Positions 1 to 64,000 of a DNA stretch of 64,000 nt are shown piece after piece (position 1 is the stretch's first letter; every line of letters starts with the position of its first letter). The notes under the pieces are model-generated. The model was not told the origin of the DNA and did no database searches. It saw only the letters and a list, made by a program, of their open reading frames with translations. Where the stretch lies: NCBI GenBank assembly GCA_029289095.1, contig JARFUG010000003.1, forward strand, positions 25,479 to 89,478. Direction: 5' to 3'. The DNA comes from Desulfuromonadales bacterium (GTDB taxonomy: Bacteria; Desulfobacterota; Desulfuromonadia; Desulfuromonadales; JACZKF01). The translations under genes were made by a program, and so were the position numbers.

Positions 1-509
1 ACATCGACAGCCCCAACGCAGCGCTCCACGGCTACACCGACCCGCGCATCGATCAAGGCATCGCGGGAATGGTCGACATCGATCCCGAAAATGTCGGCAA
101 GGCTTTTTTCGTCCCCAAGCTCTGCAACCAGTGTCTGACCCCCCCCTGCACCCAGGTCTGCCCGGTGGGCGCCACCTACAAGACGGACGACGGCGTCGTT
201 CTCGTCGACAAGAAGTGGTGCATCGGGTGCGGCTACTGTGTCATGGCCTGCCCTTATGCCGCGCGCTTTTTTCATCCCGTCACCCATGTGCCCGACAAGT
301 GCACCTTCTGCTATCATCGCATCCACCAGGGGCTCGAGACCGCCTGCGTCAACGCCTGCCCCTTCGAAGCCCGCAAGCTGTGCAACATTCGCGACGTCAA
401 CGATCCAGTGACCCGGATCATCATGACGGACCGCGTCGGTATTCTCAAGGATGAGTTCGGGACCAGACCCCAGGCCTTCTATATCGGTCTTGCCACGGAG
501 GTGCGTTGA
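1..509 (+). CDS. 4Fe-4S dicluster subunit of a membrane oxidoreductase (NrfC/PsrB/HybA-like); 5' end cut by window edge
   Basis: Frame 3 is open from nt 3. Ferredoxin-type Cys clusters are present (CNQCLTPPCTQVCP, CIGCGYCVMACP, CTFCYHR..CVNACP). The stop overlaps the start of the NrfD-like gene. Confidence 0.8.
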   Translation, partial: IDSPNAALHGYTDPRIDQGIAGMVDIDPENVGKAFFVPKLCNQCLTPPCTQVCPVGATYKTDDGVVLVDKKWCIGCGYCVMACPYAARFFHPVTHVPDKCTFCYHRIHQGLETACVNACPFEARKLCNIRDVNDPVTRIIMTDRVGILKDEFGTRPQAFYIGLATEVR

Positions 510-1846
510 AAATGATGGACATGGCATATACTGTTCACGGTGAAGCCTGGACTCTCAAAGAGCTGTTCGTTCTGCCGAACGAATACGTCTACTGGTCGAT
601 CCAGATCGTCATGTACCCCTTCATGACGGGGCTCGTCGCGGGGGCCTTCGTCCTCTCCTCGCTCTATCACGTCTTCGGCATCAAACGGCTCAAGGAAATC
701 GCTCGCTTCTCTCTCGTCTTCTCCCTGGCCTTGCTCCCGGTGGCGATGATGCCGTTATTGCTTCATCTTTCGCAGCCACTTCGCGGCTTTCACGTCATGA
801 TGACGCCGCACTTCACCTCCGCGATCGCCGCCTTCGGCATCGTCTTTCTGACCTACGGCTCCATCGTCGTCAGCGAACTATGGTTCGTCTACCGCAAGCA
901 CTTCGTCCTCACAGTGATGGAGTTGAAGGCAAAACGCGACCGCACCTCCCTCGAAAACCTGCGCCTGAACTTCAACAAGATCCTCACCCTCGGCGCCATG
1001 GACATCAGCGAGGAGGCCCTTGAAAAAGACCACAAGGCAACTAAGTACCTGGCGGCCATCGGGATTCCCGTCGCGTGCTTCCTGCACGGCTACGCAGGAT
1101 TCATCTTCGGTTCGGTCAAGGCCAACGCTCTGTGGATGACTCCCCTGATGCCGGTCATCTTCATCATGTCCGCCGTCGTCTCGGGGATCGCCCTGTGTAT
1201 CCTGTGCTATGTGGTGACACAGGAGATCCGCAAGTTCATGGCCAAACGCAAAATGTCGCGTTGGGGGAAGGACCCCAAGGCCCCGAGCCTCGAGCAGCTT
1301 CAAGGAGCCGAGCAGGGGGGGGTTGCGATCGCCTCCAACTACCTTCTCTACTTCATGATCGGCGCCGTCACGCTGGAGGTCCTCGACATCATTTTCCGCG
1401 GTTACACGCAGGTGAAATCCTGGGACATCCTGGGTACTGTCATCATGGAGCGCAAGTTCGTCTCTCTCTGGATCATGCAGTTCGGCATCGGCAACATCCT
1501 CCCCTTCATCATGATGGTCATGCCGGGGCGCACGGTGAGAAGGACCGTCATCGCCTGCATCCTGGTCCTCTTCGGCGTCTTCATGATGCGCTGGAACATC
1601 GTCATCGGCGGACAGGCCTTCTCCTTGAGTTTCGCCGGTTTCATGCACTATCAGCTTCCGATCATTCCGCAAGACTGGGAGACCTTCAGGGAAGGGCTCT
1701 TCGGCGCTCTGCTGGTCGCGATCACCCCCTTCGTCCTCTTCTGGGGGATCAACAAGGTCATGCCAGTCTTTCTCGATGACAAGGGAATCCCTTCATCGGT
1801 CGGGAGCGTACCCAACGGCGCGAAGGCCAGTCCCGCCGTCGATTGA
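506..1846 (+). CDS. NrfD/PsrC-family polytopic membrane quinone-interacting subunit
   Basis: 446-aa ORF with many hydrophobic helices, translationally coupled to the FeS subunit. The N-terminus (YWSIQIVMYPFMTGLVAG) is typical of NrfD-like proteins. The ATG at 512 is a possible alternative start. Confidence 0.8.
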   Translation: MKMMDMAYTVHGEAWTLKELFVLPNEYVYWSIQIVMYPFMTGLVAGAFVLSSLYHVFGIKRLKEIARFSLVFSLALLPVAMMPLLLHLSQPLRGFHVMMTPHFTSAIAAFGIVFLTYGSIVVSELWFVYRKHFVLTVMELKAKRDRTSLENLRLNFNKILTLGAMDISEEALEKDHKATKYLAAIGIPVACFLHGYAGFIFGSVKANALWMTPLMPVIFIMSAVVSGIALCILCYVVTQEIRKFMAKRKMSRWGKDPKAPSLEQLQGAEQGGVAIASNYLLYFMIGAVTLEVLDIIFRGYTQVKSWDILGTVIMERKFVSLWIMQFGIGNILPFIMMVMPGRTVRRTVIACILVLFGVFMMRWNIVIGGQAFSLSFAGFMHYQLPIIPQDWETFREGLFGALLVAITPFVLFWGINKVMPVFLDDKGIPSSVGSVPNGAKASPAVD

Positions 1847-1902
1847 GGCCGAAAGGTCCGCAGGGCTGCTTGAGGCTGACGCCCTGCGCTCAGAATGAAA
1901 AG

Positions 1903-1950
1903 AACCCGGGAAGAAGCGACGACAATCGGCGCTTCCCCCGGGTTCAGTTT
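1903..1950 (+). terminator. possible intrinsic terminator after the NrfD-like gene
   Basis: Imperfect GC-rich stem (aacccggg..aagcg / cgctt..cccgggtt) followed by a T-rich stretch (cagtttattt). Confidence 0.35.
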
Positions 1951-2103
1951 ATTTAGGACAGCATTCCCCCACAACCTACTGCCAACTATCATTTCCGTTT
2001 TTGTTATCTTCCCTGGATTTCAGCTTTCGCTTAAACAAAAGATCCAGGTTGCATTTATCTCGCGTTTTCGATATCCTCCCGTCGTTTTAATACCCCTTCC
2101 AGA

Positions 2104-3303
2104 ATGAGTCTTCTCCAATCACCCTTCAACGCTAAAGGTAGGACAATGTCTCTTTCAACTCTCTGGGCCTGGTGCAAAAGACACCTTCTACTGGTAACGT
2201 TTCTCTCCATCGGCCTCATTTTTGTCTTCGCGGTCATCAACGTTCAGATTCTGCACATGACCTCAGAGCCTGAGTTCTGCGCCATGTGCCACCCCAACCA
2301 GGGGTACGGCCCGCTGGCCGAAGTCGATTCCTGGGCGCACTCGACCCATGCCGCCGCAGGCGTCTCTTGCCTGGACTGCCATGGCCGTCCCGGTCTGGCC
2401 GGCTACATGAGAGCCAAGATTGGCGGGCTCTACGATGTCTATATGCAGTTCACCCTTTCGGCTGAAGAGAAACTTGCCATTCTGTCCAATCCGTCGCCCG
2501 ACCTCGTTCCGGAAGACCACTGTCTCTACTGTCATTCCGATGAGCAGAACCTGGCGACCCGGCAGGCCACCCGCTTCATCGACCTCGTCAACATGCGCAT
2601 GCTCGACAGCGTGCAGAACCCCGAGTTCCGGGAGCGCAAAGGGATTCCTGATATTCTGGCCGGCCCCACCCGGGAGAACTCGCGCTTCGATCACACATTC
2701 CATATGGACACTTTCGAACTTTCGTGCAACGACTGTCACTTCGGTGTCGTGCACAACCCCCAGAGCAAAACCGACCTCATGAACATGTGCATCGCCTGTC
2801 ATGATGCATACGAAGGCTCGTCTGCTCCGCTTCTGAACGATTGCACCTCGTGCCATTCGGTCCAGAACTCGATGTACCTGGGCCAGGGCGCCCGCGGGGT
2901 TCCCGAGGAAGAGGGACTCAAGTCGATGTTCGGCATAAGCTGCGACATGTGTCACTCTTCGGTGTTCAAGGGCGTCTACCGTCCTTCGGCCGGCACCTGC
3001 ACCGATTGCCACGACTCGGGTTACAACGAAATTCTCGAGATGTGGCAGCAGGACACCCGAGAGCAGATCGCCAAACTTGACCGCCTTCGTCTTACCGTCG
3101 AAGACGCCCTGCGTGATGGTGATGCCCGCAACCGCGACAACACTGCTCGCTGGGAACTCTTCCAGAAGGCCGTCTACAATCTGAAACTGGTGAAGAAAGA
3201 TGGCGCGAAGGGAGCCCACAACGCCGACTACGCTTTGTCCATCCTTTCCTCGGTCGAGAAGGACTTCAACTTCATCCTCAACGACATCAGAATCAACTGG
3301 TAA
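2104..3303 (+). CDS. membrane-anchored octaheme c-type cytochrome (NapC/NirT-like N-terminus)
   Basis: Eight CXXCH motifs (CAMCH, CLDCH, CLYCH, CNDCH, CIACH, CTSCH, CDMCH, CTDCH) and one N-terminal TM helix. The alternative start at 2146 has the better SD. Confidence 0.8.
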   Translation: MSLLQSPFNAKGRTMSLSTLWAWCKRHLLLVTFLSIGLIFVFAVINVQILHMTSEPEFCAMCHPNQGYGPLAEVDSWAHSTHAAAGVSCLDCHGRPGLAGYMRAKIGGLYDVYMQFTLSAEEKLAILSNPSPDLVPEDHCLYCHSDEQNLATRQATRFIDLVNMRMLDSVQNPEFRERKGIPDILAGPTRENSRFDHTFHMDTFELSCNDCHFGVVHNPQSKTDLMNMCIACHDAYEGSSAPLLNDCTSCHSVQNSMYLGQGARGVPEEEGLKSMFGISCDMCHSSVFKGVYRPSAGTCTDCHDSGYNEILEMWQQDTREQIAKLDRLRLTVEDALRDGDARNRDNTARWELFQKAVYNLKLVKKDGAKGAHNADYALSILSSVEKDFNFILNDIRINW

Positions 3304-3327
3304 CCGGATCGCACAAAAGCCGAAAAA

Positions 3328-3356
3328 GGCGCCCTCTCGAGGGCGCCTTTTGTTTT
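3328..3356. terminator. bidirectional intrinsic terminator between the cytochrome gene and the convergent peptide array
   Basis: ggcgccc-tctcga-gggcgcc hairpin flanked by an A-run (3323-3327) and a T-run (ttttgtttt). Confidence 0.6.
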
Positions 3357-3402
3357 GTGGCAGGAAACTCCGCAACGATGGCTCTTTGGGACCGCAACCG
3401 GC

Positions 3403-3546
3403 TCAGCCGACCCGGGAAGCCAGGAAGGCCAGCGCCGGGTAGGAGATCAGCACTGCCGTGCACACCGAAATGACCCCGGTCACGACCAGCACGCCTGCGA
3501 GATAACCTGCTTTCACTTTTTCACGAATCGCAACGACGTTTCCCAT
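3403..3546 (-). CDS. small hydrophobic peptide, 47 aa, copy 1 of 5: MGNVVAIREKVKAGYLAGVLVVTGVISVCTAVLISYPALAFLASRVG
   Basis: Hand translation of the minus strand. ATG at 3546 is preceded by GGAGGAGATC; stop is at 3405-3403. Paralogous to four other mini-ORFs in the window. Confidence 0.7.
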   Translation of the reverse strand: MGNVVAIREKVKAGYLAGVLVVTGVISVCTAVLISYPALAFLASRVG

Positions 3547-3618
3547 GATCTCCTCCGTTATCTAGTAAAGCCGGATCGCTCCGGATCGCCTTTTGACTTA
3601 GTCTCGTGTCCCGCGCTC

Positions 3619-3762
3619 TCAGCCGACCCGCGAAGCCAGGAAGGCCAGAGCCGGGTAGGAGATCAGCACCGCCGTGAACACCGAAATGACTCCGGTGACG
3701 ACCAGTACGCCTGCGAGATAACCTGCTTTCACCTTTTCACGAATGCTGACGACGTTTTCCAT
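3619..3762 (-). CDS. small hydrophobic peptide, 47 aa, copy 2: MENVVSIREKVKAGYLAGVLVVTGVISVFTAVLISYPALAFLASRVG
   Basis: Hand translation; SD GGAGGAGATC precedes the ATG. The gene lies exactly 216 bp from copy 1. Most nucleotide differences from copy 1 are synonymous. Confidence 0.7.
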   Translation of the reverse strand: MENVVSIREKVKAGYLAGVLVVTGVISVFTAVLISYPALAFLASRVG

Positions 3763-3834
3763 GATCTCCTCCGTTATCTGTAAAGCCGGATCGCTCCGGA
3801 TCGTCTTTTTGACTTTGCCTCGAACCCCGCGCCC

Positions 3835-3981
3835 TCAGCCGACCCTGGAAGCCAGGAACGCCAGCGCCGGGTAGGAGATCAGCACCGCCGTGAACACCGA
3901 AATGACTCCGGTGACGACCAGCAATGCAGCCAGATATCCTGATTTCGCCTTTTGACCGATTTTCCCGATAGTTGTTTCCAT
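3835..3981 (-). CDS. small hydrophobic peptide, 48 aa, copy 3: METTIGKIGQKAKSGYLAALLVVTGVISVFTAVLISYPALAFLASRVG
   Basis: This is the C-terminal part of track ORF 3835..4092. The internal ATG at 3981 is preceded by AAGGAGGAAATC. It is the first gene downstream of the sigma-54 promoter. Confidence 0.7.
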   Translation of the reverse strand: METTIGKIGQKAKSGYLAALLVVTGVISVFTAVLISYPALAFLASRVG

Positions 3982-4074
3982 GATTTCCTCCTTTGACTTG
4001 GCGCCTCCGCGGAAGGCGACTTTCTGATATTTTTTCGGTCGACTCTGGCGACCGTGCTTACTTGCCTTACTAAA

Positions 4075-4092
4075 TAGCAACCGCCGTGCCAA
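4075..4092 (-). promoter_or_regulatory. sigma-54 (-24/-12) promoter of the three-peptide array
   Basis: Minus strand reads TTGGCACGGCGGTTGCTA, matching the TGGCAC-N5-TTGCW consensus with correct spacing. It lies about 95 nt upstream of the copy-3 ATG. Confidence 0.8.
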
Positions 4093-4162
4093 TATGATTT
4101 TTCATGCCAAAACGAATACTTACGGCCTACTCACATCCTGGAGAGGCGATTCCAACTAAAAG

Positions 4163-4489
4163 TGTTCAATTCCCGGCATGAAGAAATTCAAGAAAATAAC
4201 CTGCCCTCTGCGACAATCCTTCTCACACCAGAGATGATGTCGTGCTGTCCGCCCCCGAATATGCACTTATCTGGCGTTGCAATGACCTTTTGACTGAGAT
4301 GTCGGCAGAGGCGATGACGTTGCAGGAGGGAATAAGCCCGTTTGGGATGTGTTCAGAATACGGCATGTGGAAAGTGGGACGCCAGATGGTGTTCACTCTA
4401 CTTGCTTGAAATACTGTCGTTTTCTCTTGTTCAAAATCCGACGTGGTGCGCTTGTTTCTTTTTATGGCAACTGTTGCGCACGTTGCAAT
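4163..4489 (-). promoter_or_regulatory. upstream activating region: three 16-mers of form TGTTCA-N-CCGRCR (TGT-N10-RCR) plus GTTGCA motifs and a GCAACTGTTGCGCACGTTGCAAT element
   Basis: 16-mers at 4163-4178, 4350-4365 and 4428-4443; CGTTGCA at 4275, 4318 and 4481. The same motifs occur at the same distances upstream of the second sigma-54 promoter (10073-10401). Confidence 0.55.
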
Positions 4490-4711
4490 TAATGCACTGG
4501 GACTCTCCTCCCAGCTCAGAGGAAAACCGGACGGTCGTTCCCCTGCCTCGCCCCGATGGCGCTCCTGTAAATTGCCATCCACTCTCCCTTGAATTCCTCA
4601 CTTCGCGGCAGCAATAAACCCCGGGAGAATGCATCCGTTCCGTCGGCGCGTTCTCCCGGGGTTTTGATAAAGCCACACCCGAATCCCCTCAAATGAGGGG
4701 ATTCGACTTTT

Positions 4712-4987
4712 TCAGGATCGGGCTGTAACGCCCGCCTTCCTGCGCGCTCTGACCATGTGAATTCCGTGGCGATTGCGGAAAATGCGCATCACCATAACGC
4801 CCATGATAGAGAGAAAGAAACCGATGCAAAGAACAACATATCCGATGCTCCTCCCATCTCCCAGCCCAGCGACGTCTTTTCCTGAGAGAAGGGCGATCAT
4901 CGCAATGGCGCCGAAGGTCACCACGCCCCCGAGCACGTAAATGCCGAGAGCCGAAATCCCCAAGAACATATCCTTATCTATTTTCAT
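4712..4987 (-). CDS. small membrane protein (two or three predicted TM helices), function unknown
   Basis: 91-aa ORF with SD GGAGA 7 nt upstream. It sits directly downstream of the CbcL-like gene on the same strand. The hairpin gaatcccctc-aaat-gaggggattc (4681-4704) follows it. Confidence 0.55.
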   Translation of the reverse strand: MKIDKDMFLGISALGIYVLGGVVTFGAIAMIALLSGKDVAGLGDGRSIGYVVLCIGFFLSIMGVMVMRIFRNRHGIHMVRARRKAGVTARS

Positions 4988-5045
4988 CGTTGTGTCTCCG
5001 CAGACTAAGGTGAGGGGGGAGCCCCGTGAGGCTCCCCCTTCTGAA

Positions 5046-7028
5046 TCAGCCTTTGACGAAAGCGTAGAGCATCAAAAACGCCAGCGTCACGCCGGTGAAG
5101 AAAGCCAGGAAGCCGAAGCCCTTGAAGAAAAAGTCATAGAGAACCCCGCTCGTTTTCTTGGCTTCGAACTGCTCCAGGATCCCGAGCTCCTCGTAGCGCT
5201 TCCACTGGTCTCCGCGCTCATGGATGAACTCTTCCTTGGAAATCTGGCCGTTGAAGATGACAAAGTCCATCGGGAACTTCTCGGGCCGACCGTGGGTGTT
5301 GAAGAAGTGGACAGTAAAGATGAATCCGGTGGCGAGCAGCGCCTCGTCCGAATGGACGATGGTGGCGACGTTGAACATCCACCCGGGCAGGAAGAGGGCG
5401 AAGAATTCAGGGAACCAAAGGAGCAGACCGGAGCCGCCGATGGCGAACATCCCCCAGAAGACCGCCAGGAAGTCGAACTTCTCCCAGTAGGTCCAGCGCT
5501 CGAAGGTCGGTTTGGGCCCCTTGAAGAAGAACCACTTCACCATGCCGGTGACGTCCTTTACGTCGCGGGTGTTGGGGAGCAGCGAATCTGGACCGAAAAG
5601 ACGCTGCAGCCAGTGGGCCTTTGTCCCGTTGCGATTATAGACGTCCTTGCGGATGAACAGGAAGTCGAAGCTCATGATGAGAGCGCCGAGGAAGTAGTAG
5701 AAGGTCAGGATGGCGCAGCCGCGATGGATGAGACCGGCCAGGTGCACCCCGCCAAAGAAGTTCATCATGTTCACCGCCCAGGCCTGATCGGCGAACTTGA
5801 GCGGAAGCCCGGTCAGCGAAAGGCCGAGGAAGCTGATGATGACGACGAGGTGGAGATAGATGTGGCGTTTCTCAAACCGCAGATATTGCTTCTGAGGATC
5901 GGAGATGGCGTGGGCATGACTCCCTGCGGCTGCGCCTCCGTGCATCCTCTCTCCGGCCGAGACCGTCACGGCGACCGATGCCGACATGCCGTCGGCGACC
6001 GCCTCCGCTTCCTCGGTGTCCGAATCGTGCGCTCCCGAATGGGCATGGGAGCCCATGGCGGCTTGCTTCTCGCGGTTCTCGACGAAGCCGCGGAACATCC
6101 ACAGCAGGGTGTGGACCCAGAAAACGGCAAACGTCACCACCAGCAGAGAGGTCATGCTGATGTAAGTCCAATACAGGATCGGAAACTTGGCGCGGTCGTG
6201 ATGATCGCCGTGGGGGTGAAAGAGCACGAAGAGCGAATTCGCATTGGGATGGCACTGGGCGCAGGTCGCCACGAGATTGTCGGGATTGATGCTCGACATG
6301 GCGTGGTCACGCGGCAGCACGCTGTGGGCGGTGTGGCAGTCGGAGCATCCGGCCGTATCTTCCGGGAAACCGAGGCGGTAACCTTTGCCGTGATAATTGT
6401 CGAGGTACGTCTTGACGGTGAGCGCCGAAAGCCCCGCACGGCTCATCATCTCCTCATCGCCGTGGCAGGTCATGCAGGCGCTGGTGTGGAAAGCCATCTT
6501 CTGCCGATCGTCTCCCAGGGGATTGATCTGATGCAGACCGTGACAGTCGTGACAGGCCGCCGAATCGGGGTTGCCGTCGAGCACAGAGCGTCCGTGAATC
6601 GACTCGAGATATTCGGGGTGGTCGTGGCAGCCGAGGCACGAGTCGACAGCCACTTCCTTTTTACCCCCCCAGGACTTCAGGGCATGAATGTCGTAATGGC
6701 AGTCTTTGCAGCCTATGCCGCTGAGCATATGGATACTGGATCCATGCTCGGCGGTCTGCTCCTTGTGGCAGCGGGTGCAGTTGACCGGCTCGACCCTTAC
6801 GATTCCGTCCATGTGTCCGTCGAGATCGGTGACCTGCGTGTGGCAGCTTGTGCACGAGTTGTGCCCGTGGACGGACATGCCGAAAGCGGATGCGTCAATA
6901 TCTCCCTGGTGGCAGTCCATGCAGCTTTCCGCGGCGGGCGGCAGAGCTGCGGGAGACGGTGATGGTGCAGCCAGAATCCAGCAGAACAGCAAAATCGGGA
7001 TCAGTCGATAGAACCTCATTGGCTTCAT
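5046..7028 (-). CDS. CbcL-like inner-membrane cytochrome: periplasmic nine-heme c domain fused to a HydC/FdnI-type b-cytochrome membrane domain
   Basis: Signal peptide, then nine CXXCH motifs in aa 36-260, then a polytopic membrane domain in the C-terminal roughly 370 aa. This architecture matches the published description of Geobacter CbcL. The ATG at 7019 has better SD spacing. Confidence 0.75.
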   Translation of the reverse strand: MKPMRFYRLIPILLFCWILAAPSPSPAALPPAAESCMDCHQGDIDASAFGMSVHGHNSCTSCHTQVTDLDGHMDGIVRVEPVNCTRCHKEQTAEHGSSIHMLSGIGCKDCHYDIHALKSWGGKKEVAVDSCLGCHDHPEYLESIHGRSVLDGNPDSAACHDCHGLHQINPLGDDRQKMAFHTSACMTCHGDEEMMSRAGLSALTVKTYLDNYHGKGYRLGFPEDTAGCSDCHTAHSVLPRDHAMSSINPDNLVATCAQCHPNANSLFVLFHPHGDHHDRAKFPILYWTYISMTSLLVVTFAVFWVHTLLWMFRGFVENREKQAAMGSHAHSGAHDSDTEEAEAVADGMSASVAVTVSAGERMHGGAAAGSHAHAISDPQKQYLRFEKRHIYLHLVVIISFLGLSLTGLPLKFADQAWAVNMMNFFGGVHLAGLIHRGCAILTFYYFLGALIMSFDFLFIRKDVYNRNGTKAHWLQRLFGPDSLLPNTRDVKDVTGMVKWFFFKGPKPTFERWTYWEKFDFLAVFWGMFAIGGSGLLLWFPEFFALFLPGWMFNVATIVHSDEALLATGFIFTVHFFNTHGRPEKFPMDFVIFNGQISKEEFIHERGDQWKRYEELGILEQFEAKKTSGVLYDFFFKGFGFLAFFTGVTLAFLMLYAFVKG

Positions 7029-7060
7029 CCTCCGGTAAGAGTTGATAAAATCGATCCGCC

Positions 7061-7726
7061 TCAGCTTCGCAACAAAATATCGAGTGCCTTCTTCTTTTCG
7101 GGGTTATTGAACCGGAACACCATCTCCTTCAAATAGAGGGGAAACTCATCTCGAAAACTCCCCCGGTAACGGCGCAGATGCCTGCGGGCGAACTCCCAGA
7201 ACTCCGCAGCGACGCGCAGTTCCCCTTCCGAACCGTGAGGGAGATGTTTCTGCAGAACTCGACTGAGAAAATTCTCCTTTGCTCCATATTGAGCGCCTAG
7301 CACCAGAGTCGAGCAGCACGCATGTGGAACGCCTGAGCCCCCCCTCTCGGGAAAGGCGACCCACACCGTTCGATCATTGACGCCGATCCCGCACAGGAGA
7401 TTCATCGGCTCCGACATCGGACAACCTTCACTTTGCACCTCCCTCAGATGCGTTGCGTTTTGGAGCCCATCATTTTCCAGGGCCATTTTGACTCTGAATT
7501 CCCTATAGATGCGCTGAACCGTCTTGCGGTTGATACCGGCGAGATCCGCTGCTCTGTATGCGGAACCGAGATCCCAGAATAGTTGGGCGACGGCTTCTCT
7601 GGTGGCTTCGGACAGCCTTCCCTGCCTCGGATGGGGTGTGAACTTCTGTCTGCACTTGCGACACTGGCGGCGGCCGTCCGCCAGCAGATAAGAATCTGCA
7701 TCACAGGCCGGGCATCGATCCATCAT
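7061..7726 (-). CDS. IS1595-family transposase-like protein (zinc ribbon + HTH + shortened DDE region), probably degenerate or domesticated
   Basis: N-terminal CPACDADSYLLADGRRQCRKCRQKF zinc ribbon and a C-terminal YLKEMVFRFNN motif typical of ISXO2/IS1595 transposases. At 221 aa it is short, and I found no flanking inverted repeats. Confidence 0.5.
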   Translation of the reverse strand: MMDRCPACDADSYLLADGRRQCRKCRQKFTPHPRQGRLSEATREAVAQLFWDLGSAYRAADLAGINRKTVQRIYREFRVKMALENDGLQNATHLREVQSEGCPMSEPMNLLCGIGVNDRTVWVAFPERGGSGVPHACCSTLVLGAQYGAKENFLSRVLQKHLPHGSEGELRVAAEFWEFARRHLRRYRGSFRDEFPLYLKEMVFRFNNPEKKKALDILLRS

Positions 7727-8011
7727 GTGGCGCCATCCTCCCGTTGGTCCTATTTAATGGCCTGATCGAAAATTCCACACAAAAAAAGGCCAAAGTTTTT
7801 TCCCTTTGTGCACTTTGACCGCCGGGGATTTCTCAGCCGCTAAATTATGCCGCTCCGTCTCGAGGGCAGAACCGGGGACAGGACATTAGATTACTTTTAT
7901 TTAACCCTGTCAACCTTTTCTCCTGCATAGAAAAACTCTCCTTTCCGTCTCAGTTCAGATGCCGGGCCAATCCCGGTCATCAGGGAAATATTCCGGAGGA
8001 TTGATCACTCC

Positions 8012-9406
8012 TCAGCACAGTTCGTGCCGCTTCATCCAACGCCACAAGGTTGTACGGTCTACACCGAGAATTCCCGCCACCTCAGTACGGTTTCCTCCGT
8101 GCCGATGGAGCAGTTCGTTGAGGTCCTGGGCAGAAACCGTTTTTCGCCTCGACCGTGAAAGGACGGGAGTTGGAACGCTCTTTGGCGACAACGTGGTGGG
8201 CAGATGCTCGATGTCAATTTCAGCGCCGCGACATAGAATGACCGTCTGCTCGATGATATTCAGCAGCTCCCGAACGTTTCCCGGGTATTCGTAATCGAGA
8301 AGGATCTGGAGCGCCTGAGCGGAGAGACCCCTGATATTTTTACCGTAGGCGCGGTTCAACCGATCGAGAAAGACCTCGATGAGCAGGGGGATGTCTTCCG
8401 GCCTCTGACGCAGGGGGGGGATCTGAAGAGCGACTACATTGATCCTGAAAAAAAGATCACGGCGGAAGGTTCCCGCATTCACCTTGGCCCTAAGGTCACA
8501 GTTGGTCGCAGCGACAAAGCGGACATTGGCCTTTTGCACCCTTTCTGCGCCGAGGGGCTGAAATTCCTGGTGCTCAATCACCCGCATCAGCTTGACTTGA
8601 AGGGATAATGGAAGCTCACCGACTTCGTCGAGGAAGAGGGTTCCCCCTTCGGCGAGTTCGATGCGTCCCTGGCGATCGGTCCGATTACCGTAACCTCCCT
8701 TGCGCGAGCCGAAAAATTCGACTTCGAGCAGATGCTCCGGGAGCTCTCCGCAATTCACGACGACCATCGGCCCGGCACTTCGCGAACTGAGCTCGTGAAT
8801 CGCCTTGACGATGAGCTCCTTGCCGGTGCCGCTCTCGCCGGAGACCAGAACCGTGGCATCGCTGCGAGCAACATCTGGCAGAGCGTCGAAGAGCCGATGC
8901 ATGGCGGGATTGCGGCTGACGAGATTTCGGAAGGTGTACTTCTCGGCGACCCGCACGGAGGCGGAGCACAGTTCGGAGCGATCACGGAACGCCTCGACGC
9001 CGCCGATGGGATGTCCTTGCAGGTCGCGCAGGACGGAAGCGCTCACCGAAACCGGTACTTTGCGGTTCTCCTTGTTGCGGATTTCGAACTCGCGGTTAAC
9101 GACCCCGATGTTTGTTTTTCTGGCTTCTCGCACTGGGCAGCTCTCTGAGCAGATATTGGAGCGGAAAATTTCATAACACGGCTTTCCGACCACCTCCGCC
9201 CTGGTAAATCCGGTGATCTCTTCGGCAGCGCGGTTGAACGACGTGATGCGCATGCGGTCATCGACGGTGAAAACGCCGTCTGCTACGCAGTTGAGAATGG
9301 CGCCGGTGAGAACGCTGGAGTTGCCGAACAGGTGGACAGCCGGGGCGCTCCTGCGTGAGATCTCCAAATTAGCTGAACTCTGGTACCTGCCTCGCTCGCT
9401 GCTCAT
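8012..9406 (-). CDS. PAS-domain sigma-54-type enhancer-binding protein (AAA+ domain + C-terminal Fis-type HTH) with a non-canonical GAFTGA loop
   Basis: Walker A GESGTGKE, GGTLFLDEVGEL, and the GNVRELLN motif are present. The C-terminal HTH reads RTEVAGILGVDRTTLWRWMKR. The PAS domain carries CYEIFRSNICSESC. The L1 loop reads KGGYGNR instead of KGAFTGA. Confidence 0.85.
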   Translation of the reverse strand: MSSERGRYQSSANLEISRRSAPAVHLFGNSSVLTGAILNCVADGVFTVDDRMRITSFNRAAEEITGFTRAEVVGKPCYEIFRSNICSESCPVREARKTNIGVVNREFEIRNKENRKVPVSVSASVLRDLQGHPIGGVEAFRDRSELCSASVRVAEKYTFRNLVSRNPAMHRLFDALPDVARSDATVLVSGESGTGKELIVKAIHELSSRSAGPMVVVNCGELPEHLLEVEFFGSRKGGYGNRTDRQGRIELAEGGTLFLDEVGELPLSLQVKLMRVIEHQEFQPLGAERVQKANVRFVAATNCDLRAKVNAGTFRRDLFFRINVVALQIPPLRQRPEDIPLLIEVFLDRLNRAYGKNIRGLSAQALQILLDYEYPGNVRELLNIIEQTVILCRGAEIDIEHLPTTLSPKSVPTPVLSRSRRKTVSAQDLNELLHRHGGNRTEVAGILGVDRTTLWRWMKRHELC

Positions 9407-9518
9407 CGGACACCTCTCGTCGGGGACGGACGCTAATGCTCCCCTAGGACACCCTCAACCCGGCACTCTGCACTTTCGCATCGGGGGATTTTTCGACTCC
9501 GATCTTCCTGGGACTGGC

Positions 9519-9665
9519 TCAGCCGACCTTGGCTGCGAAGAAAGCCAGGGCGGGGTAGGAGATCAGCACCGCCGTAACCCCGGACATGACGCCGGCCAGA
9601 ACCAGCACTGCGACCAGGAAACCTGCCTTCATTTTTTCGCGGAAGAAATTGCCGATGGTTTCCAT
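9519..9665 (-). CDS. small hydrophobic peptide, 48 aa, copy 4: METIGNFFREKMKAGFLVAVLVLAGVMSGVTAVLISYPALAFFAAKVG
   Basis: Hand translation; SD GGAGGAGAAT precedes the ATG at 9665. It lies 113 nt upstream of the bEBP gene on the same strand. Confidence 0.7.
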   Translation of the reverse strand: METIGNFFREKMKAGFLVAVLVLAGVMSGVTAVLISYPALAFFAAKVG

Positions 9666-9743
9666 ATTCTCCTCCACCTTCTCTTGCAGTACAGCACGAC
9701 CAATCCACTGATCCAGCCCGCCAGCAACCTTTCTCGTCAGCCC

Positions 9744-9890
9744 TCAGCCGACCCTGGAAGCCAGAAAAGCCAGCGCGGGGTAGGAAATCAGAACAGCCGT
9801 AACCACGGACATGACGCCGGTGACGACCAGCAATGCGACGAGATAGCCCGATTTCGCTTTTTGTCCAATTTTCTCGATGGTTGTTTCCAT
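9744..9890 (-). CDS. small hydrophobic peptide, 48 aa, copy 5: METTIEKIGQKAKSGYLVALLVVTGVMSVVTAVLISYPALAFLASRVG
   Basis: Hand translation; SD AAGGAGGAAAGTC precedes the ATG at 9890. It is the first gene after the second sigma-54 promoter. Confidence 0.7.
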   Translation of the reverse strand: METTIEKIGQKAKSGYLVALLVVTGVMSVVTAVLISYPALAFLASRVG

Positions 9891-9985
9891 GACTTTCCTC
9901 CTTTGACTTGGCGCCTCCGCGCGGGAGGCGTCTTCTTATAATCTTTCGGCCCTCTCAAGAGACCGTGCTTGCTTGCCTAACTTAA

Positions 9986-10003
9986 TAGCAACCGGCGTGC
10001 CAA
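9986..10003 (-). promoter_or_regulatory. sigma-54 (-24/-12) promoter of the two-peptide array (and possibly the downstream bEBP gene)
   Basis: Minus strand reads TTGGCACGCCGGTTGCTA. The downstream leader (aggcaag.aagcacggtc) is also shared with the 4075 promoter. Confidence 0.8.
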
Positions 10004-10072
10004 ATAAATAGTCACGCGCAAACAGCCACTTAGGTGGCTTGTCCGTCCCATGGAGTCGATTCCGGCGAAAAG

Positions 10073-10401
10073 TGTTCAATTCCCGACGGAAAAAAAAGAA
10101 ATCGAACGGCCGGACCTGCGGCAACCTTCCGCCCCGCAGCAGAGGTAAGGACGAACTGTCCGGCCGCGAACGCCCGTTGGTCGTGGCATGCATTGTTTTT
10201 CCCTGCGTGGGTGAAGAGGCGATTGACGTTGCACGGAGTGGATGCGTCCGCCTGAAATGTGTTCAGAATCCGGCAGGGCAAAATGGAGACGATCAACCAG
10301 AAAGATTACTATCTGATTGATTATTGGTTCTTTTCCCTTGTTCAATATCCGACGCATCGCGTTCTGTTTCCCTTCAGGGCAACTGTTGCGAGCGTTGCAA
10401 T
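10073..10401 (-). promoter_or_regulatory. upstream activating region paralogous to 4163-4489
   Basis: 16-mers at 10073-10088, 10260-10275 and 10339-10354; CGTTGCA at 10227 and 10393; GGCAACTGTTGCGAGCGTTGCAAT at 10378-10401. Distances to the -12 element match locus A within 1-2 bp. Confidence 0.55.
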
Positions 10402-10658
10402 CGAGTTACCAGACCTCAGGCTGTTGCACCTCGTCAGGGCATTCTGCAACAGACCAGATATCTGTCGCTGCCGATTCTCTTTGAAATTGCAGCAGTGAAT
10501 TCCACCTACGTCTTCTGTATCCTGATTCCGACTATTCGAGGCGTACACAAAAAGTGAAAAAATTTTTCCTTTTTTCCGGCTACTCCCTTTGGTATCATTA
10601 ATTTCTGTAACTCACTTAAAGCTGGGGCAATTTCACCCCCGTACGCAGGAGAGTTTCA

Positions 10659-11117
10659 ATGGCGGTTTCCAGCAGCGACCCCATCTTTCCCATCAGCGTG
10701 GCTGCAAAACTCCTCGGAGTTCATCCCCGGACGATCCGCATCTACGAAGACGAAGGCCTGATCAAACCTTCACGTCGAGGCCAGAAAAGATACTTTTCCC
10801 AGGACGACATCCAGTGGATTCAATGCATCAGATATCTCATCCATGAAGAGGGAGTCAGCATTCCCGGCATCAAGAAGCTCCTCAAGCTCAGCCCATGCTG
10901 GGAGATCAAGGTCTGTCCGCCAGAGATTCGCGAAAATTGTTCCGCTTATGTCGACAGAAGCGGGTCGTCACAAAAACCGTGCTGGGAAGTCGCGAATCGG
11001 GCCTGCGCCAAAGACTTCGATCAGTGCGCAACTTGCGATGTTTTCGTGCAGGCGATGAAGGAGAGTCAGTCGTTGCAGGAACGGAGAGAAAAAGAGCCGA
11101 AGATTGGCGCAGACTGA
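10659..11117 (+). CDS. MerR-family transcriptional regulator with C-terminal Cys-rich two-CW-type domain
   Basis: N-terminal MerR HTH (ISVAAKLLGVHPRTIRIYEDEGLIKPSRR). The C-terminus carries PCWEIKVC..C..PCWEVANRAC..CATC, i.e. 8 Cys and two CW dyads. Confidence 0.8.
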   Translation: MAVSSSDPIFPISVAAKLLGVHPRTIRIYEDEGLIKPSRRGQKRYFSQDDIQWIQCIRYLIHEEGVSIPGIKKLLKLSPCWEIKVCPPEIRENCSAYVDRSGSSQKPCWEVANRACAKDFDQCATCDVFVQAMKESQSLQERREKEPKIGAD

Positions 11118-11338
11118 AACTTCCGCTTTTCCTGAAAGGTTTCCTCCGCCGCCCTGGGAACTGCCCGGCCGGCCTCTTCTCAGCAGAGCCCGCCTTAAAT
11201 ATCCCCGGAGAATTAACGGGATTGAGCTTCCCTGGTGAAAACGCTTTTCTTATCTAGGTTTGATGTTGTATTTTCTGCGACTTCCGGTGCAACACTGCGG
11301 CCGGTTCCGTTGCACATTTTCAGCATGGAGGTACTCAA

Positions 11339-12802
11339 GTGAAGGAAGTCGCCAATATTATCAATGCATTCTTCAGAGGAATCACTCACAGCAAGGTCTC
11401 TCTGATCGGGGCGATGGTCGTCACAGTCGTCTTCCCCTTTCTCGTCGGCGCGATCATCTATGACATCTATTTTCACATCGAGAACACCTATTTCGCCGGC
11501 TTCATCTACATGCTTCTCGGCCCTGTGTTTCTCGGAGGACTTCTTCTTGTCTTTCTCGGCCTGTTCTTTTTCAAAGGCAAGGAGGAGGTCAGGCTTTTCA
11601 CCCTCGAATATCTCCAGGACTATTTCACCGATCCGACGAAGTTCTCCAGGCTCCGTCGGATCTTGTTCTTCACAGTCTTTCTCACTTGCGTCAACCTATT
11701 CATTTTCGGCGTCCTCGCCTACAGGGGATACCATTACATGGAGTCGACCGGATTTTGCGGCACTTTCTGCCATACGGTGATGAATCCCGAATACACCGCA
11801 TATCAGAATTCTCCGCACTCCAGGGTGACCTGTGTCGAATGCCACATCGGAGGAGGCGCCGAATGGTTCGTCAAGTCGAAGATCTCCGGAGCCCGCCAGC
11901 TTCTCGCCGTGGCCTTCGACACGCACCCGCGCCCCATAGAGACTCCCGTCCATGGTCTGCGTCCCGCCCGGGACACGTGTCAGCAGTGCCACCGTCCGGA
12001 GAAATTCCATGGAAACCGGCTCGTCATCAAGGAGAGATTTCTTCCGGATGAGCACAACACCAAAACCTTTACCGCCCTGCTGATGAAGATCGGTTCGGCA
12101 GGCGACCACACCACGGGATCTCATGGGATTCACTGGCATGTGGCGCCGGAAAACGAAATCACCTACCAGCACGCAGACTACGGCCGCCAAATTATCCCCA
12201 TCGTGACGATGACCGGAGCCAGCGGCGGAGAGCGTATCTTTCTGAGTTCTGACGCCGACGAAGTCATGGCCGAAGCTGCCGCACGCGGAGGCGGCGTTCG
12301 GGTGATGGACTGCATCGACTGCCACAACCGCCCCTCCCACATTTTCCTGTCGCCGGACCAGGCGATCGACCGCAAGATGCTGGAGGGGGAGATCCCCAAA
12401 GAACTTCCCTTCATCAAGCGCCAAGCCCTGGCGGCGGCAACCCAGCTCTACACCTCGAGTCAGCAGGCCCGCACCGCCATCGCCACGCAATTGCACGACT
12501 GGTACCAGACCAACTACCCGGACCTGGTCAAAAAAGGCTTGGTTGAAAAGGCGATCCGCGGGGTTCAGGCCGCCTATGCTGAAAACGTCTTCCCCGAGAT
12601 GAACATTCAGTGGAACACCTACGTCGACCACATCGCCCACACCCCTGATTTCGATCCGATGATCGGCTGCATCCGCTGCCACAACGATGAGCATGAAACC
12701 GTCACGGGGGAAGTCATTTCCATGGACTGCGATTTGTGCCACACGGTATTGGTCGAAAATGTCAAGGAGATGAACATTCCTGAAATGCTTCGTGGCAGGT
12801 AG
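11339..12802 (+). CDS. membrane-anchored multiheme c-type cytochrome, NapC/NirT-related (ImcH-like architecture)
   Basis: GTG start 8 nt after GGAGG. Three N-terminal TM helices. Five CXXCH motifs (CVECH, CQQCH, CIDCH, CIRCH, CDLCH) plus one CX3CH (CGTFCH). Confidence 0.8.
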   Translation: MKEVANIINAFFRGITHSKVSLIGAMVVTVVFPFLVGAIIYDIYFHIENTYFAGFIYMLLGPVFLGGLLLVFLGLFFFKGKEEVRLFTLEYLQDYFTDPTKFSRLRRILFFTVFLTCVNLFIFGVLAYRGYHYMESTGFCGTFCHTVMNPEYTAYQNSPHSRVTCVECHIGGGAEWFVKSKISGARQLLAVAFDTHPRPIETPVHGLRPARDTCQQCHRPEKFHGNRLVIKERFLPDEHNTKTFTALLMKIGSAGDHTTGSHGIHWHVAPENEITYQHADYGRQIIPIVTMTGASGGERIFLSSDADEVMAEAAARGGGVRVMDCIDCHNRPSHIFLSPDQAIDRKMLEGEIPKELPFIKRQALAAATQLYTSSQQARTAIATQLHDWYQTNYPDLVKKGLVEKAIRGVQAAYAENVFPEMNIQWNTYVDHIAHTPDFDPMIGCIRCHNDEHETVTGEVISMDCDLCHTVLVENVKEMNIPEMLRGR

Positions 12803-12897
12803 GATCGTTTTCTCAATGCCTTGCTTGGCAGTTTCTTGCACTTGGACGAGTCTATGGTTTAATAAGACAGTAGATCTTATTCTCCAGGGAGGGAAAA

Positions 12898-13242
12898 ATG
12901 GCCGACAATCACAGAACAACCGCTGGAGCACTCATGCTTTTGGCCGGTGGGATCATCGGAGCCAGCCTCGCCATTCTGTATGCACCGCAATCCGGCGTAA
13001 AAACGCGCCGCCAGATCACGCGTTGCGCCCGACGGGCGCGCACCGATGCCGAGGCGATGATCCACGAGGCCGCAGAGACGGTATCTGAGGCGGTGGAGGA
13101 TCTCGGCGAGAAGACCGCAGACCTCATTGACCGGGGGGGCGATGTGGCCGAAGACTGGCGCAATTACCTTCTCAGCGCCATCGATCGTGGGCAGAAAGAG
13201 TTGGAAAAGCAGCGCAAAAAACTCGATCAGCTCTGGGGCTGA
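12898..13242 (+). CDS. YtxH-domain protein (N-terminal TM helix + helical region)
   Basis: GALMLLAGGIIGASLAILYAPQSG(V)KTR is the YtxH signature. SD GGAGGGAAAA precedes the start. Confidence 0.7.
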   Translation: MADNHRTTAGALMLLAGGIIGASLAILYAPQSGVKTRRQITRCARRARTDAEAMIHEAAETVSEAVEDLGEKTADLIDRGGDVAEDWRNYLLSAIDRGQKELEKQRKKLDQLWG

Positions 13243-13263
13243 TCCCTTTCAGGAACGAACCAT

Positions 13264-13299
13264 GGCCGGCAATCTTTTCGATTGCCGGCCTTTTCTTTT
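13264..13299 (+). terminator. intrinsic terminator
   Basis: ggccggcaat-cttttcg-attgccggcc hairpin followed by ttttctttt. Confidence 0.75.
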
Positions 13300-13320
13300 G
13301 CCATCCTGAGGATGCGGATC

Positions 13321-14037
13321 TCAGGACAAGCGGACACGCGCCAGCACGGGGAGATGGTCCGAGGCGACCATCGTTGCCCTGTTCTTTACGACGCCGATCT
13401 CCAGGAGGTCGTCCATGGGCTGAACCAGAATGCGATCAAGAGAGAGCAAGGGGAAAAAAGCGGGGAAGGTTCTTGGCGCCGGCGTGCGGCCGAAGTGCCT
13501 GTGAAGCCATCGGGCAGGGCGCCCGAGAAGAAACCACTCGTTCAGGTCCCCCAGAACGATGACCGATGATTCGGCCGATGAGAGCTCGACGATCTTCAAA
13601 AGCTTCTGCACCTGGTAGCGCCTCTCGGCGGGCTGGAGCCCGAGGTGCGTGACGATGATCCGGGTCGCCCCCGACGGCGTTTCGAGCTCGACGTCCAGGG
13701 CGCCGCGAGATTCGCGCTGAGGGTATGAAAGATCATGGCGCCGCACGTCTAAAATCCGACAGCGGGTCAGGAGCGCATTTCCGTAATAGCCGTCGTGACG
13801 CTCGATGGTCGGACCCCCGATAGCCCTCAGGCCGGTGGCGCCGCAGAGAAAATCGAGCTGCATGCTCCTTTGGTCTTCGCCGAAAGGCGCATTGACTTCC
13901 TGCAGCCCGATGATATCGACTCTCAGGTCCCTGATGATTCCGGCAATACGCTCCGGATCGAGCTGTCCGTCCATCCCGACGCATTGGTGAATGTTGTAGG
14001 AAGCGACCCGACAACACCCTTTCTCACCTTCCATCAT
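13321..14037 (-). CDS. endonuclease/exonuclease/phosphatase (EEP) family protein
   Basis: VASYNIHQCVG..DIIGLQEV N-terminal motif and C-terminal SDHLPV motif. The start overlaps the stop of the PLD gene by 4 nt. Confidence 0.8.
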   Translation of the reverse strand: MMEGEKGCCRVASYNIHQCVGMDGQLDPERIAGIIRDLRVDIIGLQEVNAPFGEDQRSMQLDFLCGATGLRAIGGPTIERHDGYYGNALLTRCRILDVRRHDLSYPQRESRGALDVELETPSGATRIIVTHLGLQPAERRYQVQKLLKIVELSSAESSVIVLGDLNEWFLLGRPARWLHRHFGRTPAPRTFPAFFPLLSLDRILVQPMDDLLEIGVVKNRATMVASDHLPVLARVRLS

Positions 14038-16382
14038 CCTCTCTCCATCTCATCTCCTTCCCCTCTTTTTTTGCCCGAGAGCCACCGCCGCAGATACAAG
14101 ATCCCTCCCCCGATGGCGAGCAGAACGATCCCGAGAAACACAATATTGGCGGGCTCCGGCTCGGTGAGGGCTATCCTTAGCCGGTTCTCGAAAATCGTGA
14201 TCGCCAGTATGCCAGGGCCCATTCCGAGCATCGTCCCAAGGAAATAATCACGAAAGTGGATATGACTCGCCCCGGCAACCAGGTTTACGATAGAAAAGGG
14301 GGCGATGGGGAGGAAGCGCACCAGAAGAACAGCGATCACCCCCCGCTGCGCCAACTGCTGGCTAAGCCTGTTGATCTTCGCTCCCGCCAGCCGACGCACC
14401 GTATCTCGGCCCAGAAAGTGGCCCCCTGCATAGGTGAGCGCCGCACTGGCAAGGACTCCCGCAAGAGCATAGAAAAACGCCTGCAGAGGGGCAAACGTCA
14501 GAGCGGTGGCGAAGATCAGGACCGTGACCGGAAAGACGACGATTCCGCCCAGAACGAAGAGAGCGACGACCAGAGCGGGCGCCCAGGGGCTTCCCCGCAC
14601 TGCGACGCCCCAGGCGCGCAACACGTCGAGACTTACCCATTCTCCCAACGGGGTCCATCGCCAGGCTGCCGACAGGGCGAGCATAGCCAGAGCGAATCCG
14701 GCGAGAAGCGCCCATCGTCTTTTCTTCCCTGTGTCCTTTTCGCCGACATCCCTGGAGACGATCTCTTCGACAAATTCCTCGAAAGGCATGGGGCGTTCAG
14801 GATCGAGGATCTGTGCCTCGGGCACGATCTGGTCGAACCATTTGTCTTTTCGTGGGTCGAGCGGCGCCAGAGAACGGCCGGGGCCCCTGAGGGCCTCGAT
14901 CGCCTCAATCAAGGATTCCCCCTCATTAAAAGCGCGGGCGAAATCACCCGGCGGCACTCCCAGGTGTTCCGCCAGAAGGCGGGAGCGGAACTCGCCGATG
15001 GAGAGACGCGTTTCGTTGTTGTCCGCCTCGACCGCCAGATCGCATTCAGTATCAAGACCCATCGATCGGTTGCTGAGATTGGCCGATCCCACGCGCAGGA
15101 GGCGATCATCGACGATCATGATCTTGCTGTGAAGATTGATCGACTTTTCCCCGGGAGCGTCCATTCGAGGGTAGTAGACCCTCAGTTTTCCGAACCTGTC
15201 CGCTTCGAGAAGCTGCCGCAGCATGCGGGCTCGCAGCACCCCCATGGTCGACTCTTCTAGCCATCCCGAGCACTCTTTGGGAAAAACAAGGACGATTTCC
15301 GGGCCGTCCTCCTGCTGGAGGCGCGCCGTGAGCGCGTCGCCTACAACGGCAGAGGTGAAAAACTGGTTCTCGATGTAGATGAAAAATCGGGCGGCCGCTA
15401 TGCTGTCCAGGTAAAGGGTCTCGACTTCGCGGATCTCCGCATGTCCGTTATAGGCCGGCATTGTCCGGACGACGGCCACTCGGACATCGGTGAGATCGGG
15501 ACGAACCCCCGGAGGCCACGGATCATCGATGGGATCGGGAGGCGGATCGAGCATCTCTCCGGTTCGGCGCTTCCAACGGGCGCGGGCCAGGTCGCCTAGA
15601 ACGGATGCGGCGGCGCCGTCGACCATCATCTGAACGTCATGAAAAGGGCCGTAGGCAAGGCCGTGATCGCAGCGACGCGGGTCTTCAGGCAGATGCTCGG
15701 AGGTGTCCCAGCGGCACCCTGCGAGATCGAATCCGCCGACGAAGGCGATGCTGTCGTCGATGACGACGGCCTTCTGGTGATGCGCCCCTCCAACGGGGTG
15801 ACGATCGTCGAGTCGGAAACGGACGCGCCGATGAGTGTTCCAGGCGAATTTGAAAAAGGGGAGGGTTTCGCGCTCCAGGGCATAAAGCATGACGAAATCC
15901 CAGTCCAGGACCTGGATTTTCAGCAAGGGGCGCCTCGACGCCAGTCGGCTGAGGAACTCACGCAGGGGCGGGAAGTGGTAATCTCTTTTTCCATTTCGAA
16001 GCAGTCGGATGCGGCTGTCGATGTCCCATCCGAGGATGAAGACCGAATACTTCGCCCGCCCGAGGGCCGAGGCCAGAGCAGAGAAATACGCTTCACCGTC
16101 GACGAGGAGAGCCGCCCTCCTGCAGGGGGCGATCCGCCAGCAGTTGCGTCCGGGCTGGAGTATCTTCTTGTCCTCCATGTTTTCCCTGTTATTCGGCGGT
16201 GCACAGGCAGTGGAGATGCCGAAGAGAGAATTTTTTTCAGTATAGCAAGTCAGACGCAAGGCGGGTCCCCCGGCCATGACCTTGCCGCATGTGGACGGGG
16301 ATGCCCCTCCCGGAACCTCCCCGGAGTCTGGATAAGACGTTGATATGTCATGGCGGATCCGCTCAGGCAGGGTAATCTTCAC
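14034..16382 (-). CDS. phospholipase D/cardiolipin-synthase-like protein fused to a C-terminal VTT (DedA/TVP38) membrane domain
   Basis: Two HKD motifs (HHQKAVVIDD, NLHSKIMIVDD..GSANLSNRS). The C-terminal roughly 220 aa are polytopic with DedA-like sequence (RFLPIAPFSIVNLVAGAS). The real start is probably the ATG at 16178 (MEDKKIL). Confidence 0.8.
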   Translation of the reverse strand: MKITLPERIRHDISTSYPDSGEVPGGASPSTCGKVMAGGPALRLTCYTEKNSLFGISTACAPPNNRENMEDKKILQPGRNCWRIAPCRRAALLVDGEAYFSALASALGRAKYSVFILGWDIDSRIRLLRNGKRDYHFPPLREFLSRLASRRPLLKIQVLDWDFVMLYALERETLPFFKFAWNTHRRVRFRLDDRHPVGGAHHQKAVVIDDSIAFVGGFDLAGCRWDTSEHLPEDPRRCDHGLAYGPFHDVQMMVDGAAASVLGDLARARWKRRTGEMLDPPPDPIDDPWPPGVRPDLTDVRVAVVRTMPAYNGHAEIREVETLYLDSIAAARFFIYIENQFFTSAVVGDALTARLQQEDGPEIVLVFPKECSGWLEESTMGVLRARMLRQLLEADRFGKLRVYYPRMDAPGEKSINLHSKIMIVDDRLLRVGSANLSNRSMGLDTECDLAVEADNNETRLSIGEFRSRLLAEHLGVPPGDFARAFNEGESLIEAIEALRGPGRSLAPLDPRKDKWFDQIVPEAQILDPERPMPFEEFVEEIVSRDVGEKDTGKKRRWALLAGFALAMLALSAAWRWTPLGEWVSLDVLRAWGVAVRGSPWAPALVVALFVLGGIVVFPVTVLIFATALTFAPLQAFFYALAGVLASAALTYAGGHFLGRDTVRRLAGAKINRLSQQLAQRGVIAVLLVRFLPIAPFSIVNLVAGASHIHFRDYFLGTMLGMGPGILAITIFENRLRIALTEPEPANIVFLGIVLLAIGGGILYLRRWLSGKKRGEGDEMERG

Positions 16383-16421
16383 TATAGGGTAGGATGATCA
16401 GGTCCTGACAGGGAGGCGCCC

Positions 16422-17015
16422 ATGTTCGATCTTCCGATCTTCAACTCCCCCTTTTTTGCGCTCGTCGTCATCCCTCTTCTGATCTTCGTCTCGCGCATTG
16501 TCGATGTGACCTTCGGGACCCTTCGCATCATCTTCGTCTCGCGAGGGCTGCCGTACTTCGCAGCCTTTGTCGGCTTTTTCGAGGTGCTGATCTGGATCGT
16601 CGCCATCGGCCAGGTCATGCAGAATCTCACCAACTGGGTCACCTACGTCGCCTACGCCTTCGGATTCTCCGCCGGCAATTTCGTAGGCGTCGTCATTGAA
16701 CGCAAGCTCGCCATGGGCAATCTCATTGTACGAATCATCACCCGCAGGGAAGCCGACGAACTGGTAAAATTCTTGTGGAAATCGGGGTACGGAGTGACGA
16801 GCGTCGATGCCCGAGGAGAGACCGGACCGGTCAAGGTCATCTTCACCATCGTGAAGCGCAAGAAACTCCCCGAAGTGATCGAAATCATCAAGCGCTACAA
16901 TCCCAACGCCTTCTACTCCATAGAAGACGTTCGCTTCGTGAACGAGACGCTTCAGAGCGCCCCCATGGGCAAGAGAGCTCTTTTCTCCATGCGCTCACTG
17001 CGCAAACGCAAGTAA
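16422..17015 (+). CDS. UPF0316/DUF2179-family membrane protein (YebE-like)
   Basis: Three N-terminal TM helices (RIVDVTFGTLRIIFVSRG), then a soluble DUF2179-like domain (GYGVTSVDARGETGPVKVIFTIV). Confidence 0.7.
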   Translation: MFDLPIFNSPFFALVVIPLLIFVSRIVDVTFGTLRIIFVSRGLPYFAAFVGFFEVLIWIVAIGQVMQNLTNWVTYVAYAFGFSAGNFVGVVIERKLAMGNLIVRIITRREADELVKFLWKSGYGVTSVDARGETGPVKVIFTIVKRKKLPEVIEIIKRYNPNAFYSIEDVRFVNETLQSAPMGKRALFSMRSLRKRK

Positions 17016-17033
17016 CCCCGGAGCAAGGACATA

Positions 17034-17939
17034 ATGGACGAGGTTATTGTTGCCGAGAATCTGCGCAAGGAGTACGGAACGTTCCGGGCCGTCGACGGCA
17101 TTTCCTTCCAGGTGCAGCGAGGAGAGTGTTTCGGCCTGCTCGGACCGAACGGCGCCGGCAAGACGACGACAATCCGCATGCTCTACGGTTTCACGCCCAA
17201 AAGCGCAGGCTCACTGTCGGTTCTTGGCCTCGACCTCGACACCAACCTGCGAACAATCAAGGGGCGTCTGGGCGTCTGCCAGCAGGAAAACACCCTCGAC
17301 CCCGACCTGACGATCGAACAGAACCTGGAGGTCTTCGCCCGCTATTTCGATATCCCGAAGGGGGAGTCCCGCAGACGGGCGGACGAGCTCCTCGCCTTCA
17401 TCGCCCTGGATCATCGGCGGCATGCGAAAATTCCCGAACTCTCCGGGGGCATGATGCGCCGCCTGATGCTCGCGCGGGCGCTCATCAATAACCCCGAGAT
17501 CGTGATTCTGGACGAGCCGACCACGGGGCTCGACCCCCAGTCCCGGCACCAGGTGTGGGATCGGCTTGAGGTTCTCAAAAACCGGGGGCTCTCAATTCTT
17601 CTCACGACACACTACATGGATGAAGCGGCGCGGTTGTGCGACCGCCTCGTCATCATCGATCACGGGCGCATCCTGGTCGAGGGCGAGCCCCGCGCCCTCA
17701 TCCGCCGACATGTGGGGGATCACCTCATCGAGATCGTCGATCCGACCGACCGGCTGTGCACCTACATTAAAAACGAACGGTTGGAGCACGAGAATCTCGG
17801 ATACCGAATGATCGTCTATGCGCAAGAGCAGGGCCTCTATGCGAAGATCTGCTCCCTCGGCGCACAAGGGTGCTCGCTGCGGCAGGCGACGCTGGAGGAC
17901 GTCTTTTTGCGTTTGACGGGGAGGGAACTGCGGGAATGA
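17034..17939 (+). CDS. ABC transporter ATP-binding protein (ABC-2/DrrA/NodI type)
   Basis: Walker A GPNGAGKTT, signature LSGGMMRRL, Walker B IVILDEPT. Confidence 0.9.
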   Translation: MDEVIVAENLRKEYGTFRAVDGISFQVQRGECFGLLGPNGAGKTTTIRMLYGFTPKSAGSLSVLGLDLDTNLRTIKGRLGVCQQENTLDPDLTIEQNLEVFARYFDIPKGESRRRADELLAFIALDHRRHAKIPELSGGMMRRLMLARALINNPEIVILDEPTTGLDPQSRHQVWDRLEVLKNRGLSILLTTHYMDEAARLCDRLVIIDHGRILVEGEPRALIRRHVGDHLIEIVDPTDRLCTYIKNERLEHENLGYRMIVYAQEQGLYAKICSLGAQGCSLRQATLEDVFLRLTGRELRE

Positions 17940-18700
17940 AGGGTGCGTGGAGAGTGTGGCAGCGCAACTGGACGGTCTACCGCCAGACGTGGAGAATCAG
18001 CTTCGTCCCTCCTCTGCTGGAGCCCCTTTTCTATCTGCTCGCCTTCGGCATCGGGCTGAGCGCCCTCATCGGAGAGATCACGTACCGGGGGGTGGGGATC
18101 TCGTACATAGCCTTCATCGCTCCGGCCCTGATCGCCATCAACATCATGCAGAGCGCCTTTTTCGAGAACACCTACGCCTCATTCGTGCGCATGTATTACC
18201 AGAAGACCTTCAACGCCATGCTGGCGACGCCCCTCTCCCTGGAGGAGGTCATCACCGGAGAAATCGTCTGGGGTGCGACCCGGAGTCTTATCGGAACCGC
18301 CATCATGATGGCTGTAATCAGCGCCTTCGGTCTCATCCGCTATCCCGAGGGGCTCCTTCTGCTCCCCCTTGCTCTGCTGGGGGGGCTTGCCTTCGGAGCC
18401 ATCGCCATGCTCTTCACCTCCATCGTCCCCAACATAGAAACCTTCAACCTTCCAATATTTCTTTTCATCACCCCCATGTTTCTGTTCAGCGGCACCTTCT
18501 TTCCCATCGACGCCCTCCCCCCCTGGGCGGGTTCGCTGGCGCAGTTCCTTCCGCTGACGCACCTGGTGCGTCTGGCGCGCGATTTGAGCTACGGACAGAT
18601 CGGACCGGAAGTCTTCGGTTCTCTGGCGTATCTGCTCCTGTTCACTCTGGTCGCCTATCTGCTGGCGCTTCGGGGAATGGCGCGGCGGATCATAAGATAG
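17936..18700 (+). CDS. ABC-2 type transporter permease (NodJ/DrrB-like)
   Basis: ATGA start/stop overlap with the ATPase gene. Six predicted TM helices. The track ORF starts upstream at 17870, but the M at 17936 fits translational coupling. Confidence 0.8.
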   Translation: MKGAWRVWQRNWTVYRQTWRISFVPPLLEPLFYLLAFGIGLSALIGEITYRGVGISYIAFIAPALIAINIMQSAFFENTYASFVRMYYQKTFNAMLATPLSLEEVITGEIVWGATRSLIGTAIMMAVISAFGLIRYPEGLLLLPLALLGGLAFGAIAMLFTSIVPNIETFNLPIFLFITPMFLFSGTFFPIDALPPWAGSLAQFLPLTHLVRLARDLSYGQIGPEVFGSLAYLLLFTLVAYLLALRGMARRIIR

Positions 18701-18742
18701 GAGCCGGGAGAAAGTGCGGCAGGTTCGGAATGCTTCAGCTTT

Positions 18743-19093
18743 TTAGTCATTGAGCTGGAATACGCCCAGCGGGTCCTCGGCCAGGTGTCGCAGGAGCTTG
18801 CCGAGGTCGAGGCAAGGGCCGGCGTTCAGATAGAAACACCAGCGGCCGGAAGAGTCCCGGTAGTGCAGGGACCACTGCCCGAGTTCGAGGCTGAAAACGA
18901 AGCGCGCCAAGGGATGACGCTGCGACCACGGATCGGAAGGGGAGAGGCGACGTTCCCCGAAGAGGGTCGCGGCGCAGCCCTCCATCTCGAAAGTGAAACG
19001 GATCTCTTCGCCCGACGGTGAAAGACTTCGCCGTTCGCAGAATTCGGCCAGGAGGTTCTCGGCATTGCGCCGCACGATTACAGGGAGGAACAT
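18743..19093 (-). CDS. hypothetical protein, DUF3024-like
   Basis: 116-aa ORF downstream of ubiD on the same strand. The motif GQWSLHYRDSSGRWCFY resembles DUF3024 as I recall it; this is a low-certainty assignment. Confidence 0.45.
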   Translation of the reverse strand: MFLPVIVRRNAENLLAEFCERRSLSPSGEEIRFTFEMEGCAATLFGERRLSPSDPWSQRHPLARFVFSLELGQWSLHYRDSSGRWCFYLNAGPCLDLGKLLRHLAEDPLGVFQLND

Positions 19094-19099
19094 CGTCTT

Positions 19100-20941
19100 C
19101 TAGATGATCCCGTGAAGGGGACCGCCGGGAGCGCCGAGTGCATCGATGCGCTTTTCGGCGGCAGGATCGACTTCGAGGGCAGGCGCGTGATGCGGCTTTC
19201 GTCGCGCATCGATCACCAGCGCACCGGTGCACCCCCAGTGCTTGGCGGTCATCGATTCTCCCACGCCGTAGATGTCGCCCGCAGGGTCGGAGCGGGTGAA
19301 GGTCACCCAGACGAAATTATCGATGTTCCTCGCGGTGAACTCGCTGTCATCGGCAACCACGACAAGGGGAAAGGCATTTATCGGGTCGTCCTTTCCAAAA
19401 AAAGAGCAGAAATCGCCCATGACCGGGTCGTTTTCCCCGCGGGGAGCGGCGGCGGGCGGCCCTTCCACAGCCAGTATCCCCGGCAGCACGACGCGGGGAG
19501 CCCCGAAGCCGTCGGGAAGCCGCAGATCGCCGGGGATCTGCGTCGGAAGCTCCCGCCGTTTGGGTCCTGCTGCTGCGACGACCACTTTGGACCCTTCGTT
19601 GAGCCCCGTTCCTGTATAATCGAGGGTATCGATGGTGGTGCGGGTCTGGAAGTGCAGATCGCGCCGCCAGTCGGCGCGCTCCAGGATGTGCCGGAAGAAC
19701 GGCTCGATCTCGTGAAGGTCGAGGGCGGGGGCGTCCTCCTGGGCGGCGATGAAGAGGTACTTGGCGAGGGAGAGCTGCCCCTGTCCAAGAATGGCGTTGG
19801 CCTGGGTGAGAAGCTCTCGGGGCTGGCGCTGCGGTTCGTAAGGAAGATAGCGCTCGCTCCCCATGGCGAGAAGAAGAGGGTGGACGCCGGCGGCGTCCAC
19901 GGCGTGAACGGCGCGCACACCCGGCAGGACGGACGGGATCAGATCGCCGGTGAGCTCATGGATGAAGGCGCCGAAAGAGGTGTCTTCCTGGGGGGGGCGC
20001 CCCACAGTGGTGAATGGCCAGATCGCCCCTGGACGGTGGGTGACCTTCTCCACCTTGAGGACGGGGAAATCGTGGGCGAGGCTGTAATAGCCGAGGTGGT
20101 CTCCGAATGGGCCTTCTGGCAGAGTGCGCTTCGGGTCGACTGTCCCGGTGATGCAGAAATCGGCCTCGGCGACGATGGCGGGCTCTCCCCTTTTCTGGAT
20201 CAACGGGATTCGATGTCCCCCAAGAAGCCCTGCAAAGGCGAGTTCGGGCATCCCCTCGGGCAACGGCATGACGGCGGCGACCGTCAGGCTCGGCGGGCCG
20301 CCGACGAAGATGTTGACCCTGAAAGGGACGCCGCGTTCGAGCGCTTCGGCATGATGAACCCCGATCCCACGGTGGATCTGATAGTGAAGGCCGACCTCCC
20401 GGTTGGGTTCATAGCGGTTGCCGGTAAGCTGCACACGGTACATGCCGAGGTTCGACGCGCGCCAGCCTGGGCGTTCGGGGCTCTCGGAATAGACGATGGG
20501 CAAGGTGATGAAGGCGCCGCCGTCGAGGGGCCAGCTCTTGACCTGGGGGAGCCGGTCGATACTTGTCTGGTGGGCGAGGACCGGTCCGGAACTCACCGTC
20601 CGCGGAAGAAAAGAGAGTCCGCCGCGAGCGGCGTCGAAGACTCCCAGGGGGTTGCGCAAAAGCGAGGCTGGATCGTTCTTGACGGCAACCATGCGGTGAA
20701 TTCTCTCCAGGGTGTCCCGGAAGAGGAAACGGGTGCGATCAAGCGTCCCGAAGAGGTTTCCGAGAAGCGGAAAGGCGCATCCGCGCACGTTGGTGAAAAG
20801 AAGAGCCGGTCCTCCCGACTGATAGACGCGGCGCTGAACGATGCCGATTTCGAGGTTCGGGTCGATTTCGCAGTCGATGCGCACGAGATCGCCCGATTTC
20901 TCCAGATCGCGCACGGCTGAGGCCAGATTTCTATAGCCCAT
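19100..20941 (-). CDS. UbiD-family (prenylated-FMN) decarboxylase, long form (menaquinone biosynthesis decarboxylase type)
   Basis: 613 aa. N-terminus reads DLEKSGDLVRIDCEIDPNLEIGIVQRRVYQSGGPALLF. UbiD-like similarity runs the full length of the protein. Confidence 0.85.
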   Translation of the reverse strand: MGYRNLASAVRDLEKSGDLVRIDCEIDPNLEIGIVQRRVYQSGGPALLFTNVRGCAFPLLGNLFGTLDRTRFLFRDTLERIHRMVAVKNDPASLLRNPLGVFDAARGGLSFLPRTVSSGPVLAHQTSIDRLPQVKSWPLDGGAFITLPIVYSESPERPGWRASNLGMYRVQLTGNRYEPNREVGLHYQIHRGIGVHHAEALERGVPFRVNIFVGGPPSLTVAAVMPLPEGMPELAFAGLLGGHRIPLIQKRGEPAIVAEADFCITGTVDPKRTLPEGPFGDHLGYYSLAHDFPVLKVEKVTHRPGAIWPFTTVGRPPQEDTSFGAFIHELTGDLIPSVLPGVRAVHAVDAAGVHPLLLAMGSERYLPYEPQRQPRELLTQANAILGQGQLSLAKYLFIAAQEDAPALDLHEIEPFFRHILERADWRRDLHFQTRTTIDTLDYTGTGLNEGSKVVVAAAGPKRRELPTQIPGDLRLPDGFGAPRVVLPGILAVEGPPAAAPRGENDPVMGDFCSFFGKDDPINAFPLVVVADDSEFTARNIDNFVWVTFTRSDPAGDIYGVGESMTAKHWGCTGALVIDARRKPHHAPALEVDPAAEKRIDALGAPGGPLHGII

Positions 20942-21132
20942 GGGTCACTCCTTTGAAGCCTTGATGCGTTCGCGAAAACCTTATTTCCACCGGGTGCGCC
21001 ATAAAATTCCTCCAGACCGCTTCCGCGAACGACTGAGCCGCACCATCGCCCTTTACCGCAGATTCGTGCTGTGGCATATTACCGGAGAGCGTAGACTGAG
21101 ACAACGAAAGAGCGATAGGGGAGGGGGAAAAG

Positions 21133-21795
21133 TTGAACCGGATGAAGCACGAAAAGCCGATCGATGTCATTTTCGTGGACGATCATGAGATATTCCACGA
21201 CTGCATCCGTCATCTCTTCGACCTGCAGAGCGACATGAACATGGTGGCGGTGGCCAACAACGGCCGCACCGCCGTGAAACTCGTCCGGGATCTTCTCCCT
21301 GACGTGGTGGTGATGGACATCTCCATGCCGGGGCTCAACGGTATCGACGCCACACGCAGGATTCTCTCCGAATGCCCCCAAATCCGCATCATCGCCCTCT
21401 CCATGCACTCCGAGCGCAACATCATCCTGCAGATTCTACGGGCCGGCGCCCGCGGCTACGTCCTGAAGGACAGCGCCTTCGACGAACTGATCACCGCCAT
21501 TCGCGCCGTCGTGAACCACAACGTCTATCTGAGCCCCAAGATCACTGGGCTTGTTCTGGAGGACCTCCTCAAGGAGGAATCGGAAGATCCCGCCTCTTCG
21601 GCCCTGAGCGTGCGCGAGCGCGAAGTGCTCCAACTCATCGCCGAGGGTCGCAGCACCCGGGAGATCGCAGAAGAACTCAACGTCAGCATCAAGACGGTCG
21701 AGACCCACCGCGCCCAGATCATGAAAAAACTCAAGATCGGCAACCTGGCCGATCTCGTCAAATACGCCGTGCGCGAGGGGCTCACCTCCCTTTGA
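21133..21795 (+). CDS. NarL/LuxR-family response regulator (REC + LuxR HTH)
   Basis: The REC domain has DVVVMDISMPGLNG. The HTH reads LSVREREVLQLIAEGRSTREIAEELNVSIKTVETHR. The ATG at 21142 is an alternative to the TTG at 21133. Confidence 0.9.
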   Translation: MNRMKHEKPIDVIFVDDHEIFHDCIRHLFDLQSDMNMVAVANNGRTAVKLVRDLLPDVVVMDISMPGLNGIDATRRILSECPQIRIIALSMHSERNIILQILRAGARGYVLKDSAFDELITAIRAVVNHNVYLSPKITGLVLEDLLKEESEDPASSALSVREREVLQLIAEGRSTREIAEELNVSIKTVETHRAQIMKKLKIGNLADLVKYAVREGLTSL

Positions 21796-22061
21796 CCTGA
21801 ATCCGTAAGGAGTTACACCTCGCCCCTCTGAATCGTCCCTCGCAATCCCTTCACTTTCAGGGTTTTCCCGAAGCAAAATCAGGGATTCCCCGATGTTCAA
21901 ACGCCCCCCTCCTCTGCTATTACTATCGACACAAAAACGGCACATTCGATTTCTTCTGCGAGAGACGCATTTTATTTTCGGCACTGCCGAAGAAGAAGAG
22001 CGACCGGGGAGGGGCGAGAAACGCCCGTCTTTTTCAGAAGAACCGGTGTGCCGTCTTTTTT

Positions 22062-23486
22062 TCAATCTCCGGGATGCCAGGGGGTGAGATCCGCCTCCCG
22101 GCCGTGCTCGCGGGCCAGGCTCTGGAGCGCTGCGAGACGAAGTCCATCGCTGATGCTCGGATAGACGTGGACGGTGCTCGCCAGATCGTGCACCGACAAC
22201 CCGAACCGCACCGCAAGCGCCGCCTCGTGAATGATGTCGGCCGCCCTGGGCGCCAGCATTTCCACCCCCAGGATCCGCCCCGAACCCCGTTCGCTGCTCA
22301 GCACGATTCCCCCCCGTCGATCGCCGAGAACGTGCGTCTTTGCGACCTTCTGAAGATCGAGCCACGACTCGATGATCTCTTTTCCCTCGCTGCGCCCCCG
22401 TTCCGCTGAGAGTCCGACGCCGGCGAATTCCGGATCGGTAAAGACCGCCATCGGGGTGTTGCGATGATCGATTCGCCGGTGCGCTTCAGGATCGAGCATG
22501 TTCTCCACGGCGATTTCCCCCTCGCGAACTCCGGCTGGTGCAATGAGCGGGGGACCGGTGCAGTCTCCGGCCGCCCAGATGTTGGGCGCGGTGGTGCGCA
22601 TCTCTTCATCGGTGGAGATGAAGCCGGCTTCGTCGGTCGCCACGCCCGCCTCCTCGAGACCGATATCGCGGGTGGCCGGAACGGTCCCCACTGCCAGCAT
22701 GATCCGCTCGGCTCGCAGTTCGATTTCCTCCCCTTCGCGCGTCGCCACGAGACAGACATCTTCGCCGTCCCGATAAACCCTCTGCGCCTCCAGCCCATAG
22801 TAAAGCTCCACCCCCTCCTCCCGAAGGATTCCCTCGAAAATCGCCGTGAGCCTGGGATCGAAATCCTTGAGCACCCGATCGCCCCGCTCGACGAGCGTCA
22901 CCCGGACGCCGAAGCGGCTGAACATCTGTCCCAGTTCGAGAGCAACCACCCCTCCTCCGATGATGATCAGGGATCGGGGAAAACATTTCAGGCGAAGCGC
23001 TGAATAGCTGGTCAGGTAGTCGACATCGGTGAGCCCGGGAATGCGCAGCGTCCTCGGCACTCCACCGCATGCCACGAGAAATCTGTCCGACACGAGCACT
23101 TCGGCCCCTACCTGCAGTTCCCGGGGCGAGAGAAATCGGCCGTGTCCCCGCAACACGTCGATGAGGGGGTTGGCCTCCAGCACCTTCTGATAGCTCTCGC
23201 GCCGCAACACATCGACCGCGTCCTGCTTGGAGCGCATCAGACGGACGCAGTCCGGCGGCGCCTCCCGCAGGTTCACACCGTATGGTTCGCCGCGCCGCGC
23301 CTCGAAGCGCATCTCCGCCTTGGCGATCAAGGTTTTGCTCGGGATGCATCCCCAGTTGACGCACGTTCCCCCCAACTGACTCTGTTCCACCATCAGGACC
23401 TTCGCCCCCATCTCGGCCCCCTTCAGGGCGCCCGCAAAGGCGGTCGTCCCCGATCCGAGGATGACGAAGTCGTATGGGGCGCTCAT
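22062..23486 (-). CDS. class-I pyridine nucleotide-disulfide oxidoreductase (dihydrolipoyl dehydrogenase/MerA-like flavoprotein)
   Basis: GSGTTAFAGA FAD-binding fold and redox-active GGTCVNWGCIPSK. No NmerA domain and no C-terminal Cys pair. Confidence 0.8.
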   Translation of the reverse strand: MSAPYDFVILGSGTTAFAGALKGAEMGAKVLMVEQSQLGGTCVNWGCIPSKTLIAKAEMRFEARRGEPYGVNLREAPPDCVRLMRSKQDAVDVLRRESYQKVLEANPLIDVLRGHGRFLSPRELQVGAEVLVSDRFLVACGGVPRTLRIPGLTDVDYLTSYSALRLKCFPRSLIIIGGGVVALELGQMFSRFGVRVTLVERGDRVLKDFDPRLTAIFEGILREEGVELYYGLEAQRVYRDGEDVCLVATREGEEIELRAERIMLAVGTVPATRDIGLEEAGVATDEAGFISTDEEMRTTAPNIWAAGDCTGPPLIAPAGVREGEIAVENMLDPEAHRRIDHRNTPMAVFTDPEFAGVGLSAERGRSEGKEIIESWLDLQKVAKTHVLGDRRGGIVLSSERGSGRILGVEMLAPRAADIIHEAALAVRFGLSVHDLASTVHVYPSISDGLRLAALQSLAREHGREADLTPWHPGD

Positions 23487-25318
23487 CTGTCCAGATCCTC
23501 CGTACGCCAGGTGCTGACGATATTGTCCTCCAGCCAGGGGTAGGATCCCTCCAGAATCTGCCGGGCAGTGCGATAGACGAAGTCGTCGTCATTGCTGTAC
23601 ACACCGTGGTGCAGCTCATCGACCCGTCGCCTGGCTGCGCGGCAGAAAAGATCGGCCAGCCTCTCGGAGCCGGCCGGCGCCTGCGGCGAGGAGGCCCGGG
23701 AGAGGACCGCCGCCATGGCGAAGAGTTCGGCGCCGGCATCGACCAGACGGGCCAACAGGAGCTGTTTTTTCTGCAGCCCCTCGCGGTGCCGGACGATCAT
23801 ATGGAAGAGGTCCCGCGCCAGGCGTCGGGAGGCGCGCTCGACGTAGCGCATGTGCCCCTCCAGCCTGGGATGGAGCCGAACATCCTCTTTCCCCCGGCCC
23901 GGAATCCACAGCGGAGGGTACCAGGAGGCGTAGAATTTTGCCGCATCTCCATAGTGAACTTGCTGCGCCGTGGCAGTGACTCCGGCGGTGCGCATATGTG
24001 GATCGAGGGCTTCGCGGGCGATGAACAGACGCATGATCTCGCTCGTTCCCTCGATGATGAGGTTGATGCGAGCATCGCGCAGAAGGCGCTCCATCGGCAT
24101 GGGCGTCTCCCTGCGCCCCCGCAGCGAGTCGGCCGTTTCGTATCCTCTCCCCCCCCGCACCTGCACTCCGTCATCGGCGGCCCGCCACAGCGCCTCGCTG
24201 CAGAAGAGCTTGGCCATCGCCGCCTCCAGCCGAATATCCGTCTCTCCGCGATCCGCCATGGCGGAAGTGAGCCATGTGAGGCTCTCCACGGCGTAGAGAT
24301 CTGCCGCCATCGAGGCGATCTTTGCGGCCACCGCCTCATGGCGTCCTACCGGGGCTCCCCACTGGGTGCGCTCGTTGGCCCACTCGCGGCTCATGGCGAG
24401 GATCTGCTTCATCGCCCCGCCACAGGCCGCCGGCAGCGTGAGGCGTCCGGTGTTGAGGGTGATCAGGGCAAGGCGAAGGCCGTCGCCGCGCCGGCCCAGC
24501 ATGTTCTGCGCAGGCACGCGCACGTTTTCAAATTTCAGCAGACCGTTCCGGATCCCCTTCAGTCCCATGAAGTCGCAGCGATGCGCGGTCGAGAGGCCGG
24601 GAGAATCCCCCTCCACGATGAAGGCTGTAATCTCGGGGCGCTCTATTTCCGGCGCGTTCGTGCGGGCCATGACGATCATCAGTTCCGCCTCGGGACCGTT
24701 GCTGATCCAGAGCTTCTCTCCTGAGATGAGCCACGCCGCACCGTCCTCGGTCGGAACCGCCTGCGTCGTCATCTTGGACGGGTCGGACCCGACCCCCGGC
24801 TCGGTCAGGGCGAAAGCGCTCATCGCCCCGCGGGCCAGACGCGGCAGGTATTTTTCCTTCTGCTCATCGGTCCCGAAGAGCTTGAGCGGTTGGGGGACGC
24901 CGATGCTCTGGTGCGCCGAGAGCATGACGGCCGTCGAGGCGCAGTGACTCCCCACCAGTTGGATGATGCGGTTGTAGTTCACCTGCGACATCCCCAACCC
25001 GCCGTACTCCTTGGGGATCTTGATGCCGAAAAGACCCATCGCGCGAAGGGCCTCGGTCACTTCCGGGGGGATCTCCTTTTGTGCATCGATGCGGTCGGCA
25101 TCGACCTTTGCGGCCAGAAAGGTCTTGAGCTCCGCCAGAACGGCGTCCCCAACCTTTCGGTCGTCTTGATCCTGTTCGGGATAGGGGAAAATCAGCTCCG
25201 AATGGACCCTCCCCATAAAAAGCTCGCCGACGAAGCTGGGCCGTCTCCACTCGGTCTCCCGAGCCGATTCAGCCACCTCGAGGGAACGCGTTTCTTCCGT
25301 AGCCTGAGAACGAGTCAT
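23483..25318 (-). CDS. long-form acyl-CoA dehydrogenase
   Basis: Roughly 610 aa with ACAD N, middle and C-terminal domains plus a C-terminal extension. The start is placed at the ATG at 25318, behind GGAGG, rather than at the track start 25381. Confidence 0.85.
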   Translation of the reverse strand: MTRSQATEETRSLEVAESARETEWRRPSFVGELFMGRVHSELIFPYPEQDQDDRKVGDAVLAELKTFLAAKVDADRIDAQKEIPPEVTEALRAMGLFGIKIPKEYGGLGMSQVNYNRIIQLVGSHCASTAVMLSAHQSIGVPQPLKLFGTDEQKEKYLPRLARGAMSAFALTEPGVGSDPSKMTTQAVPTEDGAAWLISGEKLWISNGPEAELMIVMARTNAPEIERPEITAFIVEGDSPGLSTAHRCDFMGLKGIRNGLLKFENVRVPAQNMLGRRGDGLRLALITLNTGRLTLPAACGGAMKQILAMSREWANERTQWGAPVGRHEAVAAKIASMAADLYAVESLTWLTSAMADRGETDIRLEAAMAKLFCSEALWRAADDGVQVRGGRGYETADSLRGRRETPMPMERLLRDARINLIIEGTSEIMRLFIAREALDPHMRTAGVTATAQQVHYGDAAKFYASWYPPLWIPGRGKEDVRLHPRLEGHMRYVERASRRLARDLFHMIVRHREGLQKKQLLLARLVDAGAELFAMAAVLSRASSPQAPAGSERLADLFCRAARRRVDELHHGVYSNDDDFVYRTARQILEGSYPWLEDNIVSTWRTEDLDR

Positions 25319-25584
25319 GAAAAACCTCCTGTGCAATGCAAAGCGATACCTTAATGATATCGGGTTTTTGGCGGAGTGCATTCATTCCAGAGTGATTCTC
25401 ACTTCCCCTAAAGAGAGCGGCAGAGCAAATTACATCTTGCTAATCCATTCATCCTGAAGGTAAAAAAACGTCCCCGGTATGACAAAAAAAGGCATCCCAG
25501 CGGACTTTGCTGGCCTGACGTGGACAAGGGACCTGTAAATATCGGTAATTGCAAGAACGGATTATTTTCTAGTCCTTTCACGTC

Positions 25585-25601
25585 TTGGCTTGTTTATTGC
25601 T
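25585..25601 (+). promoter_or_regulatory. candidate sigma-54 promoter upstream of the OMP / Ig-repeat lipoprotein pair
   Basis: TTGGCTTGTTTATTGCT has GG and GC at the canonical 12-nt offset and TTGCT at -12. It lies about 90 nt upstream of the ATG at 25691. Confidence 0.4.
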
Positions 25602-25690
25602 GACACCTATACCATCTTAATCTTAATTATTGATCCCAAACCCCGACCGTGCTTTAATTGCGCAATTTTTAATCCAAGGAGGATTAACTT

Positions 25691-26428
25691 ATGAGGCGAA
25701 TTTTAATTTCAACAACTATCTTTCTACTTCTCAGTATCACACCTGTTTATGCCGGTCTTTTTGGACCCGCCCAGCCTCAGACTGCACCAGGTCAATTTTC
25801 CCTTGGATTCGGCTACACCCGTTATGCCGACGAGTGGAACTTTACCGATTTTCGAAATGGGGGCGCCTTAATTCCAGGAGGTATCACTGCCAAAGTTCGG
25901 CAAAATCAAATCTACTTGCAAGTGGATTTTGGTCTTTTCCGGAATTGGGAAGTTTATCTTCGCGGCGGCTTCGCCGATTTGGAAGTCGACAACATCATGA
26001 GAGGCGCCGACTTCAGTGACGGTCTGAACCCTTATGCCACCGGGGGCGTCAAGGGTCTTTTCGCCCGCGGGAGGCACTTTGATCTGGGAGGATTCGCGGA
26101 AGTGAGCTATTTTCACGAATTTTCCGACACATCCACCCAAGTGCGAAGATTCATTGTAGATGAAGCCATCGTCGTTAATGCCGGCTTTATTTTCCAAAGG
26201 GAAATCGAAGGCGCCCTCCTCTATGGAGGCCCTTTCTACCATTATCGGGAAGGAGATTACTGGTTTGTCTCCGACGCCCAGACTTTCAGAGGGACGGTTG
26301 AAGACGATTCGAATGTCGGCGGTTTCCTTGGAATTCGATGGATCGCCCTGGAGGACATCGTCATTAAAACTGAAGTTCAACTCCGAAACAGACTTTCAGC
26401 TGGTGCATCGATTTCTCTGGTCTTTTAA
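25691..26428 (+). CDS. small outer-membrane beta-barrel protein
   Basis: Signal peptide MRRILISTTIFLLLSITPVYA, alternating amphipathic strands, and a C-terminal aromatic residue (..ASISLVF). Strong SD AAGGAGG. Confidence 0.65.
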   Translation: MRRILISTTIFLLLSITPVYAGLFGPAQPQTAPGQFSLGFGYTRYADEWNFTDFRNGGALIPGGITAKVRQNQIYLQVDFGLFRNWEVYLRGGFADLEVDNIMRGADFSDGLNPYATGGVKGLFARGRHFDLGGFAEVSYFHEFSDTSTQVRRFIVDEAIVVNAGFIFQREIEGALLYGGPFYHYREGDYWFVSDAQTFRGTVEDDSNVGGFLGIRWIALEDIVIKTEVQLRNRLSAGASISLVF

Positions 26429-26452
26429 TAGTTGAACTTTGGGGAGGGTAGT

Positions 26453-29400
26453 ATGAAAACAATCGCAAAGCTGCTCACTATTCTTATGCTTCTCGGGATT
26501 TATGCCTGTGGGGGAGGTGGTGCGGACCCCTCGGAAGTCTTTGACCCTGGACCCGGCTCCGGCATAACTCCGGGCGGAGATGATGGCAACATCCAGGATC
26601 CTGTCAACACTACGGTGGGCGCCATCGTACTTGCTGGGTATTTCAACAACCAACTGGTTGCCTTCGGCTCCGATCCCACCAATAACAACGCTCGATCCTA
26701 CGGTCTTATTCGAGCCACGGTGCGGAACACCAGCAACGAACCTCTGGCAAATCAGACCATTAACTTTTCCGCTCTCTCCGGGAGCTTCAGTCCACAGCCT
26801 TCGGCCGTGACCAACGAGTTCGGCGTAGCCCAAATTTATCTGGTGGCTCCCGCCAATCTGGGGTCCGACAAGGTGTTCGCCTCCACGGGGGGAGTCATTT
26901 CCAACGAACTGCAGGTTACCTATATCAACGGCCCTCCTGCAAGCATCATCCTCGGAGCTTCACCCAATGCCGTCGGACCAGGTGGCAGTTCCACCATAAC
27001 CGCTTACCTTCGTGATGCAAACGGCTTTCCCGTTCCCAACCAGAACTGCACCTTCACCATATCGACGAATGCAACCGGAGATTCGGCCAATGTCAATCCG
27101 ATCATCGTCTCGAGTGATGGCACCGGCAGAGCAACAACACAGTATACGGCCGGTCCCGGAACCGGCACCGACGTCCTGACAGCCGCAGCAGGCGCCGCCA
27201 ACACGACTCAGGGCATCGTCGTCACCCAGGAAGCCACCTTCCTCCAAACCCTTGCACTTCAGACCGCCAGCTCCACCCTAGTGGCGAATGGCGTCGATTA
27301 CACAACTCTTACTGCGACCGTCAGGGACAACACAGGAAAGGCGCTGGAAGGCATCGCGGTTCTTTTTTCAACCACTCTCGGGACCGTCAAAGAGATCGGG
27401 GAGGCGGGATCCGGCAGTTCTAATGTCACTGTTTCCTCTGACACAAACGGCTTTGCGAGAGCCATTCTGGTCTCTTCTATTGCAACCGGTGAGGCTGAAA
27501 TCAAGGCCTCGGCCGGAGGATTATCGAATACCAGGGTGGTGTCCTACGTTCCTGGACCACCGGCCTCCGTCATCCTTCAATCCTTCCCCTCCACCGTCGC
27601 GCCCACCGGAACGGCGACCCTGACGGCCATTGTAAAGGATGAAAACAACCATCCTGTTTCCGGCAGAAAAGTGGCCTTCGAATTTCTCAGTAAAGGGAGC
27701 GGCAATCCGGCCCTCAGCGCCATCGAGGTCACGACGAACATCATTGGCGAGGCCACGGTCACGTACACAGCCGGGATACAGTCTGGAACCGATTCGATCC
27801 GGGCTCGCGCTCTGACCAACAATACCTCCAGCGCCCCGCATCAAATCACCGTTTCTGCTGATACCAGCACCGGTGTGGTCAACTCCATCACTCTGACCGC
27901 AGGAGCTCAGTCGATCGTTGCGGACGGCCAAAGCGAAACCGCCATCCGAGCCACTGTCCGCGATACCCTCGGAAAGCCGGCTGCCGGTTTTCAGGTCGAT
28001 TTCACTGCCACTGCCGGCAATCTTGTCGGCGGAGATGTCAGTCCTTCATCTGCGACCACCGACACCAACGGAGTCGCCGAAGTCAGGCTCAAATCGGCAT
28101 CCTCTCTCGGCACGGCTCTTATTATCGGCACGGTTCAAGGTTTCAGCCATTCCACTTCGGTCAAATTCGTCCCCGGACCGGTTGCCGCAATTTTCCTCAA
28201 CGCCAGCCCTTCCGAGCTCGGCGCTGGAGGACAAGCCACCGTCACGGCGACAGTGACAGACGCCAAAGGAAATCCCGTTTCGGGTGAGACGGTTCAATTT
28301 TACTTTGCTGATTTTAGTGCCAATGAGAGCGGCGCCGTTCTCAGCAATGCCATCGGGACCACAGACAACAACGGAAGGTTCAGCATTCTCTACACGGCCG
28401 GACAAATCGCAGGCACAACCGATACGATTTCGGCCAGATCCACCAACGACACAAACAACTCCACGGAAATCACGATAGGAACGGCTGTTTCCAATATCGC
28501 ATCTCTCAATCTTGTTGCTGCCAGCCCCTCGATATCAGCCGACGGGAACAGCACCAGCCTCATCCAGGCAACGGTCACCGGCACTGACGGGCAGCCGAAA
28601 TCCGGCGTTTCCGTCACCTTCGCCACCACTCAGGGGGGTCTTTCCTCCACATCCGCGCCCACGGAGGCCAACGGCGTCGCCTCGGTAATGCTGACTTCCG
28701 CGGCAAAACCCGGCGTTGCGACAGTGACCGCTTCCACCGGCGGATTTACCAAAGAGGTCCAGGTTGCCTTCGTACCTGGAGGGGCGGATGCAGACAAATC
28801 CAGCATTACAGCCTCCCCCAGCACACTCCCGCCGGACGGCGCTTCCACCACCGAAATTACGGTCGTTCTCGTCGATGCCGTCGGGAATCTGGTCTCCAAC
28901 GGAACCCCCGTCACTCTTTACAGTTCTAAAGGGACCATCATCAGTGCAAATCCGACCACAACATCCTCGGGGCGGGCCCTCTTTACGCTACAGGCGCCTT
29001 CCGTTCAGGGCACGACTACCCTGACTGTGGCGGAAGTGGGGGGCCTGGAAGGGACGATCACCTTCGGCACCAGCTCTACCGGAGATCCGGCCAACATCCT
29101 CCTCTCGGTCGCCAACCCCACCATTTTTGTTGCTGGAGTCGGCCAGAAAGAGAACACAACCGTTACCATACAGATCCAGGAAGCCAACGGCACACCCATT
29201 GATGAAAATCTCTTCTCCGGCAATACAGCGCGCGTCTCATTCATTACCAGCCCAGGGGGAGGAGAATATATCTCCGGGATGAATGCGGCCGGTCAGATCG
29301 TTGCCGCTCTTCCGGGAAGCAGCATCGACGTGGTTACTACCGGAGGTTCCGCCTCTCTCAATTTACAGGCCGGAATACTTCCGGGACCGGTGGAGATCCG

Positions 29401-30673
29401 GGTAGAGGCTCTGGGAACCGACGGAGCCCCCCTGAGTCCACCGGTTGTGGCTTCCCTGCCGCAGGTCAACATCGCTTCAGGGCCGCCGCATACGATCAAA
29501 CTGTCGCATCCGATGACTAATTCGGTCATCGACCTCAATAACGTAACTTCTCTTCCGGCGAACTGGGAACGCGTTCCCGGCTTCTATCGACGAGTCGGCG
29601 GCGCTTCAGTTACCGATCGTTACGGAAATGATGTTCCTGACGGCACCATTATCAATCTAGGACTGGTTGATTCTGTGATCACCATGGGTACAACAGGCTG
29701 GACGGCCAGCGGTTCAGGCACTCTGACTGATCCCAGTGGTGATTTCCTGGGAGATTTCATAATTCGGAACAATGCCCCCAGGTACATTCAAAACAACGAC
29801 CGCATACTGGTTCTGAATGCTCAGTCGGAGGATAAAAGCAGGTTTGTCACCGAAAATACGACCAGAACCGCAACTACCATAAAGACAAATGCCAGCTACA
29901 GCACTGCCGCCAATAGTCTTCACTATGTCGTTGGGGCCTCTCTCCAGGGGGCCTACATCTCTGGTGAAGACGAAGAAGGAAATCTTACGAAGGGTACGGC
30001 TAAGGTCAAAAGTGGCACTGCCAAATTCTGGGTTACCTACCCGGCCAATGCCGGAACCATTCTTAACGGCTGTTATCGTTACTTCGGAGCCGGACCCGAC
30101 AGCTACTTCAAGGGCGACGTTCGTTTTTACCCACCTGAATCTGCGCAGGTGTACGTTGTGGCTTCAACCAGTAACAACGGTGCGGCTACCGTGGATCGTG
30201 GCACCTTCTGCTTTGCTTCAATTGCTGGTGACGGTGGTGGCGAGTCAGGCACCTTGACGCCCACCCCTTCTACTCTTCAGGCCAGAGCCCCAGGAAGCCA
30301 ATATGTCACATTGATCCTCCAGGATGGGGGAGATGGTGTACTTCTCCCGTTCTGGCCGATAGTTTCTATGGTTTACTATGATCAATTGGGAACCTATGAT
30401 GCCTGCAGTGATTCAAGCCACAATACTAGGGCTACCTGCGAGGCGGCTGCCTTCCAATGGCAAACTGGGCTGAAGAGCGACTTCAACGTTAGCGTTGATC
30501 TCAGCTATAACGGAGGCACAATTGGCAATGAGGGGTTGACAGATATAAATGGCCGTTTTGTGGCTGAAGTCTTGGTCACTGGCGACAATATGGTCAGCGG
30601 CGACAAAGCTACCATCACTTTTCTTGCAAATGGAACAACCGTTTCGACCCAGGTTACGGTCGAGGTTCCATAA
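26453..30673 (+). CDS. giant surface lipoprotein with about eight bacterial Ig-like (Big_1/invasin-type) domains and a roughly 530-aa C-terminal region of unknown fold
   Basis: Lipoprotein signal MKTIAKLLTILMLLGIYAC. Repeated modules of the type ..SIVADGQSETAIRATVRDTLGKPAAGFQVDFTATAG... The start is placed at the ATG at 26453 after GGGGAGGG. Confidence 0.8.
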   Translation: MKTIAKLLTILMLLGIYACGGGGADPSEVFDPGPGSGITPGGDDGNIQDPVNTTVGAIVLAGYFNNQLVAFGSDPTNNNARSYGLIRATVRNTSNEPLANQTINFSALSGSFSPQPSAVTNEFGVAQIYLVAPANLGSDKVFASTGGVISNELQVTYINGPPASIILGASPNAVGPGGSSTITAYLRDANGFPVPNQNCTFTISTNATGDSANVNPIIVSSDGTGRATTQYTAGPGTGTDVLTAAAGAANTTQGIVVTQEATFLQTLALQTASSTLVANGVDYTTLTATVRDNTGKALEGIAVLFSTTLGTVKEIGEAGSGSSNVTVSSDTNGFARAILVSSIATGEAEIKASAGGLSNTRVVSYVPGPPASVILQSFPSTVAPTGTATLTAIVKDENNHPVSGRKVAFEFLSKGSGNPALSAIEVTTNIIGEATVTYTAGIQSGTDSIRARALTNNTSSAPHQITVSADTSTGVVNSITLTAGAQSIVADGQSETAIRATVRDTLGKPAAGFQVDFTATAGNLVGGDVSPSSATTDTNGVAEVRLKSASSLGTALIIGTVQGFSHSTSVKFVPGPVAAIFLNASPSELGAGGQATVTATVTDAKGNPVSGETVQFYFADFSANESGAVLSNAIGTTDNNGRFSILYTAGQIAGTTDTISARSTNDTNNSTEITIGTAVSNIASLNLVAASPSISADGNSTSLIQATVTGTDGQPKSGVSVTFATTQGGLSSTSAPTEANGVASVMLTSAAKPGVATVTASTGGFTKEVQVAFVPGGADADKSSITASPSTLPPDGASTTEITVVLVDAVGNLVSNGTPVTLYSSKGTIISANPTTTSSGRALFTLQAPSVQGTTTLTVAEVGGLEGTITFGTSSTGDPANILLSVANPTIFVAGVGQKENTTVTIQIQEANGTPIDENLFSGNTARVSFITSPGGGEYISGMNAAGQIVAALPGSSIDVVTTGGSASLNLQAGILPGPVEIRVEALGTDGAPLSPPVVASLPQVNIASGPPHTIKLSHPMTNSVIDLNNVTSLPANWERVPGFYRRVGGASVTDRYGNDVPDGTIINLGLVDSVITMGTTGWTASGSGTLTDPSGDFLGDFIIRNNAPRYIQNNDRILVLNAQSEDKSRFVTENTTRTATTIKTNASYSTAANSLHYVVGASLQGAYISGEDEEGNLTKGTAKVKSGTAKFWVTYPANAGTILNGCYRYFGAGPDSYFKGDVRFYPPESAQVYVVASTSNNGAATVDRGTFCFASIAGDGGGESGTLTPTPSTLQARAPGSQYVTLILQDGGDGVLLPFWPIVSMVYYDQLGTYDACSDSSHNTRATCEAAAFQWQTGLKSDFNVSVDLSYNGGTIGNEGLTDINGRFVAEVLVTGDNMVSGDKATITFLANGTTVSTQVTVEVP
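26615..29068 (+). repeat. intragenic array of Ig-like modules; two module types alternate with a period of about 206-208 aa (about 620 bp)
   Basis: Type-A modules start at aa 168, 376 and 582 (PPASIIL / PPASVIL / PVAAIFL). Type-B modules start near aa 62, 275, 484, 690 and 790. The repeats are divergent at DNA level. Confidence 0.6.
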
Positions 30674-30694
30674 CCCTTAGGACGTAACCCTCAA

Positions 30695-30735
30695 AAGAAA
30701 AAAGCCCCTGGAAATTCTCCAGGGGCTTTTTTTCT
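30695..30735. terminator. bidirectional intrinsic terminator between the lipoprotein gene and uvrB
   Basis: agcccctgga-aattc-tccaggggct hairpin flanked by aaaaaa and ttttttt. Confidence 0.75.
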
Positions 30736-30743
30736 ATAGCAGC

Positions 30744-32741
30744 TCAACCCACCGCCAACTCCCTCTTCTCCAACTCCAGCATCCGGTCGCGCAGCTCCGC
30801 CGCCTTTTCGAATTCGAGGGCGGCGGCCGCGGCGAGCATCTCTTTTTTCACCCGTGCGATCTCTTTTCGCAACTCGGCCGCAGAGCGGTATTCGGCGAGC
30901 TCCTCGGCCGCAAGCGGCAGCTCGACGTAGTCGCCGCGCTCGGCGATGTCCTCGAGGATGGAGCGAATCGACTTTCTGACCGTCTCCGGGGTGATGCCGT
31001 GGACGCGGTTATATTCGAGCTGGGCGGCTCTTCGCCGTCCTGTCTCGTCGAGGCACGCCTGCATGGAGCGGGTTATCCGGTCGGCGTACATGATGACCCG
31101 CCCGGAGACGTTTCTTGCGGCGCGCCCGCACGTCTGGATGAGGGAGCGCTCTGAACGAAGGAATCCCTCCTTGTCGGCGTCGAGGATCGCCACCAGGGCG
31201 ACCTCGGGGATGTCGAGCCCCTCGCGCAACAGGTTGATCCCGACGAGGACGTCGAATTTTCCCTGGCGAAGGTCCCGGATGATCTCGACGCGCTGCACGG
31301 TGTCGATATCCGAGTGGAGGTAGCGCACCTTGATCCCGAGTTCGTCCAGATAGCCGGTGAGGTCCTCGGCCATACGCTTGGTGAGGGTCGTGACAAGGAC
31401 GCGCGCCCCCTCTCTGACCGTCTCGCGGATCTCGTGGATGAGGTCGTCGACCTGCTCCCGGGCGGAGCGAACCTCGATGGGGGGATCGAGGAGGCCGGTG
31501 GGGCGCACGATCTGCTCGACGACAACCCCTTGCGCCTTCTTCAATTCGTAGTCGGCCGGGGTCGCCGAGACGTAGACGGTCTGAAGCCTTTTCGCCTCGA
31601 ACTCCTCGAAAGTGAGGGGGCGGTTGTCTAGAGCCGAGGGGATGCGAAATCCGTAGTTGACGAGCGTCTCCTTGCGGGATCGGTCGCCGCGGTACATGGC
31701 GCCAACCTGGGAGACCGTGACGTGGCTCTCGTCGATGAAGAGAAGGGCATCCTTGGGGAAGTAATCGAAGAGGGTGGCCGGAGGCTCGCCGACGCGGCGC
31801 CCGTCGAGAAAGCGCGAGTAGTTCTCGATTCCCTGGCAGTACCCCATCTCCTCCATCATTTCGATGTCGAAAAGGGTGCGCTGCTCCAGGCGTTGCGCCT
31901 CCACGAGCATCCCACGGCTGTGGAAATACTGCAGGCGCTCGCGCAGCTCGTCCTGGATCTCGCGGATCGCCCGATCGAGAGTGGGGCGTGTGGCGACATA
32001 GTGGCTTGCCGGGAAGATGGCGGTGCGGGGGATGCGGTCGATGACCTTGCCGCGCACCGGGTCGATTTCGCTGATCGCCTCGATCTCGTCGCCGAAGAAC
32101 TCGAGCCGGATCGCCCGTTTGTCCTCGTAGGGAGGGAAGATCTCGACGGTGTCGCCGCGCACCCGGAATGAACCGCGGTGAAAATCGACGTCGTTGCGCT
32201 CGTACTGGATCTCCACCAGGTGGCGCAGAAGGGCGTTTCGCTCGAGCTCCATCCCTTCCTCGACCCGGGCGAGCATCCCGTAGTAGGCCTCGGGCGACCC
32301 GATGCCGTAAATGCACGAGACCGAGGCGACGATGAGGACGTCGCGGCGCGACAGGAGAGAGCGCGTGGCGCTGTGTCGCAGCTTGTCGATCTCCTCGTTG
32401 ATGGAGGAGTCCTTCTCGATGTAGGTGTCGGTGACCGGGACGTACGCCTCGGGCTGGTAGTAGTCGTAGTAGGAGACGAAGTATTCGACGGCGTTGTCGG
32501 GAAAAAGTTCCTTGAATTCGCCGTAGAGCTGGGCGGCGAGGGTCTTGTTGTGCGCAAGGACGAGGGTGGGACGCTGAACCTCGGCCACCACGTTGGCCAT
32601 GGTGAAGGTCTTCCCCGAGCCGGTGACGCCTAGCAAAACCTGGGCCTCGTCCCCCCGCCGAATCCCTTCGACGAGCTCCCGGATCGCCGCCGGCTGGTCG
32701 CCGCGGGGAGTGTAAGACGATCGGATCTCGAATCGTGCCAT
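30744..32741 (-). CDS. uvrB: excinuclease ABC subunit B
   Basis: 665 aa with [22 protein letters not shown], helicase motifs, and the C-terminal UVR domain ([12 protein letters not shown]). Confidence 0.97.
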
Positions 32742-32753
32742 CTATCTACCTAT

Positions 32754-32790
32754 GAAAAGCGGGAGGGGCGCACCTCAGGCGCGCCCCTCC
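32754..32790 (-). terminator. intrinsic terminator downstream of cysS
   Basis: 10-bp GC stem ggaggggcgc/gcgcccctcc, followed on the minus strand by cgcttttc. Confidence 0.5.
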
Positions 32791-32881
32791 ATTATACAGC
32801 GATGGTCATATTCTCCGGCAACGGGTTACTCCGCCGGCAGAGACCTCATGCTTTTTCTCCCAACTCCCAACTCCTCACGGA

Positions 32882-34357
32882 TTACTTCATCTTCCAGCTC
32901 GTCCCTTCCTTGGAGTCGAGAAGAATGACCCCCTTTTGGGCCAGCTCGTCGCGAATGGCGTCGGCTCGGGAGAAGTTTCGGCTCTTTCGGGCTTCCAGCC
33001 GCTCGGCGATGAGCTCTTCGATGCGCTCGGGGGTGAGTCCCGTCCCACCAAGGGCGATGCCCTTCTGCTGCTCGAGCCAAACAGCCGGCTCGGAGCTGAA
33101 GAGGCCGAGGACCCCTCCGAGGCGCACCAGGGCTTCACGCCCGGTGCGCAGCAGCTCGGCTGCGAGGGGATCGCGAGCGATCTGTCCCTCGGCGATGAGG
33201 CGGTTAACTGCGCGCACGGCGTCGAAGAAATGCCCTATGGCCAGAGCGGTGTTGAAGTCGTCGTCCATCGCCTCGACAAACGAGGCCTCGAGCCCCTCGA
33301 TGCGCGCACGGAGCTCTCCATCGATCTCACCGGCCTGGGCGCTCCCCTGTGCTTCGCCGAGGGCAGCGAGGACCTCGCCGGCCGCCTGCAGCGCCTCATA
33401 GAAGCGGGTCAGACCGGCGCGGGCCTCCTCGAGATTCTGGTCGGAAAAGTCGATGGGAGAGCGGTAATGGGCGGTGAGGAGAAAGAAGCGCACCACCTCC
33501 GGGTCGTATTTCTTCAGGATGTCGCGGATGGTGAAGAAGTTGCCCAGCGACTTGCTCATCTTCTCCTGGTTGATGTTGACGAAGCCGTTGTGCAGCCAGT
33601 AGCGCACGAAGGGCTTTCCCGAGGCCCCCTCGCTCTGGGCGATCTCGTTCTCGTGATGAGGGAAGACGAGGTCCTTGCCGCCGCCATGGATGTCGAACGA
33701 CTCCCCCAGAAGCTCCATGCTCATGGCCGAACACTCGATGTGCCACCCGGGGCGCCCCGGTCCCCAGGGGGATTCCCAGGCGGGCTCCCCCGGCTTGGCC
33801 CCCTTCCAGAGAGCGAAGTCCATGGGGTTGCGCTTGCGCTCCCCGGGGGCGATGCGCGCTCCGGCCTGCATCTCCTCGAGGCTGCGCTTGGAGAGCTTGA
33901 GATAGTCGGGGAAGCGCTCCACGGCGAAATAGACGTCTCCGTCCGCCTCGTAGGCGAGCCCCCGGTCGATGAGGCGCTCGACGATGGCGACGATCTGCGG
34001 GATGTATTCGGTCGCCTTGGGCTGGTGGGTGGGACATGCCATCCCCAACCGGGCCATGTCCTCGTCGAAGGCCCTGATGAACTCCTCGGCGAGCTCGCGG
34101 CTGTCGATCCCCCGCTCGTTGGCGCGGTTGATGATCTTGTCGTCGACATCGGTGTAGTTGCGCACGTAGTTGACGTCATAGCCGGCATACGTCAGATAGC
34201 GGTAGATGACGTCGAAGACGACGTTTGCCCGGGCGTGGCCGATGTGGCAGTAGTCGTAGACCGTGACGCCGCAGACGTACATCCCGACCTTGCCGGGATT
34301 CAGGGGACGGAACTCTTCCTTGGCGCCGGAGAGGGTATTGTAGACGCGCAGGGGCAT
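32882..34357 (-). CDS. cysS: cysteine--tRNA ligase
   Basis: [29 protein letters not shown] (HIGH motif) and KMSKSLGN (KMSKS motif). Confidence 0.95.
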
Positions 34358-34392
34358 GGGGACATTCTCCTTTATTCGACGTTACGGCCCCT

Positions 34393-35448
34393 TCATAGCA
34401 CAGGATGTTGCCGTGTTGAAGCTTTTTGGTCTTTTTTCCCCATCACGGCCGCCACCGCTTCGGGGATCTGGTCCAGTGCAAGGATGCGGTGAGCGGCCCC
34501 GAGGGCGACGGCGGCAGCCGGCATGCCGTAGATGGTGCTCGTCTTTTCGTCCTGCACGATGTTGTAGGCTCCCGCTTCCCTGAGACGCAACATCCCCGCT
34601 GCACCGTCGCGCCCCATTCCGGTCAGCAGGAGGGCGAGGACGTTGGGGGCGTGGACCCCGGCCAGGGAAGAGAACAGGACATCGATGGACGGACGGCAAC
34701 TGTTTACCACCGGGGCGTCGGACAGTTGAATGCGGCCGTCGCGCACCTCCATGTGCAGGCCGTCCGGAGCGACCAGGGCGACCCCCTCCTGCAGGGGATC
34801 GCCGTTGCGGGCCACCCGCACGCTGAAAGGAGATTCCTCCCCGAGCCATCGGGCGAAACCCTGGGAGAAGCCGGGGGCGATATGCTGCACGATGACGATC
34901 TTCGGCCTGCTCAGCGGCGAAATGCTGCGCAGAAGGTACTGGATCGCCTTGGGGCCTCCGGTCGACGCACCGATTGCGAGGATCCGCCGTTCTCCTGTCG
35001 GCGCAGGGAGTTCTCTTCTGGTTCTGCGCCCTCCGCGGAAATGGTGCATCACCCGGATTCCGGCGAGAAACTTGACCTTTTCGAGAAGTTGCGCAGGAAA
35101 ATCCTCGGCACAGCTTGCCTCGGTCTTGACCATGACGTCGAGGGCGCCCAGGGCGATCGCCTTGAAGGCGCATTTGCTGTCCTCCGGATCGACATGCCCC
35201 GACAGGACGAGGATGGGGGTCGGCCTGCGGGCCATGATCTCCTCCACCGCCTGAAGCCCGTCCATCACGGGCATCATGATATCGAGAATGATCAGGTGGG
35301 GATGGACCCGCAGTGTCAGATCGAGCGCCTCCTGTCCGTTGGCGGCTTCCCCGACGATCTCGATGGCTGGATCCCGCTCCAGGATCTGACGCACCATCAT
35401 CCGCATGATCCTGGAATCGTCGGCAATCAGCACCCGAATCGCTTCCAT
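34393..35448 (-). CDS. cheB: chemotaxis response regulator protein-glutamate methylesterase
   Basis: N-terminal REC (IRVLIADDSRIMR..DIMMPVMDG) and a C-terminal CheB methylesterase domain (ILAIGASTGGP, GMGRDGA). Confidence 0.9.
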   Translation of the reverse strand: MEAIRVLIADDSRIMRMMVRQILERDPAIEIVGEAANGQEALDLTLRVHPHLIILDIMMPVMDGLQAVEEIMARRPTPILVLSGHVDPEDSKCAFKAIALGALDVMVKTEASCAEDFPAQLLEKVKFLAGIRVMHHFRGGRRTRRELPAPTGERRILAIGASTGGPKAIQYLLRSISPLSRPKIVIVQHIAPGFSQGFARWLGEESPFSVRVARNGDPLQEGVALVAPDGLHMEVRDGRIQLSDAPVVNSCRPSIDVLFSSLAGVHAPNVLALLLTGMGRDGAAGMLRLREAGAYNIVQDEKTSTIYGMPAAAVALGAAHRILALDQIPEAVAAVMGKKDQKASTRQHPVL

Positions 35449-35460
35449 TTTCTTCCCCCT

Positions 35461-37554
35461 TCAGCCGATGAGTGACTCGACAGTGGCCAGGAGCTTCCCC
35501 TGATCGAAGCTCCCTTTGACGATATAGGCCTGCGCCCCGACCTCGATCCCCTTGCGCCGGTCGTCATCCGATGCCCGCGAAGAGACGATGGCCACCGGGA
35601 TATCGGCCGTCTCCTTGCGTCTTCGCAACTCCCGCGTCAGTTCGAATCCGTCCATCTCCGGCATCTCGATATCGGTCACCACCATGTCGAAGCGTCCCCT
35701 TTCGACTTTGGCCAGAGCCTCCGCGGCGCAGATCGCCACTTCCACCTCGTAGCCGTGAGCCTCCAGGATGTTCTTCTCCATGGTGCGGGTGATGATCGAA
35801 TCGTCAACGACCAGCACCCTGCCGCGGGTGCTGCGGACGCGGTGCTCCTGCATCGCCCGGCGCAGATTCGTCCCCGCGCTTTCGAAACGAGCTGCGAAGA
35901 GATCAGGGATGGAGAGGATCAGGGCCGGCGTGCCGTCGCTCAAGGGGGTTGCGCCTGCGAAAAAGCGTACCCGCCTGAGCTGGGGACCGGTCCCCTTCAC
36001 CAGAAGTTCACGGGTTCCGAGAGAGGCACTCACGATGCAGGCGAGAACCTGCCCGCCAAAATGAAGAATGAGGGCGCTCAGCCTCCCGGGAAGGGACTCG
36101 TGTCTGAGCGGGGGAATCTCCAGGATATCGCTGAGAGAAAGAAGGGGGACGAGCCTTCCCTGCCAGCGGATGACCTCCCTTCCCCCCTCGGTGTGAAGGT
36201 CCGACTCCTCGAGCCGGAGCACTTCAGTGACATAATGCAGAGGAATGGCGAACGTCTCTCCTTCGCAAGTGATGAGAAGACCGGGAACGACTGCAAGTGT
36301 AAAGGGGAGCTGAAGCGCGATCTCCGTCCCCCTGCCGGCCGCGGAGCGAAGAGACAGGTTCCCCTTGATCCGGTCGAGACTGTTTTTGACCACGTCCATG
36401 CCGATGCCACGCCCCGATACGTCGGTGACGAACTCGCGGGTGGTGAACCCGGGGCGCAGGATGAGATGGAGCGTCTCCTCGTCTCCCAGACTGCGGGCCT
36501 CCTCCCTGGTGATCACCCCAAGGCGCTGCGCCCTGGCGCGCACCGTCGCCGGATCGATTCCCCTGCCGTCATCCTGCATCGAGACGACGACCATTCCCCC
36601 CTCGTACCTGGCCCGGATCTCGATTCGTCCGGCGTAGGGCTTGCCTGCGGCGAGGCGCTCCTGTGGCGTTTCGATGCCGTGGTCCACCGCATTGCGCAGC
36701 ATGTGGATGAGCATCGGTCGAAGCGTATCGAGGACGGTCCTGTCGAGTTCGACCTCCTCTCCTGCGATCAGCAGTTCCACCTCCTTGCCCTGCTCCCGAC
36801 ACAGGTCGCGGGTGAGCAGCGCAAGGTCATCGGTGATGGAGGCCAGGGGAAGCATCCGAAGCCCCATCGCCTCCGCATGAACCGACTGAGCCTGCATGTG
36901 CAGCGTATTGCCGTCTCTTTCGATCCCCGAAGCGATCCGGTGCAGCTCGTCGAGCAGGAGCTTTCCGTCCCTGTGGCTCTGGCTGCCGCGAAGCGCCTGG
37001 AGGAAACGCTCGAACTTCATCTTGAATTCGATCAGGGCGCCGCCGTTCCTGCGGAAAGCATCCGAGGCGACCAGGAGCTCTCCCAAGTTGTTTGCAAGGG
37101 TGTCGAGACGATCTACGCGGGTGCGGACCGTCTCCGAAACGGCGCTCGCGCCGGCGGCAGGTTCGACGCCCGACGCTTCGGCCCGTGAGGTGTCGACCTC
37201 TTGGAAGATCCCCTGAAGGTTGCGCAGAATCTCCCCCGACTTTTCCGCCTCGCAGATCCGCGACTCGACGGCCTTGGCCGACTGCAGGAGAAGGTCAATG
37301 AGCTCCGGGGGGACGGGACTTCCGTTCTCGGCCAGCGGAGTCAGGAGGTCTTCCAGAGCATGCGCTTCCCTCCCTACCACCTGGAGGCCGAGAACAGAGG
37401 CGGACCCTTTGAGAGTGTGGGCGCGCCGCAGCAGGTCGCGGGCGACCTCCGGGTCGAAACCGCTCTTCTCCAAAGACAGGGCGCCCTGCCTGATCCGGCG
37501 CAGATGCTCCGAGGCGTCGCGGACGAAAGTGTCTGCGAACTCTTGCGGATGCAC
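35461..37554 (-). CDS. cheA: hybrid chemotaxis histidine kinase CheA with C-terminal receiver domain
   Basis: Hpt (RRAHTLKGSA), dimerization and HATPase domains (DHGIE, GRGIGMDVV), a CheW-like domain, then REC (VLVVDDS..DIEMPEMDG). Confidence 0.9.
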   Translation of the reverse strand: MHPQEFADTFVRDASEHLRRIRQGALSLEKSGFDPEVARDLLRRAHTLKGSASVLGLQVVGREAHALEDLLTPLAENGSPVPPELIDLLLQSAKAVESRICEAEKSGEILRNLQGIFQEVDTSRAEASGVEPAAGASAVSETVRTRVDRLDTLANNLGELLVASDAFRRNGGALIEFKMKFERFLQALRGSQSHRDGKLLLDELHRIASGIERDGNTLHMQAQSVHAEAMGLRMLPLASITDDLALLTRDLCREQGKEVELLIAGEEVELDRTVLDTLRPMLIHMLRNAVDHGIETPQERLAAGKPYAGRIEIRARYEGGMVVVSMQDDGRGIDPATVRARAQRLGVITREEARSLGDEETLHLILRPGFTTREFVTDVSGRGIGMDVVKNSLDRIKGNLSLRSAAGRGTEIALQLPFTLAVVPGLLITCEGETFAIPLHYVTEVLRLEESDLHTEGGREVIRWQGRLVPLLSLSDILEIPPLRHESLPGRLSALILHFGGQVLACIVSASLGTRELLVKGTGPQLRRVRFFAGATPLSDGTPALILSIPDLFAARFESAGTNLRRAMQEHRVRSTRGRVLVVDDSIITRTMEKNILEAHGYEVEVAICAAEALAKVERGRFDMVVTDIEMPEMDGFELTRELRRRKETADIPVAIVSSRASDDDRRKGIEVGAQAYIVKGSFDQGKLLATVESLIG

Positions 37555-39329
37555 TACTCGCCTTCCTCCACCAGGCTGCGCAATCTCTCGGCCATGTCGT
37601 TGAGTTCGGCGATCGCCTGCGCCGTCTCACCTGCCGAAGAGGCGACCTGTGTGGCGACGTCACGGATCTCGGCGATCGTTTCGGCCATCTGCTCGCTCGC
37701 CGAGGTCTGCTGTTGCGTCGAGACCCTGATCTCCCTCGCCGCCCGGCTTGTCTCTCCCGTCAGATCGATGATACGCTGCAGCCCCTCGGAGATCCGCGCA
37801 ACAAGGCGGCTCGCATGGTCGACCCCCTTTGTCCCCTCCTCGGTGACCATAATGGTCGAATGGGTCGCTTTCTGGATCTCGTCGATGAGCTCGCGGATCT
37901 GGCGGGTGGCATGAACGGTGCGCTCGGCCAGGCGCTGCACCTCGTTGGCGACGACCGAAAAACGGCGCCCCGACTCTCCGGCTCCGGCAGCCTCGATGGC
38001 GGCATTGAGGGCGAGAAGATTGGTCTGGTCGGAAATTTCCTCGATGATCTCGATGATTCCTCCGATCTCCCGGGAATTCTCGCCGAGCTCGAGCATCGCC
38101 GAGGAGATGGTGCCGACCTTTTGCTTCAACTGGCCCATCCCCTCGACCGCCTCGTTCACCGCGCTCATCCCCTCCTGGCTCGCGGTGCTCGCCTTTTCGG
38201 CCAGCGCCCCGACGCTTCCGGCATTCTCTGCGACCTGCCTTGCCGTGACGGCGATTTCCTCAGAGGTCGTTGTCGCTTCCTGAACGGCCGAAGCCTGCTG
38301 GTTGGCTCCCGAGGACTGCTGGACCGATATCGCCATGATCTCGTTGGTGCTGGTGGAGAGCTGCTGCATCTCCTCCTTGATGCTCGTGATCAGCCGGTTG
38401 CTCTTCTCGATCTCTCCCTTGAGAGACCGCACGATCACCTGGGTCATGGTGTTGAAAGCCTGGGCGAGGCGCCCGATCTCGTCGTTGGAGCGAACCTCGA
38501 TCTTCTGGTCCAGTTCTCCCGCGGCGATGCGGTTGGCAGCCTCGGTGACCTTCTGCAGCGGCCGGATCATGCGCAGCACGACGAGGTAAATCGTGAGAGA
38601 AGCGGCAAAAAGCATCCCGAGCATGGAGACAATGATGCTGGTACGCAGTTCGGCGATCGATTTCTGCACCTCGAGCAGAGAGATCCCCATCCGGAAGCTC
38701 CCCCAGTGTTCACCTTGCACATAGATGGGGGCGGCCATATCCCACAGGATCTCCCCCGTGTCCCGCCGGTAGGTCTGGCGCAGCACCCTCTGCCCGCTGC
38801 TGCCGTCGAAACGCGCCGCCGCCAGGCCGGTCGAATCGTTGAAGATCCTTTTGCTCCGGTTGCTGGTCAGATCCCTGGCCGGATCGCCGGTCAGAGGCTG
38901 GGAATAGCGGGTGTTGTGGGTCGGAACATATCCTTTGCGGTCGGTGACGACGGCGAATTCGACCATTCCGTCGTTTTCGAGATAGGTATCGAGCAGCGGC
39001 CGGATTCTTTCGTCGAAAAAGGCGTCATACGCGGTGGTGTACTTGGGAATCGCCGCTCCCGCCAGGGGTCCTTCGGTGATCCGGCGGTAATCGGTGTCGA
39101 AGATCTCCTGAGGGTTAAAGATCCCTCCCTCGAGGGCGACCTCCAGGATCATTTCAACGCTTTTGGCTCCTGTCAATGCCAGGTCGTTGGCCTTGAGCAG
39201 GACCGTCTGACGCAGCACCTCGCTTCGCTGCTGGATGAAGAAGACCGAGAAAATCGCCATCAGCACGGCGAGCACGACGATCAGGGGTAAGGCGATCTTG
39301 AGTGTAATGCGGTCCTGATACCAGCGCAT
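37554..39329 (-). CDS. methyl-accepting chemotaxis protein with periplasmic Cache-like sensor, HAMP and MA domains
   Basis: TM, roughly 200-aa sensor, TM, HAMP, then the signalling domain ([33 protein letters not shown]). Confidence 0.9.
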
Positions 39330-39376
39330 GTCATCCTCTGTTCATATCTATGGGTTTCGATCCCCCCCCAGGCGGG

Positions 39377-39934
39377 TCATCCGTTGTCCGTATCGACGAT
39401 GAATTCGGGTTGTCTGAGAATATGGTCGAGTCTGAGCAGGACGAGAATCTCCTCCTCCGTCGTGACCTGCCCCTCCACCGCCTCGCGCGGAAGCCCAGTG
39501 AGCCCCTCGGTCAGTGGTTCGATCTGTGCGATGGGGATGCTCCGGAGCCCTTCGACCTTCTCGACCGCCAGAGCCGTTGTGACGCCGCCCGCCTGTGCAA
39601 CCACCAGACGCCCCTCCTCCGTGATCTCCGAGCAGGGGAGCCCCAGGTAGGGGCGCAGATCGCTCACCGCAACGATCTGGCCGCGCAGATTGATGATTCC
39701 TCGAATCGACGGCGAAAGCCTCGGAATGCGTACGATGCGCGGAATGCGCAGCACCTCCCTCGCGAGGCGCGAGACGATGGCGTAGCGCTCCCCCCCGAGG
39801 CGAAAAACGAGTACGTTCTCGGCCTGTCCGCTCTGATCTTCGCAGACCTCTTCGATGCCGCGCCAGTATTCATCCCGAATCGTGCGCAGCGTTTCGCGGA
39901 TTTCGCCCGATCGGCCTGTTCTTCGAACGCTCAC
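39377..39934 (-). CDS. cheW: chemotaxis coupling protein CheW
   Basis: 185 aa, a single CheW-like domain (VLVFRLGGERYAI...INLRGQIVAV). The start overlaps the CheR-like gene stop. Confidence 0.85.
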   Translation of the reverse strand: MSVRRTGRSGEIRETLRTIRDEYWRGIEEVCEDQSGQAENVLVFRLGGERYAIVSRLAREVLRIPRIVRIPRLSPSIRGIINLRGQIVAVSDLRPYLGLPCSEITEEGRLVVAQAGGVTTALAVEKVEGLRSIPIAQIEPLTEGLTGLPREAVEGQVTTEEEILVLLRLDHILRQPEFIVDTDNG

Positions 39935-41763
39935 CTCTTCTCCTGTCTTTCAAGATCGCCGCGGCAAACCTCCATGAAAACCTCCCGCGAAATCCCCCCC
40001 GAATGGGGGATGAGAGCCTCCGGCGCCGTCTTCTCGAGGATCCTCAGGGCGTTGACCAGTTCGCGGCGCGCGTCCCTGGGCTTTCCGAGACGCCTGTAGA
40101 GGCGGCTGAGATTGTAGCGCGCCGCGACGAAGGCCGCATCGAGGAGCAGAGCGCGCCGGTATTCGCGCACGGCGCCCTCTTCATCCTCCATCGCCTCGAG
40201 AACGATCCCCTGCAGAAAATACGCTTCCGGAAAAAGATCGTCGATCTCGAGAATCCGCCGGCAGCACTGCAGCGCCTGCGGGTAGCGCCCCTGATTGGCG
40301 AGCACGAACCCTTTTCCCACCAGAGCCCCGAGGTGACGCGGGTCTGTCTCGAGCACCTGGTCGAAAAGTCGCGCCGCGCGCGCGAATTCTTCGCCCTGAA
40401 AAGCCTTCATCCCTTCCGCATAGACGCTCTCCCGAGGTGGAGCAGAGGGCATTTCCCGCGGAGACTGGACCTTCGGCACTGTGGGAGCGGGCGCCGTTGA
40501 CAGGGGAGGCGGTTCGCCGCCTACGGCCTCCGCCTGATTCATCCCGTCGTCCTTGAGGCGATAGAAAAACCCCTCCATCTTTGACTCGCGAACGAAGCGC
40601 TCCGAGACTTGGGAAAGGGATTCCGAGTGCCCAAGAAAGAGAAATCCTCCGGGTGCGAGACAGTGCGAGAATCTCTCGACGATGCGCCGCATCGTCTCTG
40701 GCCGGAAATAGATCATGACGTTGCGGCAGAACAGAAAGTCGACATCCTGTGTGCCGTTGTCCGCCGACGGGTAACAGTCTGTCTGCAGGTTGAGATAGGC
40801 GAAACGGACCATGGCGCGAATCTCGTCTATGACGCGGAACGAGGAGCCGACCTGCTGAAAATAGCGGCTGCGGTAAATGGGATCTGTGACTCTGAGGGAA
40901 CGCGGTCCATAGAGCCCTTCGCGAGCCGCTTCGAGCGCTCTTCTGTTGATGTCGGTCCCCAGGATCTCGATCCTCCACCCGCGCACCTGCGGAAAATGCT
41001 CACGCAGGAGCATCGCCAGAGAATACGGCTCCTCCCCCGTGGAGCATCCGGCCGACCAGATGCGCAAAGAGCGCGTCTTCTCCCTGGAGCGAAGCACCTG
41101 GGGGAGAACCGTACGCTTCAGCGCCTCGAAGTGGGGAAGATACCGGAAGAAGTAGGTCTCTCCAACGGTCAGCAGTCCAAGAAGCTTGAGCAGCTCCCGG
41201 CGGCTCTCGGCAAATTTGTTCAGGTAGGCATAGTAATCCCTGACCGTGTCGAGGTTCAAGGCCCGCATTCGGCGAACAATGCCGCGCTCCAGGATCCGTA
41301 CGTTGCCCGCGTCGAAATGCAGTCCGCTGTGGAGATGGAGATACCCCTGGAAGAGGGCCAGCTCCACTGCGTCAAGGGGTGAAAGGACGTTCCGCTCCCC
41401 TTTTTTCAGGCTGGAGGCTCTGGCCAGATCGTCCAGCAGCCGCTTCTCGTCCAACGGTTTGGGCAAAAAGTCGAAAACGTCGAGCAGCTCGTACTCGAGC
41501 GCGGATTCTGAAGAAATGACGATGACAGGGATATCCCGGGTGCCGTGATGAAGTTTCAGCCGCCGCAGCGTCTCGAGTCCGTTGCCCGGGATGGAGATAT
41601 CGAGAATCAGCAGGTCCGGAGAGATCTGACGGACAGCGGTGTTGGGCGTCTCCACACCACTGAGACAGTCGACCCGGTAGCCGTTTTCCAGCAGAATCTC
41701 CGAAAGGTTCCGGCACAGGGTGCGGTCGTCGTCAATGACCAGGACGTGGAAACGCCTCTTCAT
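39931..41763 (-). CDS. REC-CheR-TPR fusion: chemotaxis protein methyltransferase with N-terminal receiver and C-terminal TPR repeats
   Basis: REC (HVLVIDDD..LILDISIPG), the CheR SAM-binding motif RIWSAGCSTGEEPYSLAML, and a C-terminal TPR region. Confidence 0.85.
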   Translation of the reverse strand: MKRRFHVLVIDDDRTLCRNLSEILLENGYRVDCLSGVETPNTAVRQISPDLLILDISIPGNGLETLRRLKLHHGTRDIPVIVISSESALEYELLDVFDFLPKPLDEKRLLDDLARASSLKKGERNVLSPLDAVELALFQGYLHLHSGLHFDAGNVRILERGIVRRMRALNLDTVRDYYAYLNKFAESRRELLKLLGLLTVGETYFFRYLPHFEALKRTVLPQVLRSREKTRSLRIWSAGCSTGEEPYSLAMLLREHFPQVRGWRIEILGTDINRRALEAAREGLYGPRSLRVTDPIYRSRYFQQVGSSFRVIDEIRAMVRFAYLNLQTDCYPSADNGTQDVDFLFCRNVMIYFRPETMRRIVERFSHCLAPGGFLFLGHSESLSQVSERFVRESKMEGFFYRLKDDGMNQAEAVGGEPPPLSTAPAPTVPKVQSPREMPSAPPRESVYAEGMKAFQGEEFARAARLFDQVLETDPRHLGALVGKGFVLANQGRYPQALQCCRRILEIDDLFPEAYFLQGIVLEAMEDEEGAVREYRRALLLDAAFVAARYNLSRLYRRLGKPRDARRELVNALRILEKTAPEALIPHSGGISREVFMEVCRGDLERQEKR

Positions 41764-41821
41764 CGAACGGGCGCCCTCCTCGGGGGCCGGGACTCAGAAG
41801 AGGCGGCGTGTTTGCCGGGGG

Positions 41822-43507
41822 CTACTTCCCTTTGGCCCATGAGTCACGCAGCGTAACTGTCCGATTGAAGACAAGGCGCCCCGGAGCCGAATCGGCATCG
41901 ACGCAAAAATATCCCTGGCGCTCGAACTGATAGCTTTTTTGCGCCTCGGCATCTGCAAGGGAGGGCTCGAGCATGCATCCGTTCAGAGTCTGCATCGATT
42001 CGGGATTGAGCCGATCCAGAAAATCCGTCCCCTTCTCCGCAGTCGGATTGGCGACGGTGAAGAGTCTGTCGTACAGGCGCACTTCGGCCTTCAGGGCATG
42101 GGAGGCCGAGACCCAGTGGATCGTCCCCTTGACTTTGCGGCCGTCGGCCGCCGAGCCTCCGCGGGTCGTCGGATCATAGCTGCAGCGAAGCTCCACCACC
42201 TCTCCCGCCTCATTCTTCACCACCTCGTCACAGCGGATGAAATAGGCGAAGCGCAGCCGCACTTCGCGCCCCGGAGCAAGGCGGAAGAACCCCTTGGGGG
42301 GATCCTCCTCGAAATCGTCGCGTTCGATATAGATCTCGCGCGAGAAGGGGAGGTTGCGCGTCCCCAGGGAGGGGTCGCCCGGGTGGTTCGCCCCCTCGAA
42401 GATCTCGACCTGACCTTCGGGGTAATTCACGATCACCACCCTGAGAGGCCGAAGAACTGCGAGGACTCGGGGCGCCAGCGCATTGAGGTCTTCGCGCAAA
42501 GTGTCTTCAAGGACGCTCAGGTCGATGGTGCTTTCGCTCTTGCCGACGCCGATGCGATCACAGAAAGAGCGGATCGCAGCGGGGGTGTAGCCCCGTCGGC
42601 GAAGTCCCGAAATGGTCGGCATGCGCGGATCGTCCCACCCGTGCACATGCCCCTCGTTCACCAGTTGCAGGAGCCGGCGCTTGCTCATCACCGTGTAGCT
42701 GAGATTGAGGCGGGCGAACTCGATCTGTTTGGGGCGTGCCGGCAGGTCGAGGTTGTCCAGAACCCAGTCGTACAAGGGACGGTGATCCTCGAACTCCAGG
42801 GTGCAGACGGAATGGGTGACCCCCTCGAGAGCGTCGGAGATGGGATGCGCGAAATCGTACATCGGGTAAATGCACCAGGCATCCGCCGTCCGGTGGTGCG
42901 ACATATGCTTGATGCGGTAGAGAGCCGGATCGCGAAGATTGATGTTGGGCGACGTCATGTCGATACGGGCGCGAAGGACGTGATCGCCGTCAGGGAATTC
43001 GCCGGCGCGCATCCGACGAAAGAGATCGAGATTCTCCTCCACGCTGCGGTTGCGGTAGGGGCTGTCCTTCCCCGGCGCGGTGAGCGTCCCCCGAAACGTC
43101 CGGATCTCTTCGGCGCTCAGACTGTCCACATAGGCCTTGCCTTTTTGAATGAGCTCTTCTGCGCAGTCGTAGAACTTCTGATAGTAATCCGAGGCGAAAT
43201 AGAGATGTTCGCCCCAGTTGAAACCGAGCCACGAGACGTCCTCAATGATTGCCCGCTCATACTCCTCGTCCTCTTTGGCCGGATTGGTGTCATCGAAGCG
43301 CAGATGGCAACGTCCGCGATACTCGGCAGCCAATCCGAAATTGAGACAGATCGATTTCGCATGGCCGATATGAAGGTAGCCGTTCGGTTCCGGAGGGAAG
43401 CGGGTCACCACCTCTCCATCGTACTTGCCGGCCCGAAGGTCCTCAGCGACGAGGGAGCGGATGAAATTGGATGGGGCGGATGGTGTGCTCTCGGGGACTG
43501 AACCCAT
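41822..43507 (-). CDS. glnS: glutamine--tRNA ligase
   Basis: [18 protein letters not shown] (HIGH motif) and TVMSKRRL (KMSKS-like motif). The 561-aa length and C-terminal anticodon-binding barrels fit GlnRS. Confidence 0.93.
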
Positions 43508-43647
43508 TGGTTTTTCTTTCTCTCTTGGATGGAAAGGATTCGCATCACGGACTGACCTGCCTGGTCGTTCCGCGCCGTTCTTATTAAAGGTATTTCGAAT
43601 TTGGCCGATGGCCCTCTCGGATCTGCCGAGGCAAGCCCATCGAACCT

Positions 43648-44124
43648 CTACCTCGTTTCCAGCAAAACCACGGCGTGAGCGGAGATCCCCTCGCCGCGCC
43701 CCTCGAAACCGAGACCCTCAGTGGTCGTGGCTTTCACGTTCACCCTTTCGATCCCTGTCCCGCAGGCGTCTGCGATGTTCACGACCATTTGTCGTATGTA
43801 GGTAGCGAGTTTGGGGCTCTGTGCGATCACCGTCGCATCGAGGTTGCCGATCCCGTACCCCCTTTGGCGAGCCAAATCCATGACGTGCCGCAGCAGCGAA
43901 AGGCTGCTGATCCCCTTGTAGGCCGGATCGCTGTCGGGAAAGTGGCGACCGATGTCCCCCTCGCCTAGCGCCCCCAGGAGGGCGTCGCAGATAGCGTGAA
44001 GGAGCACGTCTGCATCCGAGTGCCCGAGGAGTCCGAGAGAGTATGGGATATCGACCCCTCCCAGGATGAGTCTGCGCCCTTCAACGAGACGATGAACGTC
44101 GAAGCCGTGACCGATGCGGTTCAT
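43648..44124 (-). CDS. ispF: 2-C-methyl-D-erythritol 2,4-cyclodiphosphate synthase
   Basis: [25 protein letters not shown]..; 158 aa. The internal ATG at 44124 overlaps the ispD stop (ATGA). Confidence 0.93.
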
Positions 44125-44813
44125 GTTCTGCCCTCCGCCCCGATGAATGCTCTTGCCATCACGAGATCCTCGGGGGTGGTGATCTTGAAATTTCGATAGC
44201 TTCCCTGAACGACCCCGACCGGGTAGCCGAGGCGCTCCACCAGGCTCGCGTCGTCGGTGGCGCGAAACCCCTCCTTGAAAGCCTTTGCATGGGCCTCCCT
44301 GATGATGGCGAAGGGAAAAGCCTGGGGCGTCTGCGCCTGCCAGAGCGAGCCGCGCGGCGGTGTGCCGACGATGCGCCCCTGATCGACCTCCTTGATGGTG
44401 TCCTTGACGGGGACCGCGACAATGCATCCACCCGCTTGCGCCCCGGTGATCACGGAACCGATGAGTTGCGGGGGGAAAAAGGGGCGGACGCCGTCATGGA
44501 TGAGAACGACGTCGGTCGGCTCCGCTTCGAGGGCGCCCAGGCCGTTGCGGACCGAATCCTGCCTCTCTTTGCCTCCCTCGACGACTGCGCGCACCTTGTT
44601 GAAGGCATACCGCTCCACCACTTCGTTTCGGCAGAAATCGATTTCGTCACGGGGGGAAATCACTAAAATTTCATCAACAATCGGGTGGTTCTGGAAAATC
44701 GAGAGGGTATGTGCAAGAACCGGGCGATCGGCGAGGGCGAGATACTGTTTGTTGACGCCGGCCCCCATTCGGCTTCCGGTCCCTGCGGCGGGGATCAATA
44801 CGATGACGGCCAT
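44121..44813 (-). CDS. ispD: 2-C-methyl-D-erythritol 4-phosphate cytidylyltransferase
   Basis: [18 protein letters not shown] motif; 230 aa; coupled to ispF. Confidence 0.93.
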
Positions 44814-44833
44814 TCAGCGGAGAACTTTCTCGT

Positions 44834-44856
44834 GAGAAAAGGCCGCAAGACGGCCC
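44834..44856 (-). terminator. possible terminator downstream of carD
   Basis: ggccg-tcttg-cggcc hairpin followed by ttttctc on the minus strand. The stem is short. Confidence 0.35.
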
Positions 44857-44919
44857 GGCACCACCCGGAGGGGAAACAGAAATGGATTTTGGGACCTTGA
44901 TCGGGTGATCGGATGACGT

Positions 44920-45402
44920 TCAGTGAAGGAAGATTCTTTCCACCTTTTCGGCTATCTGCTCTTCGTCCATTCCCTCGGCTGCGGCAATCTCTTTCACAAG
45001 AAGCTTGCGCGCCAGATCGAGAACCTTTTTCTCTCCGTAGGAGAGCTCTTTGTCCTCACGGATCTGGTAGAGTTCCCGAAGAACGGCCGCGACCTCGCAG
45101 AGGTCGCCGGTCTTAATCTTTTCGTTGTACTCCCGTTGACGGCGGCTCCAGGACGCCATGGCGCCGCCATTCTGTTTCTCTTCCAGAATATTGTAAATTG
45201 AAGGAATCCTCGCCTTGTCAATCAAACTGCGCATCCCGACAAGATCGGCGTTTCCGACAGGGACCATGATGGTCATGTCGCTGTCGACGATGCGAAGGAT
45301 GTAGAATTCCTGCCGACCCCCTCCCATCTCCCTGGCTTCAATCGCCTCAACGACTCCCACCCCCTGCGTGGGGTAAACCGCAAGATCGCCAATTTTGAAC
45401 AT
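44920..45402 (-). CDS. carD: CarD/CdnL-family RNA-polymerase-binding transcription factor
   Basis: MFKIGDLAVYPTQGVGVVEAIE..EFYILRI..; 160 aa. Confidence 0.9.
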   Translation of the reverse strand: MFKIGDLAVYPTQGVGVVEAIEAREMGGGRQEFYILRIVDSDMTIMVPVGNADLVGMRSLIDKARIPSIYNILEEKQNGGAMASWSRRQREYNEKIKTGDLCEVAAVLRELYQIREDKELSYGEKKVLDLARKLLVKEIAAAEGMDEEQIAEKVERIFLH

Positions 45403-45573
45403 GAGCTTCTCCTTTACCTAACTAGGACAAAATAACACACCAGCACCTCTCAGTCAAGCCAAGAGTCCAATTATCAGGGACTTAGCTGTACGGTCGGGGA
45501 TGCCTAGAAAAGTTCTGGCGGATCGTCTTGCGGTTATTTGAAAAACTTCTCTGGAGATTCTGTACGCAGCGGT

Positions 45574-47421
45574 TCAATTGATCTGCTGAATCGCACCTTT
45601 TCTGATCTGAAGGAGGAAGAGGGTTCTCAGCGCCTCTCCGCGCTCATCGAAGGAGGTGGGGCCGCCCAGGCTCTGGAACTCCTGCAGGTGAACAAGGGCG
45701 CGGCGCACATCTTCCCTCGTGCGAACGCTCGGGTCTGAGAGAAGGGTAAGCAGGATGTTTGCCGCATCGAACCCCTGCGATTCCAACACGGTCGGCTCCT
45801 CGGCGTATTTCTGCTCGTAAAGGTGGACGAATTCCCGCACGACGGGATGATGGCTCCCCTTGAAAAAGCCGTCGACAAAAATCGCGCCTTCCACGAACGA
45901 GCCGGCCATTCGGGTGAGATCGGGCGAATTCCATCCGTTGATACCGAGAAGCTGGACCCCGGTGATCCCGTAAAAAGCGACCTGAGGCGCAATCAGTGCA
46001 ATGCGGTCAGAAAAGTCGGGGATGAAGAGGGCCTCGAAGGGTGGGGGCGTCCTTTCTTCGAGCGGCGGTTCGGGCTCATCGGGCGCCCGCCCCGCCAGCC
46101 TTCGGACCTGCACTCTGAAATCGGTCGCCGTTTCCGGATAGCCCTGACGGGCGGCGATCACCCCTCCGAACCTTTCGACTTCCCGAGTAAAGAGCTCCGC
46201 CATTTCCTGCCCGAGGCGGTTCTCCGGAACGAGCATGGCGAAAGAGAAGATCCCCTTCTCCTCGACTGCATGACGCACCAGGGTCCGGATCTGCGCTTCA
46301 GGGGTGAGGGAGAAGCGAAAAACGTACTCCCCGGTCTCGGGGATGCCGTTGCGCTGGGAAAGAGAGAGCAGGGGGATCTTCTCCTGCTGGGCCTGCACGG
46401 CAGCCGAGAGTCCGGCCCCTCCGGTGAGGGGACCGACCATGGCGAGGATCGAAGGGTGCGCCTTCGCATCGGAAACGGCGCGCGCACTTCTTTGAGGATC
46501 GGCGTCGATGTCGATGAATTCGAACCGGACGCCCGAGTCGCTGTGAAGCTGCAGGGCGAGCTCCATCCCTCGCCGGACCAGTGAGCCGAATGCCCCGTAA
46601 CGTCCTGAAAGGGGGAGCATGACGGCGATGGTGCGCTCTGGCGCCGCTCCCGCCGTCAGGCGCTCGAAAAGGTGCAATGCATCGCGGCGATAGGGGAAGG
46701 GAATCGGACTCTGAACGATCTGCTGTGCCAATGCCTGGGCCGTGGCGCGATCCCCCCGGGCGAAGGCCCTGAGGGCCTGCTGCAGTCGGGCGTCCTGCCC
46801 GAGTGCGGTCCCGGCGAACATGAAGGCCGCCTCGGACAGCTCTCCTTCGTCCAGGCGATCGCGCAACAGGATGTGGGCTTGCTGTAGAAGCGCTTCACTC
46901 TCTCGGGGACCTGCCAGCGACAAAGCTCGGTGAATGAAGAAAAGAGCAGGCATGTACTGCTCAAGTTCTGCATTCCCTTCAGCCAGCGCGGTGAAGCGAA
47001 GCCGCCTGTCGGCGCTGCTCAAGGGAGCGCCTTCAAGCCCCTGCAGGATCTCCACCCCTCTTGCTGGCTGGCCGGAGCCCACGAGAGACGCCCCCTCGAT
47101 GAGCCTCGCCTCGTTCCCCTTGCGCTCCGGGGAAATGCGGGCGATGTAGAGAAGAGCCTCGTCGTAGCGACCCACATCGCGGAAGATGCGCGCCAGATAG
47201 AGATAGGCCTCGGGCAGCAGGGGAGAGGTGGAGTGCCGCACGATGAATCCCCGGAATCTGGAGAGGGCTTCTTCGCGCTGCCCGGCCTCGTAGAGCTCGA
47301 TCGCCCGACGCAGATCCTGCGCCGAAGAGGGCCCCGTCTCGCCACGAGGGGAGGCCACGACCGGCAAAACCAGACCCGTGACCAGGGCCACCACCAATCC
47401 GAAGACTACAAAGCGTCGCAT
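45574..47421 (-). CDS. secreted TPR + type-1 periplasmic-binding-fold protein (LpoA/LivK-like; penicillin-binding protein activator-type)
   Basis: Signal-anchor MRRFVVFGLVVALVTGLVLPVVA, N-terminal TPRs, then the PBP1 fold (IAVMLPLSGRYGAFG). The start is placed at 47421 behind GGAGG; the longer track ORF would overlap dnaJ. Confidence 0.7.
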   Translation of the reverse strand: MRRFVVFGLVVALVTGLVLPVVASPRGETGPSSAQDLRRAIELYEAGQREEALSRFRGFIVRHSTSPLLPEAYLYLARIFRDVGRYDEALLYIARISPERKGNEARLIEGASLVGSGQPARGVEILQGLEGAPLSSADRRLRFTALAEGNAELEQYMPALFFIHRALSLAGPRESEALLQQAHILLRDRLDEGELSEAAFMFAGTALGQDARLQQALRAFARGDRATAQALAQQIVQSPIPFPYRRDALHLFERLTAGAAPERTIAVMLPLSGRYGAFGSLVRRGMELALQLHSDSGVRFEFIDIDADPQRSARAVSDAKAHPSILAMVGPLTGGAGLSAAVQAQQEKIPLLSLSQRNGIPETGEYVFRFSLTPEAQIRTLVRHAVEEKGIFSFAMLVPENRLGQEMAELFTREVERFGGVIAARQGYPETATDFRVQVRRLAGRAPDEPEPPLEERTPPPFEALFIPDFSDRIALIAPQVAFYGITGVQLLGINGWNSPDLTRMAGSFVEGAIFVDGFFKGSHHPVVREFVHLYEQKYAEEPTVLESQGFDAANILLTLLSDPSVRTREDVRRALVHLQEFQSLGGPTSFDERGEALRTLFLLQIRKGAIQQIN

Positions 47422-47440
47422 CCGTCTCCTCCAGGGCCGT

Positions 47441-48550
47441 TCAGCCGAAGATCTCCTTGACCTTGTCGAAAAAGGACTTCCCCTGGGGGTGTCCGTCCTC
47501 GCCGCTTTCGCGGGCGAACTCCTCAAGCAGCTCTTTCTGCCGCGCCGTCAGACGGGACGGCGTCTCAACGCGAAGGACGACAAGCTGGTCTCCACGTCCG
47601 TACCCCTGCAAAACCGGGATTCCCTTGCCCGTGAGCTGAAGCATTTTGCCGGACTGGGTTCCCGGAGGGACTTTCAGCTTCACCTTGCCGTCGAGCGTCG
47701 GCACCTCGAGTTCGCACCCCAGCGCCGCCTGCGGAAAGGAGATCGGAATCTCGCAGATGACGTTCTGCCCTTCCCTTCGAAAGATCGGGTGGTCCTTGAC
47801 CGTGATGACCACATAGAGATCGCCGGGGGCTCCTCCCTGCAGACCCGGTTCCCCTTCGGCGTGCAGTTTAAGGCGGCTCCCCGTCTCGACTCCCGCAGGG
47901 ATTTTCAGGGAAAGGTTTTTCTTGCCGCGGACTCGCCCTGCGCCGCGACAATCGGCGCAAGGAGAATCGATGACCTTGCCGGCGCCCCCGCAATCCGGAC
48001 AGGGGCGGGTCAGAGAGAAGAATCCCTGCTGATAGCGAACCTGGCCCGCTCCGCGACAGGTCTGGCAGGTGGAGGCGGAAGTCCCTGGGCGCGCGCCGGA
48101 ACCCTGGCACGTCTCGCAGGTCTGATGACGGGGAATCTGTATCGTCGTTTCGACCCCGAAAGCCGCTTCCTCAAAGGAAATGGTGAGGTTGTAGCGAAGA
48201 TCGTCCCCTCGCCGTCCGCGACCCCGACGCGCTCCCGCACTTCCGAAGATGTCCCCGAAGATGTCCCCGAAGATGTCGTCGAAAGGGCTTCCCCCGCCGA
48301 ACCCTCCGGAAGAGAACCCTCCACCTTCAAGCCCTGCATGGCCGAACTGGTCGTAGGTCGCCCTTTTTTGCGGGTCCGAGAGAACCGCATAGGCTTCGGT
48401 TATCTCCTTGAAGACCTCCTCGGCCTCCTTGTTCCCTGCATTCTTGTCGGGGTGATATTTCAGAGCCAGGCGTCGATAGGCTTTCTTGATCTCGGTTTCG
48501 CTGGCATTTCGATTGACTTCAAGGGTTTCGTAATAGTCGCGCTTGGCCAA
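47441..48550 (-). CDS. dnaJ: molecular chaperone DnaJ
   Basis: J domain ([13 protein letters not shown]), a G/F region, and four CXXCXGXG zinc-finger repeats. Confidence 0.97.
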
Positions 48551-48626
48551 AACAGTTCTTCCTCAATTCGCTGGCAATACATACCGGCCTATCTTACATC
48601 GAACCTGCCCGATCGGAAACTCTTTT

Positions 48627-48674
48627 CCAACGGAACAGGAGCCGGAAAGACTTCCCGGCTCCTGTTTCCGTTGG
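48627..48674 (-). other. long stem-loop in the dnaK-dnaJ intergenic region
   Basis: ccaacggaacaggagccgg / ccggctcctgtttccgttgg form a stem of about 19 bp with one bulge and a 9-nt loop. No U-run follows on either strand. Confidence 0.5.
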
Positions 48675-48696
48675 TACGACTGATGCGGATGACGCG

Positions 48697-50601
<1,905 letters not shown>

Positions 50602-50664
50602 GATAAATAATCCTCCCTGTGCTTGCTTTGTTCGTATGGTAACGATCTATCTTCGTCGTATGGT

Positions 50665-51252
50665 CTACGATTGCGCCGGGGCTTTGGCGATCATGACGAG
50701 AGAAGGGCGCAACAGTCGTTCGTTCAGCAGGTACCCTCCCTGCAGGACCCGGGCCACCGTATTCGGCGGACACTCGTTTGTCTCCACCTGCCCCATCGCC
50801 TCGTGCAGAGCCGGATCGAAGGGCTGTCCCTCGGCGTCGATCACCTTCACGCCGAACTTCTCGAGGACCTTGCGCAACTGCTCCAGCGTCATCTCCACCC
50901 CCTGCATGAGCCCTCCGGACTCCTGCGCATTCGCAGCGTGCTGAAGCGCGCGCTCGAGATTGTCCATGACCGGCAGGATCTCGCGCAAAATCGCCTCGTT
51001 GGCGAACTTCGAGAGTTCTTCCTTTTCGCGCTGCGCCCGCCTGCGGTAGTTCTCCAGATCGGCCTGGGACCTCAGATAGAGATCCCAGTTCCGGCCAGCT
51101 TCGGCACGCAGCGCCTCGATCTCCTCCTCTTTAGCCCCAGAAGGGCTTGCCTCTTGCTCTTCTCCCTCCTGAGGAGCAACGACATGCACCTTTTCCGCCG
51201 TCTCGGCCTTATGCTGCTCAGAGGCTTCGTTTTCCTTCTTTTTCCGCGCCAC
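50665..51252 (-). CDS. grpE: nucleotide exchange factor GrpE
   Basis: GrpE core (DLYLRSQADLENYRRRAQRE..). The start is placed at the GTG at 51252 after GGAGAA, just past the hrcA stop; the track ORF start at 51330 would overlap hrcA. Confidence 0.88.
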   Translation of the reverse strand: MARKKKENEASEQHKAETAEKVHVVAPQEGEEQEASPSGAKEEEIEALRAEAGRNWDLYLRSQADLENYRRRAQREKEELSKFANEAILREILPVMDNLERALQHAANAQESGGLMQGVEMTLEQLRKVLEKFGVKVIDAEGQPFDPALHEAMGQVETNECPPNTVARVLQGGYLLNERLLRPSLVMIAKAPAQS

Positions 51253-51265
51253 TTTTATTCTCCTG

Positions 51266-52303
51266 CTACGAATCGACCTCCAGGACCTTGCTGACGAGCC
51301 GGGCCGTGTAGTCGACGATGGGAATGACAAGATTGTAAGGCATGCGGGTCGGACCGATGACCCCGAGGGTCCCGACGTTCCCCCCGCGCCCAGTGTAGGC
51401 CGCCGTCACGAGGCTGCACCCTTCTATTTCGCTGTATTCGCTTTCGCTGCCGATGAATATCTGAACGCCACGAGCCTTCTGGGCCGCATCGAGGAGTTCC
51501 ACCAGGAGGCTCTTCTGCTCGAAGGCGCGAAAGAGCCTCTTCATCCGTTCGATGTCGGTGAATTCGGGCTGCTCCAGAATGTTCACCGCACCCTCGATAT
51601 AGACCTGGCCCCCTTCTTCCTCTCCGAACGTCTCGCTGGAGAACTCGAGAGCCTTCTTCAGGAGCCTGTCGTACAGCGCCTTCTCCTGGCGCATCTCCTC
51701 GAGGATCTTCGCCTTTACTTCCGAGATGGTGAGTCCGCTCAGGGTCAGGTTTAGATAATTGGTCATCTGCTCGAGTTCGGACTGGGCCAGACGCTCATCG
51801 GTTTCGATGACCTTGTTCTGGACCAGACCGGACTCCGATACGAAAATGACCAGAATACGCCCCTCGGAGAGCCGGACAAACTCGATCTGGCGAAAAACCG
51901 TCGAGGTGAAACGCGGCGCCAGAACCAGGCCGGTATAGTGCGAAATCGACGAGAGGACTTTTCCCGCCTCCTGCAGAACGTCCTCGATGCGCCTCCCCTT
52001 GAGATGATAATGCTGCTCGATTCTCTGCCGCTCCGTCAGGGTCAGGGGCCGCACTCTCAACAGGGAGTCGATGTAGAACCGATACCCTTTTTCCGTTGGA
52101 ATGCGTCCGGCGGAGGTGTGAGGGGCGAGAAGATATCCCATCTCCTCCAGATCGGCCATGACGTTTCGGACCGTGGCCGGAGAAAGTCCCATCTGATGTC
52201 GACGCGTCACGGCGCGCGATCCGACGGGCTCCGCCGAATCGATGTAATCCTCAATAATCGCTTCGAGGATTTTACGACTGCGTTCGTTGAGTTCCTGGCT
52301 CAT
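51266..52303 (-). CDS. hrcA: heat-inducible transcription repressor HrcA
   Basis: MSQELNERSRKILEAIIEDYIDSAEPVGSR..; roughly 345 aa; first gene of the hrcA-grpE-dnaK-dnaJ operon. Confidence 0.93.
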   Translation of the reverse strand: MSQELNERSRKILEAIIEDYIDSAEPVGSRAVTRRHQMGLSPATVRNVMADLEEMGYLLAPHTSAGRIPTEKGYRFYIDSLLRVRPLTLTERQRIEQHYHLKGRRIEDVLQEAGKVLSSISHYTGLVLAPRFTSTVFRQIEFVRLSEGRILVIFVSESGLVQNKVIETDERLAQSELEQMTNYLNLTLSGLTISEVKAKILEEMRQEKALYDRLLKKALEFSSETFGEEEGGQVYIEGAVNILEQPEFTDIERMKRLFRAFEQKSLLVELLDAAQKARGVQIFIGSESEYSEIEGCSLVTAAYTGRGGNVGTLGVIGPTRMPYNLVIPIVDYTARLVSKVLEVDS

Positions 52304-52361
52304 TTTCCTGCGCCAAATGGTTCCCAAAAAAATTCAAGCCGGAGAATCCGGCCCAAAATCG

Positions 52362-52388
52362 TTAGCACTCGACAATATGGAGTGCTAA
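52362..52388 (-). promoter_or_regulatory. CIRCE operator (HrcA binding site)
   Basis: Perfect TTAGCACTC-N9-GAGTGCTAA inverted repeat, 59 nt upstream of the hrcA start. Confidence 0.92.
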
Positions 52389-52396
52389 CGCTGAAC

Positions 52397-52425
52397 AACA
52401 TAACAACGCACACCCCCTTTGTCAA
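52397..52425 (-). promoter_or_regulatory. sigma-70-type promoter of the hrcA operon
   Basis: The minus strand reads TTGACA-17 nt-TATGTT, immediately upstream of CIRCE. Confidence 0.6.
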
Positions 52426-52457
52426 GGGGTGGCTGAGAGAGAAAAGTCCCTTTATTT

Positions 52458-53588
52458 TCAGAGAAATGATGTAATGAGGTGATTGTACAGGAGCCATCCT
52501 TCAAGGTCCATCCGCCAGCGCCCTTCACGAAGGCTCAGCCGGGCGCCGACCTGGGAGACCGCCCGAGGGAAGGCTTCAGCGACCCCGGTTGCAAATAGAT
52601 GGCGAAATTCTTGTTCATCGACTCCGGCGTCGGTGCGCAGGCCGAGAAAAAGGGTCTCGGCCATGGCCCCTCGCCGATCGAAGACTTCCAGCAATTCTGC
52701 AGGCTCCTCTCCTCTGGCTATGGCGTTCAGAAAGTGCTCGAGATCTGCCGCCGCGGCGCTGCGCCGCCCCCACCCCTTCGCACTGAATGAATGGGCGCCG
52801 GCGCCGACTCCCAACACGCTTCGCCGCTGCCAGTAGCGCCTGTTGTGCCGGCACTCGAAACCGGGGCGCGCATAATTCGAGATCTCATAATGTCCGAACC
52901 CCTCCTCAGCGAGCCACTGGTGCAGCGCCATGAACTGTGCTGCGAAGTCCTCCTCTTCAGGCAAAGAAAGCTCGCCTGCTCGGTGCAGGTGATAAAAGGG
53001 CGTCGCCTCTTCGACGGTCAGACCGTAACAGGAGAGATGATCGGGAGCGAGAGCAAGGAAGGCGTCGATTTCCGAGCGCAGGGAAGAGAGGTCTTCGCCC
53101 GGCAGGGCGAACATGAGATCGCAGGAGAGATTGTTGAAACCGGCCTTTCGGGACCAGTCGACAGCCTGCCGTCCCTGACCGGCCGTGTGGGAGCGCCCGA
53201 GGCGCCGAAGCCGGACATCGCTCAGGGACTGCAGCCCGAGGGAGATCCGGTTGATCCCGGCGAGGCGGTACCCCCGCAACGACTCGAGGGTGAGAGTCCC
53301 CGGATTGGCCTCGAGCGAGATCTCTGCACCCTCAGCAATGCCGAAGATTCTCGCTCCGGCGTCGAGGATCCGCCCGATCTCCTCCGGCGACAGCAGTGAA
53401 GGCGTTCCCCCTCCGAAAAACAGCGTCCCGAGAGGGCCGCTCCACCCAGCTTCGCGCGACAGTTCCATGTGTCTGCAAAGGCTGCCCGGGTAGGCCCTCA
53501 GCGCGGCTTCGTTCCCGGCGACGGAATAAAAGTCGCAGTAGGGACATTTGCTTCGGCAGAATGGGACGTGAAGATAGAGCGAAGTCAA
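52458..53588 (-). CDS. hemW: radical SAM heme chaperone HemW (coproporphyrinogen III oxidase-like)
   Basis: LYLHVPFCRSKCPYCDF radical-SAM CX3CX2C motif; 376 aa. Confidence 0.85.
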   Translation of the reverse strand: MTSLYLHVPFCRSKCPYCDFYSVAGNEAALRAYPGSLCRHMELSREAGWSGPLGTLFFGGGTPSLLSPEEIGRILDAGARIFGIAEGAEISLEANPGTLTLESLRGYRLAGINRISLGLQSLSDVRLRRLGRSHTAGQGRQAVDWSRKAGFNNLSCDLMFALPGEDLSSLRSEIDAFLALAPDHLSCYGLTVEEATPFYHLHRAGELSLPEEEDFAAQFMALHQWLAEEGFGHYEISNYARPGFECRHNRRYWQRRSVLGVGAGAHSFSAKGWGRRSAAAADLEHFLNAIARGEEPAELLEVFDRRGAMAETLFLGLRTDAGVDEQEFRHLFATGVAEAFPRAVSQVGARLSLREGRWRMDLEGWLLYNHLITSFL

Positions 53589-53653
53589 GGCGATACCGGT
53601 CCATCCTTTTTACCGGATCGAGCGCCTCGATGCATGGGGAGCGAAAATGCCCC

Positions 53654-54121
53654 TTACTCCACCACCCACACGGCGCGCCCATCGGCGTTTTTGACGATGG
53701 TCGAAGAAACGCTACCCATCAGAAGCGACTGGACGGTGGAAAGGCCGCGGCGGCCGACCACGATGGTGTCGCAGCCGGCGATCTGGGCCTCGTCCAGGAT
53801 GTCGAGGGCCACCCCTCTGCCCAGCGGCTTGATCCGAAGATTCAGCGCCTCCGGCGAGAGTCCCCCTTTCAGAAGGAGATCCCTGATCTCCTCGAGAAAA
53901 GTTTCAACCTCCTGAACTTCCTTCCGGTGGTCCTCATAGCCGTGCACTTCCGGCTCCTCTTTGGAGTCTATTCCTTCCTGCCCGGCGCTGTAGGGAATTC
54001 CCGAACTTACCACCAGGGCGGTGACGCTGCAGCCCTGAAGCTGCGGAGCGACCCGGGAGACATATTCGGCGGCGCGCCGTGAATGGGGGGAAAGGTCAAG
54101 GGCAAGAAGTATTTTGAGCAT
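53654..54121 (-). CDS. universal stress protein (UspA family)
   Basis: MLKILLALDLSPHS... and C-terminal GRRGLS..LLMGSVSSTIV. The start is placed at the ATG at 54121 rather than the track start at 54235. Confidence 0.8.
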   Translation of the reverse strand: MLKILLALDLSPHSRRAAEYVSRVAPQLQGCSVTALVVSSGIPYSAGQEGIDSKEEPEVHGYEDHRKEVQEVETFLEEIRDLLLKGGLSPEALNLRIKPLGRGVALDILDEAQIAGCDTIVVGRRGLSTVQSLLMGSVSSTIVKNADGRAVWVVE

Positions 54122-54170
54122 GGTCGATGTCCTTTGCTGGGCACCTGTGGCGGCTGAAGGCCACCGTTCG

Positions 54171-55976
54171 TTAAAAGAGAAAGAAGAGGATCGAGACGAG
54201 CGAAAGGAAAACGACCGCCAAAAGGACGCTTCCACCGACAGGGTAGCTCCCCTCGCGGCTTCGCTGGGCGACTTTTTGACGCTCGGTCTCGATCTGCGCC
54301 TCCGTCGCCCCTCCAGCGCGCAGCAGGGTGCGCATGAGGAGCCACTGGATATGCCCGCCGGGCATGGCGAAGAAACGCGCCAGAGCGTTGGGGACGCGCC
54401 GCATGGCGATCTGGTCTCCCATCGTATTGAGGCTGTTGGCCCCCTTGTCGGCTCCTTTGTAGAAATAGGACGCTCCGATACGGTAGAACCAGTCCGTATC
54501 GATGGCGATGGTAGCGGTCGGTTGTAGCTTCTTGATCAGAAGGAAAAAGCCGAGCATGGTGAAGAGCAGAACCTGCATCGCCTCGGAGATGTGGTACGAC
54601 GTGTACGGGTTGTAGTCGACCGGATACGGCAGCATGTTGTACAGGTACGGCGTATAGATCCCGATGTAAATACACAACACCGAAGTGATGGCCATGGCGG
54701 CGTTCATGTTCCACGGCGGATCGGCGGCCCGCTCCCACGTTTCCGGCTTGCAGTGGTTCTTGCCGAACCAGATGAAATAGGGGACCTTCAGCCCGGTGTG
54801 GAGGAAGGTTCCGGCCGAAGCGAGGGTCAGGAGGAAGGCTGCCCAGAGGATGTGCTCGTCAAAGCCCGCCTGCACCGTCATCGACTTGCTGACGAAGCCG
54901 CTGAAGAGGGGAAAGGCCGAAATCGACAGCCCCCCGATGAGGGTGAAGAGGAAGGTCCAGGGCATCTTCTTGTAGAGCCCCCCCAGTTCGGTGAACTTGC
55001 TCTGCCCCGTCATGTACAGGACCGAGCCGCACCCCATGAAGAGAAGCCCCTTGTAGAGAATGTGAGCGAAGGCGTGGGCGCACACCCCATTGATCGCAAG
55101 CTGAGTTCCGATGCCGACCCCGGCCACCATGTACCCGACCTGGCTGACAATGTGGTAAGCCAGAAGGCGCCGGCAGTCATTCTCAAGAACGGCGTAGACG
55201 ACGCCGTACAGGGCCATGACGACCCCCAGGGGAATGAGGATCTCAAGACCCGCGAACCCCCGGGCCAGAGCGTAGACCGCCGTTTTGGTGGTGAAGGCGC
55301 AGAGAAAGACCGAACCGCTGAAGGTCGCTTCACCGTAACCGTCGGGGAGCCAGGCGTGAAGGGGCGGAACGGCCGCGTTGAGGATGAAGCCGATGAGTAT
55401 CAGCCATTCACCGGCGCCGAGGTTCTGCACGTTGAAGGAAACAAAGGCGAGGCTCTCGACCCCCCTGCTGTAGAGAAGAATGCCCGCAAGAAGAGAGACG
55501 CCTCCGGCAGCATGGACCAGCAGATAGCGGAATCCGGCGGCCAGCGAATCGCTCTCCTGTCTGTACCAGATGAGAAAGACCGAGGAGAAGGCCATCAGCT
55601 CCCAGAAAAGAAAGAGCGTCAGGAGATCTCCGGCATAGATGGCCCCAAGGGACCCCGCCACGTAGACCCAGGCGGCGACAAGCTCGCCGGTCTTTCGTAC
55701 ATGCAGGGCGTAGAGCGTCCCCAGGATCGCCATCAGCGCCATGATGTAGCCGAATACCGAAGCAAGCGCGTCGACGCGACCGAAAGTCAGGGTCCATGAG
55801 AGAAAGGGAACCTCTCCGTACGTCCCCTGCGCCATGCCGTGGATGTGAACAAAGACGAGGATCGGGACGAGCAGAAGATAACCCTGCCGAACCCGCTTCG
55901 GGATCAACGGCAGCAGCAGCGCTCCGAAAAGCAGGATGAGCGAGGGGTGGACCCACAACTCACTTGAAGTAATCAT
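54171..55976 (-). CDS. Mrp/complex-I antiporter-like subunit (MrpA/MrpD/NuoL-type) with C-terminal extension
   Basis: 601 aa with the proton-conducting-transporter core. A C-terminal extension of about 110 aa ends in an extra TM helix, reminiscent of the NuoL lateral helix + anchor. Confidence 0.8.
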   Translation of the reverse strand: MITSSELWVHPSLILLFGALLLPLIPKRVRQGYLLLVPILVFVHIHGMAQGTYGEVPFLSWTLTFGRVDALASVFGYIMALMAILGTLYALHVRKTGELVAAWVYVAGSLGAIYAGDLLTLFLFWELMAFSSVFLIWYRQESDSLAAGFRYLLVHAAGGVSLLAGILLYSRGVESLAFVSFNVQNLGAGEWLILIGFILNAAVPPLHAWLPDGYGEATFSGSVFLCAFTTKTAVYALARGFAGLEILIPLGVVMALYGVVYAVLENDCRRLLAYHIVSQVGYMVAGVGIGTQLAINGVCAHAFAHILYKGLLFMGCGSVLYMTGQSKFTELGGLYKKMPWTFLFTLIGGLSISAFPLFSGFVSKSMTVQAGFDEHILWAAFLLTLASAGTFLHTGLKVPYFIWFGKNHCKPETWERAADPPWNMNAAMAITSVLCIYIGIYTPYLYNMLPYPVDYNPYTSYHISEAMQVLLFTMLGFFLLIKKLQPTATIAIDTDWFYRIGASYFYKGADKGANSLNTMGDQIAMRRVPNALARFFAMPGGHIQWLLMRTLLRAGGATEAQIETERQKVAQRSREGSYPVGGSVLLAVVFLSLVSILFFLF

Positions 55977-56229
55977 TATAGTAGTCCTCTATGCGCATGA
56001 TGCCGAGCCCTCCGAAGAGCTTGGACACATAGATGATGATGACGCAACTGACAAACCCGAAAAGCGACCAGAAGCCGGGGAGCCTCTCGGCGGCGGTATG
56101 GGCCTTTTCCTTGTCGACGATGAACGGAAGGGCGTCGGCGACGACGAGCAGGGCAAGAACCACCAGGAAGAGCTTGACCAGAAGCGACCAGCGATCGCGC
56201 AGATAGTCGATGAGACGAACCAGGATCAT
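55960..56229 (-). CDS. small two-TM membrane protein inside the Mrp-like operon
   Basis: 89-aa ORF whose start and stop overlap both flanking MrpD-like genes. Two hydrophobic helices. Confidence 0.5.
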   Translation of the reverse strand: MILVRLIDYLRDRWSLLVKLFLVVLALLVVADALPFIVDKEKAHTAAERLPGFWSLFGFVSCVIIIYVSKLFGGLGIMRIEDYYNDYFK

Positions 56230-57707
56230 GGCAGCACCGCCTCGGCAAATTGGAGGAAGAAATAGGGGTAGATCCCGATCAGCAACGAAATGATGGAGGT
56301 GATCATCAGCGGGACGAGCAGCGTGAGGGGCGCCTCCTTGATCTGCGATGCGACGACGAGATCCCCCTCAGGATTCGGCTTGCCGAAGAAGCCCTGGTAG
56401 ACGATCGGGACGAAATAGGCGGCGTTGAGCAGAGTGCTGCTGAGAAGGACCCCGAAGATGATGATCATGTCGGCGTCGAGAGCGCCGTTGAGCATCAGCC
56501 ACTTGGAGACGAAGCCGGCCGATGGCGGGGCCCCGATCATGCTCAGGGCCGCGATGCCGAAGGCCCCGAAGGTGAAGGGCATGGTTCGGCCCAGGCCTTT
56601 CATCTGGGAGATGTATTTCTTGTGCGACGCCACGTAGATGGCCCCGGCGCAGTAAAAGAGCGTAACTTTAGCAAAAGCGTGGCTGGCGATGTGCATGATG
56701 CCGCCGGTGACCGCGGCCGGACTCAGCAGCGAGACGCCGAGCATGATATAGGAGAGCTGCCCGACCGTCGAGTAGGCGAGCCGCCTCTTGAGATTGTCCT
56801 GGGACAGAGCGACGATGGAGGCGGCGATGATGGTGAAGCTCACGAAATAGGGGAGAGCCGCTCCCATGGTGATGGCGCCCAGAACGTCGATGCCAAAGAT
56901 ATCGAGAAGGACGCGCAATACGGAGAACACCCCGACCTTGACGACGGCGACGCCATGCAGAAAGCTGCTGACCGGGGTCGGCGCCACCATGGCGGCCGGA
57001 AGCCAGCCGTGAAAGGGCATGACACCGCATTTGGCAAAACCCGCCACGAGCATCACCAGCATCAGGCTCAGAACCGCCGGGGGGGCCGCTCCGCCCAGGA
57101 TGCCGCCAACGGTGAAGTCGAGGGTTCCGGCGAAGGCGTACGTCATCATCATCGCCGGCAGGGCGAATCCGACGGAGGTCCCGAGAAGAATCGACAGATA
57201 ACGCCTTCCTGAGGAGCGCGACTCGGCGTTTCGCTCGTGGGCCACCAGCGGATAGGTGGAGAGCGAGAGCATCTCGTAGAAGAGATAGAGCGTAAGGAGA
57301 TTCGCCGAGAAGGCGACGCCGACCGTCGCGCCGATCGCCACGGCGAAGGAGGCGAAATAGCGCGTCTGATCGTGCTCCTGCAACGATCGCATGTAGCCGA
57401 TGGAGTAGATCGAGGTCAGGATGAAAAGAAAGGAGGCGATCAGCGCGAAGAGCATCCCCATGGAGTCGACGCGCAACTGGATCGGCACCCCCGGGATGAC
57501 CTCGAAGAGTGTGATCGTCGGCTGATTGCCGGCCAGCACGGTCGGGACCATGGAGGCGACGATCAGGAACATGGAGACCCCGGCCAGCAGAGTCCACATC
57601 TCGCGCAGGTTCGGACGGCGGTCGCTGAGGATGATGGGAATCGCCGCGAGCAACGAGACGAGGACCGCCGCCAGAGGGAGAATGGAGTGTTCCAGGTGCA
57701 TAGTCAT
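56226..57707 (-). CDS. mrpD: Mrp antiporter subunit D-like (NuoM/N family)
   Basis: 493 aa, roughly 14 TM helices, proton-conducting membrane transporter family. Confidence 0.85.
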   Translation of the reverse strand: MTMHLEHSILPLAAVLVSLLAAIPIILSDRRPNLREMWTLLAGVSMFLIVASMVPTVLAGNQPTITLFEVIPGVPIQLRVDSMGMLFALIASFLFILTSIYSIGYMRSLQEHDQTRYFASFAVAIGATVGVAFSANLLTLYLFYEMLSLSTYPLVAHERNAESRSSGRRYLSILLGTSVGFALPAMMMTYAFAGTLDFTVGGILGGAAPPAVLSLMLVMLVAGFAKCGVMPFHGWLPAAMVAPTPVSSFLHGVAVVKVGVFSVLRVLLDIFGIDVLGAITMGAALPYFVSFTIIAASIVALSQDNLKRRLAYSTVGQLSYIMLGVSLLSPAAVTGGIMHIASHAFAKVTLFYCAGAIYVASHKKYISQMKGLGRTMPFTFGAFGIAALSMIGAPPSAGFVSKWLMLNGALDADMIIIFGVLLSSTLLNAAYFVPIVYQGFFGKPNPEGDLVVASQIKEAPLTLLVPLMITSIISLLIGIYPYFFLQFAEAVLP

Positions 57708-57738
57708 TGTCCGATGGAAATGTGCGGCGCTCGCCGCA

Positions 57739-59211
57739 CTAGAAACTCCAGGGCAGCGCCGGAGCGATCAGCCCGCCGACGATCTGTCCGCTGAAGAGTC
57801 CGACGACGATGAGGGCGATGGCGCCGACGACCAGCGGCGCCAGAATCGGCAGCGGCGCTTCCGCGCGTCGAAGAACATCCTCTCCTTCAGGCTTCTGGAA
57901 GAAAGCGATCTCGATAATGCGGAAGAAGATGACGGCGTTCACCAGAGAGCTCACCACCAGCGCGGCGACATAGCTGAACTGCCCCGCCTCGATTCCCCCG
58001 AGGATGAGATACCACTTGCTGAAGAAGCCGCACGTCGGCGGAACCCCTATCAGGGCGAAGGCCCCCAGGGTGAAGGCCGCCATGGTGATCGGCATCTTGC
58101 GGTAGAGTCCCGCAAAGTCGCTGAAGCGGCTCGCGCCAACCTTGTAGATGACCGCCGAGGCGGCCAGGAACATCACCAGCGTCATCAAGGCGTCGTTGAC
58201 GATGTGCAGGATGGCGCCGGTGAGGCCGGTGGAGTTGGCGAGCCACACTCCCCCCACCATGTAGCCGACTTCGGCGACGACGACGTAGGCGAGCATTTTC
58301 TTGAACTCGGTCTGCGCCAGGGCGAAGCTCGAGGCGACGACGATGGCCAGGGCGGCGGCCCAGATGATGAGTTGCTGCACGTCCGGGTGGTCGAAGGCGT
58401 ACTCCGGGGTGTAGAGAAAGAACATCACCCGGATCATGAGGAAGACCGAGACCTTCGTCATCAGCGGCGCCATCAGCACGCTCGTCGCTGAAGGCGCATA
58501 GGTGTAGGCGTTGGGGAGCCAGCCGTGCAGCGGGAAGAAACCCATCTTGATCCACAGTCCGACCATCAAAAAAGCGAAGCTCGTCGCCACCGCCGCAGGC
58601 GCATCGAGGCCGGGGATGATCCCGGCGATGTCGGGCATGTTCAGTGAGCCGGTGAGGATGTAGAGGTAGCCGATCCCCAGCAGATAGAAGCAGGCGCCGA
58701 TCGTCCCCATGATGACGTAGTTGAAACTCGCCAGCGGAGCGCGCCCCCGCCCCATGGCGATGAGGCCGTAACAGGTGATGGCGGTGATCTCCAGAAGGAC
58801 GTAGATGTTGAAGGCGTCGGCCGAGACCACCAGCCCCATGAGGCCCGTGATCATGATCAGGGCGAGGGTGAAGAAGAGGTGCTCCTGCCCCGGCATCTCG
58901 TCGCTCGCCGAGCGGATCGCCGAGGAGATGGCGAAGAGGGCGCAGACCGAAACGACCACCAGCATCATCGCGCCGAGCGGATCGACAATGAGCTCCATCC
59001 CGAAGGGAACAGGCCAGTTCCCAAGGGTGTAGCGAATCGTGCCGTTTTTCAGGACGTCGGCCAGAACGACAGTCGAGGTGACGGCGGAGAAGATGAGGGC
59101 TCCGACCGCCACCGTCCCTGCCCAGGGGCGATAGGAGCGCGCCATCAAGTTGACCGGCAGGGCGGCCAGAAGGGGCGCCATGATCGCGTAGATAAAGAGA
59201 TTTTGTGTCAT
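57739..59211 (-). CDS. mrpD: Mrp antiporter subunit D-like (NuoM/N family), second paralog
   Basis: 490 aa, same family. The start overlaps the mrpC stop. Confidence 0.85.
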   Translation of the reverse strand: MTQNLFIYAIMAPLLAALPVNLMARSYRPWAGTVAVGALIFSAVTSTVVLADVLKNGTIRYTLGNWPVPFGMELIVDPLGAMMLVVVSVCALFAISSAIRSASDEMPGQEHLFFTLALIMITGLMGLVVSADAFNIYVLLEITAITCYGLIAMGRGRAPLASFNYVIMGTIGACFYLLGIGYLYILTGSLNMPDIAGIIPGLDAPAAVATSFAFLMVGLWIKMGFFPLHGWLPNAYTYAPSATSVLMAPLMTKVSVFLMIRVMFFLYTPEYAFDHPDVQQLIIWAAALAIVVASSFALAQTEFKKMLAYVVVAEVGYMVGGVWLANSTGLTGAILHIVNDALMTLVMFLAASAVIYKVGASRFSDFAGLYRKMPITMAAFTLGAFALIGVPPTCGFFSKWYLILGGIEAGQFSYVAALVVSSLVNAVIFFRIIEIAFFQKPEGEDVLRRAEAPLPILAPLVVGAIALIVVGLFSGQIVGGLIAPALPWSF

Positions 59212-59588
59212 CGCCCGATTTTTTCCAGAATTTCGTCTTCTTCCAGCGTTCCGTACTCGCGGTAGACGCGGGTCAGGACCGCCAGAGCGACGCCGGTGAC
59301 GCTGACGCCGACGACGATGGCGGTGAGCATCAGCACGTGAGGCAGGGGGTTCATCACCGCAGCGACCTCCAACTCACCGGCGAGCCCCGCGTACTTGTCG
59401 ACGATGGGGATTCCCGCATCGCGCTTGACGCCGGTCGAGATGAAGAACAGGATGATGGTCGTCTGAAAGATGTTCATCCCCAGCAATTTCTTCACCATGT
59501 TGCGCTTTCCGATCATGGCGTAGAAGCCAATCATCATCAGCACCACATAGATCCAGTAGTTGTATTTGGCAACGATCTCTTCAAGCAT
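59208..59588 (-). CDS. mrpC: Mrp antiporter subunit C (NuoK-like)
   Basis: 126 aa with GMNIFQTTIILFFIS and the conserved core typical of MnhC. Confidence 0.85.
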   Translation of the reverse strand: MLEEIVAKYNYWIYVVLMMIGFYAMIGKRNMVKKLLGMNIFQTTIILFFISTGVKRDAGIPIVDKYAGLAGELEVAAVMNPLPHVLMLTAIVVGVSVTGVALAVLTRVYREYGTLEEDEILEKIGR

Positions 59589-59592
59589 CTTT

Positions 59593-60072
59593 CTACAGCC
59601 CCTCCTTGCGGCTGCCGGCGGAGGCCAGATCCCAGTAGAGGGAGACCATGATCCCCATCACCCCCATTCCGACGCCGACCTCGACGACGAAGACCCCCCA
59701 GTAGCGCCATTCGGGCAGGGGCATGGGAAAGACGTTGGCCATGGCGCCGTAGTCGAGGAAGAACCCCCCCACCAGCGCGCAGAGAATGCCGAAACCGACG
59801 AAGATGAAGACCCCGATGTTGACGGTGAGAAAGTTGGCGAACTCGGACATGTACTTCTTCGAGTATTCCACTCCGTAGGCGAGGGCGAGCAGGATGAAGG
59901 CCGATCCGAGCAGAACCCCCCCCTGGAAGCCGCCCCCGGGACTGTAGTGACCGTGCACGATGACGTACAGGCCGAAGAGCTGGATGAAGGGGACCATCAG
60001 GCGCACCGAGGTGCGGATGATCAGATCCGTCCCCCCTTCAGTGTTTTGAACCTGCTCCCTGAACCTCCTCAT
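59593..60072 (-). CDS. mrpB: Mrp antiporter subunit B (MnhB domain)
   Basis: HGHYSPGGGFQGG motif. The start is placed at the ATG at 60072, which overlaps the upstream stop. Confidence 0.8.
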   Translation of the reverse strand: MRRFREQVQNTEGGTDLIIRTSVRLMVPFIQLFGLYVIVHGHYSPGGGFQGGVLLGSAFILLALAYGVEYSKKYMSEFANFLTVNIGVFIFVGFGILCALVGGFFLDYGAMANVFPMPLPEWRYWGVFVVEVGVGMGVMGIMVSLYWDLASAGSRKEGL

Positions 60073-60341
60073 GAGCGCGCCCCCCGCAGCACGGCCAGGA
60101 CGGCCATTCCCGCGCAATAGATGACGACCAGCTCAAACATGGTGTCATAGGCCCGGTAATCGCCGAGGACCGCCGCGACGAGGTTCGGCATGTGGGTGTC
60201 GCGCACCACCGTCTCAATGAAATACGCCGAGACGTGCGTGCTCGCCGGAGATTCGGGATCGCCCCAGGCGGGGAAATCGGCTGTTCCGTAGAGCAGAATC
60301 GCTCCGGTCAAGGCTGTCGCCAGCAAAGCAAAGACTTTCAA
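60069..60341 (-). CDS. MnhB-related small subunit (MbhE-like; carries the DYRxxDT motif)
   Basis: 90 aa with NLVAAVLGDYRAYDTMFEL, which matches the N-terminal MnhB signature. Confidence 0.6.
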   Translation of the reverse strand: MKVFALLATALTGAILLYGTADFPAWGDPESPASTHVSAYFIETVVRDTHMPNLVAAVLGDYRAYDTMFELVVIYCAGMAVLAVLRGARS

Positions 60342-60583
60342 TCCTTACTCCTTCGGGTCGTGCGGAAGATGGCCGCGATGAAGAGGATGGTGCTCACACC
60401 CGCGCCGACGGTCGCTTCGGTAAAAGCAACGTCGACCGCGCCCATTTCAGCCCATAGAAGACACATCAGAAAGCTGTAGACGCCGAAGATGACCGACGCT
60501 CCCAGAAGGTCGCGCACGTTGATGGCGGCCAGGGCGCAGATGACGACCAGTGCAAGGATGATCAGATCGAGCTGCCAGATCAT
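60338..60583 (-). CDS. DUF4040 / MrpA C-terminal-like small subunit (MbhD-like)
   Basis: 81 aa, three TM helices (..SVIFGVYSFLMCLLWAEMGAVDVAFTEATVGAG..). Confidence 0.6.
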   Translation of the reverse strand: MIWQLDLIILALVVICALAAINVRDLLGASVIFGVYSFLMCLLWAEMGAVDVAFTEATVGAGVSTILFIAAIFRTTRRSKD

Positions 60584-60903
60584 GACTTTCCCTTCTTTTC
60601 CCAGGGTTCGACCCCGACGATCAGCGCCGCCTCGGTCAGGGCGTGGGTCGCGGTGGGGCTGGCGATAAAGACGAAGGCGGCGATGGACATGATCTTGAGG
60701 CTCACCAGCAGATTCTCAACGGTGAATTCCTGCAGGTTGAAGAGGGCCAGCGCCGCAAGAGTCAGGATCGCCGCGAAGGTGTCGCACTTGCCTGCGGCGT
60801 GAAGGCGGGTGTAAAAGTCGGGGAAACGAAGAACCCCCAGCGTTCCTACGGCGAAGAAGAAGAGTCCCGCCGCCAGCATGATGGTGACTACAACGGACAT
60901 CAC
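60580..60903 (-). CDS. mrpG: Mrp antiporter subunit G
   Basis: GTLGVLRFPDFYTRLHAAGK motif; 107 aa. Confidence 0.85.
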   Translation of the reverse strand: MMSVVVTIMLAAGLFFFAVGTLGVLRFPDFYTRLHAAGKCDTFAAILTLAALALFNLQEFTVENLLVSLKIMSIAAFVFIASPTATHALTEAALIVGVEPWEKKGKS

Positions 60904-61205
60904 AGGAACTCCTTTTCGGCGGGTTTACCGGCGTCAAGGCGCGCGGCGCGCCGGCGAAGAAAGTACTTGGTGGCGCCGAGGGCGGCGATGAAGTTCAGGA
61001 GCGCATAGGCCAGGGCGATGTCGACGAACATCCCGACATTGTCGTACAGAAGCCCCATCAGCAGCAGCAGAACCGGCGTCTTCGCCCCGATGACGCTGCC
61101 GCCGACGATGCGATCGAGGACTGTCGGCCCCCAGACGACGCGCACCAAAGAGAAGAGAATCAACACGCACAGGACGATGCCCGAGTAGAGAAAGACCTGA
61201 TCCAT
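60900..61205 (-). CDS. mrpF: Mrp antiporter subunit F
   Basis: LVRVVWGPTVLDRIVG.. motif. The start is placed at the ATG at 61205. Confidence 0.8.
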   Translation of the reverse strand: MDQVFLYSGIVLCVLILFSLVRVVWGPTVLDRIVGGSVIGAKTPVLLLLMGLLYDNVGMFVDIALAYALLNFIAALGATKYFLRRRAARLDAGKPAEKEFL

Positions 61206-61209
61206 GGCG

Positions 61210-61743
61210 TTACTCCCTCTCCAGCGCCGCGGCGACGCGCTTTTCCATCTCACCCGGGAGCGCTTCGGCGGCGGAGTTGGTCAGCGCAAAAACGGTGAAT
61301 TCGTCATCGCGAATGCTCACCGAAACGGTTCCGGGAGTCAGAGTGATCGACTGGGCGAAGGTCGCCCGCGAGAAGGGATGCTTCAGGCGGGTGCGGAAGC
61401 GGATCAGTTGCGGGTCGATGAGATCGAGCATGCGGGGATGCAAAACGATGTAGGCCACCTGAAGGTTGGCGATGACGATCTCCTTGAAGAGCCAGGGAAG
61501 ATAACCCAGCATGCCGAAGACGGCTCCGGTGCGAAGGGCGGGCGATTCCTCGTTGAACAAGAGGGTGCTCGACATGAACGTCACCAACAGAGCCGCTACG
61601 GCGCCGAGAAACAGATGAACGGCGTCGAACATTCCCGAGAGAAATATCCAGAAGGCATACAGTATTAGAAAGGTGGAAACCTTGGCCATGTGACTTCCCA
61701 TCCGTAGAACGATCCGCGAAACGGAAACGGACCATTTATTCAA
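61210..61743 (-). CDS. mrpE: Mrp antiporter subunit E
   Basis: FLILYAFWIFLSG N-terminus typical of MnhE. The real start may be the ATG at 61689 or the one at 61701. Confidence 0.75.
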   Translation of the reverse strand: MNKWSVSVSRIVLRMGSHMAKVSTFLILYAFWIFLSGMFDAVHLFLGAVAALLVTFMSSTLLFNEESPALRTGAVFGMLGYLPWLFKEIVIANLQVAYIVLHPRMLDLIDPQLIRFRTRLKHPFSRATFAQSITLTPGTVSVSIRDDEFTVFALTNSAAEALPGEMEKRVAAALERE

Positions 61744-61962
61744 CCAGGGACGTTTCCTTGCTGTTTTAGAAGAGCCGAATAACCCAGCCTGTGAGGGGTC
61801 CGGGCAAAAAACGGATTAATTGTTAACACCCGACTCTACAGGGTGTCAAGAAAAACCGGATTGTCCGGTTGTTCAATGGTTAGGAATGAAATACAATGCT
61901 TGGGGTTCCATGGCGGGGACGCGCCCCAAAGACCTAGAACACCGTTTAATTGTGGAGACGAA

Positions 61963-62754
61963 ATGCCTCGAAAAATCAATGCTTCGGCCATTCAGTTCAA
62001 TATCGCCCTGGGGGACGTCGATTCCAATCTCCGCACGGCCATCGGCTCCCTGCGAAAAGTGGGTGAGAAGGGCGGGCATCTGGCGGTGCTCCCCGAAATG
62101 TGGAGCAGCGGATACGATTACACGAATCTCTCCACCCTCGCCGAGCGCACTCCCGAAGTCCTGGACGCCCTGCGATCGGTCAGCTCCGAACTCGGTATGG
62201 TGACGGTCGGCTCACTGGCGGAAAAAAAGGACGGTGCGCTGTACAACACCGCTTTCGTCGTCGACAGGGGAGAGATCGTAGGAAGCTACCGTAAGCTTCA
62301 CCTCTTCTCCACCATGGGAGAGGATCGCTACCTAAAGTCCGGCGAAAGCACCCTCGTCGTCGACACCTCCGCCGGCCGGATCGGCGTCGCCATCTGTTAC
62401 GACCTGCGCTTTCCCGAGCTCTTTCGAAAGCTTGCCCTGGAGGGGGCGCAGATCCTCTGTCTTCCCGCCGAATGGCCCAAGCCGCGACAGGAGCACTGGC
62501 GCACCTTGCTTCGGGCGAGGGCGATCGAAAACCAGCTTTTCGTGGCAGCCGCCAACTGCTGCGGCATTCAGGGCAAACTCGACTTTTTCGGGATGAGCCT
62601 GCTGATCTCGGCCCGGGGAGAGGTTCTGAGCGAAGGGGGGGAGAGCGATTGCGAACTGACGGCCGAGTTCGACTTCGACGACATGGACGCCTACCGATCC
62701 CAGATCCGATGTTTTATCGACCGTCGTCCGGAGATCTACGGAACGCTTCTTTAG
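61963..62754 (+). CDS. carbon-nitrogen hydrolase (nitrilase superfamily)
   Basis: Catalytic E (LAVLPEMW), K (YRKLHLF) and C (GVAICYDLRFPE). The start is placed at the ATG at 61963 after GGAGA. Confidence 0.85.
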   Translation: MPRKINASAIQFNIALGDVDSNLRTAIGSLRKVGEKGGHLAVLPEMWSSGYDYTNLSTLAERTPEVLDALRSVSSELGMVTVGSLAEKKDGALYNTAFVVDRGEIVGSYRKLHLFSTMGEDRYLKSGESTLVVDTSAGRIGVAICYDLRFPELFRKLALEGAQILCLPAEWPKPRQEHWRTLLRARAIENQLFVAAANCCGIQGKLDFFGMSLLISARGEVLSEGGESDCELTAEFDFDDMDAYRSQIRCFIDRRPEIYGTLL

Positions 62755-62909
62755 TGCCCCGTGCAGCTAATCGTATCTTCTGATTCTGGCTCTTTTCGGC
62801 GCTGCCTGCCCTGGCCTACTTGACCTAGCGCATGGCCAGGCCTGCGTTGGCGCGCCTTGACAGCACCAAAAATATCCCAGAAATTACACACGTTAACCAC
62901 ACGGGACAC

Positions 62910-63197
62910 CTAGTGCTTCAGGCGCTGCGCCTCGGAGCGAAAGGAAGGGGGAATCTCCTGCAGAGAATCGACGAAGTGCAGCTCTCCGTCGGCATCGACG
63001 TAGATATAGCGCGGCGACCCCTGTGGTGCGGGCTTGCCCGGAAGCGCTGCGTCTCCCAAAAGATCATGGCGCAGCTCAAGATACGCCTGGCGCAGGTCTC
63101 CGGGAGCGCCGGGGAGACGCACCATCGTCTGATCCGCTGCCACCAGGGCAAGGGCGAGGACCGCCGTCCATAACAGAATAGATCCGATCGTCTTCAT
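62910..63197 (-). CDS. small secreted protein, DUF4124-like
   Basis: Signal peptide MKTIGSILLWTAVLALALVAA. The YIYVDADGELHFVDSLQEIP motif resembles DUF4124. Confidence 0.5.
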   Translation of the reverse strand: MKTIGSILLWTAVLALALVAADQTMVRLPGAPGDLRQAYLELRHDLLGDAALPGKPAPQGSPRYIYVDADGELHFVDSLQEIPPSFRSEAQRLKH

Positions 63198-63205
63198 TTT
63201 GCGCT

Positions 63206-64000
63206 CTAATGGGAATGGCCGCCGTGGCCGTGAGAGCACAGGGTCGACTTCCGTTCCCTGTGCCGAAGCTGCTGGATGACCGGGCCGGTCAGGCAGCGGG
63301 AGCATTCGACCTGCAGCGTGGACTGGACGATGTGGAAATCGTGTTCCAGCATACGCTCGATCTCCCCGACGATCTCCCCCTGCCGCAGGCGGTACTCCGG
63401 CTCGACGTCGACATGGGCCGAGAGGGCGGTAATGTGGGAGCAGATCGACCAGACGTGCAGATGATGGATGTCGTTGACTCCCTCAACGGCACGCATCCTT
63501 GCGACCAACTCCTGCACGTCGATGCGCGACGGGACTCCCTCCAGCAGGATATGGAGCGCCTCGCGCAGAATCCGCAGGGCGCCCACCAGGATGATGACGA
63601 CGATGGCCACCGAGATCAGGGCATCGACGATGTACCATCCGGTGAAGAACATGATCACCCCGCCGACGATCACCCCCACTGAGGCGATGGCGTCCCCAAC
63701 CACATGGAGAAAGGCGCTGCGTACGTTGAGATCGTCATGGGCGTGGCTGTGCAGGCGGCTCGCCACGATCAGGTTCATCGTCAGCCCGACAATGGCGATG
63801 ATGAACATCTCTTTGCTCTTGACCGCCTGTGGATCGAGAAGGCGGCTCCAGGCTTCATGGAGAATTCCCATGCAGATGATGATCAGGACCGCGCCGTTGA
63901 CGAGTGCCGCCAGAATTTCGGCGCGATGCCAGCCGTAGGTGCGCCTGTCGGTCGCCGGAAGATTCGCCAGGCGAATGGCCATGAGCGAGAGCAGCAGTGC
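63206..64000 (-). CDS. cation diffusion facilitator (CzcD/ZitB-type) transporter; N-terminus beyond window edge
   Basis: HVVGDAIASVGVIVGG TM5 motif, a C-terminal cytoplasmic domain, and a His-rich tail (HGHGGHSH). The ORF is open to nt 64000. Confidence 0.85.
   Translation of the reverse strand, partial: ALLLSLMAIRLANLPATDRRTYGWHRAEILAALVNGAVLIIICMGILHEAWSRLLDPQAVKSKEMFIIAIVGLTMNLIVASRLHSHAHDDLNVRSAFLHVVGDAIASVGVIVGGVIMFFTGWYIVDALISVAIVVIILVGALRILREALHILLEGVPSRIDVQELVARMRAVEGVNDIHHLHVWSICSHITALSAHVDVEPEYRLRQGEIVGEIERMLEHDFHIVQSTLQVECSRCLTGPVIQQLRHRERKSTLCSHGHGGHSH

Follow-up and report, generated by a model that had tools for sequence, protein, structure and literature searches.

The cbcBA operon of Geobacter sulfurreducens (GSU0597-GSU0593) has been described as opening with a sigma-54 promoter, behind which come two small hypothetical genes, then a gene of the EBP family and then an inner-membrane, bc-type, quinol-oxidising cytochrome, with expression tied to low redox potential (10.1101/2021.04.15.440034). 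In the regulator OrpR of Desulfovibrio vulgaris, redox sensing requires three cysteines (C52, C61 and C65) and an acidic residue at position 54, and this triad and acidic residue bind a redox-sensing [4Fe-4S] cluster (PMC8359166). Contact with sigma-54 needs the GAFTGA motif, and among EBPs lacking this motif, those studied control sigma-70 promoters, whether by activation or by repression (PMC6158489; 10.1101/2023.06.06.543975).

The locus considered here lies within a 64-kb stretch of DNA from a Desulfuromonadales bacterium, the whole of which is referred to as the window; its features are collected in Table 1. The likeness between this locus and cbcBA is one of gene order and type, in that small genes, an EBP gene and finally a gene for a bc-type cytochrome come after a sigma-54 promoter. 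Nonetheless, the cytochrome here is CbcL-like, a fusion of a 9-heme part with a b-type part assigned from the published description of CbcL (PMC6295460), and not CbcBA; the divergent neighbour gene is MerR-type according to Pfam, and not the receiver-domain BccR; and the embedded regulator is of a putative PAS/Fe-S type and lacks GAFTGA. This regulator is 53% identical to a protein named OrpR by NCBI, and it resembles the D. vulgaris protein in its PAS-AAA+-HTH architecture, its C-x8-C-x3-C triad and the acidic residue at C+2. In sister-clade loci the likeness to OrpR goes further, the regulated operon there including a pair of Nitro_FeMo-Co (ORP-like) genes. In the window, by contrast with the orp operons, GAFTGA has been lost and the neighbours are small peptides and cytochromes rather than orp genes; no Nitro_FeMo-Co gene was found there, and the OrpR palindrome GGGCGYRTTTTGCGCCC is absent from the window at up to 3 mismatches. 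The atypical EBPs (TyrR, HupR, NtrX, VpsR and the NtrC proteins of Caulobacter and R. capsulatus) offer a further parallel, since in them the EBP fold is complete but the L1 loop is deleted or degenerate, although the window regulator differs from them in adjoining perfect sigma-54 promoters, in probably being transcribed from one of these, and in its intact Walker A and B motifs.

Table 1. Positions of the features of the locus, numbered from the first nucleotide of the window
Feature	Position	Strand	Basis or remark
Bidirectional intrinsic terminator	3324-3351	both	between array 1 and convergent 8-heme NapC/NirT-type cytochrome gene (2104-3303)
Array 1	3403-3981	minus	copy 3 (A-type, 3835-3981), copy 2 (B-type, 3619-3762), copy 1 (B-type, 3403-3546)
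Predicted sigma-54 promoter of array 1	4077-4091	minus	within duplicated ~520-bp upstream region
p91, two-TM small protein	4712-4987	minus	conserved 3' of CbcL-like genes; followed by hairpin 4680-4705
CbcL-like inner-membrane cytochrome, 9 CXXCH + b-type membrane domain	5046-7028	minus	heme motifs and TM segments
p220 (221-aa gene): Zn-ribbon, HTH, IS1595-type C-terminal remnant	7061-7726	minus	weak Pfam/NCBIfam matches
Sigma-70-like block TTGACA-17-TCTAAT	7885-7913	minus	between regulator gene and p220
OrpR-like regulator, 464 aa, PAS + AAA+ + Fis-type HTH	8012-9406	minus	Pfam PAS_9, Sigma54_activat, AAA_lid_14, HTH_8
GAFTGA (L1) loop remnant GGYGNR, Thr deleted	8681-8698	minus	alignment to ZraR (1ojl) and NifA
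PAS Cys triad C77-x8-C86-x3-C90 with E79	9137-9178	minus	spacing as in [4Fe-4S] ligands of OrpR
Spacer, 112 nt	9407-9518	minus	copy 4 to regulator ATG at 9406; no intrinsic terminator
Copy 4 (D-type, 48 aa from ATG)	9519-9665	minus	second gene of array 2; ORF, Shine-Dalgarno, HMM match
Copy 5 (A-type, 48 aa)	9744-9890	minus	first gene of array 2; ORF, Shine-Dalgarno, HMM match
5'-UTR hairpin (GC)	9910-9932	minus	directly 5' of copy 5 Shine-Dalgarno
Predicted sigma-54 -24/-12 promoter of array 2, TGGCACGCCGGTTGC	9988-10002	minus	perfect TGGCAC-N5-TTGC match
Proximal conserved box GTCGGGAATTGAACACTTTTCG	10066-10087	minus	~78 nt 5' of -24 element; conserved in both arrays, L001 and L004
Middle conserved box GCCGGATTCTGAACAC	10259-10274	minus	four-way alignment and window motif count
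Distal conserved box GTCGGATATTGAACAAG	10337-10353	minus	four-way alignment and window motif count
Distal element ATTGCAAC-N4-GCAACAGTTGCC, containing palindrome GCAACAGTTGC	10378-10401	minus	conserved in L001

Two paralogous peptide genes and their family

The two genes of array 2 encode the peptides METTIEKIGQKAKSGYLVALLVVTGVMSVVTAVLISYPALAFLASRVG (copy 5) and METIGNFFREKMKAGFLVAVLVLAGVMSGVTAVLISYPALAFFAAKVG (copy 4), and the ATG of each is preceded by a strong Shine-Dalgarno sequence (AAAGGAGGAAAGTCATG and GGTGGAGGAGAATATG, respectively); for copy 4, the program-made ORF list runs back to a GTG at 9677. An initial annotation had given both peptides 48 residues, with stop codons 225 nt apart, and a rereading of the ORFs returned the same values. 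The C-terminal pattern that it had noted, TAVLISYPALAF(L/F)A(S/A)(R/K)VG, is likewise common to copies 4 and 5 and to all three copies of array 1. When a local family HMM was run over the window, exactly five ORFs matched, namely copies 1-5, with E-values of 6e-23 for copy 5 and 2e-20 for copy 4. The DNA of the copies has diverged, as had also been stated, and copy 5 is nearest to copy 3, with 91% identity in amino acids and 85% in nucleotides. The 17 synonymous differences between these two genes far outnumber the 4 non-synonymous ones (dN/dS 0.07), so that the DNA has diverged while the protein has been held. A dN/dS of 0.09 separates copy 5 from its orthologue in the related locus L001, and the ratio ranges from 0.07 to 0.56 across all pairwise peptide-gene comparisons; the two genes of array 2, with values of 0.07-0.4, are under strong purifying selection. 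The exact copy 5 protein occurs in public collections, both genes are called in the NCBI MAG GCA_030604755.1, where the locus recurs unchanged, and orthologous arrays were found in other assemblies. On the evidence of ORFs, Shine-Dalgarno sequences, HMM matches, dN/dS and orthologues, copies 4 and 5 are real genes and members of the peptide family seen in array 1, as proposed at the outset, and comparative analysis shows 9519-9890 to contain two paralogous protein-coding genes, one A-type and one D-type. Chance or antisense-artefact ORFs have been ruled out, and the long plus-strand ORF at 9213-9941 is an antisense shadow of array 2.

The promoter-proximal genes of the two arrays, copies 3 and 5, are both A-type and pair up in the way first suggested, and the N-terminus and AVLVLAG segment of copy 4 agree with those of the D-type gene that closes the array of four in L001. 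In that relative, a single A-B-B-D array is present, whereas the window holds an A-D array (array 2) and an A-B-B array (array 1), each with its own copy of a promoter and upstream region of ~520 bp (~3982-4493 for array 1, matching 9891-10405 of array 2). Array 1 ends in a 12-bp GC hairpin followed by a U-run. With a dS of ~0.6 between the A copies, the window arrays look like a duplicated and partitioned A-B-B-D array, which would go back to an old segmental duplication after which the two arrays reciprocally lost genes.

The family was censused by a profile search of 5.8 billion proteins, which yielded at least 466 clusters, all of them 'hypothetical' and 0 with a Pfam domain, and by an HMM search of 1.84 billion representatives, which gave 26 matches. 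A single-sequence homologue search found 4 clusters only and underestimates the family relative to the profile searches, and a narrow-pattern scan of GTDB species representatives returned one MAG. Nothing above noise was obtained when the window peptides were scanned against Pfam and NCBIfam, or when the canonical alpha/beta peptides and the 53-aa type were scanned against Pfam; Rfam at gathering thresholds gave no match in window positions 1-22000. A full-text literature search for the peptide motifs returned nothing relevant, and in the published ImcH and CbcBA analyses, which treat the cytochromes, a term search found neither a passage on such peptides nor any mention of small ORFs. By these searches, the family is one of unannotated Desulfuromonadales peptides of 44-48 residues without a Pfam or NCBIfam model.

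Its members begin with a few weakly basic residues, continue as a hydrophobic stretch of ~30 residues (range ~22-30) and share a conserved C-terminal end, (A/S)(W/Y)PALA(F/Y)L(A/G)S(K/R). An AlphaFold2 prediction made for one peptide, copy 5, consists of one continuous helix over residues 2-47 (pLDDT 83), in agreement with hydropathy, and the peptides are probably single-pass inner-membrane proteins. Exactly two high-scoring copies occur at 63 loci, corresponding to 53 distinct sequence pairs, nearly all of which are made up of position-specific alpha and beta types. The canonical pairs have a TTGACA -35 box ~75-85 nt upstream, and the usual form of the family, from these comparisons, is a tandem alpha/beta pair with position-specific orthology and a sigma-70-type promoter. 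Only the window lineage and its two closest relatives combine sigma-54 promoters with extra copies (subtypes A, B and D). The pair usually has an ImcH-like cytochrome gene on one side and an NrfD/Fe-S/cytochrome operon on the other (~60% of loci of at least 5 kb); ~21 of 34 loci of that length adjoin ImcH-like and/or NrfD/Fe-S genes, and 8-heme NapC/NirT-type cytochrome and CbcL-like genes are found nearby. Unrelated or heterogeneous neighbours surround 13 of the 34 longer loci (13-14 loci in all), where rubrerythrin-like, CxxCxxCC, Cache-cytochrome and unknown genes were recorded and no second theme was seen.

Promoters, spacer and neighbouring genes

Perfect TGGCAC-N5-TTGC sites occur just twice in the 64-kb window, each preceding a peptide array. 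The site of array 2, TGGCACGCCGGTTGCT at 9988-10002(-), has GG at -24, GC at -12 and the fixed spacing of TGGCAC-N5-TTGCW. Among family loci, the sigma-54 element is restricted to the window, where it occurs twice, and to L001-L007, where a perfect copy lies ~105-120 nt 5' of the first peptide gene; it is invariant in a four-way alignment of the two window arrays, L001 and L004. A hairpin occupies the same place in L001 and L004 as in array 2, with other sequence and with compensatory change in 3 of 7 pairs, a weak signal at n = 4. Further upstream, the proximal box (10066-10087) is a candidate enhancer (UAS). The core CGGRWWYTGAACA has 5 occurrences in the window, exclusively 5' of the two arrays, against an expected 0.03, a count in which the upstream boxes were defined from the very sequences used to count them. 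In the window, the distal element is confined to 10378-10400 and 4466-4488, and it resembles the TGTTGCA repeats 5' of the sigma-54-like promoters of the sister-clade operon; the sister-clade motif TGTTGC-N5-GCAACA is absent from the window.

Array 2 points toward the regulator gene without an intrinsic terminator between them, in keeping with the initial annotation: a scan found no terminator-like site on the minus strand of 9407-9518, and the spacer folds worse than shuffled sequence (z = +1.27). Given this missing terminator, the transcript most likely continues into the regulator gene, and read-through may run on via p220, the CbcL-like gene and p91, tying the level of the regulator to array expression. 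Rho-dependent termination may occur inside the 112-nt spacer. A sigma-70 scan of the array 2/regulator region produced no promoter that met its rules; the spacer contains TTGAGG-17-TAGCGT, a weak sigma-70 candidate picked out by eye and unsupported by the scan. A single-unit layout of the cbcBA type would fit the gene order and the missing terminator, but a conserved promoter-like block precedes p220 and the CbcL-like gene. Between the window and L001, this block (7885-7913) hardly changes, in contrast to the diverging sequence on either side, and its -10 hexamer is without the usual A at position 2, which makes its function uncertain. The layout that would allow co-transcription of array 2 and the regulator is unique to the window genome, a convergent cytochrome gene lying between array and regulator in the relatives.

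The gene p220 had been described as IS1595-like. Its match to PF12762 covers just positions 115-153 of the 153-position model (E = 0.046), and its orthologues in L001, L009, L010 and L011 hold a fixed place between the regulator and CbcL-like genes, occurring only where the regulator is present. The idea of a mobile element does not survive this comparison; an IS1595 insertion sequence was rejected, with neither a complete DDE transposase domain nor a variable location found, and p220 is, judging from its distribution, a conserved, non-mobile partner of the regulator and the CbcL-like gene. In the sister clade, the regulator has an intact GAYTG(A/S) loop, and directly 3' of it, behind a sigma-54-like promoter, homologous peptides of 47 aa stand in one gene string with p220, CbcL and p91.

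The regulator and its contact loop

The AAA+ domain of the regulator matches PF00158 at E = 2.6e-59 and contains GESGTGKE, LFLDEVGE, FRRDLFFRINV and PGNVREL (Walker A, Walker B, arginine finger and sensor II). A C-terminal Fis-type HTH matches PF02954, with the recognition helix LGVDRTTLWRWMK common to the sister clade. The sigma-54 contact loop, however, reads GGY-GN in place of GAFTGA and has lost its Thr, and it reads GPYSGG and GPDGDG in the two closest orthologues. Among the 120 best homologues, by contrast, 115 have the canonical GA[FY]T[GD][AS]. The canonical sigma-54 activator envisaged by the initial annotation is not borne out by these residues. The loss is confined to the clade of the window regulator, in which each of three close orthologues has a different remnant; on this distribution it is recent, and such variation among close orthologues is a signature of lost constraint on sigma-54 contact.

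Since the contact loop has been lost, the regulator is probably not the activator of the array promoters, and the positive feedback loop that had been envisaged for it is unlikely. From its sequence, it is a probable atypical EBP, in which case another activator should fire the sigma-54 promoter; no second EBP gene was found within the 64-kb window. The association claimed between peptide arrays and this regulator stands in part: a shared locus is seen in the window lineage, its two closest relatives and the sister clade, but ~50 metagenomic loci have a peptide pair with a sigma-70-type promoter and no regulator, an outcome that the initial annotation had itself named as refuting and that applies to the wider family.

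Proposed explanation and its rivals

The explanation that we prefer brings together real peptide genes, duplicated arrays, read-through, a non-activating regulator derived from OrpR and peptides acting as membrane partners, and taken whole it stands, in our judgement, evenly poised between right and wrong. The transcript of array 2 would most likely read into the regulator gene, whose product probably responds to low redox potential by means of an Fe-S cluster at the PAS Cys triad. As an atypical EBP, the regulator would more likely serve as a repressor or anti-activator at the shared upstream sites, or, alternatively, it might control the conserved sigma-70-like promoter from which p220 and the CbcL-like gene would be read. 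The sigma-54 promoters should then be fired by some activator with an intact GAFTGA loop whose gene lies beyond the window, perhaps via the three CGGRWWYTGAACA boxes.

According to a different reading, which we consider unlikely, both arrays have the adjacent PAS regulator as their cognate sigma-54 activator, and its co-transcription with array 2 gives positive feedback. The Sigma54_activat AAA+ domain of the protein is indeed complete, neither Walker motif (A or B) is damaged and an HTH is present, but the loop needed for the contact has its Thr deleted and varies among close orthologues while being conserved in most of the best homologues, and studied EBPs with such a loss work at sigma-70 promoters or repress. 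A degenerate L1 loop might keep some activity, since the GPYSGG orthologue retains the aromatic residue and replaces Thr by Ser, and PspF tolerates the substitution of Ser for Thr. Sigma-54 promoters accompany peptide arrays at regulator-bearing loci only, and the strict co-occurrence of these promoters with this regulator in three lineages fits an activator too; the intact sister-clade orthologue lies directly 5' of a peptide-containing operon with a sigma-54-like promoter, and cbcBA is a sigma-54 operon containing an EBP gene. The passage from array 2 to the regulator gene without a terminator would also suit positive feedback, were this layout conserved, which it is not.

Under the preferred explanation, the peptides most likely form hetero-oligomeric helix bundles, one face of the helix bearing small residues (S/A-xxx-A-xxx-S/A), and these bundles would bind to the menaquinol:cytochrome c oxidoreductases of the surrounding genes or adjust their activity. 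What connects the peptides to respiratory complexes is gene neighbourhood, and a role as oligomeric membrane partners of quinol-oxidising cytochromes is what it suggests. Small single-helix accessory subunits of respiratory complexes are represented by CydX in cytochrome bd and CcoQ in the cbb3 oxidase, which are similar to the peptides in size, in having a single transmembrane helix and in being encoded among respiratory-complex genes. Nonetheless, there is no sequence similarity, the peptides of this family are multi-copy with alpha/beta pairing, and only in the sister clade do they lie inside a complex operon, being elsewhere a transcription unit of their own. As a separate observation, a stoichiometric subunit role gives no obvious need for 2-5 paralogues.

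Two other roles have been considered for the peptides. They might be membrane-damaging agents, resembling type I toxins, holins or leaderless bacteriocins, silenced by tight sigma-54 control, in line with their small size, hydrophobicity and multiple copies and with an activator-dependent promoter that has essentially no basal activity; tandem arrays, moreover, characterise certain type I toxins and multi-peptide bacteriocins. This is very unlikely in view of the canonical alpha/beta pairs behind near-consensus sigma-70 promoters, the extreme conservation over many lineages and the fixed chromosomal position among respiratory genes, and an antisense-RNA signal, an immunity gene and an exporter gene were looked for without any being found. 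Lower still we would place exported signal precursors of the Phr type, in which a Sec signal would be cut after the A-x-A of YP-ALA to free a tail of 7-8 residues (FLASRVG, YLGAKMFN). The AlphaFold2 helix runs unbroken through that putative cleavage site, and the hydrophobic stretch, at ~22-30 residues, is itself very strongly conserved, unlike the h-regions of signal peptides, even though the order of basic N-region, hydrophobic core, Pro, ALA and short conserved tail recalls such a precursor. Multi-copy tandem genes with variable tails and a size close to that of Phr precursors would also suit it, but the neighbourhoods examined contain no conserved gene for a receptor, an exporter or peptide processing.

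At different acceptor potentials, Geobacter-type bacteria make use of different inner-membrane quinol oxidases (ImcH, CbcL, Cbc complexes), and a highly conserved alpha/beta pair of membrane helices at a fixed position of the island is a testable candidate for a missing component. In a more specific version, which is decidedly unlikely, the alpha/beta helices would be unrecognised subunits or tuning factors of the ImcH/Cbc/CbcL oxidoreductases, with isoforms swapped at low redox potential via the sigma-54 promoter and with the loop-less Fe-S PAS regulator, made from the same promoter, acting as a redox-dependent anti-activator; if true, this would constitute a negative-feedback, isoform-switching circuit for extracellular electron transfer. 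The proximity of a bEBP gene to a sigma-54 promoter does not automatically make the two a cognate pair. The locus couples perfect sigma-54 promoters with an EBP whose contact loop is decaying, and it may capture an activator in the course of turning into an atypical, sigma-54-independent regulator.

Peptide genes and the extent of their family

The two arrays of small genes in the window (array 2, copies 5 and 4; array 1, copies 3, 2 and 1) encode peptides of one family, and a family HMM scan has detected exactly five members. Every descriptive statement of the initial annotation on array 2 was borne out, including its open reading frames, the distance of 225 nt between the stop codons of copies 5 and 4, and the C-terminal TAVLISYPALAF(L/F)A(S/A)(R/K)VG common to these copies and the three array 1 ORFs. 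The array 2 ORFs are real genes. Copies 5 and 3 are 85% identical in nucleotides and 91% in amino acids, 17 of their differences being synonymous and 4 non-synonymous (dN/dS 0.07); the ratio is 0.09 between copy 5 and its orthologue in a related MAG and below 0.6 in all 55 pairwise comparisons of the peptide genes. Both array 2 genes have also been called in an identical copy of the locus (NCBI MAG GCA_030604755.1). A 242-aa ORF on the plus strand covers array 2 completely and overlaps the 5' end of the regulator gene; it was rejected as a gene, GC-rich coding sequence having cast it as an antisense shadow.

A single-sequence search understates the size of the family: it returned only 4 clusters, screening 1.84 billion representatives with an HMM gave 26 matches, and a profile search of 5.8 billion proteins gave at least 466 clusters at E ≤ 0.01. 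Among the matches listed, all are 'hypothetical' and none has a Pfam domain, while the few with organism names belong to Desulfuromonadales or 'Deltaproteobacteria' MAGs. Pfam and NCBIfam scans of the peptides gave no family match, and a full-text literature search on their motifs found nothing relevant. When 80 metagenomic loci were fetched and screened locally for the family, its arrangement was almost always a one-strand tandem pair with position-specific orthology, the first gene being alpha (consensus MKTQSRFMDxVKSSYLVLVIAxLGVFAFISAVLIAWPALAYIGSKLFN) and the second beta (MKxAANIxNxVKASYTxAxMGVLGVFAFVSAVLIAWPALAYLGAKMFN). By hydropathy, some 30 hydrophobic residues follow a short, weakly basic N-terminus in these peptides; for the peptide modelled, AlphaFold2 gives a single continuous helix (residues 2-47, pLDDT 83), and small residues occur at i, i+4 and i+8 on one helix face (S28/A32/S36 in copy 5, from sequence). 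That the helix is conserved along its full length and that the alpha and beta types are both retained suggests a specific hetero-oligomeric assembly in the membrane.

Features of the window and of related loci
Feature	Locus	Position	Strand	Description
Copy 5	window	9744-9890	-	48 aa; ATG with strong Shine-Dalgarno
Copy 4	window	9519-9665	-	48 aa from ATG with strong Shine-Dalgarno; GTG start at 9677 in mechanical ORF list
Array 1 ORFs	window	3835-3981, 3619-3762, 3403-3546	-	C-terminus shared with copies 4 and 5
Rejected ORF	window	9213-9941	+	242 aa
Perfect TGGCAC-N5-TTGC	window	9988-10002, 4077-4091		upstream of array 2 and array 1, respectively
5' hairpins	window	9910-9932, 4002-4022		
5' hairpin	L001	~9968-9986		
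5' hairpin	L004	~1546-1566		
Regulator	window	8012-9406	-	PAS, Sigma54_activat, AAA-lid, Fis-type HTH domains
GGAAAAGGTTGACAGnGTnAnATAAnAGTnATCTAATG block	window	7885-7913	-	TTGACA-17-TCTAAT
GGAAAAGGTTGACAGnGTnAnATAAnAGTnATCTAATG block	L001	~13720-13750		
p220	window	7061-7726	-	221 aa, 'IS1595-like'; N-terminal Zn-ribbon and HTH
CbcL-like gene	window	5046-7028		9 CXXCH motifs, b-type membrane domain
p91	window	4712-4987	-	91 aa, two TM; no family assignment
Hairpin after p91	window	4680-4705		11-bp stem
NapC/NirT-type cytochrome gene	window	2104-3303		8-heme
NrfD/Fe-S gene pair	window	69-1846		
MerR/HspR-type regulator	window	10659-11117	+	Cys-rich C-terminal 'two-CW'-like domain
ImcH-like gene	window	11339-12802		3 TM; 5 CXXCH and 1 CX4CH (6 heme motifs)
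TGGCAC-N5-TTGGAA promoter	L009	~2475-2495		
TGGCAC-N5-TTGGAA promoter	L010	10128-10145		
TGGCAC-N5-TTGGAA promoter	L011	9642-9659		
Small-gene stretches	L009	3390-4070		
Small-gene stretches	L010	10995-11520		
Small-gene stretches	L011	10076-10820, 12026-12376		
Second OrpR-like EBP	L010	15690-17045	-	GAYTDA loop, Cys triad, similar recognition helix

Cytochrome island and history of the arrays

In about 21 of the 34 loci of at least 5 kb, the peptides lie beside a divergent ImcH-like gene and/or a convergent NrfD/Fe-S/cytochrome operon, with an 8-heme NapC/NirT-type cytochrome, a CbcL-like gene and the two-TM p91 gene, directly 3' of CbcL-like genes in many loci, also found nearby; the other 13 have heterogeneous neighbours. 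The window holds the same cytochrome island, a compact set of inner-membrane quinol-oxidising modules, and the features of its CbcL-like and ImcH-like genes agree with published descriptions (PMC6295460). Its blocks are ordered differently in the window, in L001, in L010 and in canonical loci, so the island is prone to rearrangement. The MerR/HspR-type gene, divergent from array 2, also adjoins peptide genes in L004 and L010, and could convey a further redox or metal signal to the intergenic region of 650 bp.

By sequence, array 2 consists of subtypes A-D and array 1 of A-B-B, while the related locus L001 (MAG GCA_050485365.1) carries a single four-gene array, A-B-B-D. Each window array has its own upstream region of about 520 bp, and the two are 81% identical over the ~440 bp aligned. 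The simplest history suggested by these sequences is segmental duplication followed by reciprocal loss, an old event, as the A copies of the two arrays have a dS of about 0.6. The sigma-54 element ahead of each array, the only two perfect matches in the 64 kb, is perfectly conserved in the related loci L001-L007, whereas canonical alpha/beta pairs lack it and have a perfect TTGACA some 75-85 nt upstream; sigma-54 control and copy-number expansion are therefore, on this distribution, traits derived within a small clade. By phylogenetic footprinting, three CGGRWWYTGAACA boxes were located roughly 78, 265 and 345 nt upstream of the -24 element; all five exact matches in the window (0.03 expected) lie upstream of the two arrays, and a distal TTGCAAC-N4-GCAACAGTTGCC element occurs only in these same regions. 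Directly 5' of the first peptide gene's Shine-Dalgarno, a GC-rich hairpin of differing sequence is found in 4/4 loci, with compensatory change in 3/7 pairs (weak evidence at n=4 loci), and may serve as an mRNA stabiliser or translational element.

The OrpR-like regulator

The PAS domain of the regulator contains C77-x8-C86-x3-C90 with E79, the same spacing of three cysteines and an acidic residue as in Desulfovibrio vulgaris OrpR, which works at low redox potential and requires these residues for [4Fe-4S] redox sensing (PMC8359166). A homologue 53% identical to the window protein bears the NCBI name OrpR. The initial annotation took this gene for a sigma-54 activator, with which its domain architecture agrees, but the GAFTGA loop has been lost. 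Aligned to ZraR and NifA, the loop reads KGGY-GNR with the Thr deleted; the two closest orthologues have GPYSGG and GPDGDG, and GA[FY]T[GD][AS] is kept in 115 of the 120 best homologues, the sister clade among them. Walker A, Walker B, the arginine finger, sensor II and the DNA-recognition helix are intact. As GAFTGA is needed for sigma-54 contact, the regulator is probably not the activator of the adjoining conserved promoters; enhancer-binding proteins (EBPs) lacking it (TyrR, HupR, NtrX, VpsR, and NtrC of Caulobacter and R. capsulatus) regulate sigma-70 promoters, either activating or repressing them (PMC6158489; 10.1101/2023.06.06.543975). No further EBP gene was found within the 64-kb window, and an intact EBP encoded elsewhere would drive its sigma-54 promoters.

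Three sister-clade loci (L009-L011) encode regulators 64-68% identical to that of the window. Downstream of the regulator gene come TGTTGCA repeats, a TGGCAC-N5-TTGGAA element and an operon of two Nitro_FeMo-Co (ORP-like) genes, 47-aa peptides, a 53-aa peptide type, p220, CbcL and p91. An ancestral link of OrpR-like activator, peptides and CbcL is therefore well supported. The promoter has GG at -12 in place of the canonical GC; two of the loci conserve this, and the third shows a shift in spacing. The TGTTGCA/TGCAACA repeats upstream probably serve the regulator as enhancer sites. Each locus holds up to six small genes; the second family among them comprises 52-53-aa helices with a conserved AWS(F/L)xC(L/A)GGA motif, matching the peptide HMM weakly (E 1e-4 to 1e-6). 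L010 also encodes a second OrpR-like EBP, a few kb 3' of its CbcL-like gene; paralogous regulators with overlapping DNA specificity can therefore coexist at one locus, a point of relevance when the true activator is sought in the genome of the window.

Co-transcription of array 2 with the regulator gene, as initially proposed, is plausible in the window genome, because no terminator-like site was found on the array 2 strand of the 112-nt spacer and the ancestral upstream region of the regulator gene has been replaced. The predicted folding of the spacer is poorer than that of shuffled controls (z = +1.27); array 1 is closed by a 12-bp GC hairpin and a U-run. The adjacency is nonetheless not conserved. 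In L001 the array is followed by a convergent NapC/NirT-type cytochrome gene and then by regulator, p220, CbcL-like gene and p91, and L004 (JGI contigs) has the order MerR-type gene, two peptide genes, convergent cytochrome gene, regulator. The cbcBA operon of G. sulfurreducens (sigma-54 promoter, two hypothetical genes, EBP gene, cytochrome genes) offers a precedent for the predicted transcript. Read-through would couple regulator level to array 2 expression; for a protein without GAFTGA, negative or modulatory feedback is judged more likely than the positive loop first suggested.

Between the regulator gene and p220, the GGAAAAGGTTGACAGnGTnAnATAAnAGTnATCTAATG block hardly differs between the window and L001, although its flanks have diverged. 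It is a candidate sigma-70 target and a likely promoter/operator of the p220, CbcL-like and p91 genes. Another conserved block, GTGGAATTTTCGAnCAGGCC, precedes the ATG of p220 by ~45 nt, and the hairpin after p91 may end the regulator/p220/CbcL unit. The similarity of the p220 protein to the IS1595 DDE model is confined to the final ~40 positions of that model; p220 orthologues lie between regulator and CbcL-like genes in L001 and L009-L011 and are absent from CbcL loci lacking the regulator. The protein has the appearance of a transposase fragment domesticated as a locus-specific, perhaps DNA-binding, factor.

Possible role of the peptides

Helix-wide conservation, alpha/beta pairing, the small-residue face, strong promoters and ribosome-binding sites and the fixed position in the island lead us to favour the peptides as small oligomeric inner-membrane partners or modulators of menaquinol:cytochrome c oxidoreductases. 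Secreted peptide precursors, for which an ALA site after Pro could be cited, fit these properties less well, as do membrane toxins. If the peptides are oxidoreductase partners, paralogue sets would have been brought under redox-linked control in the window lineage. The initial observation thus stands and its interpretation does so in part: array 2 is a lineage-specific, sigma-54-driven, duplicated variant of a widespread Desulfuromonadales small-membrane-protein pair. The pair is undescribed. Nothing here is categorically new, but two leads emerge, a candidate missing component of the inner-membrane machinery of extracellular electron transfer and an OrpR-derived EBP that appears no longer to be a sigma-54 activator, caught losing that function.

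Follow-up and report, generated by a model that had tools for sequence, protein, structure and literature searches.

A conserved and unusually extended motif array, probably a composite enhancer, upstream of sigma-54 promoters for small membrane peptides in Desulfuromonadales

NorR acts at norV through three GT-N7-AC sites, and NtrC acts at glnAp2 through two strong and three weak sites. In both cases the sites are dyad-symmetric and clustered within ~70-100 bp, and several copies of the motif are needed for assembly of the activator oligomer. TyrR is a homologue of the enhancer-binding proteins that has no functional GAFTGA loop and works at sigma-70 promoters. Caulobacter NtrC, another homologue without a functional GAFTGA loop, serves sigma-70 promoters as well (bioRxiv 10.1101/2023.06.06.543975), and VpsR, in which a functional GAFTGA is also missing, acts without sigma-54 (PMC6158489). 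In Desulfovibrio vulgaris Hildenborough (DvH), the PAS domain of OrpR holds a redox-sensitive [4Fe-4S] cluster and has the residues C52/C61/C65 together with D/E54, the three cysteines being required for redox sensing (PMC8359166). Each orp promoter of DvH carries one palindrome, at -131 or -88, and IHF is required there (PMC3897727). PexR of Myxococcus xanthus is described as a dual repressor-activator enhancer-binding protein that activates sigma-54-dependent expression, senses through a metal-binding GAF domain and binds dyad-symmetric repeats (PMC12754779).

We analysed a 64-kb window (the whole stretch of DNA, 64,000 nucleotides), in which two loci, A (4076-4491) and B (9987-10401), both with their genes on the minus strand, share an ordered set of motifs. 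The pattern TGGCAC-N5-TTGCW has two exact matches in the window, at 4091..4076 and 10002..9987 and both on the minus strand, corresponding to sigma-54 promoter A (TGGCACGGCGGTTGCT, 4076..4091) and sigma-54 promoter B (TGGCACGCCGGTTGCT, 9987..10002, with its -24/-12 elements). The GG at -24 and the GC at -12 expected of a sigma-54 promoter are present in both. Related loci recovered from other Desulfuromonadales (meta)genomes add three lineages, namely L002 (another Desulfuromonadales MAG), L003-L006 and L007-L012, giving five independent promoter lineages for comparison (winA, winB, L002, L003/6 and L007/12), and all sequences compared are metagenome assemblies of uncultured organisms. The promoter is invariant as TGGCAC-N5-TTGCTAT across all five. 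A second sigma-54 promoter was considered in the GGCAACTGTTGCG palindrome and rejected, as its -12 GC, read by eye, is not kept in B.

Each promoter is followed by a leader of ~100 nt and then by tandem peptide genes, three in operon A (47-48 aa, minus strand, 3403..3981, comprising 3981..3835, 3762..3619 and 3546..3403) and two in operon B (48 aa and single-pass membrane, 9744..9890, then 52 aa, 9519..9677, both minus strand). The window peptides, at 47-52 aa, are all single-pass membrane proteins. Their family, for which neither Pfam nor NCBIfam has a model, numbers only 17 proteins in 5.8 billion sequences, and a peptide-profile scan of the genome collection returned one locus only, L002. 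Peptide identities are 52-81%, which argues against L002, L003 and L007 being recent horizontal copies of one element. The distant homologues P0012, P0014, P0015 and the phage-borne P0013 could not serve as footprint lineages: read by eye, their upstream regions have TATAAT-like sequences and neither the sigma-54 promoter nor the 16-mers described below. The lack of the enhancer in these distant homologues indicates that the architecture is specific to this clade.

In operon B the peptide genes are followed by the gene of an OrpR-like PAS-AAA+-HTH_8 regulator (8012..9406, minus strand), that of a Zn-ribbon/HTH protein (7726..7061) and that of a 660-aa multihaem cytochrome. No terminator lies between the regulator gene and the peptide genes; promoter B probably drives the regulator gene as well as the peptides, and its co-transcription in the operon may close a feedback loop. 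As in the DvH orp system, the regulator gene adjoins the target, and regulator orthologues adjoin the peptide operon in the window, in L002 and in L003/L004.

Upstream of each promoter are three copies of a 16-mer, all in the same orientation (promoter-strand consensus YGYCGGAWWTTGAACA), and their order and orientation are the same in all five lineages (15 sites). G2, C4, G5 and TGAACA are invariant in 15/15 copies. At locus B, site 1 (CGTCGGGAATTGAACA on the promoter strand, centre ~-105) lies at 10073..10088, site 2 (TGCCGGATTCTGAACA, centre ~-292) at 10260..10275 and site 3 (CGTCGGATATTGAACA, centre ~-370) at 10339..10354; at locus A the three sites are at 4163..4178, 4350..4365 (one mismatch, TGCCGTATTCTGAACA) and 4428..4443, all six being on the minus strand. 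Searching the 64 kb for TGTTCANNNNCCGRCR with at most one mismatch gave six matches against 1.44 expected, a number that 0/100 shuffles reached, and every one of the six falls within loci A and B. In an unbiased count, TGAACA was the only hexamer found at least three times in all five enhancers (0/300 shuffles). A metagenome scan for CCGGRANTTGAACA-N66-76-TGGCAC produced 112 matches, all but two of them without a -12 element and none with further 16-mers or peptide genes; they were attributed to chance, with L074 as a possible exception.

The original prediction had likened the 16-mers to the NifA-type UAS. Both cover 16 bp, have ACA as their promoter-strand end and include a proximal copy near -105. 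The left arm, however, reads CGT, TGC, CGC or CGA (YGY, never TGT), so TGT-N10-ACA occurs at 0/15 sites, and the conserved core is CG...TGAACA instead. Nor is the regulator NifA, since it scores 305 bits with TIGR01817 against a cut-off of 528.85 and its N-terminal domain is PAS rather than GAF. The NifA-type assignment is therefore abandoned. The array resembles the NorR and NtrC enhancers in that one motif is repeated several times ahead of a sigma-54 promoter, but the sites here are asymmetric, have one orientation and are split into proximal and distal groups separated by 180-310 bp. It also departs from DvH, where the OrpR box is one 17-bp palindrome (GGGCGYRTTTTGCGCCC) per promoter, whereas here three asymmetric 16-mers are accompanied by GCAAC elements; GGGCGYRTTTTGCGCCC had 0 matches in the window at up to three mismatches. 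At its centre (CG-GA-TTTTG) the 16-mer is similar to the middle of the OrpR box of DvH (GGGCG-YR-TTTTG-CGCCC).

The GCAAC elements form a second class. A cluster with overlapping direct and inverted repeats, TTGCAAC-N4-GCAAC-A-GTTGC, lies at 10379..10401 in locus B, and its counterpart in locus A lies at 4467..4489, both on the minus strand. The long palindromic block GCAACTGTTGCGNNCGTTGCAAT occurs twice in the window against 0 expected, and GCAACAGTTG, the core of the GCAAC cluster, recurs upstream of the orp-like operon in L133. An inverted repeat, GTTGCA-N16-TGCAAC, was found at 10423..10450, just beyond the interval originally described (10073-10401), and L003 has GTTGCAAC-N4-GTTGCA at a comparable position. 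Locus A has a further TTGCAAC element at ~-215 (4276..4282, minus strand). In the hexamer ranking of the five enhancers, GTTGCA/TGCAAC came next after TGAACA by total count, and 7/20 TGCAAC hexamers of the window fall within the 864 bp of both enhancers (p = 5e-9). Another element, TGCAACGTC, is located at 10225..10233 in locus B and at 4316..4324 (~-258) in locus A, both on the minus strand, and 27-36 bp downstream of site 2 in four lineages.

All motifs named in the original prediction are present where it had placed them, and its central observation, that the motifs are kept while the sequence between them has diverged, was borne out. Loci A and B are 80-91% identical in the motif blocks and 44-60% identical in the spacers, with six uninterrupted identical stretches of 9 bp or more (permutation p = 0.002), and the same pattern was seen again across lineages, which is stronger evidence than the A/B pair. 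Alignment with the related loci showed that the promoter, the three 16-mers and the GCAAC cluster are common to the five lineages, while the spacers are diverged and change in length. A layout preserved amid such divergence speaks against a coding or structured-RNA origin and against uniform decay. It is extremely improbable that the array has no function and represents a uniformly decaying recent duplication, a small ORF or a structured RNA. The two loci are indeed paralogous and 6 kb apart, and their spacer identity is still above random. The islands are nevertheless kept in three further lineages with unalignable or length-changing spacers, and the run-length permutation above also speaks against this explanation; uniform decay of a recent duplication, which had been named as the outcome that would overturn the prediction, is contradicted by the cross-lineage footprint. 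A conserved small ORF was not found by tblastx, which returned between enhancers only short matches in shifting frames (at most 33 bits; 80-97 bits for a 49-codon peptide gene). RNAalifold, run on both strands of the distal module, gave no supported structure (-5 to -8 kcal/mol across 250 nt; the covariation term was positive), and Rfam yielded only sub-threshold noise over 3000-11500 at E up to 1. The tblastx result and the cross-lineage conservation thus agree with the earlier view of the islands as protein-binding cis-elements rather than coding sequence.

The geometry of the array is modular. The proximal 16-mer is locked in position, its end lying 70-72 bp before TGGCAC in every lineage (centre -104.5 to -106.5), and the distal module stands at a variable distance. 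Within this module the order is GCAAC cluster, 30 bp, site 3, ~62 bp, site 2 and TGCAAC, and the internal geometry is fixed: sites 2 and 3 are 78-81 bp apart in all lineages (7.4-7.7 helical turns), and the GCAAC cluster is 30-32 bp upstream of site 3. Sites 1 and 2 are separated by 178, 187, 187, 188 or 309 bp depending on the lineage, and sites 2 and 3, centred at ~-292/-370, are at -415/-496 in L003. The motifs had been reported at the same distances in both loci; this is true of A, B and L002, but with a gap of 178-309 bp it does not extend to the whole family. The sites had also been described as phased, and helical phasing between the proximal site and the distal module is not conserved. 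Counted from the final base of the 16-nt promoter match, the individual distances of 87/86, 274/273, 352/352 and 390/391 bp are correct, except that GACGTTGCA (the TGCAACGTC element of locus B and its equivalent in A) is at 240/238 and not 242/240. The enhancer was rightly considered unusually extended, since its sites cover 320-450 bp and a typical UAS lies ~100-150 bp upstream (PMC7057263). In DvH, only four promoters have their nearest site more than 300 bp away (PMC4641369).

Between site 1 and promoter B is an IHF-consensus-like block at ~-56..-44 (10020..10032). The best match to WATCAR-N4-TTR falls at -57..-44 in 4/5 lineages, with 7-9 of 9 positions matching; these matches are individually weak, with 8/9 in locus B of the window and a perfect 9/9 in L007, the sole significant single match. 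The overall arrangement recalls that of DvH orp, where a sigma-54 promoter is preceded by a site near -90 to -130 with an IHF-type site in between, the latter being putative here.

The variable distance between site 1 and the distal module (178-309 bp) could also mean that the latter acts on an adjacent or divergent gene, or works as an element in its own right, and does not serve the peptide promoter. The GCAAC-type inverted repeats upstream of another gene (11288-11314) and the MerR-family gene divergent from the operon in B and L003 are compatible with this. Yet the module accompanies the peptide promoter in 5/5 lineages although the gene upstream differs. Besides MerR in B and L003, this is a membrane-protein gene in A, co-oriented and with a terminator; an ANKH-like gene in L007, likewise co-oriented; and a small divergent gene in L002, whose product we take to be YtxH-like. 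The module also has the same 16-mer as the proximal site, and a search inside the enhancer found no sigma-70 or sigma-54 promoter. We regard a separate role for the distal module as very unlikely.

The linked regulator shares with DvH OrpR the PAS-AAA+-HTH_8 architecture and a Cys-x8-Cys-x3-Cys triad with an acidic residue at +2, here C77-x8-C86-x3-C90 with E79, all four residues being invariant in the orthologues. Because this spacing is that of the [4Fe-4S]-binding PAS domain of DvH OrpR, the linked protein is probably a redox sensor. It differs from DvH OrpR in having lost the GAFTGA motif: an alignment with ZraR, NifA and FlrA shows FGSRKGGY-GN in place of the canonical FGHEKGAFTGA, and the loop is GPD-GD in the peptide-linked orthologue of L002 and GPYSGG in that of the L003 type. 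Of the 120 closest homologues listed, 117 (43-68% identical) have a GAFTGA-type motif (GAYTGA, GAFTGA, GAFTDA and close variants), and the only loop-degenerate ones are the three peptide-linked orthologues. These three proteins are 69-73% identical elsewhere and the loop is their most variable stretch, which looks like relaxed constraint on the sigma-54 contact. The Walker A/B, arginine-finger and sensor motifs are intact. The intact GAFTGA expected of a cognate activator is thus missing from the only enhancer-binding protein found in the 64-kb window, though an activator may be encoded outside it.

These features bear directly on the mechanism first proposed, in which all motifs are UAS for the 8012-9406 protein acting as a classical NifA-like activator from at least three phased sites. 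The linkage of the regulator gene to the peptide operon in three lineages is in keeping with it, as enhancer-binding-protein genes usually adjoin their targets (PMC4641369, PMC8359166). The intact nucleotide-binding and sensor motifs, the Tyr retained in the loop of the window and L003 proteins, and the likeness of the 16-mer centre to the OrpR box centre also fit. By PspF mutagenesis, some activity might remain in the L003 protein, whose GPYSGG keeps Tyr-Ser. Against this, the loop is degenerate and different in each orthologue, and enhancer-binding proteins without the loop, such as VpsR, act without sigma-54 (PMC6158489). The absence of TGT-N10-ACA, the sub-threshold NifA score and the unconserved phasing are further obstacles, and the presence of two motif classes contradicts one motif set for one activator. 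We consider this mechanism unlikely. Since the GAFTGA loop is degenerate, the regulator more likely tunes the promoter than opens it, and it may be a modulator rather than an activator. In its AAA+ core, with nucleotide-binding motifs intact and the sigma-54 contact loop lost, it resembles VpsR, Caulobacter NtrC and TyrR; unlike these proteins of sigma-70 promoters, it is genetically tied to near-consensus sigma-54 promoters.

To relate the motif classes to their possible binders, we compared the locus with canonical paralogues (P0022, P0052 and P0098, of which P0098 is labelled in its source as belonging to Desulfuromonas sp. KJ2020). Their clusters are ordered as regulator, ~117-aa protein, Nitro_FeMo-Co (orange-protein-like) protein, peptides, Zn-ribbon/HTH protein and cytochrome, with tandem peptides of 47-53 aa and a multihaem cytochrome of ~650 aa. 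The paralogous Desulfuromonadales clusters L132-L135 still have an orange-protein-like Nitro_FeMo-Co gene, with homologous small peptides after it. One class of their peptides is homologous to the window peptides (tblastn E ~1e-5), and their Zn-ribbon protein and the one in the window share 33-44% identity. The window differs from DvH in having no orp gene, and tblastn found neither an ORP gene nor the 117-aa partner in it; the window cluster thus seems to be a derived one, whose peptides gained a promoter for themselves.

The regions beside the canonical regulators contain dense GTTGCA/TGCAAC arrays, and no 16-mers were found there. Palindromes of the form GTTGCA-N1-2-TGCAAC lie upstream of the adjacent orp-like operons, in L133 and L134 ~105-135 bp before promoters of the TGGCAC-N5-TTGGAA type; in L132 no promoter could be read. 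One canonical intergenic region has TTGCAACAGTTG, whose core is shared with GCAACAGTTGC of the window. The recognition helix, DRTTLWRWMK, is identical in the canonical and degenerate-loop proteins, while the first HTH helix reads TEVAGI in the linked regulator and T[KR]VA[RK]E in the canonical paralogues. Given the identical recognition helix, the arrays beside the paralogues and the TGCAAC enrichment in the enhancers, the linked OrpR-like protein or its family most likely has the GCAAC class as its operator. The 16-mers are read as a second class specific to the stand-alone peptide promoters, and the candidates for their binder are another enhancer-binding protein or the linked regulator through a second binding mode. 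The three GAFTGA-degenerate regulators are found together with the 16-mers, and it is equally conceivable that they bind them. The Zn-ribbon/HTH protein (7061..7726, minus strand), conserved downstream of the regulator gene, is a second candidate DNA binder; as a specific binder of the 16-mers it was rejected, because it also occurs in the canonical clusters without them.

The assignment could also be the reverse, with the degenerate regulator on the 16-mers, placed between the activator's sites and the promoter, and a canonical paralogue encoded elsewhere on the GCAAC elements, activating by looping from ~-410. The restriction of the 16-mers to the degenerate-loop clade (canonical loci being without them), the different first HTH helix of that clade and the GCAAC arrays as apparent activating sites of the canonical paralogues all fit such an exchange. 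Against this, the paralogues have exactly the same recognition helix, the window shows no canonical paralogue, and the sole palindromic GCAAC element is at least 400 bp upstream, the usual activator position of -105 being occupied by a 16-mer. An exchange of roles of this kind appears rather doubtful.

Judged by these sequence comparisons, the enhancer is real and evolutionarily conserved, and the mechanism originally attached to it needs revision: the observation stands, as do the cis-elements and their unusual extent, and the NifA type, the phasing and the single activator do not. Taking the whole explanation together, 10073-10401 and its paralogue 4163-4491 probably constitute a composite enhancer of a sigma-54 promoter for membrane-peptide genes. 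Sigma-54 RNA polymerase would form a closed complex at the promoter, and an AAA+ activator on the fixed 16-mer at -105 would reach it by looping over a putative IHF-type bend near -50. The distal module, comprising two 16-mers and the GCAAC operators, would offer extra sites, aid oligomer assembly and bring in a second regulator, and its tolerant distance is as expected for looping. The linked OrpR-like protein would supply a redox input as an anti-activator, co-activator or architectural partner. More tentatively, this loop-less paralogue with its Fe-S PAS domain might have been repurposed as a non-activating modulator (anti-activator, scaffold or feedback element) on the GCAAC operators of a bipartite enhancer, interleaved with 16-mers for a separate activator, a possibility to which we give limited credence. 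If true, this would be a sigma-54 enhancer integrating two AAA+-type inputs. The locus would then resemble PexR in combining a sensor-domain regulator, repeats upstream of sigma-54 promoters and a second, non-activating role (PMC12754779).

What is new relative to known sigma-54 enhancers is the asymmetric sites in the same orientation, the proximal/distal split, the two motif classes and the linked regulator with a degenerate GAFTGA. If our reading holds, the locus is a compact natural test case of a position-locked proximal site with a distance-tolerant distal module and of how two motif classes are combined within one enhancer. It would also show the fate of an enhancer-binding protein after the loss of GAFTGA while it is still tied to a sigma-54 promoter. 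The peptides, at 47-53 aa, would make up an undescribed membrane-peptide family tied to orp-like, multihaem-cytochrome gene clusters of Desulfuromonadales, and this link suggests that they may have a redox-controlled role in the cell envelope or in electron transfer.

The regulator encoded downstream of the operon B peptide genes, an OrpR-like PAS-AAA+-HTH_8 protein (8012-9406, minus strand), has a degenerate GAFTGA loop, which reads GGY-GN at residues ~233-243. Among the best 120 homologues listed, this degeneracy is restricted to the three peptide-linked orthologues, and the loop sequence is different in each of them. The gap that separates the final operon B peptide gene from the start codon of the regulator (9406-9519, minus strand) contains no terminator-like structure, and transcription from the sigma-54 promoter upstream may extend into the regulator gene. 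The neighboring gene at 7061-7726 (minus strand) encodes a 221-aa protein with a Zn-ribbon and an HTH. It matches the zinc ribbon of IS1595 transposases and the C-terminal end of DDE_Tnp_IS1595, in both cases below threshold. In L002 (a further promoter lineage with a peptide operon) such a protein is likewise encoded after the regulator, and the canonical orp-like clusters have one as well; it may be a DNA-binding protein domesticated from a transposase.

The leader of the peptide mRNA (minus strand) carries a GC-rich hairpin with a 7-8-bp stem at both loci (3998-4020 and 9908-9932), with 6-8 nt between it and the ribosome-binding site that follows. The stem sequence differs among loci A and B and the lineages L002 and L003, indicating that the structure is retained while the sequence changes; the hairpin is not present ahead of the first peptide gene of the related lineage L007. 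Peptide operon A is separated from the convergent cytochrome gene (2104..3303) by a bidirectional terminator-like hairpin (3324-3351). On the other side, directly beyond enhancer A and following the gene 4987..4712, there are two GC-rich inverted repeats, one identified by eye (4620-4665) and one by the terminator scan (4680-4705); they mark where conservation at this locus ends upstream.

GCAAC-type inverted repeats were also detected outside the enhancers. Just upstream of enhancer B (10073-10401), an extra GTTGCA-N16-TGCAAC repeat (10423-10450) is found on the side facing the divergent gene of the MerR family (10659..11117), and L003 has GTTGCAAC-N4-GTTGCA at a similar position. A NapC/NirT-type cytochrome gene (11339..12802, plus strand) has another repeat, TGCAAC-N15-GTTGCA (11288-11314), 25-50 bp ahead of its GTG start codon. 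This repeat may serve as one more operator for regulators of the OrpR-like family, and the promoter there would not depend on sigma-54. In a metagenome contig (L074, 215-309), a very good TGGCACGGCTCTTGCT promoter precedes an unrelated secreted-protein gene, and GTCCGGAAATTGAACA occurs 75 bp before this promoter, which could reflect a related regulon or chance.

A relative of the peptides is found on a phage-like contig, where a 43-aa peptide (L013, 5001-5132; also L014, 585-716) has the same ISYPALAFLASK tail, and its gene has PhoH, RNA ligase and GIY-YIG genes among its neighbors. Many tandem genes for 47-53-aa peptides were identified in the canonical clusters (L132, 2496-5202; L133, 6185-8647; L134, 5697-9266), and by sequence the peptides form two or more classes (...WPALAHLGSK... 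and ...WSFSCLGGA...). The genes come after the ORP-like genes and adjoin NrfD, 4Fe-4S and multihaem-cytochrome genes. These tandem peptides are an undescribed set tied to electron-transfer gene clusters.
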